This document shows positions 1 to 64,000 of a stretch of DNA of 64,000 bases, one piece after another. Where the stretch lies: positions 16,623,903 through 16,687,902 of the forward strand of contig CM082577.2 of the NCBI GenBank assembly GCA_040954595.2. The letters are read 5' to 3'. The position numbers and the translations under genes are program-made. Origin of the DNA: Balanoglossus misakiensis. Lineage: Eukaryota; Animalia; Hemichordata. The notes under the pieces were generated by a model, which saw only the letters and a list, made by a program, of their open reading frames with translations, did no database searches and was not told where the DNA came from. Within the stretch, counting starts at the first letter, position 1. Every line of letters starts with the position of its first letter.

Positions 1-2702
1 AAGTCACATGAAAAGTTGTAGCGGATTGGTCAATTTCTGGTTTATAGTGTTATGTTGGCCAGAACCTCGGATAAAAATCGTGAGGCCAGCTCGCAGACAG
101 TACAGTTGGTCGATTAATGCAGTCGGGTCCCCTGCCTCGGATGGTGTGAGATTCCCTCCAAATCTCAAATAATTCGATTATTGCTTTTTGCTATTACATA
201 TTATAATTAGTTTTATCGTTATATGCTAAACATTTTATATTTGCATAGATATGCTGATTATAACAATTATGTGCCCAATTATAAGCAGGTAAAATATCAG
301 GAAGATTTAGCGCAGAATTTTTCAAAGCTTTGTGAATTTAGCGGTGAATTAATAGCAGCTTTATGATAAGAAGCTGAATAATTTGTTGCCAGCCCGAATA
401 CTTTAAAATTCTAGAATATCTAGGACTTATCACCTCTTCGGTGGTAAATGCTCTGATGTGATAAGGTTAGGCCTCGCGAGCGAATCCGTGAGCTTCTTCT
501 AAAAAACAAAATTAATTTTTGGGGGGATGTTTAGCTTTTGCTTCAATTGGGCTCTTTGAGTGACGTTTATTGATCCGTTATTGATCGTACATTTCCTGTA
601 ATTTGCATTTGCATCACCACCACCTGGTATGTACTATAAAAGTCCCTCAAATTTATGCCACGCGGTTCTTCGATTCATTTCGTTACGCATAATCGTGCGA
701 TTCCGTTGTGGCAGTTATATGGTCCGTAGAAGACGGTGATTTTGGAGGCCTACTCCTCTCTGTTTGACTGTGTGACTTTCCTGTGAATGTTATACCAGCA
801 TTTGTAAATATTCATAAGCTCGAACTGGACATTTACATTGTAACACCGTACAAACTCTGCTAAATGCATAAAAACTCATTGAATCCGTTTTTGATGCGGA
901 CAAAATACGATAATTACATTTTTCGTGAACAAGGAATTTAGTGTTGAACTTCAATTATTTACTGCAATTTTGTTTGTACGACGGGGTTTTCTTTGTAATC
1001 GTTCCCCATGTGTGTCTATATTTGTGGAATAAATACTGGCTGCATACTGGAAATATTGAGTGCTGTACGTTCCCTGGCCCGGAAGTGACGTGTGAATATG
1101 AGCGACCTCCATTGGAGAGAACCCTTGGTCACATTCTATACGATTGATCAGGCGAGCTTCCATACCTGGAGGGTTAAATAAAAGAATTGTGCAAAATTAA
1201 TTATATGTCGGAATAACACATACATCATGGTAATAAAAGACGATAGTCACTCTTAAATGTTTCGTAGCATAATCAAGAACTTAAAACAAACTGCAATTCT
1301 ACGGACCCGCAAAATTTCCTGACGGACCAATCACCCAAAACCTACTTGGAGGTGGTGAAACCACGACGCATTGAACTTAAAAAGAGAAAAACCCAGAGGA
1401 AATTCCTGCAGACTCGTGTATCCCAAGACATCCTCGTTCACTTCCTTGGTGTGAAAAACCCGCAGATTGAACCATGACATACGGGTTCAAATTAGCTTTT
1501 TTCAAAGCAGTCTTTATCAGTCTCATGGTGGCAAGGGATGTGTCCGGATCGTTCAGTCACATGTATTTGTCGCAATTCAGTTGTGGGCACAGATGCAATA
1601 TTTAACGAAATTTATCTCAAAATGGAGCGCGGTGACCATGCGATTATATTTGACTCAGCTATGTGTAAAATTTCGTGAAAATGGCAATAGTAGAAGTTTG
1701 ATTTTTAGAAATTATCAATGCAATCCTATGGAAAGAGACACATGCGCACTGTTTACCAATGTGCGCGCAGATTTACATTTTGACACCTCGGGCGTATTAT
1801 GAATAACCATTCAGCACACGGTTATCTGGGACAGTGTCTGTGATGAGGCACAAGGACTTGTTTTTGAGCACCCTTCTCAAACCGTAAAATGCAAAGCCTA
1901 AGTTTCACTGCTATATCAGAGAGATTTACGAAGGGGGTATTTTAAAATGTATTAAAAATTTCAATTGCCAACTTCGAGATAATGCGGCTCGCTAATAGGC
2001 CTATAAGAACAATGAAGATAACTGAAGCGAGCAACTTGAGTAGGCAGACCTGTGGCAAATGTTAACATACTTTAGAACCTCATGATACTATGAAAGCAAA
2101 CCTTTTTGCATGGTCTTGTATAACCTAAGGTCAAAGTGGAATAATACAAACTGTGAGACCTTCTTATTTGTCGAAGCGGATTATATTTATACTATTCAAT
2201 TACCCAAGAATATTATGTATTATGAGGCATTCTACCCAATACACGGTGGTCTCAATTGAAACGTAATACGCTGGGAAATGTTCTTTTTAAGATAGTGAAT
2301 AGTGTTTCATCGGTTCCCACTAAGATACTCTTACCTGAACAAATGTACGCTTTACACAATTCTACACTAAATGTGTGTTGCTTGGCTACGTTTGGATACC
2401 CAAAGTAATTTTCTTTCTGTGTACAAGGTGGTATGACCGTCGGTGACAGACAAAAACACATAATAGCCCTCAAAACCTTCCAAGCCTTGCAATATTAAAA
2501 TGTGCTGCGTGGCATTTTGAAAACAAAGAAAAAAACTAGATTCACTTGTTTGATATCACCAGACTTGCCGACGTCACCCCAAGTGTGAGACGCTCCTCGA
2601 AAGTGAAGCACTGTGATAGAATGGAATGGAACGAAACTGAAGTTATTTCGCTTACGAGATGAAAAACAGTAAAGTAGCACCATTTAGTGATGAGGTAAGA
2701 GG

Positions 2703-2957
2703 AAAGCCTCTACAAAACAATAGAAAGCCACTATAAAGCAATCACTTTTAAAAATGCCGAGTAAATCGAGAGGTTGAAATCAGGGTGTAGATATCGAAGT
2801 TCGTAATTCGATTTTCGAAATTCGAATTACGAACAGGGTCTCAAGTGTTTACCAATAGTGTGCTCTTTTACTGGAATGCTAGGGAGCTAGCCACGAACTG
2901 TTGCTACATCATAACATGTGTGACCGTCTTGACATCAACGGAAAGCGTTACCATTGG
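2703..2957 (+). repeat. Left terminal inverted repeat
   Basis: Inverted copy of 14836-15090; contains the internal palindrome gttcgtaattcgattttcgaaattcgaattacgaac (~2798-2833). Confidence 0.9.
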
Positions 2958-4403
2958 AGATCCATTATTTTGTGGCGTTAAACCAGCGCGGGTAACTTTC
3001 CCGCCATACGTATTACACTGTTGTGAACTCTTAGCCAACATGTTCGCTCAAGAAAGAGGATGGAATTTTGGCGCGTACAAATAAAAGAAAGCGAGACGAC
3101 GCGACGTACCGTCCTGAGTGGGTGGTGCTTTCAATAGATCAATGCAGAGAAAAATGAGGTGAACTATTGGATATCGGGGGGGGGGGGGATAGAAAATTAA
3201 CAGATGTTTTCAGGGGGCGAGTACAAGTGGGTTCCAGTTAGCCTCGGGTGAAAAGAAGGAGAAAAAGATATCAAGGAAGCATGATTATCGTGCATCATGA
3301 TGATGCACGAAAAACGATAGAATTACCAGTAAATAACAGCAATAATAATAATACGGAAAGTACGAATTGCCGGCAATGAATTACCACCATCTTTTTAGTA
3401 GAGATATGAAGGAACCCCCCCCCCCCAAACCAATAACCCATGTCCGAAACCGGATACAAGATTATCCACTCCTTTATTGGCAACATACGAGAATTGTACT
3501 GCCACTGTTTCTTTCAAGAACTTTTAATCGATAGGTTTGCAGTCATTTTAATATCACTACAGGAATATGGAACATCCACACTCTGGTTAAACAAGGCACT
3601 TCCTACGGCAAAATCAGCAGCCTGTTAACTGCCCGATACCCAAACATGAGCACAGGTGGCTGTCATTGGTTATCCCTAAGAACGAGCACGAAGTGCGAGA
3701 AGGTCTGAAACGACTTTCGGACACAGTTCAATAAAACGTAACGAAAAAAAAAAAAAATCAATTTTGAGCGACCAAATACATACCCAGAACGATAAAATAT
3801 TCTACTGTGCATTTAATCGCCACCTTCATTAGGTTCCTTATCAGCACTAGCGTGAGTATTTCCCCAAAACTAACAACTGGGACAAAATGTACAAATGCTA
3901 CACAGATCGCCGCCATCTTGAACTACCATATCATCATACTGCGCATGCGTAAGCGTTTACGCATTCACGTTAATTTATTCACGATCTACGTTCTAAAGAT
4001 GGAGGCCATGGAAGAGGCTGTAGTGAACGGACACAATGTCATCATTCTCGGCCAGGCAGGGACTGGTAAAACCCATGCATGTGATAAAAAAATTAGCCAA
4101 AAAAATCAAAGGCAAATATACTATGACAGCTACAACAGGAATTGCAGCCAGTCTCCTGCCTGGTGGGCAAACGATACATCATTTCCTTGGCCTTATATGG
4201 ATGGGCGATTCACTAACACAGAACTCGTTGGAAAGATCAATCACGATACCGAAATGTGTCGTCTAAAAGACAACATATTAAACACCGACGTTTTGTTTAT
4301 TGATGAAATATCGATGTTGTCAGCTAAGACGTTTACACAGGTACGTAAAAAAGTCAAATCAATTTCAAAAAATTCCCAAACAAAACTAAATTGTTTCCCT
4401 GTT

Positions 4404-4593
<190 letters not shown>

Positions 4594-6418
4594 ACATGTA
4601 TAGAAAGAGAGAGAGGAGGAATTCTAATTCAAGAAACTCCCAATGAATCTAATTCTAAAAGAAACTATCTTTGTGTGTAAACATTGTTACTTTTGATATA
4701 TATTTTTATATTTTTTCTATATTTTTGTACATTCGCTTACTGTCATTAGTATTTAATATAAATTTGTTGTTTTAATATTTTTTTCTAGATTGAAACTGTG
4801 TGTCGGCTAGTGAAAGGTGTTAACCTTCCCTTTGGAGGAATTCAAATCGTACTGAGTGGAGACTTTAATCAGTTGAAGCCTGTGCCAAATGTTAGGTACA
4901 ACGACCCAGGATCATTGTGTATAGATGCTGCACAGTTCAGTGTGTTGATTCCTCATCATTTTGTACTTACAAAAGTACACAGACAGACTGAACGTGAGTT
5001 TATATAAAGGCCACTGGTCCATTTTTTTATTAAGAAAACATACGAACAATTTACATTGGGCAATGCATTACCGATTTATCAACTTAATTGTCATTTGTTT
5101 CATTTGTACAGCTGATCTGATTGAGGCAGTACACCTCTGCTGTCCAGGACGGATTTCAGATAGTGTAACTAAGTTACTAACTCGTCTGAGTAGAAAACTG
5201 CCACCTGGACCGATGGCAATGGAAGGTATGTATTGTGTATACACAAGATGATGAAATATTCACATTGCAATATTGTATTTAATATATATATGTAATTTTC
5301 AGTCTAATACAGTCTGTTCACTGTTTTCATGTAATTTTCACAGCCTAGCTTATACAGTGTGTTCATTGTGTTCGTGTCCATATGAGTTCAATCCTTGTTA
5401 GCCTTGTTTACATAAAAGTTGAAGGGTTTTGCAACTGACAATCCTGCATTAGACTTTCTCCCTCTGGATATTGAAGTCTGTCCTAGTATTACAGCATTTA
5501 CAGATGTGCAGTATGTGGCATAGTTTGGATGCGTTAAAGTTCCATTAAGTAATCCCCTTATTTGGCAAAAGTGGTTCTCTATCACATCTGAATCGAACCT
5601 TGCTGGTACTACATGACTTCCAGGATAAGATGATAGGTGTTTGTCACACACAGCCAAGAATCCTAAAATCAAGGAATCTAGGTCATCTAAGCATTCAGTT
5701 GATGGCAGTTTTCTTGATCGTTTTACCTGCGCTAGTGTACTCTCAAGTGAAGTAACTTGACTTCGCCATTTCAGGAACCAGTTATGTACATCTTTCAATA
5801 CTTCAAGTCTCCCATCAGTCATTGATGTTACAGGTCTTCTGTCACGAAATATAGAAATGAGTTGAGTGGTTTGTTTCAGGAAAGCAATAGTGCCATCTAA
5901 GTGGGTACCATCATCTAGGCTTGACTGGTAGGTCTTCATTAAATGTAGCATTTCACCATTCAGCATGTCTTCTGCTAAATGGTTTCGCATTTTTTCAGCA
6001 TTGTTTGGAGCTAGATGTGTGTCTGTTATTTTGTGGTATATGGGTCGGCTATTCACTTCCCGGTCCCAGATCACAGCACTCTGTAAATGGTCCCAAAGTA
6101 TTTCATTCCCTTGATAGGTCAGTACTCTTGTGTGTTTGCCCTCCTCATGGCCACTGCTCAATACACTATTTCTCAGTTTCTTTACATCATGAGAAAAATC
6201 TTGAACATGAATGATATCTGTACTTGGGTCTATCAAATTTGGGCTTGTGTATTTTGATTCTAGAGGGGAGCCATTGAAGTTGGACTTGATGAATTAACGG
6301 TTTTCTTCTCCGCCATCTTGCATGATGAAGTCAGTGGTGAAGGACCAGTCATGTAACTTTGCAATGATATCCCATAAAATTATGTGTAGTTCAGATGACT
6401 TAATTCCACACGTAGGAT

Positions 6419-9050
6419 CAATCAATCAAAACAAACATTTATAAAGCGCCAGAATCAATAACAATGTTATTTCCAAAGGCGCTGAAAGTATAACATCAGT
6501 GTTCGTAGGCTTTGAGAAATAGAAATGTCTTGAGTTTTTGTTTGAAAATGTTGAGACTAGAAGCGTGTTGAATGTCAGATGGCAGAGAATTCCAAAGTTG
6601 TGGCGCGACAACGGAAAAGGCACGTCCACCATATGTTTTGAGTCTGTACTTTGGTACACACAACTGGTTCCTTGAGCTGGAGCGCAGAGCACGACTAGGC
6701 TTATATGGCTTGATCAGATCCTGAATGTAGACTGGGGCAAGACGGTTGAGAGCCTTGTACGTTAGTAGTAGAATTTTGTAGTCGAGTCTGAGTCGAACTG
6801 GCAACCAATGGAGACTATGAAGAACTGGTGATATGTGGTTTGATTTCCTCGTGCGGGTAATGATTCTGGCTGCTGTATTTTGTGCTTTTTGAAGTAGATT
6901 GATACTGGATTCGGAAAGTCCGTACAGCAATGCATTGCAGTAATCCAGTTTAGATGACAAAACGGCATGTATTACTGTGAGACAAGTTTCCTTACTGAGA
7001 TATCTTCTGATGGATCCAATTCGACGTAAGTTGGCATACATCGACTGACAGGTTATTTGAATATGCTTGTGAAACATGTGAGTATTGTCGAAGGTAACTC
7101 CAATGTTGCGGGCAGATTTAACTGGTTGTATTTTACTTGAGCCAATGGTGATACTGTCGATAGGAACTGGAGAATGGTTAAATTTTGAACGGATGAGAAT
7201 AACTTCTGTTTTGGAGTCGTTGAGTTGCAACATGTTTTCCGTCATCCAGTGCTTGATGTCACAGATACCGGCCTCGATGGAACTGACAGCGGTTGATGAA
7301 TCATTTTGGGAGAAGGACAGGTATAATTGATTGTCATCTGCATATTGGTGAAATTCCAGGTCATGTTGTCGAATAAGTTTCCCTAGTGGAGAGATGTATA
7401 TGGTGAACAAAAGTGGTCCGAGGACTGACCCTTGTGGTACGCCACACTGAAGAGGACGGGGTTTACTGGTGACATTTCCAATAAGTACTGACTGATGTCT
7501 GTCCATGAGATACGATTCGAACCATTTGAGGGCGACATCTGTAATGCCAAGGTCCGAGAGCCGGTTTAACAGTAAGCTGTGGTCAATGGTGTCAAATGCA
7601 GCTGAAAGATCCAAAAGGACAAGTATGACACACTTTCCGGAGTCGAGAGACATGCAAATGTCGTCATGAACTTTCAGGAGAGCGGTTTCAGTACTGTGGT
7701 ATTGTCTGTATGCAGATTGTAGTGGTTCCAATAGTGAGTTAGCGGTGAGATAAGTGGTGAGTTGAGTGGCAATAACTTTTTCCAGGACTTTAGAGAGGAA
7801 TGGTAGATTTGAGACTGGACGGTAATTCTTTAGGATGTTAATGTCCAGAGAAGCCTTCTTGAGTAACCGGGGGGACAACGGCAGACTTGAATGCTGTGGG
7901 TACTTGTCCAGACTGAAGAGAGAGGTTTATTGTCGCAGTTATGTCTTGAAGTAGTGTATCCAGGCATTTCTTCAGTATCGAAGTTGGAAGTGGATCAAGG
8001 CAACATGATTTGGTAGGTGACTGCATGATGAGAGTTTTTATATCTTCTGCTTTTGCTTGGTTGAATGATGAAAATATGGTCGTAGTATTGGTTTCTGTAT
8101 TGATGATCTGTGGGATGTAATTAGTGGAGTTCAGGTTGTCACGAATAATCTTGATCTTGTTTATAAAATAGTCACTGAAACGTTCTGTGAGTTCACCCGG
8201 TGTAGTATGGTCAGGAAGAGATTGTGAATTCTTGGTACAAAGTGTAGAAACTAGTTTGAACAGTGATCGCTGGTTATTGGCATTCTCAGATATGAGGTCG
8301 GAATAGTAGTCACGTTTGGCCTGGCGTATTAATTTGGTCACGTGAAGACACTGTTCTTTGTAGATTTGGCGGTGGATTTCCAGCTTGGTGTTACGCCATT
8401 TACGCTCGGCAGATCTTCTATCCGTCTTTGCTTGTTTAATAGTAGCATTATACCATCTGGTGTCTGGACGAACAGTGACAGTGCGTTTCTTTACTGGTGC
8501 ATGTATATCAAGAAGAGCAGACAGTTTTGAATCATAGGTCGATATGGCTTTATGAATATTTGATGGCAGGTGAAGAAAGTCGGGAATGGATGCAACATCA
8601 TTGATGAAATCACTCATTGGGATAGCAGATATGCATCGATGTGTGACTTGGCGTCTTTCAAGCGGTGGTTTCTGAAATACCAGCCTTGCATGAATTGGAA
8701 AGTGATCTGAAAGACTGTGGCAATCGATGGATATTGCTTTGATGACTTTTTCAGAATTAGTAATTATCAGGTCGAGGGTGTGGCCTTTTACATGTGTTGA
8801 GTCGCTTATCCATTGCTTTAAACCAAATGAGTCGATGAGATCTTTGAACTTCACAGCTGTAGCATTGTGCGGATCATCCAGATGCAAGTTGAAGTCGCCA
8901 ACAATGAACAGGTTGCCTGTATTTGGAACAAGCTTTTCAAGTGTATTTCCAAACTCCGTTAGGAATTGCGATGTTGTAAATTTGTTTTTGTTATTCGGGG
9001 GTGGGCGATAGACGATGAGCAGTTTCAGAGAAATTCCGTTGTGCTGTACA
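6419..9050 (-). mobile_element. 5'-truncated L2/CR1-group LINE (partial APE endonuclease + RT) inserted into the P transposase
   Basis: ORFs 7838-9121 (IVYRPP, GDFNLH, GHTLDLI, SDHF) and 6496-7878 (NYRPVSNL, LLDLSAAFDTIDH, GVPQGSVLGP, YADD), with one frameshift near 7870. (TTGA)n 3' tail at 6419-6428. AGGAT is duplicated at 6414-6418 and 9051-9055; removing the insert restores transposase CHYP|TCGIKSSELH. Confidence 0.93.
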
Positions 9051-12000
9051 AGGATAATGACATATGGGAAAGCGAAAGCCAGTATATCCCAGGAATGTAA
9101 ATTGGATAGCTTCTGTCGCAAGTTTGCGTGTTACTTTCCCCTCTTTCAAGATTTGGAGGTTAAAGGCCTCTTCTCCAATATCCACCCATCCTATAAGCTT
9201 GGGTTGTCCACCCCTCATTGACAAAACAAGATCTTGTTGTACCTTTGTTTCATCGTGGATAAGACCACCAGCCCAGCCATGTTTTGGAATGTTGGCCTCC
9301 TTTGCTGCTTTGTACATCCATTCAAAGACTTTATCATCAATCCCAGGTGTTTTGTGGAACCATATTCTTGTATCGTGTCAGTAGTCTGCCAGATGGCAAA
9401 ATTAACATGTTACTATCTCGTAAATCATGGTAAGTCTTGGGACTTCTCACCCAAATATTTAAACATAAACTTATGATTTCTTTTTTCCATTGCCGTTGGG
9501 TAGGTGTTTTGCAGCGTACAGCATCGTATTGGCTTTGGAGCAGTAACTTCATTTGCTCTGATGCATCTGAAAATATCAGATTTAATATAGAACTGAGGTC
9601 TTGGTGGTCTTCTTCATCAAGTGTTAATTCTTCCTCTGTTTCTGGGGAAGTATCCAGTGAATCATCACTCTTTTGGTTCAAGTTCAGTTGACATCTAAGC
9701 TGACAGTTTCGGCAAGTTTCTGTAAAGCCATACCAGCTCAGTACTTGATCACAACTATTGTGTCGAAACATCTTCTGAAGGGTAATTTTCATTACCTTTA
9801 ACACTAATTTGTTCGACTGTGCATTTATGGAGATAGTTCTTGGGATCTTTAATTTTGTTCAAGTAATTAGCTGCAGCAACACCCTTACAAATCTTAATTG
9901 TCTCCACCACAGACACAATGTCAGCAACTGTCATCTTGTTTAAAGTGGCTAGGTCTGAATCAATACCAATACTACTCAAGTCAATGGCCTTGCCTCTGAC
10001 TTGTAGTTCCCAGTGATATTTATACACAAGAACTTGTTTTAAGATCATATTACCATTGCTTATGATATCTGTAGGAACAGCAAACTGAATGTAATCATTG
10101 TGACATCTTGGTAAAATAACCACTGTATCAGGCATATGGTGTCTGGGATCATTCAAGGAAAGACTGTCAATACAGGTATCTTGTGTGGACACATGCTTCC
10201 ATTCTATACCTCGGTACACCATCACCGTCTTTCTTGTTTTGGAATCGTGCTTAGTATGTTTAGTCATATTGGGAAATAGCTTTTTGAGTGTTCTTCCATG
10301 CACAGATGGTTTTAGGTCAGTGCTTAAAGCATTTTACATTTACCCCATAGCACATCTTGGCGGATAGATCCTGTTTGCGACTCCTTAATATTATCTTTCA
10401 ACCTGTTGAAACAAAAAAGGAAATCAACAGTAAGTATGGTGATGTGAATAAATAATATAGCACACAATTGATTAAATAAATTATTAATTCAAAGTTTTTG
10501 TTTTCCCTTGCAGGTAGAGCAAAGGCATACAAATCTGTAGATTTTGGTGATCCAAAACTGTTAGCAACATGTTCAGCCCCAAAGACTCTACATCTGAATG
10601 TGAGTGCCCCTGTCATTCTGGTTGCTAACATATCAGACAACTTATTCAATGGTCTCCAAGGAGAAGTTGTTGATTTACAGGACGACAAAGTGTCTGTGAG
10701 GTTTCCTACAATTGGAAGATGTATACCATAAGTAGACACAATTTCCAGGTCTACAGTCCTGAAAAAAGATGTGCGGTTGCTAACAGAAAGCAATTTCCAA
10801 TGAAGTTGGCATTTGCCATGACTGTTCATCGGTCACAGGGTCTAACGATTGACAAGGTCGAAGTAGACTGCTGGAACATGACACAGAAGGGACAGATCGG
10901 TGTTGCAATAGGTAGGGCAAAAGTGAAGAAAAGTCTTCGGGTCCTCAACTTCAAGCCAGGTTTTATTTACCCCCAGCCACCTGCAATAACCGAGTTTTAT
11001 AGCAGAGGAAAAGTAACAGCCAAAGATGATCTGTCATGCTGCAGAAGGGAAATTATTCCTGGAACAGTTGATGTTATTGTTGAGAATAAGGAAGAAGACT
11101 TGGAAGATGTACAACCACCCACTGCAGATGAGTTGGACGAACTTCTAGAGGATGTTGATGACCAAGATGGAATCACTGGTACTGACGAACCCTCTATGTC
11201 TAGTAGTAGTGATGGTGGGGGTGGTGATTTTGGTGCTAAGGTTGAAGAAACCTGCCTGCCAGATGATGTCATACCTGACATCGATTTTTACAGGGTTAAC
11301 AGCTATGAAAACCCACTTACTGATGAACAGCGTGATATGAATGCACAACGTTCATACCTTGGTAATGAGAGCCAGAAAGTAAAGGAGTTCTGCCAGATAG
11401 TGTGGCGAAAAATAATCGAAGCATTTGAGAGCTGTATTCCATCCTCCAATCAGAAAGTGAACAACAAACACACAACAGCATTATATAAAGAATTCACCAA
11501 GCTTCTACAGAGTGATGGCTACAAGAAGTGTGTTGGTGTGTTGTTCAATGTGAAGATACCATCATCGCAGCATTTCAGGACCACATTTGTTATGACAAGA
11601 CACATCAGAGAGAGAGTAATCTGTAAGAGTGTGGAGAAAATAAAGGCGAAGGCTGTTGAAAAATGCAGTAAAGGTGGAAAGAAATTCAAAGGTTCATCAG
11701 CTGGACGAGGCAAAATACGATACATTGGTGGTTGGTGCCTGGCCAAACTAAGGTATCAGAAGAAAAAGGGTGTCATCAGAAAACTGTACAAGAAGAAGTG
11801 TGAAAAGCAAATGGAAAGACTTGACACAGAAATAAAGGTATTGGAACAACTGATAGACACAGAAGACAACTTGTTATCAACTTCTGAAGAACAAGACACA
11901 CTAACAGAGACAAGAAGAAAACAATATGCCAGGGGAGGGCTCACCAACATTACAGACAGTGCTTTCCATTTCTTTGAACACTTAGATACAGAAGTGAGAC

Positions 12001-12298
12001 AGTTAGAGAACATGGACAATGTGGCCCTGTATGGTCCAACTCTATACCAATTCATCACAAAGAAAATTAAGAATGATAAAGCTATGGTGGACCAGTGGAT
12101 GTCTCTATTCAACAAGCCTGGCGCAACAGATTCTACTGATGGTGAAGAAACACACGGAATTGACAGTACCAGTAGTGCTGATGACAAAAGTATCGAAAAA
12201 GAAGACAATGGTGACAAGATTGATAATGGTTATGATGTTGGTGTACGAGAAACGGATATTGATGGAGGTGGAAAACATGGTGATGAATTGTCTGGTGG

Positions 12299-12331
12299 TG
12301 ATGGTGATGATGATGATGATAATGGGGATGG

Positions 12332-12362
<31 letters not shown>

Positions 12363-12460
12363 AATGATAATGATGATGATGATGATGATGATAATGATGA
12401 TGATGATGATGATGATGATGAAGATGACGAAGATGATGATGATGACGAAGATGATGATGT

Positions 12461-12491
<31 letters not shown>
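12299..12491 (+). repeat. (GAT)n coding trinucleotide repeat giving a poly-Asp tract
   Basis: In frame within ORF 10719-13097; roughly 60 mostly Asp residues. Confidence 0.95.
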
Positions 12492-13799
12492 ATATCTGGT
12501 CGACAAGACAGACATGATGTTAATGATTTAGGATGTTATGATCAAAAGAATGTTGACAGCGATACATCTGACAATGATACTATAGTTATAGCTTTGTATG
12601 AAGAGGTTATTAATAGGTATGTTAAAATGTCATGTGCATCATTCAGAAAAGAATATTTGAGACGTGTGAAAACAAAAAAAGAGGAAGCACACAGAAAGCA
12701 GGTTAAAATCCGTAAAGGTGGCCCAAGACTCCCAAAGAATACAAGCAGAGTATCCACCATTCCTAAAACCTTTGGTTTCAGTGATATATTAGCAGACAAA
12801 AGTGTTGGGAAAACTAAATCACATACTACACTTCAGACAGAACTTGCATCAAATCCACATTATTTCAACACAAAATCAATCACTAAAAGCCAGTTACAAT
12901 TGTTGTGCAAGTGTTACGAATTAACAATGTCTTCAAAGTTGACAAAATCCCATATAGGTTCTCAGCTAAGGGAGAAAATCATGTCCTCTACAAAAATGAA
13001 CAAACCAGATGTGTTGGGTGGTAAGATTTTATGTTTCAAATACATGTGCAGGTGTTTTCCATGCACAAATTGTTTTAAATTGTTATTTATTTTTTGATAA
13101 AATTGTTGTTAGGTTTGACCACATTTGAGTTAACTTAATGTAGAAGGATAAGGAAAGAATACAGTTCAATCTGTTATGTATTATTACTTTAAGTTGCCAA
13201 ACGGTAAGATTTACCACCTGCATGACATTTCTGCTAACTGCATTATTGTTTTTCAATGTGACATACAATTTGCATGTATCAGTGGCATGGGCATGCTCAG
13301 TTTTGTTTATTTTTTGTAAATGCTGTTTTCAACTTTACTATCAAGTTACAAATAACCATATTCAAATAGAAAGTAATGTTATACATGTACTTTTTTAAGT
13401 TGTTTGTTTTACATACATTGCTAATATTAATCATACATTAAAATATATTTATTCATAATCTCTTGCAGAAATTCAACACAGTTCAGAGCCAACAGGTAGT
13501 AACACAACAGTCTCTCAAGTTCATGCGTCAACATCAGCACCATATACAAAACGAAGACGTGTGGTGAAATGGCCTTGTGGAAAATGTGGAGATTGCTGTC
13601 TGGCCAACAGTATTTGTTGTGACAAGTGTGACAAGTGGTTCCACTACGCTTGTGTTAATATCAACGAAGATGTTATCGATTCTTTAGAAGATGAAACATG
13701 GTATTGCTCCAACTGTCTAAAATGAGAACATTTTGAGGGATTTAAAATGCTTCTTAGAACTCTACTAGACATGGTGAAATGTGTGATCATGTAAACATG

Positions 13800-13806
13800 T
13801 GCGTGC

Positions 13807-13838
<32 letters not shown>

Positions 13839-13854
13839 GTGAGTGTGTGTGTGT
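13800..13854. repeat. (GT)n microsatellite
   Basis: Imperfect GT run next to the predicted transposase splice donor. Confidence 0.9.
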
Positions 13855-14562
13855 TACCTATGGTCAATATAAGACATCCAGATTGGTTGTTTCTTCCACT
13901 AGATACATGGATGCTAGGTCGAAAACATTCCCACTCAAAACGTTCAATTGCACAGTGGTGACCGGTGTTTGCAATTGAAATATTTCATCGCATATACGTA
14001 TACGGATCGCCATCCCGACCCCTTGTAGGCCTACCTCCTCAGTTCGACTGACACTGGCCCTGTCGCTGTCTGATCAGACCTTGCACAACTAATTAAATAT
14101 TTATGAAATATAAAGTTTTAACCAATGAGGTACCGGGATAGGATGCAAAACGTTAACGACACTGATTTATTAGTGTGGTTGCTAAGAAGCGCTAATGACA
14201 CTGATCTATTTTAGTGACGTTGCTATATCACAGCGTCCGCTTCGATACCAAAAATCGGTTTAAATGTAGCAATATGTCAACTTTAAGAATGTGCGCGCAC
14301 TAAGAGCGAATCTGTCTCTTTCAATGGTAATATATGGAAAAACCGCTTCATTTTTACACATAGTTCTGTCAAAAGAAATTAATTTTACTGATCGCATAAA
14401 ACTATATGGTCGCCGTGCTTAGCACGTTGACACCGGTGTTTTATTTCCAAAAATGGTATAGTGTTATTGCTGTCAGTATAAACGGCGCTGCGAAATAAAG
14501 CCCCGCAAATAAATAAATAAATAAATGTAAAATGCGGGGGCGCTCCATATCGTGCATGACAG

Positions 14563-14820
14563 GGGGGGGGGGGGTTACTCCCATAGGAAGGTGTCAGTAT
14601 GGGTAAGTGCCACTCGGAAGTGTTACTTTTTCACGGAAAAATCTCCAAACGTGGGTTGTCTTTTCATCCGAAAATCATCATGTACATGGTAAATAAACAT
14701 TTTTTGCTCCGATTTTGTCCCGAACAACGGTTCTGTTTTGACAAAATACATGGGTAGATATGTTTTCAATTCGGGTCGGGTCGCACACCCCCGTACGAAA
14801 ATAGTGGGAGCCTCCCCCTC
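14563..14820. mobile_element. Small degenerate MITE-like insertion with G-rich/C-rich ends
   Basis: Starts ggggg-ttactcccata and ends tagtgggagcctccccc (imperfect inverted ends); lies just inside the right TIR and has no counterpart at the left end. Confidence 0.4.
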
Positions 14821-14835
14821 TGAAAAATGGTTACG

Positions 14836-15090
14836 CCATTGGTTACGCTTTCCTTCGATATCAAGACGGTCACACATGTTATGATGTAGCAACAGTTCGT
14901 GGCTAGCTCCCTAGCTTTCCAGTAAAAGAGCACAGTATTGGTAAACACTTGAGACCCTGTTCGTAATTCGAATTTCGAAAATCGAATTACGAACTTCGAT
15001 ATCAACACCCTTATTTCAACCTCTCGATTTACTCGGCATTTTTAAAAGTGATTGCTTTATAGTGGCTTTATATTGTTTTGTAGAGGCTTG
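14836..15090 (-). repeat. Right terminal inverted repeat
   Basis: Inverted copy of 2703-2957. Confidence 0.9.
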
Positions 15091-16412
15091 CGATTCAAAA
15101 AAACGCCAAAAAGCGAATTCGTTGGTCTCAATATAGTTTAGAATTTCACTTGGCCGCACGGATCGCGGTATCAATGAAGCAACTTCAAAAAGGCCACGTA
15201 AATTTCATAGGTTACATCAAATGAATTCAATTATAGCAAAATAGTCTCTATGCTAGTAATATCAAACATATCTAGCAGGGGATGTGTGCTTTTTGAGCTG
15301 TTTTCGTGACTTTTGTTTGGTATGAAAAGCTGTTCATGTTGTTTGACTACTTGAAACATACTGAAATACTCGTAAACCATACCCAATCTCTGCATCGTAT
15401 ATAAGACAAGAGTGAACATTCGGTGAAACAATTTATGGTCACTACCCAGTTGTTCAATGTTGAGACAACATTTGTCTATATACAGTATTGTATAATGTTT
15501 AGACCACAATGGGCTTGTGATAAGACCTCAGAGTGTGGATTCCTTTCATGTTATAGCTGTGACGTTCATGTCTTGTTCCCAGTGTTCAGAGAGACCTTGC
15601 TTACAAATATGTCATATCAAGCAGTCTTCACACAGAGTGGAGGTTTTCGTGCAGACGACTTTGATGTTTCCTAAAATCTAAAGTGGAAAATTTGCAACGA
15701 AGCCGCATTGACAATCTTGGAGAACCAATATGGCGGTATGCATGCATGAATGACGTAACCTGTCCCTGCCAGGTCCTGTCCCTGGCCTGTACCCTGGCTT
15801 GTCCTCTTCCGTGCCATACCAAGGGTTGTATTGTTAGGGTTTCGAGACCAGAGGGGTCTCGAAACCCTCTTGAAATCGTGTTGTTTTTTATTATTATTAT
15901 TATTATTATTCTTCTTCCCACTTTTAAAAACAGCCGCTATTCGAAGACCGTTGCACCCAATGACTTGAAATTTGGCTCATAGGTAAAACTCAAAGCAAGT
16001 AATTTTCTGATCATGTCACTATGGCAACAGGTCACATGACGTGGCAGCCATCTTGGATTTAAACTTTTAAATTGGTCTAATTTGCATAAAAAATGAAGAA
16101 TCCAAATTCTGTTCAGAAACTTTGTGGACCATATGGCCAGGGTCCTCTATGCCAAATTTCAATGTCTAAGTCCTTGCCGATTTTGAGGAGATGATTTTTA
16201 AAGCATTATTTTTCATATTTTCCATGACCATTGGACCCAGCCATTGGCCTATACTTTCCATGGTTAAGCAATGGCCCCCTAGGATTTTAGACTTATGCCC
16301 AATATCTCAACATCCGCTGGGCTGATCAGCTTCAAATTTTGTGTGCAGCTAGCCTACCTTCAGACAATCAGTTCCAACTGGAAAAAATAATATGGAAAAT
16401 CGACCGATTTTT

Positions 16413-19400
16413 TTAGGGCACAAGCCCAGCAGGCTTGTGCCCTATTGTTTTTACTGGAGTTTTTCTTCTTCTTCTTCTTGTGCCGTTTTTTTCGTCAAGT
16501 ACATCTTGAAAACGGCTGAACCTACAAATCTCAAACTTGGCACAATGGTGCAGGCCAATAAGAGCATGAGCTGTACCCTTGTGAATGTTTAATAAGTCAT
16601 GTGACCTGATGACCATATTTGGGCAAAATTTTCAAATCGGCCTTATTTGCATATGCATGGAGATATCAAAATTCTTTTAGCAACTTTTGCTGACCATGGG
16701 GTCATTGTCCTACATGCCAAATTTCAAGGCCATAGGCCATGTCAATTTTGAGAAGAAGATTTTTAAGTATTATTTTTCATATTTTTCGCCCAAGCTATGG
16801 GCCTATACGTTACATAGTAAAGCTATGACCACATATTATTTTGGATAAATATGCATACATATCTCAAAATCATCTCAAACTTTGGTGTGCAGCTAGCCTA
16901 GCATTTGTCAATCATTTTAAGCGAAAAAAAAATAATATGAAAAATCGACCGATTTTTTTATATTAATGTTTTAAATTAAATTTATACCTTTTTACTTAAA
17001 GGTATACGGTCACCTCCAATTTACATATCGCCATATATAGTTGAAATGGCGTATTTGAGTGTTCTAAAGAACGCTTTATTTTCGCGTGTGCCACCCACTG
17101 AAAATCTGTGATTGGTTAGATCTCGATTTACCATGGTAACTGTGGCTAAATTTGTATAGGTGACCGTATACCTTTAATATACCTCTATAGTTAAGCTATG
17201 TACACGTCTTAGTGTGGAATTCTGGTCTGTGCAACGGTCCTGTACAGTGACTGTCTATTGGGCAGTGAGCACAATGGGACCAAAATAACAGGCAAAATTT
17301 CGGGCTCACCTGTAACACCTGCTTAACTAATGAATTATGTGCATACCTAATTCTGGGCTAACTAATAAGCCTAGAGGTTTTGTTCTTGTGGGACATGGAC
17401 CAGTATGAGGTCAAAATTTCTTGCCCAAATTTTGGGTGACCTCAGGTGACCTTTCACCTACTTTACCATATCTTGGCATCCAGAGCAGGTACAGACTTGG
17501 TGTTTGAAGGGTTGGGACTAAAATTGAAAAGCAAAAATGGGGGTCACCTGTGACACCTGCATATCTCATTAATTATGTGCATACCTAATTCAAGGCTAAC
17601 CAATAGGGCTATAGGTTTGGTTTTTGTTGAACATGGACCGGTATAGGGTCAAAATTTCTTGCCCAAATTTTGTATGACCTCAGGTGACCTTTGACCTACT
17701 TTACCATATCTTGGCATCCAGAGCAGGTACAGACTTGGTGTTTGAAGGGTTGGGACTAAAATTGAAAAGCAAAAATGGGGGTCACCTGTGACACCTGCAT
17801 ATCTCATTAATTATGTGCATACCTAATTCAAGGCTAACCAATAGGGCTATAGGTTTGGTTTTTGTTGAACATGGACCGGTATAGGGTCAAAATTTCTTGC
17901 CCAAATTTTGTATGACCTCAGGTGACCTTTGACCTACTTTACCATATCTTGGCATCCAGAGCAGGTACAGACTTGGCGTTTGGAGGGTTGGGACTAAAAT
18001 TGAAAAGGCAAAATTGGGGGTCACCTGTGACACCTGCCTACATCATTAATTATGTGCATACCTAATTCCAGGCTAACCAATAGGGCTATAGGTTTGGTTT
18101 TTGTTGAACATGGACCAGTATAGGGTCAACATTTCTTGCCCAAATTTTGCATGAACTCAGGTGACCTTTGACCTACTTTACCATATCTTGGCATCCAGAG
18201 CAGATATGCTTATTGCTATGTTGCTATGTGCTATGTTGGCTTGGGCCCGCTATTGCTGCTTGCAGCTATATTTCTTCTTCTTCTTCTTCTTCTTGTGCCG
18301 TTTTTTTCGTCAAGTAGATCTTGAAATCGGCTGAACCTACAAATCTGAAATTTGGCACAATGGTGCATGCCTATGAGAGCTTGAGCTGTACCCTTGTGAA
18401 TGTTTAATTAGTCATGTGACCTGATGACCATATATGGGCAAAATTTTCAAATCGGCCTTATTTGCATATGCATGAAGATATCAAAATTCTTTTAGCAACT
18501 TTTGTGGACCATGTGGTCAGGGTTCTACATGCCAAATGTCAGGGCCATAGGCCATGTCAATTTTGAGAAGAAGATTTTTAAGTATTATTTTTCATATTTT
18601 TCACCCAAGCCATGGGCCTATACTTTACATAGTACAGCTATGACCACATATTATTTTGGATAAATATGCATACATATCTCAAAATCTGTTAGGCCGATCA
18701 TCTCCAACTTTGCTGTGCAGCTAGCCTAGCATTTGTCAATCATTTTAAGCGAAAAAAAATAATATGAAAAATCGACCGATTTTTAAAAAAAAAATTTTAA
18801 AATTAAATTTATACCTTTACTTATACCTCTATAGTTAAGCTATGTACACGTCTTAGTGTGGAATTCTGGTCTGTGCAATAGTCCTGTACAGTGACTGTCT
18901 ATTGGTGTGTGAGCACAATGGCACCAAAATAAAAGGCACAATTTTAGGCTCACCTGTAACACCTGCTTAACTCATTTATTATGTGCATACCTAATTCTGG
19001 GCTAACTAAGAGGGCTAGAAGTTTTGTTCTTGTGGGACATGGACCAGTATTGGGTCAAAATTTCTTGCCCAAATTTTGGGTGACCTCAGGTGACCTTTGA
19101 CCTACTTTCCTATATCTCGGCATCCAAAGCAGGTACAGACTTGGCGTTTGGAGGGTTGGGACTAAAATTGAAAAGCCAAATTGGGGGTCACCTGTGACAC
19201 CTGCATATCTCATTAATTATGTGCATACCTAATTCCAGGGTAACCAATAGGGCTATAGGTTTGGTTTTTGTTGAACATGGACCAGTATAGGGTAAAGATT
19301 TCTTGCCCAAATTTTGCATGACCTCAGGTGACCTTTGACCTACTTTACCAGATCTTGGCATCCAGAGCAGATACAGAATTGGCGTTTGGATGGTTTGGAC

Positions 19401-19679
19401 TAAAATTGAAAAGCCAAATTGGGGGGTCACCTGTGACACCTGCCTACCTCATTAATTATGTGCATACCTAATTCCAGGCTAACCAATAGGGCTATAGGTT
19501 TGGTTTTTGATGAACATGGACCAGTATAGGGTCAAAATTTCTCGCCCAAATTTTGCATGACCTCAGGTGACCTTTGACCTACTTTTCCATATCTTGGCAT
19601 CCAGAGCAGATATGCTTATTGCTATGTTGCTATGTGCTATGTTGGCTTGGGCCCGCCATTGCTGCTTGCAGCTATATTT
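16413..19679 (+). mobile_element. Related HINE-like element nested inside the first, present as a head-to-tail dimer (16413-18273, 18274-19679), with ~238 bp satellite units
   Basis: 5' hairpin agggcacaagcc...ggcttgtgccct, then (CTT)n. The 3' end ggcttgggccc...gctgcttgcagctatattt occurs at ~18239-18273 and again at ~19644-19679. Inserted in a T-run (cgattttttt|atattaatttt). Confidence 0.75.
17000..17173. mobile_element. Kolobok-type MITE with TTAA target-site duplication
   Basis: ttaa|aggtatacggtcacct ... aggtgaccgtatacct|ttaa (16 bp perfect TIR); absent from the paralogous site at ~18810-18830. Confidence 0.9.
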
Positions 19680-22060
19680 ATATTAATTTTTTTATGAAAT
19701 CTATACCTATACTTATTCCACTATACTTAAGCTATGGCCACATAGTTTTGTAGAATTCTGGTCGGTGCAATAGTCTGCAGCATAGGACCAAAATAAGAAG
19801 CCAAATTTAAGGCTCACCTGTGACACCTGCTTAACTCATTAATTATGTGCATACCTAATTCCAGGTAAACCAATAGGGCTACAGGTCTGGTTTTTGTCGG
19901 ACATGGACCAGTATGGGGTCAAATTTGTTTCCAAAATTTTGGGTGACCTTGGGTGACCTTTGACCTACTTTCCCATATCTCAGCATCCAGAGCAGGTACT
20001 GCTCAGGTGTTTGGGTGGATGGGACCAAAATAAGAAGCCAAATTTAAGGCTCACCTGTGACACCTGCTCAACTCATTAATTATGTGCATACCTAATTCCA
20101 GGCAAACCAATAGGGCTACAGGTCTGGTTTTTGTCGGACATGGACCAGTATGGGGTCAAATTTTTTCCCCAAATTTTGGGTGACCTTGGGTGACCTTTGA
20201 CCTACTTTCCCATATCTCAGCATCCAGAGCAGGTACAGCTCAGGTGTTTGGGTGGATGGGACCAAAATAAGAAGCCAAATTTAAGGCTCACCTGTGACAC
20301 CTGCTCAACTCATTAACTATGTGCATACCTAATTCCAGACAAACCAATAGGGCTACAGGTCTGGTTTTTGTCGGACATGGACCAGTATGGGGTCAAATTT
20401 TCTCCCCAAATTTTGGGTGACCTTGGGTGACCTTTGACCTACTTTCGCATATCTCAGCATCCAGAGCAGATACAGCTTAGGTGTTTGGGTGGATGGGACC
20501 AAAATAAGAAGCCAAATTTAAGGCTCACCTGTGACACCTGCTTAACTCATTAACTATGTGCATACCTAATTCCAGGCAAACCAATAGGGCTACAGGTCTG
20601 GTTTTTGTCGGACATGGACCAGTATGGGGTCAAATTTTCTCCCAAAATTTTGGGTGACCTTGGGTGACCTTTGACCTACTTTCGCATACCTCAGCATCCA
20701 GAGCAGGTACAGCTTAGGTGTTTGGGTGGATGGGACCAAAATTAGAAGCCAAATTTAAGGCTCACCTGTGACACCTGCTTAACTCATTAACTATGTGCAT
20801 ACCTAATTCCAGGCAAACCAATAGGGCTACAGGTCTGGTTTTTGTCGGACATGGACCAGTATGGGGACAATTTTTTTTCCCAAACTTTGGATGTCCTTGG
20901 GTGACCTTTGACCTACTTTCACATATCTCGGCATCCAGAGCAGGTACAGCTTAGGTGTTTGGGTGGACGGGACCAAAATAAGAAGCCAAATTTTAGAGTC
21001 ACCTGTGACACCTGCCTAACTCATTAATTATGTGCATACCTAATTCCAGGCAAACCAGTAGGGCTACAGGTCTGGTTTTTGTTTGACATGGACAAGTATA
21101 GCGTAAACATTTTCTGCTCATATTAAGCGTGACCTCACGTGACCTTTGACCTACTTTTCCACATCTCAGCATCCACAGCACATACACCCTTGGCATTTGG
21201 AGTGATAGAACAACTAATGCAGTAATTAAATATGCACAAATCTATCTCCAGGCGAACCAATAGGGCTAGTAGTGTCTCGAAACCCGCTTATTGCTGTTCA
21301 CAGCTATATTTTAAATCTTTTTTGAATTTTCATAATTTTCTGGTGTCTGGAAGTACTCTTGTGGTGTTTTTGACATCTGTGATTGCCATGCTTATTTTTT
21401 TTTGAATTCATATTTGAATTTTCGTTATTCTAGGCATGTCTTGGTTGTATTTGGTTATCTGATGAAGCTGATTCACTACACATACAGAAGAAGTCCCTCT
21501 TCAAGCAAATTATGTCTTTGCACGCGCATCTGTCACTTTTTGAACGTGGACATAAAGTTCTTTATTAAGAACGATGATAGCTTAATAGGTCTTGAGCACC
21601 TTGTGAAAAATCACATCAAATTCATTTTTTACCACTCACAAGTGTTCATTCAGTAATCCAACATGACAACACTTTTATGGCAAAGGAACATTTTACGTTA
21701 TATGTCAAGCGTATTGGTTTATTTAACACATGTATGGTGCAAATACATTCAGCAGGCAAAGTTGAATCATGACGTCATTATCAATTCTGTAACAAAACGT
21801 TTGCCCCACATAAAACATATAGTAGTAGTTTGTCATTTTATAAATTAAATCAATTATGAAGTCAGTTACACGACGCAGATATGCCCGTTTTCATTTTTTA
21901 AATTTAAGATACATCTATTCTAGCACCTGAATTACATCGTTTGCTTAATCACAGACCAAAACCTTTTCAGCGATCATAATGATCAATGGGTTTGTATTGC
22001 CAGATTAAGAGTGAACAACATGTCGAAAATCTTGATGAAATACACTTCATGAACTCTACT

Positions 22061-25000
22061 TCACATGTCTTGTTTAATCAAATCTGCAGCCTTTTCACCG
22101 ATCATAATGCAGGGGGCGTTTGTATTGCCAGATGTCAAGTGCGGCATGATGGAGGCATCCGCCACACGGACGTTGTCCAGTCCACGCACTCTGAAACAGA
22201 AATAAAGTGTACGGATTATATGCAAGAATACACAGTTGTCCACGAGTGGAAATTTATGAAAATGGGGGTTAACATAATGTGACTTCTCCTATCAGACATT
22301 ACCACAAAATGATGTACAAGTAAGGCGTTAATCACAAAGAGAACAATTAACTACAAGTGACTCCTTTCTCCAGTGTATGAATACACATAGATATATGGTA
22401 ATGTTACCTGAGGCACGGATCAACCACCGCAGATAGGTCATCGGAGGCTCCCATTTTACATGTCCCTACTGGGTGCCATATTGTAAGTGTTAAGTGACGA
22501 ATGACGTGTTCCCAGTAGGCATCGCTGTCTACCTCGTGGGGGCAGTTGTCGAACTTGAAATACGACGGAATTATTCTGTAAGAAAAGTTGGATTTAGAGG
22601 ATGGTTTCGGTGTACTCAATGTGGTTAATAACCAGACGTAGAATCATACTTAGATTTGGTATGATGTTGATATTTGCTGGTTCTTTGCTGTTCTGTTCTC
22701 GGAGGTCTGCCATATCTAAGATCGAGGCAAGTCTACATCTTATTTAATCAGATTGGGGCATACTGGTCCTCTGTCATACTGTCATAATGTCCACTGTTTT
22801 TCCTGGCATGGGTCTGTATCTCTCTCTTCAACATTTTGTACATCACAAATGCCAGTAATGTTTTCGTATTTCAATTTGATAAGACTTACCCGTGACCTTT
22901 CATAGCCTTAGTATTCATCAACTTCTGAATTACACGAACGCTCTTTAAAATGGAAAGAACATTATTTTAATTAGTATAATTAAGGGCTAGTTTTTTCTCT
23001 GATAACAATCACAACTTATAATTAAGGCTCACCTTTAACAATGTCAGTACATCACCTGGGTCCTCCAAATAGTGGGGATCAATTATTGGATGATCAAGCG
23101 GATTTTGACTGGCAAGTTTGATGTTACCAACACTCTTCGGGTGAAGCAGTCCTGGTAAGAAAACTATTCCCTCTGTGGCATTCATCACAGCATCCTCAGT
23201 ATGCTCAAGGGTGTTGCTAAATCTAGTTATAAAAAGGATGAAGCAAAATACGATTTAAGATCTTAAATGGTTCATAGAAAATTCCATTACAATTTTAAAT
23301 TAAACAATAAAAATTGAAAAAAATGATATTTTGTAAACATAAACTTGTTCCAATCGTGTTTGACCTTTTCTCGCATTATTAGTCAGTGTCTGGGTAGGTG
23401 TTTGTATTCGACTTAATTGGTGGTCGTCAATTTTTCAATTTGAGCCTACCTCGGGACCATTTTTTAAAATATGGACGCCTTAATGTCTTCTGTCTATTTA
23501 TTTCCCATTGAAACGCCAATGAAATGAAACATTCACATTTGGCAAATACTCACTCCTCGCTGAAATTATATACTGTCTTTTCGCCACTACCCCCACAGTA
23601 GTACGTTGGTAAGTAGAATAACTGTATGTCAGGCCAGGGAATGCCTTCCTGTTTTGTTGATCAAAAGGGAAAAAGAGACGAAATTGCAAGAAGTGTGCAT
23701 GCATCTTTAACATTTGCGACAATGCCATATTTGTAAACTGATTAAACAAATGAAATGATGGCACGTAGCGCACAAACAGACAAAACTGATGCAACGTACT
23801 AGAGATGTGAACTTACAGACATCTGATAACGTTTGAATTAGAACAATTCTATATTTACGTCTTCGAGCTATCACTAAATAGTGCATGTATGTAAGGGCAT
23901 GTCGTTTTGTGATTAAGGAATATTTTAAAGTTTCTCTCAAGCAATGAGCACAACTTACCACTGTCTTGAAAAAGCCACAGACCTCAAGGCCATTTGTGGA
24001 CCAGTCCTAAAACATGAATATATATGGACTCGCAATAATTAGGACAAATGGGAAAACGACATCTTTGTGTGACCTATATCATATTTATGTGGACACTCAG
24101 ATAATTGTAATCCTTTATCAGGTACATGTAAAAATATTTCAACGATATAAACCCCACCATAAAATACACACTGAGACTGTAATAAAATAAGAATTGAGTC
24201 ACCTTGAGGCAAATTATAACAGAGGAATAAACTATATAAACACACCTGTCCAATGCCGCCAGCATGGCCTTTGTATCTCATTATTATCATGATATGGTCC
24301 TGTGATAGAAACAGAAACAACCTGAAATGTCAAGTTTGTGCTTCTATATTGTTCGTCCTATGATAAAAATCACGGGCAGTCATAAATTCTGGTACTGCAT
24401 GTGAACACAGCTTGGAGTTAAAATATACTGAGACTGCATGTATCCATTGCAGGTGCAATTACCAATCAACTTCACTGTACTCTGCTGGCAATCCATACAA
24501 CTCATTTTGTTTGATGGATTGTACGAATAACTAAATTCAATCAACGAACATTTGATGGTATAAATGACATATTATACTTTATAATATACCTCATGCTAAT
24601 ACTGTGCCGTGATTCGCCAGAATCCGTCACGTGATAGGAAAATAGAATCGACTATGAACCGCTAGGGAAATAGCAGAAAAAATATAAACCGGTCACGTGA
24701 CCAACGTGGTCACGTCAATCAGCGTCGCGTCGTCTGACACAATGGCCACCGCTGAAGATGTCGTCTGCCAGCCTCAAGAGAAAATTGCAAGATTTTCCCA
24801 GCTGTTAGCATGAGGTTTATTATAAAACACCTATAGCCTGGCCTATATTCGGGCCATAGCAGCCGTTTTTACCCGCTCGTGACTGTGAGTTACCAGAATC
24901 ATATGCTATTTCCCTCGGCCTGCGGCCTCGGGAAATATCATATGATTCTGGTAACTCACAGCCCCTCGGGTGTAATAGACGACCGCTATGGCCCTCATGG

Positions 25001-28000
25001 CCAGGCAATAGGTGTTCAATATAGTAACCATATTTGACATAGTACACATATCTCAAGGAGGATGAAATGACATACTATGATTTAAGCTGATGGTGGACTA
25101 CACAATAAACAATTTCAGGGAAATCATTAGATGTACTTTCCGGTCTTGTGATACCTGTAAATTCTGTCCCACCGGCAAATCATTCACGACAGGTATTCCT
25201 AAATCACGAAGATGATCTTGAGGTCCCACACCAGACAGCATAAGCAGCTGAGGGCATATTTGAAGGTAACAATAGCATTAATGGACAAGTCAGACGTGAA
25301 AACTTTCAATTGTAGCGTGTGAGGTTCGTAACAAATTGTTTGATACCAACTTTCTGGGGCAAGCATTCTTGTACTTATAAGGAGTTTCCAAAATACGATG
25401 TAAACATACAACCCAGTTACCATGTTGTCTGCTACTTTTAATATGCACTTCCTTTCTATCTGTCTGTCTGTCTGTCTGCCTGCCTGCCTGCCCGTCTGTC
25501 TGTCCGGTTATCTCGTGCTAAATACACATCGAAATTACAACAGAGGGCACATTACCATCATTTACCTGAGGTGATGCTATGGAACCCGCAGAAAGAATAA
25601 CCTCCTTCTGCACCATAACTGTTTCAGTCTTGCCCTTTTTCAAGATCAGCACCGCGGTTGCTTTCTTGCCATCGAACACGATCTGAAAGTACACACGTTG
25701 CACAGGCCATAACGAGAGATTGGAGTTATCAATGGTCAAGGTTTAATTTATGTTGAAGCAGCGTTAATAATGAGTAATTCTGTTATACTTTTATCCGAAA
25801 GGATTCAGCTTAGCCGCAGTACAACGTCGAACTCCAACTGTAAGCAATCGAAGGCAATAAACTTTTCATTTGAAGTCATATGCCTTGACTTTTAATTTTA
25901 TTGTAAACATTTGGTGTCACGTCTATGTCAAGTAATGAAGAGGTTTATTTGTTGGTCCATTCTCTATACACTGATCTGATCCCATCAAAGGTGTGTATTT
26001 CGTACACACGCCCATTTTGTTCCACAGCCACAATACCACACGCTGTAGACATATCATAACCTGGTTGGGAATGGGGCCCGGTGAAGTGACAATGATAAAG
26101 CAAACTTCTTACTTTTGTTGCAAGAGATTCTGTCCAGATTGTCAGGTTGTTTCTTCCTTTCACTGGATTCAGAAAAGCATCGGCTGTACTGCATCGTTTA
26201 CCATCTTTCATGGTCGCCTGGATGTAGTTGAAACCAACCTACAAATGAAACAGGTACATTCTGTAAGCCTTATTTCACGAGAAGAAAACTGTATCATTAA
26301 AATAACAAATTGATTTTATCTTACCGGATCAATACAGTTGTTGACATCACTTTGCTTGAAACCCAGTTCCTTAGCTGTGTGAAGAAAGCAAATGGAAATT
26401 TTTATTCCATGATAATTATGACATTAATTTTTATGCCTGTCAACAGCGTAGTAGGATCCTAAAGCAACCATTTTCTTTCCCTGATTGTCTTATTTATAGA
26501 ATATAAAGTGCTTGTAAACCTTATTTTCCTCCATCGTATGACGTAATTTTTTGTAGTAGATATATCTCTAATGATCAGATATATCTCTAATTATCATCCA
26601 CGCAAAGAAGAGTTGAAATTTAAGATGATGCTTAAACCAATTAACATATGAGCTTTTGTAAATCTCTTGCAACTTATGAAACCAAAAGAGATATTCTATG
26701 GAGACATTTATAGCAACAAACTTAATATTGGACGTTGTCTCTCAGTAGACTGGTTTTGTTAAATCATGGCATGTATTGTTACCTCCTTCAATAATCAACT
26801 GACTGGTTTTGCAAGTAGGTGATAGGTCCGATACGGTTAGATATCCTCCTTTTGAATGGTATTCATTTCTCGTATACCCTTCACTTAGGAAACAAGAAAA
26901 TTCAAATATTGAAATGTAAAAAAATACACATGAAATAAACTTACATATACAAAATAATTGACCGAAATGAAAAACAACACAGGTATTTGAAAGTACACGA
27001 TTCATATTGTTGGTCTTCAAAATACATTTACCTAAGTGCACCATACCGCTTTTAAATTCATATAAGGACACAACTCACTTGGTGTTGTTTTCTGATTTCA
27101 AAAAGTATGGCAACACTTCATCATAGCTCCACCCTTCAGCTCCCAGTCTTGCCCAGGAATCGAAGTCTTCTTTACAACCCCTCACATACTGCATGTCGTT
27201 AATGCTGCTCGAACCACCAAGAACCTGCAAGTATACAATGCATATCAAGTATTCAATGCATATAGAGTCTGTCCTTGGTACATTCTGGCCATTAATATCC
27301 TATGAGCCCTAGTATATTAAACCATCTGTCATGCTGTGATACTAGTACGTTTTAGCAGCAAAAGCATGTAAAATATTCTGTTGGACTCACCTTTCCTTTG
27401 TGCCAGTTGCAACGGTGGTCTCTTAATGCAAAGCATGCATGTTTCTGAGGGACTGTCTGCAGATAATGGCGAATAAAATCCATAATATTTAGAATAAACA
27501 AACCGAACTTAACAATTTACTTCAATACTCATGTACTATACGAATGATGAATCTGATGTAAAAATGCCCGCAACATCTTTATAGCCTAGTAAGGCTCACT
27601 TTTGGCCATTTTACTTTTTAAAAACCTGTCCGTTTTGTCCATTTATTTATTATGGACAAGATTTGTACTGCTTGAGCGACATACAATCGCTAAATACTGC
27701 CCATGTACGGGTTGATATGCGTCGTCGTTTTTATGTGAAGGACGCAGTAGGGAAATCTTGCGAATAACTTACAGCACAGTCGAACACATGGAAACTGTTT
27801 ACTGTGGTGCACACATGCGTATACTAAGTTAAACTGAGTTGACCTAGATTTCCTCCAGCATTTGCTAAACTGTCGCCATGACCGCTGTAGTGTATCTGAA
27901 TAAGCAACATAATTACCCCTGCTGTGACCTTTCCTTCCTGCTATTTTGTTGGTATGAGTTGACCATTTTGTATTCAAACTCTGGAGCAGTCGACCATACT

Positions 28001-28478
28001 ATTTGATTTGTGAAACCCTGCACCCGATTTCTTCTTAACTACTAGTAAGCAGAATGAACTACGTGTGCTACAAAAGGAAGAATGTAATAAGGTCACAGAG
28101 GGTTCATGGAAGTGACCCACTTAAGTTTTCGATGAGACCAACAAGCTACTGGTATGTATTAAGTAATGTCATGAAAATGTGGCACCTAAGGGAACTTCTC
28201 AAACCAGAGAAAAAGACATCTAAGGAACACAGGGGACCATGTTGCAGAATATTAGGCCTATACTTCACCTTGTACTGCCAATCAACTTCAGACAGTAAAG
28301 TCCGACTCTGCTTTTCCGGAACATGGATTTCCGGCTTTGTGTCTTCAGGGCCTGCTTCTAGCAGCAGAACACTGGTCTTCTTGTCTTCTGATAACCGGTT
28401 TGCGAGAACACAACCCGCGCTTCCAGCACCAATTATAACGTAATCGTACTCGTCATCAGGTCGTTTCATGGCGGCCAT
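22061..28478 (-). CDS. GMC oxidoreductase (glucose/choline dehydrogenase-like), about 15 exons, ~550 aa, apparently intact
   Basis: Approximate exons: 28270-28478 ([21 protein letters not shown]), 27392-27457, 27079-27224 ([26 protein letters not shown]), 26783-26881, 26324-26374, 26112-26238, 25567-25683 ([14 protein letters not shown]), 25156-25249 ([15 protein letters not shown]), 24246-24299 (DH), 23959-24006, 23554-23649 (PDIQ), 23033-23222 (LLHPKSVG), 22890-22944, 22408-22577 ([10 protein letters not shown]), 22061-22191 ([15 protein letters not shown]). Several junctions checked for phase. Confidence 0.9.
24585..25023. mobile_element. Intronic non-autonomous element with long asymmetric hairpins (Crypton-like architecture, tentative)
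   Basis: Inverted pair acctcatgctaa (24587) / ttagcatgaggt (24804); second long stem-loop 24825-25020 centred on ccctcggcctgcggcctcggg. Confidence 0.55.
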
Positions 28479-28629
28479 GTTGAATGCCGAGAATCAAACA
28501 ATCGGCGAACTCGCGCAATGACTACTATGTAAATGTATGGTCTCAGCCAATCAAGAACACGGAATAAAGCGTGGGGTGTAATAAAGTCCTTTATTGGCGA
28601 TGGCGAAGTTACACTACTAGTAAGAAACA

Positions 28630-29543
28630 TAATTCATATAAGACAGATGTGATTCAGTTTTCGTCACGTCTGAGATCAGATGCGGTGAAAATTTCCAGCC
28701 TTAGGATAGGCGAGTGTGATATAGCCCCGTCGACTTCAGTTCGCAATCTTGGTGTTAAGCTCAACAACGACGGTTCCGCTTCTGATCATATTAGTCATGT
28801 CTGCAGGAAAGGTTTCTACGCACTATCTAGAATTGGCAAGATCCGCCCATTATTGGACAAACATACAATGATGGTTCATGCATTCATTACGTCTCAGCTT
28901 GATTATTGTAATAGTCTCCTGTATGGTATTAATAAGGCTCAGCTGGATCGCCTACAATCGCTTCAAAATGCTGCGGCTCGTCTCGTCTCCCGGACTCGGA
29001 AGTTCGATCATATCACACCTGTTCTCATTGATCTGCACTGGCTGCCGGTTGATGCTCGCATCAAATTCAAAATTTTGTTAACTACCTATAAAATCATTTA
29101 TCGCTTTGCACCACTTTATTTAATCGATTTGCTTGAAATTTACACCCCTGTCAGAGATCTCAGATCAGCTGACTCTTTGCGGTTGGTGCCACCTCGTGGA
29201 AACTTTAATAAGGCATATGGGCAGAGAGCATTCTCTGTTTGTACTGTGCACCTGCTCTGTGGAATTCGCTGCCGCCTATGATTCGCAACGCCAGATCTGT
29301 TGACTGTTTTAAACGCCGTTTAAAAACTCATCTTTTCAATCATATTTGTGATCGAATTTTTTAGGATCATCTTCTGTATGTTTTTTTTAGACGGACTTTT
29401 AATTGGGAATTTAATTGAGACTTTTTAATTTTTCTGCTGCTTTTATGATTCTTTTATCACCGTCTTTTGTAACTCGCACTGAGACGTATGTGTAGTGCGT
29501 GTAAGAAATAAATATTATTATTATTATCATTATTATTATTATT
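28630..29543 (+). mobile_element. 3' fragment of an L2/CR1-group LINE with (TAT)n tail
   Basis: ORF 28571-29281: VRNLGV, HAFITSQLDYCNSLLYG, LQNAAARLV, DHITPVLIDLHWLP; AATAAA followed by tattattat... at 29507-29543. Confidence 0.9.
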
Positions 29544-29785
29544 TAAGTGTTTACATTCCAGCTATGTCAGCTCGGTTGCCTTGTTGTTTTCTTGATTACC
29601 CGTTACATGCTTTCTTTGATAAGGTCCGCTGCCTTTTCAGCGATCATAATGACTGGTGCATTTGCTTTGCCAGAGGTCAGGTGTGGCATGATGGAAGCAT
29701 CCACCACACGGACGTTGTCCAGTCCTCGAACTCTGAAACAGAAAACATTTTTAAAAGCTTCATGTATAATGAATGGTAAAAGTCA

Positions 29786-32700
29786 TGCCGTTAATCAGAA
29801 TTTTTGGTAAGGAAGGTTTGAGAAGTCCATACTATGTAAAAAATGGTGCCGATTCCAAAAAAGTCAGTCTTTTTTACCCCACTCAAGACAAAATTGCCAT
29901 TTTGGCCATTTTTAACCCAAAAAAGGTCATTTTAGAAAACATTAAAAACACACTGGGATTTGATGACATATGATATGTTTATTCTATGTAAAATTTGGTG
30001 AATAATACGAAAAAAGCAGTCAGATTGACCCAAAACAACACAAAATTGCCTTTTTGACCATTTTTTGCCCCAAAAACGTCATTTTTAGAAAAAAATTAAA
30101 ACACACTGTTTTCTTCATAATGATTTATCTGGTGATATATAGAAAGTCAATTCTATGTTAAAAGTGGTGACTTTAAAAAGTAAAGCAGTTTTTTTACCTC
30201 AATCAATACAAAAATGCCATTTTTGGCCACTTTTTGAGGTCAAAAAAGGTCATTTTTACAAAAAAAACTAAAAACAAATTGTTTTCTTCATATTCAGAGA
30301 TCATTTGATATGAAATGTTCATTCTACGTAAAAAATGCTGATTCCAGAAATAGCAGTCTTATTGACCCTATTCAAGAAAAAATGCCATTTTTGACACTAT
30401 TTGCCCAAAAAACGTCATTTTTAGAAAAACACTCAAAACTTATATATTTTCTTCACTTTCGGAGATCTGATAATATGAGGTTATCGCCCCATATCACCTC
30501 TTGTTGGGCCATATTTGCCGCGAGTGTGGGTTGTGAGCCGCATCACACGAGTCGAAGAAATTAGAAAAAAAAATTAAAAACAAACTTTTCTTCATAAAGT
30601 TCAGAGATCATGTGATATATGAAATGTTCATTCTATGTAAAAAATGGTGCTAATTCCGGAAATACCAGTCTTATTGACCCTCCTCAAGACAAAACTGCCA
30701 TTTTTGACACGTTTTGCCCAAAACGTCATTTCTAGAAAACACTCAAAACTTACATATTTTCTTCACTTTCGGAGATCTGATAATGTATTAAATGCCCACA
30801 CTTCGTGTGAACAATTTCCAAAAAAGCAGTTTTATTGATGCCACTCTAGATAAAAGCGCTTTTTTGGCAAGTTTTTGCCCAAAAAGCCACTTTTCGAAAA
30901 TCATTAAAAACAAACTGTTTTCTTCTTATTCGGAGATTCTATGATGTGTGAAAAGTACATTTTATGTAAAATAGGTGTTGTTTCCAGAAATGCAGTCTTA
31001 ATGACCTCAGACATGATGAAATCGCCTTCTTGGCTAAGTTTTGCACAAAATTTTTATTTTTAAGAATATATTAATAGCATTCTCTTTTCTTCACTTTCGG
31101 TGATCTTATTATAAATAAAAGCCCATTCTATATTGAACCGTGGGTACTGTTCCCAAAACGGAAGTCTTACTTACCCTATTCAATAGAAAATTGTCATTTC
31201 GGCCACTTTTTGGTCAAAAATGTTCATTAAAAACAAACATACTAAAGACAAACTGTTTTCTTCATATTCAGAGATCTGATCATGTATGAAAAGTCCATTC
31301 TGTGTGAAATTTTAGCAATAATGGACGACGCCCTGACCATTAACGTTTGTTTATGGGCAAGGGCGAGGGGAAAGCCAAAAAATTCATGGGCGGGGCTTCG
31401 GCATGAATTTTGGCTTTCCTCGAGCCCGCGCCCATAAACAAACGTTAATGGTCAGGGCGGAGTGGGTTATTTCCATTATATTACCAACGAAGTCAAGAAA
31501 ACCGTCCAAATTTACGAAAATGACCCACTAGGGGCCCCGGAACTTGTGTTACGCAAAGTGTTGCATTCACTGACCTGTTTGCTAATATTACTATTCAGAT
31601 TTACAGGCGTGTAAACAAACCATTACTGAGTATTTGTGGTCAGTGACGTCGTCAATCTCGACCAATGAAAATGCGACGCACAGGCCATGGTAATATAATT
31701 GGTAGCTATTCCAAAAACGGCAGTCTAGTTGGCCCCACTCTAGTCAAAATTGCCTTTTTGGCTATTTGTATCCAAAAATAGATCTAGTCAAGAAAAAATT
31801 ATCCTTTTAGCCATTTTGTACCGAAAAAATGTTTGTATTTGGAGTTTTTGCAAAATTAGCCCAAGTTGAACTCATAATAATGATGAAACAGCGTCGAGAG
31901 AAAAAGAAGTTACCAATTGAACAAAACTCTGGTATCAGCATATTTTTTGCAAAAAAAAGAGGAATTTCCATAATCACAAGAGCTCTTTGTTAAGAATATG
32001 AAGAAATAAGTTTGTTTTTATTCTTTCTCACAGTTACCTTTTTGAGCAAAGAGGCCAAAATGGTACTTTTTCCCTCTGTGGGGTCAGTGAGAGTGGGGGT
32101 TTTAAATGTCACTACTTTCAAGATAGAATAGACTTTTATTTATCATTAGATCACCAATGGGAAGAAAATGGCATATTTGTAGTATTTTCTAGAAATGACA
32201 CTTTTTGGGCAAAAACTTGTCAAAAAAGCGCTTTTATCTTAAGTGGCATCAATAAAACTGCTTTTTTGGAAATTGTTCACATAGAGTTGGCATGTAATAC
32301 ATTATCAGATCTCCGAAAGTGAAGAAAATATGTAAGCTTTGGGTGTTTTCTAGAAATGACGTTTTGGGCAAAAAGAGTCAAAAATGGCAGTTTTGTCTTG
32401 AGTAGGGTCAATAAGATTGGTATTTCTGGAATGAGCACCATTTTTTACATAGAATGAACATTTCATATATCACATGATCTTTGAACTTAATGAAGAAAAG
32501 TTTGTTTTTAATTTTTTTCTAAACATGGCCTTCTTGGGAAAGGCATTTTTGCATTAGGTTGGTTCAATAAATCTTCTTTTTTTGGAATAATCACCAAATT
32601 TTAGATAGGGCGGGCATATAAAACATTATCAGATCTCCGAAAGTTAAAAAAATATATAAGTTTTGAGTGTTTTTCAAAAATTGACGTTTTTGGGCAAAAA

Positions 32701-33323
32701 GTGGCAAAAATGGCATTTTTTCTTGAGTAGGGTCAATAAGACTGCTATTTCTGGAATCAGCACCATTTTTTACATAGAATGAACATTTCATATATCAAAT
32801 GATCTTTGAATATGAAGAAAACAATTTGTTTTTAGTTTTTTTTGTAAAAATGACCTTTTTTGACCTTAAAAAGTGGCCAAAAATGGCATTTTTGTATTGA
32901 TTGAGGTCAAAAAACTGCTTTACTTTTTAAAGTCACCACTTTTAACATAGAATTGACTTTCCGTATATCACCAGATAAATCATTATGAATAAAACCGTGT
33001 GTTTTAATTTTTCTTCTAAAAATGACGTTTTTTGGGCAAAAAAATGGTCAAAAAGGCAATTTTGTGTTGTTATTCACCAAATTTTACATAGAATGAACAT
33101 ATCATATGTCATTAAATCTCAGAATGACACGAAAACAGTGTGTTTTTAGTGTTTTCTAAACATGACTTTTTTGGGGTTAAAAATGGCCAAAATGGCAATT
33201 TTTTCTTGACAATTTTGTCTTGAGTGGGGTCAATAAGACTGACTTTTTTGGAATCAGCACCATTTTTTGTTACATAGAATGGACTTCTCAAACCTTCCTT
33301 ACTAAAAATTCTGATTTACGGCA
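29786..33323. mobile_element. Foldback-type non-autonomous element with >1 kb modular inverted arms
   Basis: tgccgttaatcagaatttttggtaaggaaggtttgagaagtcc... mirrors ...ggacttctcaaaccttccttactaaaaattctgatttacggca. Arms (~29786-30900 vs ~32190-33323) are built of ~125 bp AT-rich subrepeats. No ORF. Confidence 0.85.
31313..31699. mobile_element. Long-hairpin non-autonomous element nested in the foldback
   Basis: Stem cgccctgaccattaacgtttgtttatgggc ... gcccataaacaaacgttaatggtcagggcg; second inverted pair attatattacca / tggtaatataat; GC-richer than the surrounding arms. Confidence 0.6.
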
Positions 33324-34799
33324 CCTATCTCCTAGGGTAAACCAGCAAATGTAAACGAGCAAATTCTGTATATGCCTATTTTAACCAGATTTGCCCTCTT
33401 TCCATTACTCAGTCCAGTCTGTTTCACTGATTATCTGCATCACAGTGCCTCCCGTTGTTTCTCCGGTGTGTCTCTGTCTGTCTATCTTGTCCTGTCATCA
33501 TCTTCTGCATTTAAATTCAATAAAACTCACCCGTAACCCTCCATTGCCTTCGTATTCATCAGCTTCTGAATAACACGAACGCTCTATCGAATGAAAGGAA
33601 AACAGTTTAATCAGTAGAAGGGGTCGTTTGTTCAAAACCTATTTTTCATATGTATCTCGGTGAGCGTCAATTATCACTTTTAACAATGGAGATGGTGTTT
33701 CTGACGTTATGGCAAAAAACATCCATTTTTAAATCAAAAGCGTAAGTTTCCTTTGAAATGAGTCTAACTGTTATGAATATGTACCCTATAATCATAGCTT
33801 GAACGTCTTCTTGATCTTCCAAGTAATGGGGATTAATTATGGGATGGTCCAGTGGATTTTGACTGGCAAGTTTGATGTCGCCAACACTTTTGGGATGAAG
33901 AAGTCCTGGAAAGAAAAGTATCCCCTCTGTGGCATTCATGACATCATTGTCAGTATGCTCAAGAGCATTGCCAAAACTGGCAGGAAAAGTTGAAACAAAG
34001 GTATTGAAGATATTGAAAAAAAAATCATAACAAATTATATCACATGTACAGTACTGCAGTGATTATTTACGAAACTACATACAAACATACACACAGAATT
34101 CAGTTGACTTATAACCACATCATATTTCAACATGTGTTTGATATTGTTCGACATAAGTCAGTGTGTACATTTTTATTTGCTTTGGTTTTAAATCTTTATT
34201 AGTCAATTTGCAAGAGTACATTGTAGTGTAGCTGCCTCTCAGTTCATCAAAGATTCTTTATCCTGGTTTACATTCCGCATTTGAAACAACCTCAAAACCA
34301 ATTTGGTATATAAAGGGATGCTTTCATTTCCTTTTTTCTGCTTAGTTTCTAATGAAATATTTATGAAGTTAAATATTCGCAAAAAGCAACGACGTAGGCG
34401 ATACTCACTCCTCGCTGATGTTGTATTTTGTCTTTTCACGACAACCACCCCAGTAGTACGTCGGCACGTAGAGTAACTGTATGTCAGGCCAGGGAAGTTC
34501 TTCCTGTTTTGTTGATCAAAAATATAGGCGAAATGCAGTCAGTGTGTATACATTTTTAAAAGTTGCGCTCATCAAAGAGAACGTTATAAGGCACGCACAA
34601 AATGGGACAAACATGATAAAACGTGTTAGAGATACGGACTTTACAGATATCTGATACTTTTTTATAACAGCTTGCAAATTAGCCTATTTGAAATTTTGCA
34701 ATTAGCAATATAAGTCCAGGTTTGCAAAACAAAAATTACATTAAATAAATATATCAGTGTATCGAGAGAAGCATTGTAATGTCAAATTACTCCTCTGAG

Positions 34800-36050
34800 C
34801 TGTAGGCTTTCTGCTAGTGATGTCTTGATCAGACTGATCTGTGCACCAGAATCTAACCGTACATTGGCGGCCTACTGTCTACCTTGGTTACCAATCACGT
34901 TCACTAGAACGACTGGCAGTAGCGTCTCTTTGCTGTATATGGTTGCCACGCCAACAGTGTTGTTGTCTGACCTAGCTGCAGTGACAGATTTTTACCAGTA
35001 TGTAGCGGGGGATGGTGGAACAGGTTACATCGCATACCATTGTTCATTTCTTGACATTGACGGCGTCTAGTACAGGTTTTTGCACTGGGTTCTTACCGGC
35101 TTTCTTCAGACAGCTGTAACATGCATGACCATCTTTTATCATCTTCAACCGTTCATCCGGAGACATATACATCAACTTGCTACATTGGTCTACCCAGTGA
35201 TCGGAAGACTGGCATATCCAACACTTGTAATGCGGTGTAGCTTTGCTCTCTGATATGTAGTTGACTGCTGTCATTCCTGTATTTTGAGCTAGATTACGTA
35301 ATTGCGCAGTTGCTCTCATAAGTGCTTCCATAGTTGCAGGCTGGTTTTAAGTTTCTTGTAAGTGACACCAAACTTTTCGGTCATCAGCACTCATTTCTTT
35401 TTTCATCATTGCCAGAACATGATTATTGTCAATATCATGTGATATGACTACTTCTTTCAATACATTGTAACTGCATCTCACCAGATGTACCAATTCACAA
35501 AAGCTACCGTCTTCTTCATCTCTTAACGTCTTGAAGTTCACAATATCTTGCAATATAATATCCGCTACAAACCTTGAATCACCGTAGATCGAGTCAAGGT
35601 ATTCCCATGCAGCATCATAATCTGTGCCTAAGCCTTTGATCAGGTCAAGTGGTTTACCTTGCAAACAGGTGCGCAGCAGTGCAACAGCATCACGTTTACT
35701 GTATCTTTGTCAACCGTGTGCTTGAAATCAGCTCGAATGTGAAAAATTCTCGGACATCACCTGTAAACTTCGGAAGTTTTTGGCTTTTCCATTTTAAAAC
35801 TGCAAGACAGGTGGCGCTTAGCGGACAGTTCAGCATGTTGTACAATCACATAATCATCATGTCCAGTATTATCTGTTGCAGGGTTTGGGGTACTAACAAC
35901 ATTATTTTCAATCATTTCATCTGCACCATCATTCTCATTGATGTCTCAGCATTAGCATTCACTACATCACCAGTGTTCATTGTGACTTCTGTTTTCATGT
36001 AATCTATTGCTTGACTTTTCATACTTATGAATTTCTGTTGGCATTCTTAG
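34800..36050 (-). mobile_element. BEL/Pao LTR retrotransposon relic (gag + start of protease)
   Basis: LPKFTGDVREF near 35750-35780 (DUF1759-like), AWEYLDSIYG, knuckles CWICQSSDHWVDQC and CYSCLKK, LLPVVLVNV..LDSGAQISLI near 34825-34930; frameshifted. Confidence 0.8.
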
Positions 36051-36394
36051 CACTCTTAACTTTAATTGCCTGAAGAAACCATTGACTATCAACCATGAGA
36101 AGCATGAAATAAGAACTCAATCACTCCAAAAAGTTTTTCACATTAATGTTTATATCGACTGATTCGGTGAAACATTGGAATTATCTATGCCTTATACCAC
36201 TGTGAGATTTCGCAGTGGTTTGAGTAACGGGCGACTCAACCTCACTATTATGATGTCACGCTCTCACTATTTAGCAAATCAGTGTTTCACGTTTCAGTAC
36301 GACTGTTGATGTATAATAATACAGAAAATTTCCCGTGAGATCGTTCGATTTTTCGTTCTCTTGCTTAAGCATTCCTTCTGTTATACAAGTACAT

Positions 36395-36930
36395 TTAATC
36401 CTTTGAAAAAAAACCTAACTTTGTGGAACCAGTAATACTTCTCAAACCCATCCCCAACAGTATGTGTTTAGTTGGTTTCACTGTTCCACGAGTAAGTTTG
36501 TAAATGTCATCTTCGGCTGATGATTCAATATACCTCTCAACCTTCTGACTGGCCTCCTCCTTCGAGCCAGTGTACATAATCCTATAAAACTGTCAGGATT
36601 CAGCAGGTATATTTGGGAGTTCATTCTCACAGAGTTTCTGGATCTTTTGTCCGAGGAACAAAGCAACACTTTGTAGTTCAATTTCCATAGCATCCTTTGC
36701 AATAGAGAGATAAGTACATGTACCTGCTTCTTACTTTCTTGGTCAAGCCGAAGCATGCTTCCATCGACTTTTTTTTTAATTTTTGACAAATGTGGTATGG
36801 CTCTGGGTTGGGCTCTTCCAAGCCTTCTTGTTTGAGAAATTCAATGTATGTTTTATTGTCACCAACCAATTTATTTGGGGAGTCTTCCAAACAGACTACA
36901 CAGTTTATATATGACAGTAATCTTAGCAAA
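36395..36930 (-). pseudogene. Fragment of a large DNA-transposon protein (Academ-like, tentative)
   Basis: IYKLTRGTVKPTKHILLGMGLRSITGS motif recalled from large invertebrate transposon ORFs; broken frames. Confidence 0.35.
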
Positions 36931-37017
36931 GCATTTTATCTATATCCTTTGTGACCATCTCGTTTACTTGCGCCTGATCCCTTAATATACCTTGTTCTGC
37001 GTGTATTGTGGTATTTG

Positions 37018-37389
37018 ACTCCCTTAGCTATGAAATCAATATGTCCAAATTCTCTCTTGTTGCTCTTTTTCCATTAGTTATGTTTGATACAAGACACCGT
37101 TTATGTTATTCTACATGTGGATATATAGTGAATCAACGTTCGACCACACACACTTTCCATCCAACTAGTAGACACGAGAGTGAAAAACCCACCAAAATGA
37201 ATAATCGGTGTTTACCTTTTATTCATTTTGGCGAGATTTCTACTCTCATATCCTACAAATGGGATGGAAGTTGTGTGTGGTCGAACGTTGATTCACTAAA
37301 TATCCACATGTAGAATAACATAAACAGTGTCTTGTATCAAACATAATTAATGGAAAGGGGGAAGCGAGAGAGAGACTTTTTCCCTTTAA
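37018..37389. mobile_element. Kolobok-type palindromic MITE (same family as 45577-45712 and 58530-58877)
   Basis: Long inverted arms (ccattagttatgtttgatacaagacacc... / ...gtgtcttgtatcaaacataattaatgg); ends ccct|ttaa. Confidence 0.7.
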
Positions 37390-37796
37390 CACACCCTATT
37401 AGATAGTCAGCTATTGTTATTGTGTAAGATTTGAATTCAAGTCCGGACCAAAACTTATTTGTCAACAATAACAATGGTCGTCATACACTTACCGGTACAG
37501 GCTTTGTCGACAAGCAAAGTACTGGGTATATTTGCATGTTGTTTTGAGTAGAACAAGAAATTGCATTTGGTGCAGAGAACAAAAATACTGAAAATAAAGT
37601 CAGAACAGTTACATGTAATGTCTCTAAACTATTTTCCTATAGTAGTGTAGTTGTGATATTATCTCTACATATTAAACAAACAGCTTGTGAGTGTTTAACA
37701 CCAAATGTAGACGACTTCATGTCATATGAAATGATAAGTGGTGATCCATTGGTCTTTGGAACAACCATTGCCTACTCATCCAGCTACAGTCTGACT

Positions 37797-38053
37797 GGCT
37801 ACATTTGGTGAAAATATTTTGGCATAATTGTGCACTTTGGGTTAAAAGCATGAAACTTGGTACACTTATGCATTGACCCATGGCGGCTATTTTCTGATAC
37901 GGATCCAAAATGACAGCGCCCTCTAGTGGCCAGAAACATACATTCGTACTTTAAAATCGTGCACTTCAGGTTAAAAGCATGAAATTTGGTACAATTATTC
38001 ATTGACCCATGGCGGACATTTTCAAATATGGATCCCAAATACATCGCCCTCTA
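37797..38053. repeat. Short interspersed element fragment with ~120 bp internal duplication
   Basis: gtgcactt..ggttaaaagcatgaaa..tggtaca..cattgacccatggcgg..atggatcc..cgccctcta occurs twice. Confidence 0.6.
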
Positions 38054-38180
38054 TCGCAATATTTCAACAGGATTCTGTATGCCTTTGTCTTGACAATACT
38101 TAAGTGTGTTCTCTACAATATCATCAACAGTAGTATTTGCTTCATCTTCGCTTACTTCGATCTTAGCTGAGATAGATGCC
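38054..38180 (-). pseudogene. Isolated exon of a G2E3-like HECT gene
   Basis: tttcaaag|ASISAKIEVSE..VDDIVENTLKYCQDKGIQNPVEILR resembles IVEDTVNFSRHNGDPVEVLR in the 2158 bp repeat. Confidence 0.55.
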
Positions 38181-38672
38181 TTTGAAAAAAAATAGAATGC
38201 ACAACAGTGTATACTGCAAGTAATGGTAAAGGTTTTTAAAAGTGACTGCCAATATGAATACATCACGCCATAGCCAACATCAAACAATGCGCAACTGTGA
38301 GAGTGGCAGAGCTACAGACCATTTGTCTGCTTTGAGCCAATCGGCATTCACACTTTTCCCGCTTTTTAGAGGATTATATTTGGACATGACTAGTCTCGCA
38401 ATCTGTGACACTTTCTGCCAACCAATAAACCGATTTGTATCATCAAAGAAAATTGAAAAAGAGATAAATATGCAGCTAAGTGTCAATTTTCAAATGGTTT
38501 CTTCATGTTGACCTAACTGTTGATTTGAATATACCCCAACATGTCAACAAACAAACATGACCATATTTGTTTGTTTATTATGTCATTATAATATGCTTGG
38601 TGTGAATCCAGCTCGCTGATTGGCTTGACCCAGGTTTTATATTCTCGACAAGAAGACCCGACCCTGAACAGT

Positions 38673-38978
38673 TAATTCTTTATACTATCAATCACGTGAT
38701 CTGGCCATGTGACTAACGGCGTTGTCATTTTCAGATGACGAGCAAGCAATATTTCGGCATCCAGTAAAAGTTTTTCCGCGTATGTTTTTACTTTAGAACC
38801 GCCAAACACGTAATATGTATCAGGTATGGTGCCTCACCAGCCTCGTTGCATTTCATCTGCACAGTCTTTGTCAGCACCACGTAAGTCCACGTTGCTGAAT
38901 TTGCCCGTCATCTGGAAATTTGAATGCGAACGTAACTGCCGCCTGAGCGCGTCTGACGTTATTTGATAGCGAAGAATT
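38673..38978. mobile_element. ~300 bp internally deleted derivative (MITE) of the adjacent YqaJ-carrying element
   Basis: 5' part aattcttt.actatcaatcacgtgatctgg.catgtgac...tagaaccg duplicates 38973-39120; the other end ttgatagcgaagaatt and tttgcccgtcatctggaaa are inverted copies of the same terminal motifs. Confidence 0.65.
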
Positions 38979-39070
38979 CTTTACTATCAATCACGTGATC
39001 TGGTCATGTGACCTGTTTCCAGATGACGGGCAAATGCATATGGCCCGTTTCTAGGTGACGGGCAAACAAC

Positions 39071-42000
39071 ATGGCGGAATCTAGTAAAAGTTTGTCGAGT
39101 ATGTAAACACTCTAGAACCGAAAGTGCAAGCACGATATCAGTCCAAGATATCATTATGCGGTGGTGTGGATCCGTATGCCATAAAATCGAAGGAACTTTC
39201 AACCGACCTGAAAGATTTGCCAAATCTGCAGTTCCCCGATATATCGAATTATCTGGTGTTGCAGTCATCGTTTTACACGAAAAATGAAATGAAGGCTTTC
39301 AAAAGTTTGGAGGCCTATAACTTTTTCGTTTGTGGCTGGGTGCACGACCTTGGCATTAAAAGGTTACAAGATAATCGTCTTATATGCGCCAAGGTGAGTA
39401 AACGTATTATCTTTTTCTGTGTCGTTAACCGAAGAAAGTCTTTATGAATGACAGCTCTGCGTGGCACGGCTATGTCAATGACTGGACGAAAAAATGCTGC
39501 GGGAGACTTTGTTGTCGGCATCTGTACATATAATTCCTGACGGGTTCGTGGTTTCAAACACAAACAGTTCACTTTTGAGCTATCTCATCCGAATGTGTTT
39601 GGTGGTTACTGCATAACATTTATTGTTGTTTTAAAATGAAGCGTGACCATTCACGCGCGGGTTTTCTCCAAGGTGTGTACGGACTGTGACTTGCACGCTG
39701 CGTATAACTGTGTTATTGTTTGTTAAATTTCGGGTGGATCGTGTTTTTGTTCATATCCATAGTTTGTCAACCATCTAATTACCAATACCAGACGATACAT
39801 CCATCGGTGAAATATGCTGACTCAGCTGTTTTCTTCAATTATTGACCTATTATTGGCCTTGTATTTCAAAAACAAATGCGGTGACCCCTAAATTTTATTA
39901 CAGATGTTCATTAATACATACACATGGGAAACCAAAAATCCACAATTAAAAGAAATGACAACACTGGTACTATTAACTTGGTAACTATATTTTAGTTGTG
40001 ATTTCTCTCCAATTTCTTTTAGGTAAACCACTCTCAGAGATCCACTCTGAGTCCTTTAAAGGCATGGGTGATTGTAAAGGAAGATGGAGAGGTGTTGACA
40101 GCACATTGCAACTGCATGGCTGGGTGAGTTGTGTGATAATAATAACTATATGGGTTCTTGCTAGAAATTTCACAATTTAAATATTGTGGAAATTCAAAAT
40201 GTTTAACATGATTTGTATTGTGTTGTAGGTTAGCTGAATCATGCTCTCATGTAGGAGCCATACTGTATGCTGTAGAAGCAGGTGTGCGTATGCGTGATTC
40301 TGTCACCTGTACAATGGAGAAGGGCAAGTGGATGATGCCATCTCATGTGAAAAAGGTACACATCTGATTATGTTCATAGTAAAATTATATATAAAGGGAA
40401 AGTAGCTGTAATTTTTCTATAATTCCCCTTTCTTCCTAAATCATGTTGAAATGCCCCAAGTTCAGTTTGCTGACACTGCCTGTGACATAGATAGTTATTG
40501 TTAACAATTGAGTTTTGGTCGGGACTAACAATTATGTGTCAGCAATAATAATACCGTTTGTGTGCAGTCTGATGACAATTAAGCCATGCAGTTGGTGTTT
40601 AAACATACTTTTAACAGAACAAGAAGTTAATGATATGTTATTTTTTGCACAGATACCTGCTGCTCCAGTTTCCCAAATTGATTTTTCTTCTGCAAAGGCT
40701 AAAAAACAAAGACTGGATCAGGCTTCTTGTGATGAAGACACTCCGCCAATCAAGGATGCTAGTTCTGTATGTCCATCAGTTACAAAAGGGTCAGAAGAGT
40801 ATCACAAGTTTTTTAGGGAATTGAATACCAATTTTCCAAAGAGTGCCGCACTGATGACCAAACAACCCTACCACAACAAGTTTGTACCCAAGTCATCAAC
40901 CGAACTTCTGCCAAGATCACTTATCGATTACAGAACAGATATCACACTGTCACTCGATAAGGAAAATCTGTTTGCTGACTGCAGTAAATTCACGTTATCA
41001 GTGACAGACAGTCAGGCCAAAGCAGTGGAGTTGGAGACCAGAAGACAGACAAGGAGTAAGATCTGGTTCAGTCAGAGAGCTGGCAGGATCACTGCTTCCA
41101 AATTGAGAGCTGTCTTGCACACAGACACCGGTAAACCCTCCAGAAGTTTAATTAAGGCAATATGTTATCCACAAGAACATAGATTTTCCAGCCAAGCAAC
41201 AAAGTGAGTATGCAGTCAATGTGGATAGTTTTCTTCTTGTTTACTGTTTTGATACAGTAATGCTTCCATTGGGTCCCTAAGCTGTCTAGCCAGCTGCATT
41301 CATTGTTTAGTATTTGAGCATGTAAATTGGCCTCTTGGTTTTAAATGCTTAAAGTCAGTATGTTTATCGTTTTCTAAAATATTACATTTTATAAACCATT
41401 CACAAATTTTCATGTACTTTCTCCTTCTATTTCAGTTATGGTTGCAAGCATGAGGCAACAGCCAGAGCAGAGTATGGGCGAAAGATGTCTGCCAGGCACA
41501 ACAATTTCATACTCGCTGACAGTGGCCTTAGGTTGCACCCAAAATGGCCATTCATGGGTGCAACTCCTGATGCTGTGATAAACTGTGACTGCTGTGGTTT
41601 TGGTTCATGTGAAATAAAGGTATGTCAATGTACCATGGGGTTAATACTGTTACAGCATGTGTATATTGTGCTGCTTGGTATGCTTTGGGAAATAGTCATG
41701 AATGTTATTAGTCCTTTTTTTCCGGGTTTGATTAACAAATTTTTTGTTCATTTCATTCAGTGTCCATACTGCCATCGGTACAACACAAGAATCGAGGATT
41801 GTGTGGGGAAGAGAGGCGCCTGCCTGATCCATGGAGATAATGGGAACATGAAACTTGACAGAAATCACAGTTATTTCTATCAAGTTCAAGCACAGATCAA
41901 TATTATGGAAGCAAAATATTGTGACTTTCTAGTGTGGAATGAAAATGATATTGTTTATAGAACGCATTATGCCAGATCATGATTTCTGGCCTGGTATAAT

Positions 42001-42078
42001 GCCAAAGGCAGAAATATTTTTCCGGCAATGCATACTACCTGAAGTTTTGGGCGACATTTCACAAATTTTGCAGTTTAA
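39071..42078 (+). pseudogene. YqaJ / lambda-exonuclease-like gene (accessory gene of ISL2EU- or KolobokE-type transposons); exons ~39071-39393, 40229-40355, 40653-41203, 41436-41619, 41761-42078
   Basis: [72 protein letters not shown]|CPY, HSYFYQVQAQ..CDFLVW; frameshifts near the start and end. Confidence 0.8.
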
Positions 42079-42324
42079 AGTCTTTATGGTCAATAATCAA
42101 TGAATTTTATAAAAATACAACACAACAGTATATGTGAATTAAACAAATTTATTATCAAATGGTCAACATTATAGACAAAATCTGGGGTGTAGATTTAATG
42201 TACATCATATAAATTTCTGTATATTTAATTTAAATAATTTAAATAAATACAGTGTTACATTTATACTAATATATTATTTCAATGTATGATATATTATTTT
42301 TATACAATCATTTAAATATAATAT

Positions 42325-45312
42325 TGTTACGATCTGTATAAAGGTCAAATACGATTTCAAGGGTTAATTAATCCAGAGCTCGGAAATGTCAATGTTTGAT
42401 AGTATTTGATTTTATGTATTTGAAGTAGATAGGGAGAGCGGGTGTTTACCTGACTGCTCTGGTTGTCAATCATCACCGAACTGACTTTCTTATATAACAC
42501 TTTATGTAAATTGGTACGTATAGAGTTGACTGATGCCCAATGAAATTGTAACACATATATTTTACATTATTAACCACGCCTTGAGAAAAGTAATTATAAG
42601 AGAACTCTGTTTCCAAAGTTGAAAAAAAGAATAATCTAACGGGAGATGGGAGTACCTCAGGCTACTGAGCTCGTTCCCTTCCTCATGTACTTTACTGGGC
42701 GTATTTGATGTACTGGAGTAGTTCTGGACAATAAATGAACGTGAATCAGATACGTGTCTCCGTGGATCACTGTTCTCGTCAGAGCCCGATACCTCATCGC
42801 TACAGATTCCCCGATGCATGAACAATCATGAGAAACCAGCCGTAATACATGGTGGAGATACGTGGGTAGACGAAACAAATCCATCGGAGACAGAAACGGC
42901 GACGTCCAGCGGAAAGATTACAGCATGGATCGCGAGATGCTAAACGACATGAACAGTCAAATATCGGAAATATGACAGGTTACACTCAGAGCTGGAGGTC
43001 AGGTAGGCCCAGGTTTCTTTTCGGGTACAGAGACTGAGAATGCACACCGATGGTGGAAAAGATATATAGACTTTGCTGACTTTAAGCAATGGTCAGACGA
43101 GAAACGGCTTAAAGGAATCGGACTATATTTGACTGGTGAAGCGGAGCGATGGTTCTACAGACTGTCTGCAGAAAAGAAAAATGACTTGACGACACTGCAA
43201 AATGTCTTCCTCGCTCGTTTTGATAAGTGCGGTCCGATGTGGCTGTATGACGAGAAACTGTTTCGCCTGAAGCAACTGCCGGACCAGACTGTTGAACAAT
43301 ATGCGGAATTAATATGCGAAAAAGCAGAAAAAGCGAAAAAGACTGATGAGGAAATACTATCTTTCTTCATGAACGGACTGAGACCGGACATACTAAAGTT
43401 CGTAGCGGGAATGTCACCTGAGGACTTCGAAACAGCGTACAAACATGCTCGAACAGCAGAGGTCGTGGCAGGATTACCAGAGACAGACGAGCCAGAAGCG
43501 GATCTTTTACAACAAATCTCGACACGGATTGACGAGATGAAACAAGAAGATCAAGAAGTGAAGACCAAATCAAGCGCGGCAGATCATCGAGGACGATCGA
43601 CAAAAAGAGAGAAGAAATCGCCGAATTACAGAGCAAGAGAACGAACAATAGACTATAAGGTAAAGAGGAACAGATATAATTTTACTGGGCACTCTGCCCA
43701 ACGTTTTCCTCGACATAGTCAATTTAATTCCCGTGCATGTTTTAATTGTGGGCGTTACGATCATATAGCTAGAAATTGTTCAAAATATGCGTAACAGAAA
43801 AAAAACGGAAAAGGGAGACACGTGGTTGATTGAAATGAATATTTGAATATGACTGAGAGGTATGAGTGTATGCCGGCCTGTATGAGTGAGTGTACGATTG
43901 GCGTGTCACTTGATTCGTTTAATGTTACGTAAGTTGTCAAATGACATTTTATAGTCCGTTGTTTGCTGAGTTTAGTTGTAAGTGCTGTGCAACCTGGTTC
44001 CCGTGTCACTCTGTTTAAATGTGTTAATGTATTTAAGTTGTAAAGAAATTACCAGTGAAGTTTGAAGTTGCAGAGATTTTAACACTGGAGAAAAATGTTG
44101 TGAGTTGAATTTGCCGTTCGTTTGATGACCTAAATATAGATGGTCCAATTTGTGTAAATAGCCCCTTTTAATGGCTATGTGTTTGTATAAAGAAACCAAA
44201 GAAAATCCCATTTTCGAATGAAGAAAATGCCATTTTCGAAGTTGTAAAGAGTGGATTTTTGACAAAACGCTAAGATGTTTCAGTTTTAAATTTTTAAAGG
44301 TTATTGAATTTGCCCGACATGACGTAACTCGAGAATAAGGAATGTCGGATGATCGTTCGATGTAAAAGAATGCAAGAGAGTTTCGTTTGAGTCAATAAGA
44401 CAACATATATTAAGATTGTGTTGAATGATGGATACAACGTTTTATGGGTTTACAGAAGGAGTTGCGATTTTATTGGTTATATTAGTAGGTGGATATGTGT
44501 GCGAAGGTTTTATGAGCACATACTATTTTAAGTTTATATGTACTTTTATTCTGTAGTAATTTTTGTATTGTAATTTTATAATTTTTCAAGACGATCACTT
44601 CATAGACATGACTCGATTTTTTCAAATATTTTACTTCAATTTTATTATATATATTGTATTCTTACATTTCAAAATCATACGGTACATCTTAATATATTCT
44701 TGGGGTGGAATTGAACGATTACCCTTGGTGTACTGCTCTTTAAGAGATTTGTGTCCAATGCGGGACGCATTGGTTTAAAAGGAGGGGAGTGTTACGATCT
44801 GTATAAAGGTCAAATACGATTTCAAGGGTTAATTAATCCAGAGCTCGGAAATGTCAATGTTTGATAGTATTTGATTTTATGTATTTGAAGTAGATAGGGA
44901 GAGCGGGTGTTTACCTGACTGCTCTGGTTGTCAATCATCACCGAACTGACTTTCTTATATAACACTTTATGTAAATTGGTACGTATAGAGTTGACTGATG
45001 CCCAATGAAATTGTAACACATATATTTTACATTATTAACCACGCCTTGAGAAAAGTAATTATAAGAGAACTTTGTTTCCAAAGTTGAAAAAAAGAATAAT
45101 CTAACGGGAGATGGGAGTACCTCAGGCTACTGAGCTCGTTCCCTTCCTCATGTACTTTACTGGGCGTATTTGATGTACTGGAGTAGTTCTGGACAATAAA
45201 TGAACGTGAATCAGATACGTGTCTCCGTGGATCACTGTTCTCGTCAGAGCCCGATACCTCATCGCTACAGATTCCCCGATGCATGAACAATCATGAGAAA
45301 CCAGCCGTAATA
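42325..45312 (+). mobile_element. Non-autonomous gag-only LTR retrotransposon (Gypsy-like), recent insertion
   Basis: 523 bp LTRs at 42325-42847 and 44790-45312, only one mismatch noticed; ATAT TSD (42321-42324 / 45313-45316); PBS TGGTGGAGAT at 42850; PPT aaaaggaggggag at 44777-44789. Confidence 0.95.
42925..43794 (+). pseudogene. Gag (retrotransposon capsid-like + CCHC zinc knuckle) with an in-frame TGA at codon 17
   Basis: ATG 42925 is in frame with ORF 43129-43794; PGFFSGTETENAHRWW..LYLTGEAERWF..LKQLPDQTVEQY..FMNGLRP..CFNCGRYDHIARNC; TGA at 42973-42975. Confidence 0.85.
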
Positions 45313-45576
45313 ATATGATACATGTTATGTGTATGGCAGTTCTAAAGACTAAAAATACCCAGAAAAACTTTACTGGATGCCGAAATATTGTTTGTCAGTC
45401 ACCTGGAAAAGACAATTCTATGCAGACAAAGACTATGCAGACGAAACTCCATGAGGCTGATAACGCACCATACCTGATACATGTTACGTGTCTGGCAGTT
45501 CTAAAGTAAAAACATACTCAGGAAAAACTTTTACAGGAAGCTGAAATATTGCTTTTTCATTCTGGCGAGTTTTTCA

Positions 45577-45712
45577 CACTCGTGTCTACAAGTGGGATGG
45601 AAGTTGTGTGTGGTCGAACGTTGATTCACTATATATCCAGTAGAATGACATAAATGGTGTCTTGTATCAAACATAATTAATGGAAAAAGGGCCAGCGAGA
45701 GAGATACTTTTA
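45577..45712. mobile_element. Half copy of the Kolobok-type MITE
   Basis: ctcgtgtctacaagtgggatggaagttgtgtgtggtcgaacg...gcgagagagatact matches the arm of 58530-58877. Confidence 0.7.
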
Positions 45713-45825
45713 AAGAATTACTCTAAAGGTACAATGGACTCAGACAGGTTTGTTAGGGCACAGCATATAACTCCAATTTTGTCTATGAGGCTCAATGACT
45801 TCCCCCTTTTTTAACCAAATACTCA

Positions 45826-47320
45826 ATTGGCAATGCAGCGCTAGAATTTGCATCCAACCATGATAATATCACCAATGACGAAAAAGAAATTATCACCCAT
45901 GCCAAGAGATCATACTTTCATACTCCACGAGATAACCAAAAAACACGGCAACCAATTTGGCCTTTACAGGGACGACGGCCTCGGAATAATCAAGGCGTCA
46001 GCACGACAAGTGGAACGCAAAAAGAAAGATCTCTGCGCCATCTTCAACCAATATGGACTGAAAATCACAATCGAAGCCAACAAAAAAATTGTGAACTTTC
46101 TCGACACCACCCTGAACCTAACCACCGGAAAATACCAGCCCTACACGAAACCCAACAACATACCGCAATACGTCCACAGCAAATCAAACCACCCACAAGG
46201 AATCCTCAAAAACATACCAGAATCCATCAACAAGCGACTCTCAGAAATTTCATACGACGACGAATGCTTCAACACGGCCGCACCACTATACCAACAGGCC
46301 ATCTACAAAAGCGGATACAAACATCAACTGAAATTCTCGCCGCCAACAGAACAACCACAAGCCCACAAGAGAAACCGCAGCAGGAACATAATATGGTACA
46401 CCCCACCGTACAGTAAAAACGTCGCCACACATATAGGGAGAGAGTTCCTCAAAATAATTAACGAAGAATTTCCACCAAGCCACACCCTCCACAAGATATT
46501 CAACCGGAACACAGTAAAAATAAGCTACAGCACCACGAGCAACACAGCACAAACCATCCAGAACCACAACAAATCGGTACTTTCCAGCAACAACGACAAC
46601 AGAACTAAAAAACAATGCAACTGCCGGTCACCTGCAAACTGCCCAATGTCAGGACACTGCCTGACCGAATCAATTGTATACCAAGCCACCGTTACTACGC
46701 AGGATAGCAAGCCGGACCAAACCTACGTCGGACTAACTGCCAACACCTTCAAGACCCGCTTCAACAACCATAAGGACTCATTCAGGAACGCCACCAAAAA
46801 GAACAGTACAGAACTCAGTAAATACATTTGGAAACTAAAGGATGAGCACATAGAACACAAAATCACGTGGAAAACATTAAAACAAGCTAGCCCCTACACC
46901 CCCACCAGCAACCGATGCAACCTATGTCTTTGGGAAAAATATTTCATCATATGCAAACCAAAACAAGCCACACTCAATAAACGTAATGAACTCGTCAGCA
47001 CATGCCGCCACTCCAGCAAATTCCTCCTGAAGAATCTGGCCAATCAACACCCTTCCACACAGCCCCAATCAATACACACTCCTATTCAAATGTAGGCCCA
47101 TTTGCATATCCACCCTACCCAATTCCCTGTTGTCCACACCCTTCATCATCATTCAGGCATCAGTATCTGACGAGTGTAGGCCCCGCTTACACGAAACTGA
47201 TCAGTAATACACCGCCTATGTCAAAACAGCCTTAGTTCCCTTGCACACTCTACTATTAAGCTCTGGATTTACACCATCGAGCACTCTGCCAGCAGTACTT
47301 GCAACGAACTCCCAAATCGT
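45826..47320 (+). mobile_element. Penelope-like element, 5'-truncated and internally deleted (RT C-terminus + GIY-YIG endonuclease)
   Basis: ORF 45848-47095: GLYRDDGL, VNFLDTTL, YVHSKSNHP, WYTPPYS, CNC..C..C, IVYQA..TYVGLT..FKTRFNNH, CNLCLWEK, LNKRNE; strong A/C strand bias. Confidence 0.93.
47163..47210 (+). ncRNA. Minimal type I hammerhead ribozyme in the Penelope 3' repeat
   Basis: gtat-CTGACGA-gtgtagg cccc gcttacac-GAAA-ctgatcag-TA-atac: stem I gtat/atac, conserved core, stem II, palindromic stem III, GUA cleavage triplet. Confidence 0.88.
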
Positions 47321-48281
47321 ATATATATTTATATATATATATAACAGGTAGGAATGTTGATAGAATGTCCTCATTGGTTGTTGCTATACTGGAAAGTGGT
47401 TTAAATGTTTTAACTTCAAACACAGCCCTCAAGAAGACTGGTTAAAAGTTTGTTCAGATGACTGTGCACATACATAAATTACATATACACACACAAGACA
47501 ACATTATCAACTGAAACTTCCAACGGTGTATTTATTAACAATGGTGATCATCATTCAAAATAGCGAAATGTGAAAACATGCAGTCATCAGTTACTTAAGT
47601 TAGCTTACAAATTGCACTTACATAAAATTTTGAATTTTACTGAAATGTCACCTTAATTCATTTAAATATGAAAATACAAACAACTTTATAAAGGCACACC
47701 TTTATCAGTGCTAAAGGCAAACAGATTAACTTGAGAAAGATTTCAGTGGAAAAAAAGGTTTACACTAAAGGTCAAAAAGAGCTATATGCGAGAACATTGG
47801 ATTGAAACTTGCACATTATTAAGACAAAAAGTTCTATAATCATTTAAATCTCATTCTGTGTTGTTCTTACTCAGTGTGAAAAATATGCAAATCTTAAAGG
47901 AGACTTTCTCAATCAATTTTAACTTGAATTTGATTCTCAGCCAACAAATTGAATTATGTCAATCATCCCATGAGAAAAAGTTCTTTTTGTATTGTAAAAA
48001 AGAGTATGTTATACTTTTAATGAAATTTATTTTTTACATCCTAGACAGAACTTTTCATTGTTGCACGTGTAGTGTTCTCCCTAGGATTTTTATAGCATAG
48101 CGACTGATTTACATAAGAATGCTGGTAATTATTATGTTAATGATGTTTCTATTGTTTTCCAAAAATTAAAGAACAGGGGCCACTACTCTACAACTGCTCT
48201 GGGGAGAACACTGAATTGCTCACTCCTCATTTTTAAGCAAATCTTGTGACATTGTGTAAAGTCTAAATGTCTGTTCATTTC

Positions 48282-51200
48282 TTAAATATGCATAATTTTG
48301 TCTGTATCATTACTTAGTTGTTGCATTGCAAGGATCTCTTTTTCTCTTTGCCTTAAGAGGGGGGTGTTGACTTTATGGCACAATCTGTCTTCATTCACCA
48401 GAATGTTAGGGGTCCATGCAAAGTCAGGATCCTCACCATGTGCACCTGCTGACTTTGCTCTTGACAACGCCACATAAAGTGCCCCTGGATTTCTAGATTC
48501 AAAACTTCGGGTCCCAGGACTTATAACAATGTATCTGTTTATTTCCCCTTTCCCAATAGTTAATCCTTGACAACGATGTATGGTTGATCCCCAACCCAAA
48601 CGAAGTGGAACTTGCTTTCTCTTGCAACAAACACAATCAAGCCTCCTTTCGACTGGTACAATGGGACTATAGTTGGGTGTTTCTGTAGGAATGGTGGCCC
48701 TGTATATTTTGGGAAATCAACTATGATCATATTAGGCAAAGCATCCTTAGGTGATTGGCCTGTTTGGTAGATAATGTCAATGGCAGTGCCTACAGATCCA
48801 TTAAACAAACCAAATTCAACATTTACATTGACAGTGAGCATGACTCGTGTACCTTTGCATATTAACAAGGTTCGCACCAATCCACCAGCTTTGTCACTAG
48901 AGGAAGAGTTGGAATGGATACCTTGCTTTATGGCATCTATTTTGGCCACGGGAAATAATTTGTTTGCAATCAATAGCTGAGATTTATTATGTCTCCATTC
49001 ATCTTCATGGTTTGGAAATACAAACAATCCATGTTGAGTAAAGTTATCTAGTAAACTTTGCCCATGACATTTTTTGAGATTTGGCCACTGAAATTGCTGA
49101 AGCCACCTAGCTTGGTCAGGTGTGGTTGAGTAATTTCTCAATGAATTAAGGACACTTTTCAGTTGTTGTTGATCATTCTGTTGCCTTACAAATGATTTTA
49201 ATTTAACCACATTTATGAACCCCTTCCAGACAAGTGCTCCATGAATAGCAGCTGGTGTTTTGCTGTTACAGTTGTAAACAGGTGTGTCACAAACAGGTGG
49301 TAGTTGTATATCATCCCCAAGTAACACAACAACTGGTAAGCCACCCCAATCCTGTGAAAACTCTGAACCATTTTGCATGCCACATCTGCAGTGAAACTCC
49401 ACCCACCCTAGTGTTCTACAACCAATCAATGTTCTTTCATCAATCCACAGACAATGGAGACCTTCACAGTTGCGTTGCGGCATTTCACCTAAACTCCCAT
49501 CAGGCGGTGACATATCTTTGAGTGATTTGGCTCCAATTGGAATTTTTAGGAAACTGTGCAATGTTACGCCAGATATGAGATTCGCACTGTTTCCTGTTGG
49601 GCAAAGCACTTGAACAGCTTTGTTACTATTGAAGATTTGGCGGATTGAAAACACAAGGCAGTTTATCAAGTACGATTTGCCTGAACCAGCAGCACCTGCA
49701 ACAACAAGGCGTAAAGGCTCAAAATCACCCTTATTTTTGGACCATTTCACCAAAGCATCCATGACTATCATGTAGGCAAATTTCTGCTCCTCATTCATTG
49801 ACTGTAGATTTACATTTGGAAATTTCAGTTTATTTGATGTGTTTAATCTGGCTGCTTCTGTCACACCTTCTAACCATGTCTGTCCATTTTCTGGATATTG
49901 GTGAGTTGCCTATGTCCAGTCATGGTCTGGTCCACCATCAAAGTATTCAAAATCTGATTTAAAGTCATCGTAAATCGCATTAGGTTGTATAATGTCCATC
50001 CATTCAGGCCGTTCTGGGGCAACCTGATCTTCATTTTCAGTCTCAACATCCATGTCACAATGTTGATCAGACTGTCTTGATTTGGCTCGTTCTACATCCG
50101 CTTTTACAAAGCATGGACACTTATCAGACATCAAAAACTTCTTCATTGTGTCCTCCCAGTTGGGTTTTTCCCCACATATGTCATTTATTGATCTCCAGTT
50201 CGCCCAATGGAGCAGCAGCATTGTTCTGCAGTAGTCAGAATTAAGCGGCCAGGTAGCTTTAGTTGCATTCCCAGCAATCAATGGAACTTTTCCACCTTTA
50301 CAAATAAATTCATAACAAGATGAATTATCTTGATTTTCACGGGCCAAAAACTTGTCCAAGGAAGTCTTGCTGGTAGTGGTTGAACCTGTACGTTCCAGAA
50401 TCCTTGAACCTGACATACTTATGTATTGAAAATTATGGCTGCATCTGTACAGTGGTAAAGCAGAAAGGTCATATGCGGCTTCCACTGCTGAAACGTCTCT
50501 TTTTATTGTGTTCATCAGCAACCTTGTGCAGAGAGATTTCACAGTAGCACCAGTGGTCTCATCGGTAGAATTAACCATATCTTTAAAGACATCAGCAATG
50601 GCCCCTGTTGGTTCATTTCCCTTACAGGCATACCCAGACACATATTTTTCAGTGGCAATTATCTCATTAATTGATGGACTATCAGGACTGCTTTTGGACA
50701 AAATTATGCTGATATCTCCATTTGCTCGCCATCCCTGTGTATGATACTGGGAATGCTGGACTAATGTGGGATGATATCTTGTCATTTCCAGGCGTAATGA
50801 CGCAATTCTGTCTTTCACAATGGCTGGTAAAGTTCTGAGTTCTCTGCCAGGCATGCTTTTTGTACCAAAGCCCATTCTACAAATTATTTCTCTGCCATTC
50901 CTCAATTCACTTTTCTTTGGTGTTCTCAAACAATATTCTGATTATTTGTGTATATTTATTTTGTTTGTAAGAAGTAAATGGTCTTCTAATAATGATGCTT
51001 GAGAATCACTGACACCCATCAGTAGTTTCACAAGTGTATTTGTTTCCTCTGGTGGTGGTGGAGCTGAACCTTCTGGTGGAGGCCAGTACTCTTTTCTTGG
51101 TATTCCATTATGATCATTCCCTGCTGGGTGGCAAGCTGTCATTCCAAAAACACTTTGGGCCCAATTTGATAGTTCCTGTGCAGTTTCATCATCTGTCAGA

Positions 51201-53760
51201 TTTTTCTTAATTGCTTCATAAAGGAGATTGTGAGGTTCTCTGTCAGACCTCCAGCATAAGTATGCCTATGTATCATGCCCCTCGACTTGGCAAATTCATA
51301 TCGGTACCAGTAAGCATTCACTTCAAACACTTTTGCCATCACATTTTTGAAATATGATTTTGTCCGTAGATCAAAATAGTGAGCAATGATATGGCTGTTT
51401 TTCTGGACAGCATTAAATAATTCACTCTTGTTGTCGAAGTTTATTTCACACCCTGAGGTTTCCTTCATGTACAAACTCAGCAATCTTCTCAATGGCTTAA
51501 AGAAAAAACTCTGCACAGCTTCCAGTTGTAAAAAACGATGGAAGACCTTTGCATTCATTGATTTGAAACTGAATGAGAGATCGCAGTTCTTGAGAGCGCT
51601 GTGTCCAGTATTGTGAAGATCCACGTAAACAAGCACCAAAGTAAAGAATTTTGTTGCCAACACTCCTGTGTTGTTCTTCTACCATTCTCATTAAGTCTTC
51701 AATGGACAAATGGGGATCTCCTAGTTGTTGTTTTACTATACAAGAACTTTGTTCTAAGGTACGTTTTCTCATTATGATATTGTGGACAATGAACTTGAAG
51801 AAGTGGTGGTGAGCAAATCTTCCATCTTTATACCATAGAAGATGTTCTGCCCACTGTGCCATTGAGGTGCAAGTATATGGTCGATTTATATTGTAGTCCC
51901 CCATTCCATATGGAAATAAACAAGGAAATGCAAGTGTGAAGAAGTAGTTCGTTGTAAACTCAGAGATTGGTTTATCACATCTTGTTGGCCAGGGAATTGT
52001 AATTATTTTACGTCTGCATGTGACATCACCATGACTTGGTCCAACAACCTCTTCCACAACATTTTCAACTTCTTGTCGAATATCCAAAGGTGGCTCAGGC
52101 AATATTACACTGGATGATGTTTTCCCATCTTTGGCAATCACACCTGGATTTAATTGTTCAAATGCTGGTCCCTTGTCATCGTTATGTTTGGTTTCTGGAT
52201 TGAACTCAACTGTTCTTACATCAGGTTCTCCATTTTTCGGTAATTGATTTAATCTTTCTTGGCTAATTATGATGTCTTCATGTGCTGGATTGTTGTCTTT
52301 TAACCAAATAAGTGCTGTTTGAACTCTTGTTCTCTGAATATTGAATTCTTTGCTTGTGTCATTTTTGCCCAACTTTCTTACTCTAATGACGTTGATTTCT
52401 TTTGGCAGCTTTGGCAGTATTTGAGCAGGTTCATTTACCCGTTGTGGAAAAGTCACACGGTGGCCATTAGCAGCAATACCTCCATGCCCAAGTAAATGAA
52501 CAGTAGGAGCAATTCTACAAATTAGTTGTTGTTCAACAATTAGATTTCTCAGTGCCTCAGGGACTTCACCAGGGTCCATATTGTTTTCCTTAGAAAACAT
52601 TTGAATTCTGTTCTTTTCTTTTGAACAACGTTGACAAATACCATTTTGACCCATTTTCATTTCTAAACGCACCTCTTGGCATACTAGACAAAAGTGAAAA
52701 TGGTATGACATTTGTTCTTTTTCAAATGTTTGGATACCATCCAAGGCCATCTTCACGTTTGATCTGATTGTTGATGTACATCCTGGTGGAGGCTATTTGT
52801 GGAACATGTTATTTCGTCATTTCTTGTTTTTTTGTGTCTCTCTTCAGGTATTTCATCACCATCATCTCTTGTCTGCTGTGTTGTCAACTGCTTCTTTTTT
52901 CTTGTACGATGTGAACTGTTATGTCTTCTTTTTGTGTTGTGTTTTGAAGGTGTAGACACATTTCCACCCTTTGCCTTGCATCTTTCTTCGGGTATTTCAT
53001 CAGCATCATCTCTTGTCTGCTTCTCTTTTCTTGTACGCAATGAACTGTTGTCCTTTTGTTTTTTTGTTTTTTGAAGGCGTAGATGTATTTTCCCTCAAGG
53101 TTTTAGTCCACACTAGCACCTGAAAATGATTTCTGTTCAACAGCAGATAAATATGACGTCCACTGTCTTCTACCATATTAAAACTCTCTTTTGTATATGT
53201 ATCCATCATGCAGCCTGTTTCCGAGTCATGTCTGTTGCCTTTAAGCCAAATTGTTATCGTACATTTAAAAAATACTGCTGCAGCTCTTACTTCACAAGTT
53301 GTTGTCCATGCCTTTCTGGTTAGCATTTCTAACCAATAGTCTTCTTTGGTTTTCGTTCGTAAATCATGGCAAATGAACACAAGTTCTTTCCAACCATCCC
53401 AGTTATGATAAATAAACTTGCAAATGCGTTGTCTAATATATGAGGTTTTGGAGAGGTCCCCATTAAAACATAGACTTAAGCAATGAAAAAACAGTCTCCA
53501 TCACCAGGAACATTTAGACATTAGAATTGGTGGTCGTCAATAGTTACTGTGCCCTCTCCAGTGAGACAAGACAAATCTGCTAAATTTACAGATGAAAGAT
53601 CCACTCTACCTGTACCTAATTTAGATTGTTTAGCTTTTTGTGGTAGTGTACAATATGTTTGATCTCCACAGTCAAAAGTACTTGTAGGCTTTGTATATGT
53701 GTGATCCATTTTAGGCTTTGCATATGTGTGATCCATTTCGGTGTTTTTTGGTTTCTTCAC
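48282..53760 (-). mobile_element. Helitron (Helitron2/Helentron-like) coding region: OTU protease - DUF6570-like - HUH Rep - PIF1 helicase, frameshifted
   Basis: VPGDGDCFF..H (OTU, ~53006-53515); LAFPCLFPYG, DGRFAHH, LRGSSQYW, GLPSFFTTGSCAE, YWYRYEFAKSRGMIH (Rep); KYVSGYACKG, RDVSAVEA; AGAAGSGKS, IDE, LGDDIQLPPV, RQ, GWGSTIHRCQGLT, YVALSRA (PIF1). Termini not identified. Confidence 0.88.
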
Positions 53761-54891
53761 ATAAATCAGCCTGTGGTGAAATGAAGAAACATACCAACAG
53801 TCAAGTTAACATTTTGTTTTTCATGTCAATTAAAACCAGCATTAGTTATTTGAAAAGCTTGATTGCTATAATGTTTTTTCCTGTTTTTGAGGATTTTAAT
53901 TTCCAAAAGATATGAACAATGAATAATTATGAAACATTTATTCTAAGCTTACAGGCGATCACTTCCCATTTCATATATTTTAGAAACTGCTTTTGTTTCA
54001 AAGCAAGGTTTTATCAATTTCTATATCTGTAGAATAAGAAATTTAAAATATGTATATTCTTATGTGTGTATGATTTCAGATAAAAAAAGGTAAATTATGT
54101 GAGTATGGGACTGGCACATATAATCAAATACATTGTAAATGGTTTACATGCTTACCTTGAATGTACACTATATACATTTAGTCAGTCAGCGATCATAAAA
54201 TATTTACTCCATCTCCCCCTACTGGTACAGTTATTTCAGTTAAACCCTGACCAAAACAACACAAAGCTGTATTGTTTTTGCTGGTAAAGGGATATTAAAA
54301 AGGATAGACCTGTAGTTCAAAATCGGTAGCGACCTCTATATACCATACGCGTACAGTACTTGCAACAACCAAAATAAACAAAAGCAGTACAAAAAATGAC
54401 CAGAAATGGTGCATACGGAGTGAAAACAGCTCTGGCTTCAAAAGAGTATTGCAAATGCTGCAATGTAAACGAATATCGTCAATACAGATAATGTTCACAC
54501 CTTTTCTGTGTTTTTTTTTAAATGCATAACGATGAATCTGAAAATTACGGAGATGTTATGAGCAGACGATAATTTTCGATCGCGCGCGACCTCAAGTTTT
54601 TATGTTGCAACGTTGGTGGCGTACTGTAATTCGCGCGCGATTTGGCATATTTCCAAGCGTGATTTGCCGTGATGTGCAGCGCAATATGGCGCCGACCATC
54701 AGGCTCTCGAAAACGGTCCAGTAAGTGCCCAGAAACGCCACTAAATTTCATTTTCCAACTTAATTTTCCACCATCTTTGATGGTCTTGTGGTCGGTGTAC
54801 ATTTCTGAGTAGGATTTGCGATGAATAACGACATCGGTTTTACGCTATTAATATACAATCCCCACACAAAACATACATACATTAGGCCTTA

Positions 54892-55768
54892 CCTCAGTTG
54901 TCAAGTCCAGAGTTCCCACTATAGTACCATTTGGACTTCTACTACTCACAGTGTCAACACCAGCATCAAGCATGTCAGGAATATCAGAGTCAGAATCCGA
55001 TGGTAGACTGCTACAAGAGATCAAATGATCTCGAAGTTCCACAACTGGGAAATCCTGTTTGCATGCTTGACACGTTTCTTTTATATTTGATGTGAACTCT
55101 GTTATAACTGGTTTTGTGGACAGGTTTTTCTGTATCGGCCGAAGGTATATTTTCGGGTGCGACCCTAAGTGGCTCTTCAGTTGCTCGATAGACCGCGTAC
55201 ATTTAATGACAGTTAAATTCCGGCAATTACCAAGGCATTGAAGAATCTCGAAGCCCCCACAATTTTTCAACTGTGGGAATCCAGTATCGGCAGTTATTTT
55301 TTCCATCACTTCTGATTCATCATCGTCGACGAAAAATTGTATCTTTGTTGTTCCCAACCCAGCCTTTTGTAGTATTTGTCTTTCGGAGGGGGTTGGAACT
55401 TTGGTGGTCAAGTGGTCAGCAAGGCAGACACAGGTCATGCCAAAACTCCGCCGTTGAGACGTACGTTTTGATGCTGCTGACTGGAAACTCTGGCCCCGTT
55501 TCCTGTTACGTGAACTTCCTCCCCTTGAAAAGTTAAATAGGCTGTTTGTCTCTCTACTAAGTCTTTCAGCAGTACTTGTATCTGCATCTCGCCTATCGAA
55601 ATGCTGATGACACACACGACGAAGACGGGATCGGGCGCCAATTGTCTCAACACCAAGCTGCATCATTTCTCCATCAGTTAGTGCGTCGGCAATATCTGGC
55701 TCGATTCTCTCACTATTAAACCGGTAGATTAAGGTCACCAGCCCTCCCTCCCTTAAAGTAGTTTCCAT
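54892..55768 (-). CDS. First exon of a G2E3-like gene (SAM-like domain, central conserved region, UBZ-like Zn finger)
   Basis: Open ORF from ATG 55768; ALTDGEMMQLGVETIGARSRLRRVC (SAM-like), LQKAGLGTTKI..FPQLKNCGGFEIL..KIYLRPIQKNL, CQACKQDFPVVELRDHLISC; donor GAG|gtaag at ~54891. Confidence 0.65.
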
Positions 55769-55944
55769 GCTTATTTGAAAAAAACCTCCGGGATCTCTCC
55801 AACAACTTGAAAATCAATGCAATGCAGAACGTCGGAGAGATGGTTTGTTAATGTTCGCGGGAAAGTTCAATCACGTGGTTCAATCTACACGCGCACCCAT
55901 GCCCCAGTGGTGTGTGGGATTGTATGGAATAGTGCTGACAACGC

Positions 55945-56320
55945 AGAAAATGGGGTACGGCGCGAAAATGGGGTACGCAGCGTAAATGGGGTACTCCGCG
56001 GCGTAAATTGGGTAAGCGGCGTCGTCGTTGGCGTTGGCGATGTCAAAAATGGACTTAGTGATGTCAAAAATGGACTTGGCGATGTCAAAAATGGACTAAG
56101 CGATGTCAAAAATGGAGTAAGCGATGTCAAAAATGGAGTAAGCGATGTCAAAAATGGACTTGGCGATGTCAAAATAGACTTAGCGATGTCAAAAATGGAC
56201 TCAGCGATGTCAAAAATGGAGTAAGCGATGTCAATGATGGAGTAAGCGATGTCAAAAATGGACTAAGTGATGTCAAAAATGGAGTAAGCGATGTCAAAAA
56301 TGGAGTGAGCGATATCGAAA
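55945..56320. repeat. 21-bp minisatellite (gcgatgtcaaaaatggagtaa), likely transposon subterminal repeats
   Basis: About 13 units at 56036-56320, preceded by diverged aaaatggggtacg units. Confidence 0.9.
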
Positions 56321-56586
56321 TGCACATCACGTATTAATAATGCGCTACACATGACAGTAACGGCGTTCCAAGAGAGTAGAAAATACAACCAGAGATGTCA
56401 TAACTTGAGCAGGTTCCTGCGACACAGAGTAAGCTGAGCCTGGCACTCTAAGCGATTATACGTTGTGGGTTCAAAGGTCATGAAACTAAAAAAAAACTAT
56501 ACAGGCATGAAATACTTCACGTCGTCAGATCATGCCTGTCATGATCTGTCTTGATAGCACTAATATGTTAAACTAAACTAATTCCA

Positions 56587-57960
56587 CTACTTATGTTTTG
56601 ATTCCGAATACATGTTCATCTTGATGTATTGTTCGACCTCTGCCTTCTTGCAGATGAATTTGCCACGTATGTAATCTGTGGAGAGAAAAACCAGAAATAA
56701 AATTGGATTGTATTGCAAATTTTGTATTAAGTTTGACAGATATAGCTTCATACAATTTATGTCACAGTACATGTTCTGCATATGAAAAAAAGACTGCTGT
56801 TTCAACTCTTACAATACCTGATAAATTTCTAAGGCATCAATCCCTTCCTAAGAAAGTCAATGTATGGCATGGCAGGATCCTCACTCATCAACTGAGATAT
56901 GATGTCTTGGTTTATGAATCTTGATAATTTACCATTTTGTAGCATGCTCATGGCTAAAGTGGGAAAAAAATATTTCATAAAGATAAAATGAGTATGCCTA
57001 ATAATATGTCTAATATATCCAATATCATGCACACCGTATGATTAACAAATAAGAATTTGCACAGCAATATGACCAGTGGTTCAGAGAAGACCTTTTGGCA
57101 ATTGTTGTGAGACAACAGTTAATATGATCATCTGATAGCTTTGTAATGCTGAAAGCAGGGATTAAATGAATCTGACATAAAATGTGCCAATCAATGACAC
57201 AAGGAAATCAACTTTCTACCAAGAGATCATTCTTAAGTAAAACTTACCCATTATCTTGCCAAGAGTTTCATATTCTGTGGCTAGATGGTCCTTTAATCCT
57301 TCGTCGAAATATTTCTGCTTGATTTCTCTTAAAACTAGCGCAAAAAAACTCTTTTCTAGGACCGCCATAGTCTTCAGCTTGCTGCAAAATGAGTTATAAG
57401 TTAAACACTTGCCACATGAAATTATGAAATTCCCATTTTCTGTTAAATATCACGGCTAACAACCTAATTATAAACTGAATAATAATTGTTTGAAAAAATG
57501 AAAATATCAATTTAGGACTGGACAATACAAAACTAACAGGAATGCTCAGAGCCTGTCTATTCAGTTTAACTCCCTCCCCAACTGAACAACATAATACTCA
57601 GATTGTGCAACAATAAAACATGAGAAGTAGAATCTGAGTGTAATTACTGAACTATATATAAAGATAAATTTACTTACTTTATTGTAAAACTGAACCTCAA
57701 GAGTCAATCTGAGATCAACAATGCAGTTTATCTCATCAAAGGACGTTGTTAAGATTTGGTCTCTTTTGACAAGGATGAAATTTGTTGACCGATCTTCACT
57801 GACTTCGCTTTCATTTTCAACATCCATATTTTGGCCAGTGACCACTTTTTTGGTAGTAGCGCAGAACTTCTACTGGATCACCATTATGTCTACTGAAATT
57901 GACAGTATCCTCAACAATTGCACCAATTATGCTTGAAGAATTCCGTGGGAGACATACTTC
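56587..57960 (-). pseudogene. HECT-domain N-lobe exons of a G2E3-like ubiquitin ligase (truncated)
   Basis: Exons ~57677-57960, 57246-57380 (AEDYGGPRKEFF..YETLGKIM) and 56817-56955 (SMLQNGK..); no C-lobe or catalytic Cys exon seen. Confidence 0.65.
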
Positions 57961-60900
57961 TTGCTAATTGGAACAAGGTAACAAAGGGAAAAATAAAGTG
58001 AGATGTAAACATATTATATATGAACATTCCTAAATATTAAAGCATCACAATTACCCATGATACACCATCACTACAGATTATTTATCTGAACTCATAATAC
58101 ATCATTCTACCTGGTACTCCAAGGCCAAAATTTGACATGTGTTTCTGGTAAATATACTGACCCAAGAAAGTTTTTGGGGAAATGTTGACATTTTTAACTG
58201 AAATAGTCAGAACCATTCCCGTAATTTCCAGGAATAGCCAAGAACACATAACATTTATATTACTGATTCTGCATGTACTGGAATGTCACTTCATTCACTG
58301 TCACTTCATTTTCTGTCACTTCATGTGTTAAGTGGACAACTAGCTCATCTCTGAAAATACAAGCAAATAAGGTAATGAACAAGTCATTGTCGATGAGACA
58401 GTCTCGTAAGGTACTTGGTGAAAGTCAGAATAATGCACACTATATCAGCCATGACATATGGAACAAAGTCCATAACGTTGTTTACAATTGTCAATCTGAC
58501 AATAAATTAGGGTGACATAAGGTAACTAAAGGGACATAGTCTCTCTCGCTGCCCCTTTTTCATTAATTATGTTTGATACAAGACACCATTTATGTTATTC
58601 TACATGTGGATATATAGTGCATCAACATTCAACCACACACAACTTCCATCCCACTTGTAGACACGAGAGTTACAAAAACTCACCAAAATGAATAATCAGT
58701 GTTTACCATTTATTCATTTTGGCGAGATTTTTACTCTCATATCCTACAAACGGGATGGAATTTGTGTGTGGTCAAACGTTGATTCACAATATATCCACTT
58801 GTAGAATAACATAAACGGTGTATTGTATCAAACATAATTAATGGAAAGGGGCAGCGAGAGAGAGACTTTGTCAATTTAAATGGATTGGTGGAAATAGTTC
58901 CAGTTGATGACGTAGAACAGGGGTGATATGGATTTTTGATCTGTCCTGGTATACGTCACACAGGTAGTGATATGGGCCAGATCATGTGATAAGTATACTT
59001 ACCCAACAGTATCACCAACTGGTTCTTCAGAACATCTCTCAAAGTGTTCCAGTATCAAATTGTATGGTATGTGTTCACTACAAATACGGCACTTTTTCGT
59101 AGGCACATTTTCAACATTCTGGGAACAAAATAAATATTAGATAAAATGAGTATGCCTAATAATATGTCTAATATATCCAATATCATGCACACCGTATGAT
59201 TAACAAATAAGAATTTGCACAGCAATATGACCAGTGGTTCAGAGAAGACCTTTTGGCAATTGTTGTGAGACAACAGTTAATATGATCATCTGATAGCTTT
59301 GTAATGCTGAAAGCAGGGATTAAATGAATCTGACATAAAATGTGCCAATCAATGACACAAGGAAATCAACTTTCTACCAAGAGATCATTCTTAAGTAAAA
59401 CTTACCCATTATCTTGCCAAGAGTTTCATATTCTGTGGCTAGATGGTCCTTTAATCCTTCGTCGAAATATTTCTGCTTGATTTCTCTTAAAACTAGCGCA
59501 AAAAAACTCTTTTCTAGGACCGCCATAGTCTTCAGCTTGCTGCAAAATGAGTTATAAGTTAAACACTTGCCACATGAAATTATGAAATTCCCATTTTCTG
59601 TTAAATATCACGGCTAACAACCTAGTTATAAACTGAATAATAATTGTTTGAAAAAATGAAAATATCAATTTAGGACTGGACAATACAAAACTAACAGGAA
59701 TGCTCAGAGCCTGTCTATTCAGTTTAACTCCCTCCCCAACTGAACAACATAATACTCAGATTGTGCAACAATAAAACATGAGAAGTAGAATCTGAGTGTA
59801 ATTACTGAACTATATATAAAGATAAATTTACTTACTTTATTGTAAAACTGAACCTCAAGAGTCAATCTGAGATCAACAATGCAGTTTATCTCATCAAAGG
59901 ACGTTGTTAAGATTTGGTCTCTTTTGACAAGGATGAAATTTGTTGACCGATCTTCACTGACTTCGCTTTCATTTTCAACATCCATATTTTGGCCAGTGAC
60001 CACTTTTTTGGTAGTAGCGCAGAACTTCTACTGGATCACCATTATGTCTACTGAAATTGACAGTATCCTCAACAATTGCACCAATTATGCTTGAAGAATT
60101 CCGTGGGAGACATACTTCTTGCTAATTGGAACAAGGTAACAAAGGGAAAAATAAAGTGAGATGTAAACATATTATATATGAACATTCCTAAATATTAAAG
60201 CATCACAATTACCCATGATACACCATCACTACAGATTATTTATCTGAACTCATAATACATCATTCTACCTGGTACTCCAAGGCCAAAATTTGACATGTGT
60301 TTCTGGTAAATATACTGACCCAAGAAAGTTTTTGGGGAAATGTTGACATTTTTAACTGAAATAGTCAGAACCATTCCCGTAATTTCCAGGAATAGCCAAG
60401 AACACATAACATTTATATTACTGATTCTGCATGTACTGGAATGTCACTTCATTCACTGTCACTTCATTTTCTGTCACTTCATGTGTTAAGTGGACAACTA
60501 GCTCATCTCTGAAAATACAAGCAAATAAGGTAATGAACAAGTCATTGTCGATGAGACAGTCTCGTAAGGTACTTGGTGAAAGTCAGAATAATGCACACTA
60601 TATCAGCCATGACATATGGAACAAAGTCCATAACGTTGTTTACAATTGTCAATCTGACAATAAATTAGGGTGACATAAGGTAACTAAAGGGACATAGTCT
60701 CTCTCGCTGCCCCTTTTTCATTAATTATGTTTGATACAAGACACCATTTATGTTATTCTACATGTGGATATATAGTGCATCAACATTCAACCACACACAA
60801 CTTCCATCCCACTTGTAGACACGAGAGTTACAAAAACTCACCAAAATGAATAATCAGTGTTTACCATTTATTCATTTTGGCGAGATTTTTACTCTCATAT

Positions 60901-63453
60901 CCTACAAACGGGATGGAATTTGTGTGTGGTCAAACGTTGATTCACAATATATCCACTTGTAGAATAACATAAACGGTGTATTGTATCAAACATAATTAAT
61001 GGAAAGGGGCAGCGAGAGAGAGACTTTGTCAATTTAAATGGATTGGTGGAAATAGTTCCAGTTGATGACGTAGAACAGGGGTGATATGGATTTTTGATCT
61101 GTCCTGGTATACGTCACACAGGTAGTGATATGGGCCAGATCATGTGATAAGTATACTTACCCAACAGTATCACCAACTGGTTCTTCAGAACATCTCTCAA
61201 AGTGTTCCAGTATCAAATTGTATGGTATGTGTTCACTACAAATACGGCACTTTTTCGTAGGCACATTTTCAACATTCTGGGAACAAAATAAATATTAGAT
61301 AAAATGAGTATGCCTAATAATATGTCTAATATATCCAATATCATGCACACCGTATGATTAACAAATAAGAATTTGCACAGCAATATGACCAGTGGTTCAG
61401 AGAAGACCTTTTGGCAATTGTTGTGAGACAACAGTTAATATGATCATCTGATAGCTTTGTAATGCTGAAAGCAGGGATTAAATGAATCTGACATAAAATG
61501 TGCCAATCAATGACACAAGGAAATCAACTTTCTACCAAGAGATCATTCTTAAGTAAAACTTACCCATTATCTTGCCAAGAGTTTCATATTCTGTGGCTAG
61601 ATGGTCCTTTAATCCTTCGTCGAAATATTTCTGCTTGATTTCTCTTAAAACTAGCGCAAAAAAACTCTTTTCTAGGACCGCCATAGTCTTCAGCTTGCTG
61701 CAAAATGAGTTATAAGTTAAACACTTGCCACATGAAATTATGAAATTCCCATTTTCTGTTAAATATCACGGCTAACAACCTAATTATAAACTGAATAATA
61801 ATTGTTTGAAAAAATGAAAATATCAATTTAGGACTGGACAATACAAAACTAACAGGAATGCTCAGAGCCTGTCTATTCAGTTTAACTCCCTCCCCAACTG
61901 AACAACATAATACTCAGATTGTGCAACAATAAAACATGAGAAGTAGAATCTGAGTGTAATTACTGAACTATATATAAAGATAAATTTACTTACTTTATTG
62001 TAAAACTGAACCTCAAGAGTCAATCTGAGATCAACAATGCAGTTTATCTTATCAAAGGACGTTGTTAAGATTTGGTCTCTTTTGACAAGGATGAAATTTG
62101 TTGACCGATCTTCACTGACTTTGCTTTCATTTTCAACATCCATATTTTGGCCAGTGACCACTTTTTTGGTAGTAGCGCAGAACTTCTACTGGATCACCAT
62201 TATGTCTACTGAAATTGACAGTATCCTCAACAATTGCACCAATTATGCTTGAAGAATTCCGTGGGAGACATACTTCTTGCTAATTGGAACAAGGTAACAA
62301 AGGGAAAAATAAAGTGAGATGTAAACATATTATATATGAACATTCCTAAATATTAAAGCATCACAATTACCCATGATACACCATCACTACAGATTATTTA
62401 TCTGAACTCATAATACATCATTCTACCTGGTACTCCAAGGCCAAAATTTGACATGTGTTTCTGGTAAATATACTGACCCAAGAAAGTTTTTGGGGAAATG
62501 TTGACATTTTTAACTGAAATAGTCAGAACCATTCCCGTAATTTCCAGGAATAGCCAAGAACACATAACATTTATATTACTGATTCTGCATGTACTGGAAT
62601 GTCACTTCATTCACTGTCACTTCATTTTCTGTCACTTCATGTATTACGTGGACAACTAGCTCATCTCTGAAAATACAAGCAAATAAGGTAATGAACAAGT
62701 CATTGTCGATGAGACAGTCTCGTAAGGTACTTGGTGAAAGTCAGAATAATGCACACTATATCAGCCATGACATATGGAACAAAGTCCATAACGTTGTTTA
62801 CAATTGTCAATCTGACAATAAATTAGGGTGACATAAGGTAACTAAAGGGACATAGTCTCTCTCGCTGCCCCTTTTTCATTAATTATGTTTGATACAAGAC
62901 ACCATTTATGTTATTCTACATGTGGATATATAGTGCATCAACATTCAACCACACACAACTTCCATCCCACTTGTAGACACGAGAGTTACAAAAACTCACC
63001 AAAATGAATAATCAGTGTTTACCATTTATTCATTTTGGCGAGATTTTTACTCTCATATCCTACAAACGGGATGGAATTTGTGTGTGGTCAAACGTTGATT
63101 CACAATATATCCACTTGTAGAATAACATAAACGGTGTATTGTATCAAACATAATTAATGGAAAGGGGCAGCGAGAGAGAGACTTTGTCAATTTAAATGGA
63201 TTGGTGGAAATAGTTCCAGTTGATGACGTAGAACAGGGGTGATATGGATTTTTGATCTGTCCTGGTATACGTCACACAGGTAGTGATATGGGCCAGATCA
63301 TGTGATAAGTATACTTACCCAACAGTATCACCAACTGGTTCTTCAGAACATCTCTCAAAGTGTTCCAGTATCAAATTGTATGGTATGTGTTCACTACAAA
63401 TACGGCACTTTTTCGTAGGCACATTTTCAACATTCTGGGAACAAAATAAATAT
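56982..63453 (-). repeat. Three near-identical 2158 bp tandem units, each with G2E3-like HECT exons and a MITE
   Basis: Matching ORFs recur at 57561/59719/61877 (period 2158). Exons encode KCRICSEHIPYNLILEHFERC, DPVEVLRYYQ..VVTG..TNFILVKRDQILTTSFDEI..LTLEVQF and AEDYGGPRKEFF. Confidence 0.93.
58530..58877. mobile_element. Kolobok-type palindromic MITE (also 60688-61035 and 62846-63193)
   Basis: taa|agggacatagtctctctcgctgcccc ... ggggcagcgagagagagactttgtcaat|ttaa; ~125 bp inverted arms. Confidence 0.8.
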
Positions 63454-64000
63454 GGTGACAAATCAATTTCAGAATACATACATGCATGCATAGCATTTGC
63501 TTTATTATACTAATAAACCTGTGACACCAAAATGTTCAGGTCTCTCTCTGTTTTTCATCTTGTCCAGGTTGTGGTTATTTACAGCAAAATGGTGATTTTT
63601 TATTTTATTTTTAGGAGATGTTGTCTGATTTTTTTTAGTTTGATTTCAAACATGCTAACTATAGCAAAGTAGTACATGTATCACAAAAAACCCACTATTA
63701 ACAAGATTGGCGTCAACTAAAACAGCAAACAGCAATGCATATTCATCACTCTTTTCAGATGATTGGGTGTCAAAAATTGTCACCTAATTTGCCCTGGTGC
63801 CATGGCCATGATGGCACCTCCCCTAACAATGACATAACATTCAGCGTTTCATTCATGATGCCATCAAGAGGGGGGGGGGGGTATATCCATTACTTATATC
63901 CCGCCAAACATGCTAATTTTCAGCTGAGATTACCCTTGTCGGCCACCCATTTATTTACACGTATAACCTCTAATTATATAAACTTACCTCTATTAAGTCA

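Follow-up and report, generated by a model that had tools for sequence, protein, structure and literature searches.

The locus raises the question of why a transposase gene should lie antisense within an intron of a helicase gene, and whether the two belong together. Within the window (the whole stretch of 64,000 nucleotides of Balanoglossus misakiensis DNA that was analyzed), this part of the sequence is probably a decayed two-gene DNA transposon of the P superfamily, in which the transposase lies antisense in an intron of a PIF1 helicase gene and is itself likely divided, its C-terminal domain being predicted on the helicase. Its features are:

2704..2969, plus strand: left terminal inverted repeat (TIR); outermost ~62 bp probably missing in the window copy
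3999..4340, plus strand: helicase exon 1, with Walker A (4050-4073) and Walker B (4299-4316); frameshifted
4789..4993, plus strand: helicase exon 2, with motif III (4858-4875)
5112..5225, plus strand: helicase exon 3, ending at the donor of the transposase-hosting intron
5388..10402, minus strand: transposase body, with RFX-like winged helix, HTH, and RNase H domain with GTP-binding insertion; frameshifted
6414..9050, minus strand: 5'-truncated LINE with endonuclease and reverse transcriptase and a 5-bp flanking repeat; inserted later in the transposase
10403..10513, no strand: gap of 110 bp with two back-to-back acceptors and no usable donor
10514..13020, plus strand: helicase exon 4, with 2B domain, motifs V-VI, and then a domain matching the P transposase C-terminal domain
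13215..13243, minus strand: rival candidate for the first coding exon of the transposase, in helicase intron 4; ATG, nine codons, and TG|GTAAAT, which would complete the Trp of the relatives
13469..13725, plus strand: helicase exon 5, with PHD finger and stop
13858..13898, minus strand: micro-exon of the initial annotation; ATG at 13877, donor AG|GTAACA, possible weak acceptor at 13898, Arg at the junction
14034..14400, minus strand: CpG-rich right subterminal region, where the transposase promoter and a 5'-UTR exon likely lie; this exon would end at 14034, the region's best donor
14823..15152, minus strand: right TIR, paired up to 15089; probable outer end near 15152

The helicase gene encodes a PIF1 helicase and a PHD finger in five plus-strand exons, with what we take to be NRF1- and YY1-like motifs 60-90 bp upstream of exon 1. 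The PIF1 assignment is based on PF05970 and PF21530 in homologue P0011 and on the SF1B motifs present in the window; the Rep/HUH domain that is fused to PIF1 in Helitrons, which have no TIRs, is absent. Intron 3 extends from the donor AAG|GTATGT (5225/5226), located at the same position in L001, L002, and L003, to the acceptor TTGCAG|G (10513/10514). The transposase body (10402-5388, minus strand) lies wholly inside this intron, as stated in the initial annotation and as read directly from the sequence. Its catalytic D/D/E motifs (9257-9243, 6320-6309, and 5588-5568) are intact, it ends ~63 residues past the catalytic Glu, and an ATTAAA is found beyond its end at 5283. The flanks of the 2.6-kb LINE are in frame with each other, and in a DNA contig from run X2, 6413 is directly followed by 9051. 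Nested elements are abundant in the window, for example a Helitron-like element at ~48.5-53.5 kb. Frameshifts and stops in both genes show the window copy to be decayed.

Both genes are enclosed by one pair of TIRs. Self-BLAST of 2001-16000 identified only the TIRs and a palindrome within them, delimiting an element at 2704-15089 (12 kb) with arms of 254-267 nt that are 95-96% complementary between left and right; no repeats bound the transposase, which has no ends of its own inside the helicase intron. TIRs around both genes were also found in L009 and L045. The P superfamily is characterized by an 8-bp target-site duplication, GTP dependence, a 17-nt staggered cut, and element ends of the form 5'-CA...TG-3'. 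Divergent copies in runs X1 and X2 are similar up to 15150-15158, which puts the probable right outer end near 15152; this end has the letters CAAG whether it is taken at 15090 or at 15152, and L045 likewise has CAAG near its TIR start. Nothing like 15090-15160 was found upstream of the left TIR within the window, the left end of the window copy is incomplete, and there is no 8-bp target-site duplication at 2703/15090, the outer left end having apparently been lost.

A helicase was identified in 35 of 84 related loci, always antisense to the transposase; 10 of these loci are nested (3 with both sides seen) at three different helicase introns, and 25 are tail-to-tail. When other copies were checked for the intron layout of the window, L001 had the same nested order at the same helicase intron, at 47% protein identity; in L011 and L082 the transposase sits in two other introns, flanked on either side by helicase pieces, and in 7 further nested loci the helicase was seen on one side. 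The nested order is kept in related elements. Among the loci with at least 1.5 kb past the transposase end, 22 of 26 contain a helicase and 4 have no helicase match, and all 90 helicase matches are antisense, although many loci in both counts are near-copies. These counts, the common TIRs, and the shared intron of L001 support the earlier claim of one co-evolved unit as opposed to chance nesting. Each multi-member nested layout forms one side of a transposase-tree branch (SH-aLRT 99 and 94) and a single origin of nesting was not rejected (p-AU 0.30), using FastTree and quick trees with 6 near-duplicate tail-to-tail rows dropped from both analyses; the helicase tree is poorly resolved. Since the tail-to-tail relatives carry the same two genes, interlocking is not required. 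Viral contigs gave 36 pattern matches, of which none was confirmed.

The transposase acceptor at 10403/10402 is genuine: when 20 related loci were examined by eye, 15 showed an AG|G acceptor at the corresponding position of the protein; L004, L009, L013, L019, and L084 have no recognizable transposase 5' end. It stands back to back with the helicase acceptor on the opposite strand, 110 bp away, as had been described, and none of the three GT dinucleotides between them is donor-like. Because the gap has no donor and the acceptor is conserved, the transposase transcript very probably starts across helicase exon 4 or beyond, and the two genes are likely mutually interlocked. The proposal of convergent promoters at the two ends is plausible in light of the CpG-rich composition of both element ends (observed/expected 0.8-1.6 vs 0.1-0.5 at 13000-13900) and of a Met-to-Trp first-exon candidate ~170 bp past the helicase end in the nested locus L025.

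The relatives complete a Trp codon at the transposase junction: the Trp codon of the oyster protein XP_011412758.3 is split in comparison with the unspliced reads of its cluster, and exons running from Met to TG|GT are present in L030, L045, and L025. Upstream in L001 (3.6 kb), L011, L082, L002, L081, and L083, the search for a Met-to-Trp exon gave nothing convincing; the 1.4-kb gap of L011 contains a strong TG|GT donor that lacks a Met. A split start codon (AT|G) was rejected, as it fits L001 only and finds no support in the Trp of the other cases. In the window, the letters of the micro-exon (13877-13858) and the donor at 14034 are as reported in the initial annotation, but the standing of the micro-exon as an exon is unproven: one at least as good (phase 2, containing Met) occurred in 601 of 1000 shuffles of non-coding DNA, and it yields Arg instead of Trp. 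Its donor ranks 9th of 279 by a rough donor matrix and lay outside the stretch spanned by the DNA contigs. For the exon at 13215..13243, an equally good one occurred in 57 of 1000 shuffles, and no good acceptor or CpG-rich promoter adjoins it. The micro-exon could be the first coding exon with a chance somewhat below even, while the Trp-ending exon in helicase intron 4 is a weaker candidate, and about as much may be said for some other solution.

The full model that follows the initial annotation combines a promoter near the right TIR, a UTR exon reaching to 14034, the micro-exon (13898/13877-13858), and a 3.5-kb intron over helicase exons 4-5, with the overlap acting as a mutual on/off switch. 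A coherent donor-acceptor-donor chain does exist in this CpG-rich region, the first-exon candidate of L025 occupies a similar place, and a hydrophobic residue stands three positions ahead of the junction, a feature that the relatives share. We nevertheless consider this model doubtful, given the Arg in place of Trp, the 60% chance level, and the weak acceptor at 13898; the 25 tail-to-tail loci indicate that a switch is not needed.

The split of the transposase is the likelier reason why the genes stay together. The transposase profile matched 6p5a_A with an E-value of 1e-10, up to residue 564, and the structure model of a relative (P0025) matched the same chain with an E-value of 3e-19 and a TM-score of 0.81 by target length. 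The 52 homologues end 32-95 residues (median 74) past the catalytic Glu, which leaves no room for the 118-residue C-terminal domain; the transposase is truncated after its RNase H domain. In helicase exon 4, a domain at ~11697-12713 with an acidic insertion was modeled with a pLDDT of 85.8, and its best fold match, first of 48,161 chains, was 6p5a_B, the C-terminal domain of Drosophila P transposase (115 of 118 residues aligned, rmsd 3.4, 13% identity), with a Z-score of 8.9, a value that the tool counts as possibly unspecific and that comes from an all-helical domain; the runner-up had a Z-score of 7.3 over 76 residues. Foldseek gave no match for this domain, 6p5a_B not being among its 663 chains re-examined, and Pfam, a PDB sequence profile, and ESM Atlas gave nothing; a relation is not excluded by any of these results. 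Among the 145 new top matches to the domain, none contained a transposase and 46 contained the helicase core. We predict it to be the displaced P C-terminal domain, and because the domain missing from the transposase is predicted on the helicase, the two genes likely act as a single machine, namely a split transposase that includes a helicase motor. As to class, the element has the RNase H DDE core with GTP-binding insertion and the TIRs of the P superfamily, without THAP or the C-terminal domain on the transposase chain. No THAP match was found in the 10 transposase homologues scanned, where RFX (PF02257) was above cut-off in 2 and weak in 2; the transposase profile gave a weak RFX5 match (E 0.8). 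PF21787 is found across the homologues and PF21788 in P0050.

It is unlikely that the arrangement is a neutral relic, that is, a rearrangement tolerated by splicing and then inherited, with the genes held together via their TIRs alone and a helicase domain that merely resembles the P domain. The layouts do follow the tree, one origin is not rejected, and the fold score is moderate at so low an identity; yet the domain absent from the transposase is exactly what the top fold match of the helicase supplies, and the linkage persists even between deep branches. A split transposase could itself have a neutral layout, and the two readings conflict only where the split is denied. More improbable is simple nesting without interleaving, in which the transposase would have its own promoter and first exon in the same helicase intron, lost or unrecognized in a decayed copy. 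The window copy is decayed, and TG|GT donors lie close upstream in L011 and L002, though without an in-frame Met; against this, no passing TG|GT donor was found in the gaps of the window (110 bp), L001 (390 bp), or L025 and L082 (about 320 bp), and the long open frames of L001 mean that its gap cannot be put down to decay. That an independent P-like element inserted by chance into a PIF1 gene of the host or of a Helitron, as the richness of the window in nested elements might suggest, is hardly credible given the lack of ends around the transposase, the TIRs common to both genes, the layout of L001 at its protein divergence, and a helicase without a Rep domain.

Under the preferred reading of a split transposase with a helicase motor, each gene would be transcribed inward from its own CpG-rich end, so that the transposase pre-mRNA would cover helicase exon 4, and probably exon 5 as well, in antisense. 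The transposase core would bind the ends via its RFX-like winged helix and then cut. The C-terminal domain of Drosophila P transposase contacts single-stranded transposon DNA and target DNA; here the helicase protein would dock via this domain, bringing the helicase motor to the ends and the PHD finger to chromatin. An ancestor with the two genes tail-to-tail may have given rise to the interlocked order, likely through doubling, in tandem or by self-insertion, and then reciprocal loss; the first transposase exon would thereby stay at its TIR, and the body could come to lie in any of the helicase introns. Tentatively, we propose a P-element lineage, widespread in marine invertebrates, with the core on one gene and the C-terminal domain, PIF1, and PHD on the other, whose two genes have more than once become interlocked, each in introns of the other and on the opposite strand (at three helicase introns; here possibly twice, with the first exon in helicase intron 4) and in which convergent transcription might set the ratio or timing of the halves.

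The Drosophila P element and THAP9 (PDB 6P5A, 6PE2; PMC7776569, in the portions available) share with this element the HTH, the RNase H domain with GTP-binding insertion, D/D/E, and TIRs. A fold like their C-terminal domain is also present here, though on the helicase; in contrast to them, an RFX-like winged helix replaces THAP, the transposase lacks the C-terminal domain, which is predicted to be encoded by a second gene, and a PIF1 helicase, a PHD finger, and antisense nesting are added. The TIRs are ~260 bp vs 31 bp in the P element, and the length is 12 kb vs 2.9 kb. AcademH carries a RecQ helicase. In the available excerpts of PMC9587614 and PMC10045372, AcademH, KolobokH, and Kolobok-1_CCri are similarly DDE transposons that carry a helicase as an accessory gene, in one case on the opposite strand, but the Kolobok helicases are RecQ and the transposases are of other superfamilies, whereas here PIF1 accompanies a P-like transposase; nesting or a split domain is not described in those excerpts. 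Maize MuDR (PMC3440606, in part) likewise has two convergently transcribed genes whose promoters lie in long TIRs (~215 bp), and it produces antisense RNA; unlike here, mudrA and mudrB are tail-to-tail, belong to the Mutator superfamily, and include no helicase. With Helitrons the element shares a PIF1-family helicase in a transposon, and it differs from them in having TIRs and a DDE transposase and no Rep/HUH on the helicase. A term search in PMC8788227 gave no matches. No P element with PIF1 was found in the available text of the literature searched, as far as which the lineage is undescribed; Repbase, outside this search, may already contain such families.

If the C-terminal domain has moved to the helicase, its role becomes directly testable in what is otherwise a group of textbook one-gene transposons, the P elements. 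If the split is true, so does any help of the motor in end processing or in transpososome disassembly, a step called uninvestigated in the part of a P element review available (PMC7776569). With the same two genes either tail-to-tail or nested at one of three introns, the family forms a natural series for comparing how interleaved antisense genes arise and what they cost. The Holothuria model P0021, which places transposase and helicase exons on one strand, counts against this reading as it stands; the two-gene layout also accounts for wrongly built gene models of this fused kind.

The element of the window encloses two antisense genes, a PIF1 helicase gene and a P-element-like transposase gene:

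2704-15089: element, 12.4 kb, bounded by inverted repeats
2704-2969: left inverted repeat (pair of 254-266 bp)
14823-15089: right inverted repeat of the same pair
3999-13725 (+): PIF1 helicase gene of five exons, with a C-terminal PHD finger
10402-5388 (-): P-element-like transposase body, within helicase intron 3
6414-9050: LINE interrupting the transposase body
13243-13215 (-): Trp-ending candidate first exon of the transposase, inside helicase intron 4

The nesting of the transposase body in helicase intron 3, proposed in the initial annotation, is borne out by the coordinates in the window sequence; 162 bp separate the body from the intron donor and 110 bp from the acceptor, and a self-comparison of 2001-16000 showed no inverted repeats specific to it. 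The LINE is a later arrival than the transposase, since a contig from sequencing run X2 lacks it and joins 6413 directly to 9051, and the transposase segments flanking it share one reading frame. Frameshifts and stops occur in both genes of the window copy, and some of these sites read differently in contigs from runs X1 and X2, indicating several copies or alleles. Divergent copies remain similar to about 15150-15158, which probably places the actual right end close to 15152 and means that the outer left end is probably absent from the window copy.

Likeness to the Drosophila P element lies in the transposase core, which matches chain A of the P transposase by profile (E 1e-10) and, in the structural model of the relative P0025, by fold (E 3e-19), with the D/D/E motifs intact. 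The differences are at the termini: the N-terminus is RFX-like, with no THAP match in the transposase homologues scanned, and the P C-terminal domain is not on the transposase chain, which in 52 homologues stops 32-95 residues past the catalytic Glu. Downstream of the helicase core is a conserved helical domain whose model, built from ten homologues (pLDDT 85.8), found as its top match among 48,161 chains the P C-terminal domain (6p5a_B; Z 8.9, rmsd 3.4, 115/118 aligned), a moderate score for a helical fold; sequence searches with this domain were blank. The modelled fold suggests, with moderate confidence, that the helicase carries precisely what the transposase is without. A long in-frame Asp-rich repeat expansion (12150-12570) lies within this domain in the window and is not present in aligned homologues.

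The architecture is genuine, conserved and unusual. Metagenome contigs yielded 101 confirmed loci, of which 80 were kept, and genome contigs added 4, giving 84 related loci; helicase pieces are visible in 35. All helicase matches (90/90) are antisense to the transposase, and the helicase is present in 22 of the 26 loci with at least 1.5 kb beyond the transposase end, many loci being near-copies. Long TIRs also enclose both genes in L009 and L045, and the homologues with a known host belong to oysters, pearl oyster, scallop, mussel and sea cucumber. L081-L084, intron-containing animal-type transposon loci within Sedimenticola metagenome-assembled genomes, are probably host contamination. The element works like a P element yet lacks two features of membership, THAP and a C-terminal domain on the same chain; no description of such an element was found in the literature searched, Repbase lying outside that search.

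Among the 35 loci with helicase pieces, the layout is nested in 10 and tail-to-tail in 25. L001 is identical in layout to the window and nested at the same helicase donor, which L002 and L003 share as visible on one side; L011 is nested in an intron downstream of the helicase core (as, on the one side visible, are L014, L022, L025, L081 and L083), and L082 in an intron directly downstream of Walker A. Three intron positions would need three origins or else later shifts. In the transposase tree, a single branch separates each of the two multi-member nested layouts from the rest (SH-aLRT 99 and 94), and the tail-to-tail loci are scattered over several branches; a single origin of nesting was not rejected (p-AU 0.30). 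The helicase tree agrees at supported branches and is otherwise poorly resolved. A predicted Holothuria gene model (P0021), in which the transposase continues on one strand into helicase exon 3 onward, would imply a co-oriented layout within the window's own clade. In L001 (5930-5952) the transposase stop and helicase donor are only ~22 bp apart, which forces an overlap between the 3' UTR of the transposase and helicase exon 3.

The start of the transposase body at an acceptor (10403/10402), also noted initially, is upheld by related loci: of 20 inspected, 15 have an AG|G acceptor there, and an upstream exon is therefore needed. No passing donor was found in the gap between the two acceptors in the window, L001, L025 or L082. 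In relatives, the codon completed at this junction is Trp: it is so in oyster model XP_011412758.3 (Arg in unspliced reads of the same cluster) and in P0045, P0050, P0180 and P0021. Short candidate Met-to-TG|GT exons occur in tail-to-tail L030 and L045 and, past the helicase end, in nested L025; in six further nested loci no convincing first exon was found, partly because contigs end. The Trp-ending candidate at 13243-13215 was equalled in 57 of 1000 shuffles and has no acceptor or promoter near it. The micro-exon first proposed (13877-13858, -) is preceded by a coherent series of splice sites and by DNA resembling a promoter, but it completes an Arg codon, against Trp in relatives, and was equalled by chance more often than the Trp-ending candidate, in 601 of 1000 shuffles. 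Either exon would interleave the genes, and we consider interleaving in the window very probable.

In Drosophila the P C-terminal domain is described as helical, on a flexible linker, and touching single-stranded transposon DNA and target DNA (PMC7776569); such a domain would be structurally easy to transfer to a second chain. On the helicase, the modelled domain could tether the PIF1 motor at the site of end processing and complex disassembly, and the PHD finger may serve chromatin. MuDR, whose long TIRs also drive convergent transcription (PMC3440606), is a precedent for such an arrangement. A doubled element in which one copy lost the helicase 3' part and the other the transposase body would give the exact interleaved order; the transposase first exon would stay at its TIR, and any intron could hold the break.

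Elsewhere in the window, 48560-53500 (-) holds a Helitron-like element, decayed and not related to the P-like element, with pieces of OTU-like, DUF6570, Helitron_like_N and PIF1 type. YqaJ/alkaline-exonuclease ORFs at 40512-41982 (+) are of a type described for some DNA transposons, such as KolobokE; ISL2EU is another with this type of ORF. A retrotransposon gag with zinc knuckle lies at 42976-43794 (+), and a 416-aa ORF at 45845-47095 (+), with no Pfam match, resembles by eye a Penelope-type RT/GIY-YIG tail. The stretches 17300-20000, 29800-33050 and 58500-63200 contain tandem satellite-like arrays, a large nested inverted repeat, and repeats that occur three times at 2158-bp spacing.

Follow-up and report, generated by a model that had tools for sequence, protein, structure and literature searches.

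Where does a P-type transposase, whose chain ends shortly after its catalytic glutamate, keep its C-terminal domain (CTD)? This question is raised by the window (the whole 64,000-nucleotide stretch of Balanoglossus misakiensis DNA analysed here), for which the sequence-only reading had proposed that the domain was relocated onto a helicase. Our analysis points, with a probability of about 0.62, to a two-gene P-type transposon in which a domain of predicted CTD fold is fused behind a Pif1 helicase, both proteins working in one transpososome, and of which the window holds a dead copy. Helicase splice sites were taken from the sequence, and the exons from three-frame translation, Pfam and tblastn with the helicase of locus L001, an intact relative showing the same nesting as the window. 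The features are:

2704-2957, plus strand: left terminal inverted repeat, 254 nt, 96% complementary to 14836-15089
3999-4340, plus strand: Pif1 helicase exon 1, Walker A to Walker B (three-frame translation, Pfam AAA_19/PIF1, tblastn with the L001 helicase)
4789-4993, plus strand: Pif1 helicase exon 2 (Pfam PIF1, E 8.9e-7)
5112-5225, plus strand: Pif1 helicase exon 3 (read by eye; donor position as in L001)
5388-10333, minus strand: P-type DDE transposase core gene, antisense within helicase intron 3 (tblastn with the L001 transposase, profile match to 6p5a_A, PF21787; 5' end approximate)
6417-9050, minus strand: 5'-truncated non-LTR retrotransposon inside the transposase, with APE endonuclease, RT and a short tandem-repeat tail (Pfam RVT_1 and Exo_endo_phos; boundaries from tblastn with L001), which we take to be L2/CR1-like
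10514-13020, plus strand: helicase exon 4, with Pif1 2B and C-terminal motifs, linker, helical domain, CTD and SAP/HeH-like domain (translation, Pfam, tblastn)
11322-11669, plus strand: conserved helical domain preceding the CTD
11685-12113, plus strand: predicted P-transposase CTD, first part (the segment originally flagged; 6p5a_B at rank 1, model range 139-469)
about 12114-12566, plus strand: Asp-rich (GAT)n insertion within the CTD, predicted disordered, in this copy only
12567-12677, plus strand: predicted last long basic helix of the CTD (model helix 433-466, end of the 6p5a_B match, conserved Lys/Arg columns)
12777-12995, plus strand: small helical SAP/HeH/Rho-N-like domain (weak)
13469-13725, plus strand: helicase exon 5, with a PHD finger at 13576-13716 (Pfam PHD, E 1.4e-7)
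14836-15089, minus strand: right terminal inverted repeat, partner of 2704-2957

Both genes are enclosed by this one pair of inverted repeats, the pairing of which reaches 267 nt at 94.8% by blastn, and no other long non-microsatellite inverted pair is found among the 25 longest listed for positions 1-20000. The right end starts with CA, the left end having A at the equivalent place. Members of the P superfamily make a 17-nt staggered cut, depend on GTP and leave a target-site duplication of 7-8 bp; in this one decayed copy no duplication was found up to 6 nt from either end. An imperfect palindrome of 36 nt also lies in each terminal repeat (2799-2834 and 14959-14994), some 95 nt in from the end, and is a candidate site for binding by the RFX-like domain described below. 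Both genes of this dead copy are broken: the transposase carries frameshifts around 9800 and 9350, a stop codon at 6294-6296 and the retrotransposon insertion, and the helicase has two compensating frameshifts in exon 1 (near 4078 and 4195), an exon 3 whose 3' end, judged by eye, is about 20 codons shorter than that of the matching L001 exon, and a frameshift in exon 4 near 10719-10728.

The rest of the window is populated by a variety of other sequences. These comprise an array of an approximately 238-bp repeat in two blocks, plus longer duplications (16100-20000); minus-strand exons of a host FAD-dependent oxidoreductase gene, presumably GMC-like (28146-28493 and 33667-34062); a DUF1759 fragment on the minus strand, presumably BEL/Pao-like (35044-35709); a YqaJ/viral alkaline exonuclease-like gene in several pieces on the plus strand (39088-41982), which probably serves some other DNA transposon as accessory nuclease; a plus-strand Ty3/Gypsy gag with a zinc knuckle (42976-43794); a plus-strand frame resembling Penelope RT/GIY-YIG by eye, with no Pfam match at 0.01 (45799-47095); a decayed Helitron-like element on the minus strand with DUF6570, Helitron_like_N and PIF1 frames (48282-53500, with a further frame upstream at 53006-53500); and, on the minus strand at 57561-62185, three near-identical 102-aa frames at a spacing of 2158 nt, which amount to a large tandem repeat.

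The affiliation of the core is set by a profile (A4) built from 39 transposase relatives, which matches chain 6p5a_A of the Drosophila P transposase with an E of 4.5e-11 and places residues equivalent to D230, D303 and E531, i.e., the complete DDE triad, in register, as well as K385 and D528 of the GTP-binding insertion (the triad and the GTP-binding residues being those named in PMC7776569). Within that insertion K400 is replaced by Arg and V401 by Asn, F443/D444/N447 fall outside the aligned stretches, and PF21788 is present in just a few relatives. The same profile alignment shows the D-x-x-H motif and the RNase H end to be common to both, and a conserved basic motif follows the RNase H domain in the core. 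No THAP domain was matched in the transposase by Pfam or profile search, the N-terminus being RFX-like instead (PF02257, an RFX-like winged helix, in L001). The stop codon at 5388-5390 lies 62 residues past the glutamate aligned with E531, in agreement with the approximately 60 initially read from the sequence. With its catalytic residues and inverted repeats in place, but with neither a THAP domain nor a CTD in the same chain as the core, the element is a variant lineage of the P superfamily and not a canonical member.

How general is such a short tail? Among 117 transposase relatives, 91 align across the catalytic Glu, and the chain ends 23-94 residues after it in 88 of these, the other three tails being 118, 159 and 800 residues long (the last in a Holothuria gene model, P0011); many of the 91 are simple open-frame calls, which could conceal a spliced 3' exon, whereas the named animal gene models end 54-94 residues after Glu in 16 cases out of 17. 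In Drosophila the CTD spans residues 566-751 according to PMC10824691, so that the chain there ends 220 residues after E531. Among the sources that carry a name are bivalves, abalone, sea cucumbers, acorn worm, Priapulus, Capitella and corals. The family, widespread in marine invertebrates, ranges over molluscs, echinoderms, hemichordates, priapulids, annelids and cnidarians. A local mutation as the cause of the short tail was considered and is rejected, the tail being short family-wide.

A candidate counterpart of that short tail is found on the helicase. What had been reported as a helicase ORF is a real frame (plus strand, 10674-13097), and the two motifs quoted from it do occur, at 11712 and 11913, after the last Pif1 motifs; it is, however, exon 4 of a five-exon gene, the Walker A/B exons of which (3999-4993) lie far upstream. 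Taken together, the exons, though broken in the window copy, encode a Pif1 core with Walker A/B and 2B domain (Pfam PIF1, Pif1_2B), and the helicase matches PDB Pif1 chains at E 3e-17. The segment behind it is predicted to fold like the CTD of the P transposase: in Foldseek searches with both structural models, 6p5a_B was among 627 candidates and came first upon re-alignment, although neither model had a match at E<=0.001, and the predicted model shows the all-helical 6p5a_B fold with its basic terminal helix. The domain, originally ended at 12120, has to be extended, as the structural match starts at 11685 and continues to 12677; the acidic tract said to follow the motifs is indeed present, but inside the domain, upstream of the final basic helix, its place being taken by a short linker in the four closest homologs and the long (GAT)n expansion being peculiar to the window copy.

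Sequence profiles tell less. The Pfam check that had been suggested (Tnp_P_element_C) gave no match, no P-CTD family being found among 11 pieces of the window or among 95 out of 152 homologs; the segment, run against the PDB by phmmer and as an HMM, returned no P match, with the best 60 of 218 matches in one PDB profile search all belonging to the helicase and PHD parts; the ESM Atlas gave unnamed clusters only, at 0.89 or less; and hhalign found no similarity between segment and core. The relocation of the CTD onto the helicase, as first proposed, is hence supported through structural likeness to the P transposase CTD. An additional 3' exon carrying a CTD of the transposase's own, which would have undermined that proposal, was not found: a segment-profile search of all six frames of the window, by which a CTD exon elsewhere in it is rejected, matches exon 4 only, and in L001 the helicase frame only, with nothing on the transposase strand.

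At E<=0.001, 458 relatives of the segment were found, the best 150 of which were listed; viral contigs yielded none. With so many relatives, and with a transposase tail short throughout the family, what was observed in the window is neither chance nor local damage. In a set of 152 relatives that leaves out P0011, the transposase core is present in none and the helicase C-half in 64, a share rising to 46 of 46 for those with at least 250 residues upstream of the segment (56 of 57 at 200 residues). P0083 and P0109 are continuous Pif1-segment-PHD frames. The CTD is strongly conserved on the helicase, including the Lys/Arg columns of its last basic helix, while a segment HMM run against the 117 transposases matches only P0011 strongly.

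Are the two genes partners elsewhere? In L001, roughly 23 nt separate the stop codon of the transposase frame (789 aa) from the helicase donor, and a single frame of 792 aa takes in the C-half of the helicase, the segment and the PHD finger. The core is antisense to the Pif1 gene in all four core-bearing loci fetched (the window, L001, L081 and L082). The helicase core of L081 and of L082 runs up to a splice donor that faces the transposase, the intron differing from that of the window, and no CTD lies within the 0.8-1.2 kb of sequence beyond the transposase start, which neither confirms nor excludes the fusion there; both are intron-containing animal transposon DNA within bacterial MAG records, apparently through host contamination. 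The segment match is absent from 76 of 80 metagenome loci, and in L002-L004 the segment is present with the core not seen in the 1.3 kb or less of sequence upstream of the helicase exon. Furthermore, 5 of 28 helicase-segment proteins (5 of 16 when on contigs of at least 5 kb) sit on a contig of exactly the same size as that of one of the 117 transposases; one such contig, of 5,522 nt, is nearly filled by the two frames, and one pairing is chromosome-sized and weak. Over eight pairs the identities co-vary (transposase-CTD 0.82, transposase-helicase 0.73, CTD-helicase 0.74), which, as far as identities go, shows co-inheritance and not contact.

The least favoured explanation, a short P element that merely landed in an intron of an unrelated Pif1 gene, could draw on the different host intron in L081/L082 and on a window crowded with nested elements; with a single inverted-repeat pair around both genes, the antisense arrangement recurring in all four loci and the identities co-varying, it is hardly credible and largely refuted. 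That the segment is an unrelated helical domain, resembling 6p5a_B by a chance likeness of helical bundles, with the P lineage having simply lost its CTD, we hold to be highly improbable. Alternative or trans-splicing might also join core and CTD in cis into a single core-(half helicase)-CTD protein, the split being only apparent, and P0011 does fuse the core, helicase C-half, segment and PHD finger. It is without Walker A/B, however, as expected for a mis-joined model, and P0062, a second model from the same species, has no core; in all likelihood P0011 is a model wrongly joined across a copy with co-oriented genes. With the genes on opposite strands in four loci, almost all named models stopping early, and P0083 and P0109 running unbroken from helicase to PHD without a core, joining in cis is very unlikely.

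A subtler alternative retains the relocation and disputes its purpose: the P CTD would by now do no more than bind DNA for an accessory helicase, transposition being left to the core with its conserved basic tail, and the helicase acting afterwards, in gap repair or donor restoration, without docking. The basic motif behind the RNase H domain fits this, L081 and L082 are without a CTD in the sequence examined, and the Drosophila CTD, as described in PMC7776569, contacts DNA directly. The same description, however, makes that CTD a structural part of the strand-transfer complex, and its being missing from 88 of 91 cores yet strongly conserved on the helicase is what complementation predicts; we regard this alternative as rather unlikely.

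Under the two-gene, one-transpososome reading, the core would bind the transposon ends via its RFX-like winged helix and cut with the DDE triad and GTP-binding insertion, while the CTD would come in trans from the helicase fusion and take the position that it has in the Drosophila complex. Such docking would place a helicase of 5'-to-3' polarity, as is that of Pif1, at the transposon end, where it would most likely melt or re-pair the end strands or dismantle the strand-transfer complex, and the PHD and SAP-like domains may bias target choice through chromatin. On this reading the element would operate as a P element that brings its own motor. In the Drosophila complex, according to the description in PMC7776569, a disordered linker tethers the CTD, which sits between RNase H and the GTP-binding domain of the opposite subunit; it holds the looped-out strand of the transposon, directs a basic helix at the target DNA and binds DNA directly. 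A domain tethered so flexibly is one that a separate protein could provide. We lean slightly towards the stronger formulation that this is an obligate heteromeric eukaryotic cut-and-paste transposase, with core and own CTD coming from two opposite-strand genes and the CTD acting as a docking module for a Pif1 motor and a histone reader. As to its origin, the layout of L081/L082 invites the speculation that the core was inverted, in a single event, behind a helicase gene lying upstream of it, and that the CTD stayed where it was and came to be spliced to the helicase.

A 2020 review (PMC7776569) calls it unclear how the unusual P-element DNA arrangement is reached, and a P relative whose helicase is coupled to the domain holding the looped strand would make end melting or re-pairing and strand-transfer complex disassembly testable. 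CTD function would be separable from catalysis by two-plasmid complementation, for which intact elements such as L001 exist. If true, our reading would also offer a route from a single-chain transposase to a two-subunit, chromatin-reading machine, and many bivalve and echinoderm genes annotated as “PIF1” or “PHD-type protein” would be transposon parts.

Which known systems come closest? AcademH, KolobokH and Kolobok-1_CCri are likewise cut-and-paste DDE elements with a helicase, on the complementary strand in Kolobok-1_CCri, as described in PMC9587614 and PMC10045372; they belong to other transposase superfamilies, the Kolobok helicases are RecQ and not Pif1, and those descriptions, by which alone AcademH is set apart, mention neither Pif1 nor a transposase domain moved to the helicase. 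Helicase-carrying DDE elements are already known, and what appears new against these accounts is the Pif1 together with the moved transposase domain. The titles and abstracts listed by literature searches gave no description of the element, Repbase and TE library supplements, where a name may exist, being outside that search; in PMC8788227, which treats Pif1 in Helitrons, the terms “P element”, “DDE” and “PHD” are absent. Helitrons (Rep-Pif1) do have a Pif1-family helicase as part of their transposition protein, whereas the element here has a DDE core and inverted repeats, and no Helitron_like_N or Rep match was found in the full-length P0083, P0109 and L001 frames. With the Drosophila P element transposase (PDB 6P5A/6PE2) and THAP9 it shares the DDE triad, the D-x-x-H motif, K385/D528, the RNase H end, terminal inverted repeats and, in the predicted model of the helicase-borne segment, the CTD fold of the Drosophila enzyme; unlike them, it encodes that CTD in a separate gene, as a fusion with Pif1, SAP-like and PHD domains, and has an RFX-like winged helix in place of THAP, and unlike the Drosophila P element it has inverted ends of 254 bp rather than 31 bp and two genes nested antisense over about 10 kb. 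In Tn7 (TnsA/B/C), IS21 (IstA/IstB), Mu (MuA/MuB), RAG1/RAG2 and PIF/Harbinger, a catalytic subunit is joined by a partner with an ATPase or a PHD finger. The present element may work in a manner analogous to these two-component transposases, a likeness of function that implies no homology of the partners, and would differ from them in that its partner is an SF1 helicase predicted to carry the transposase's own structural domain.
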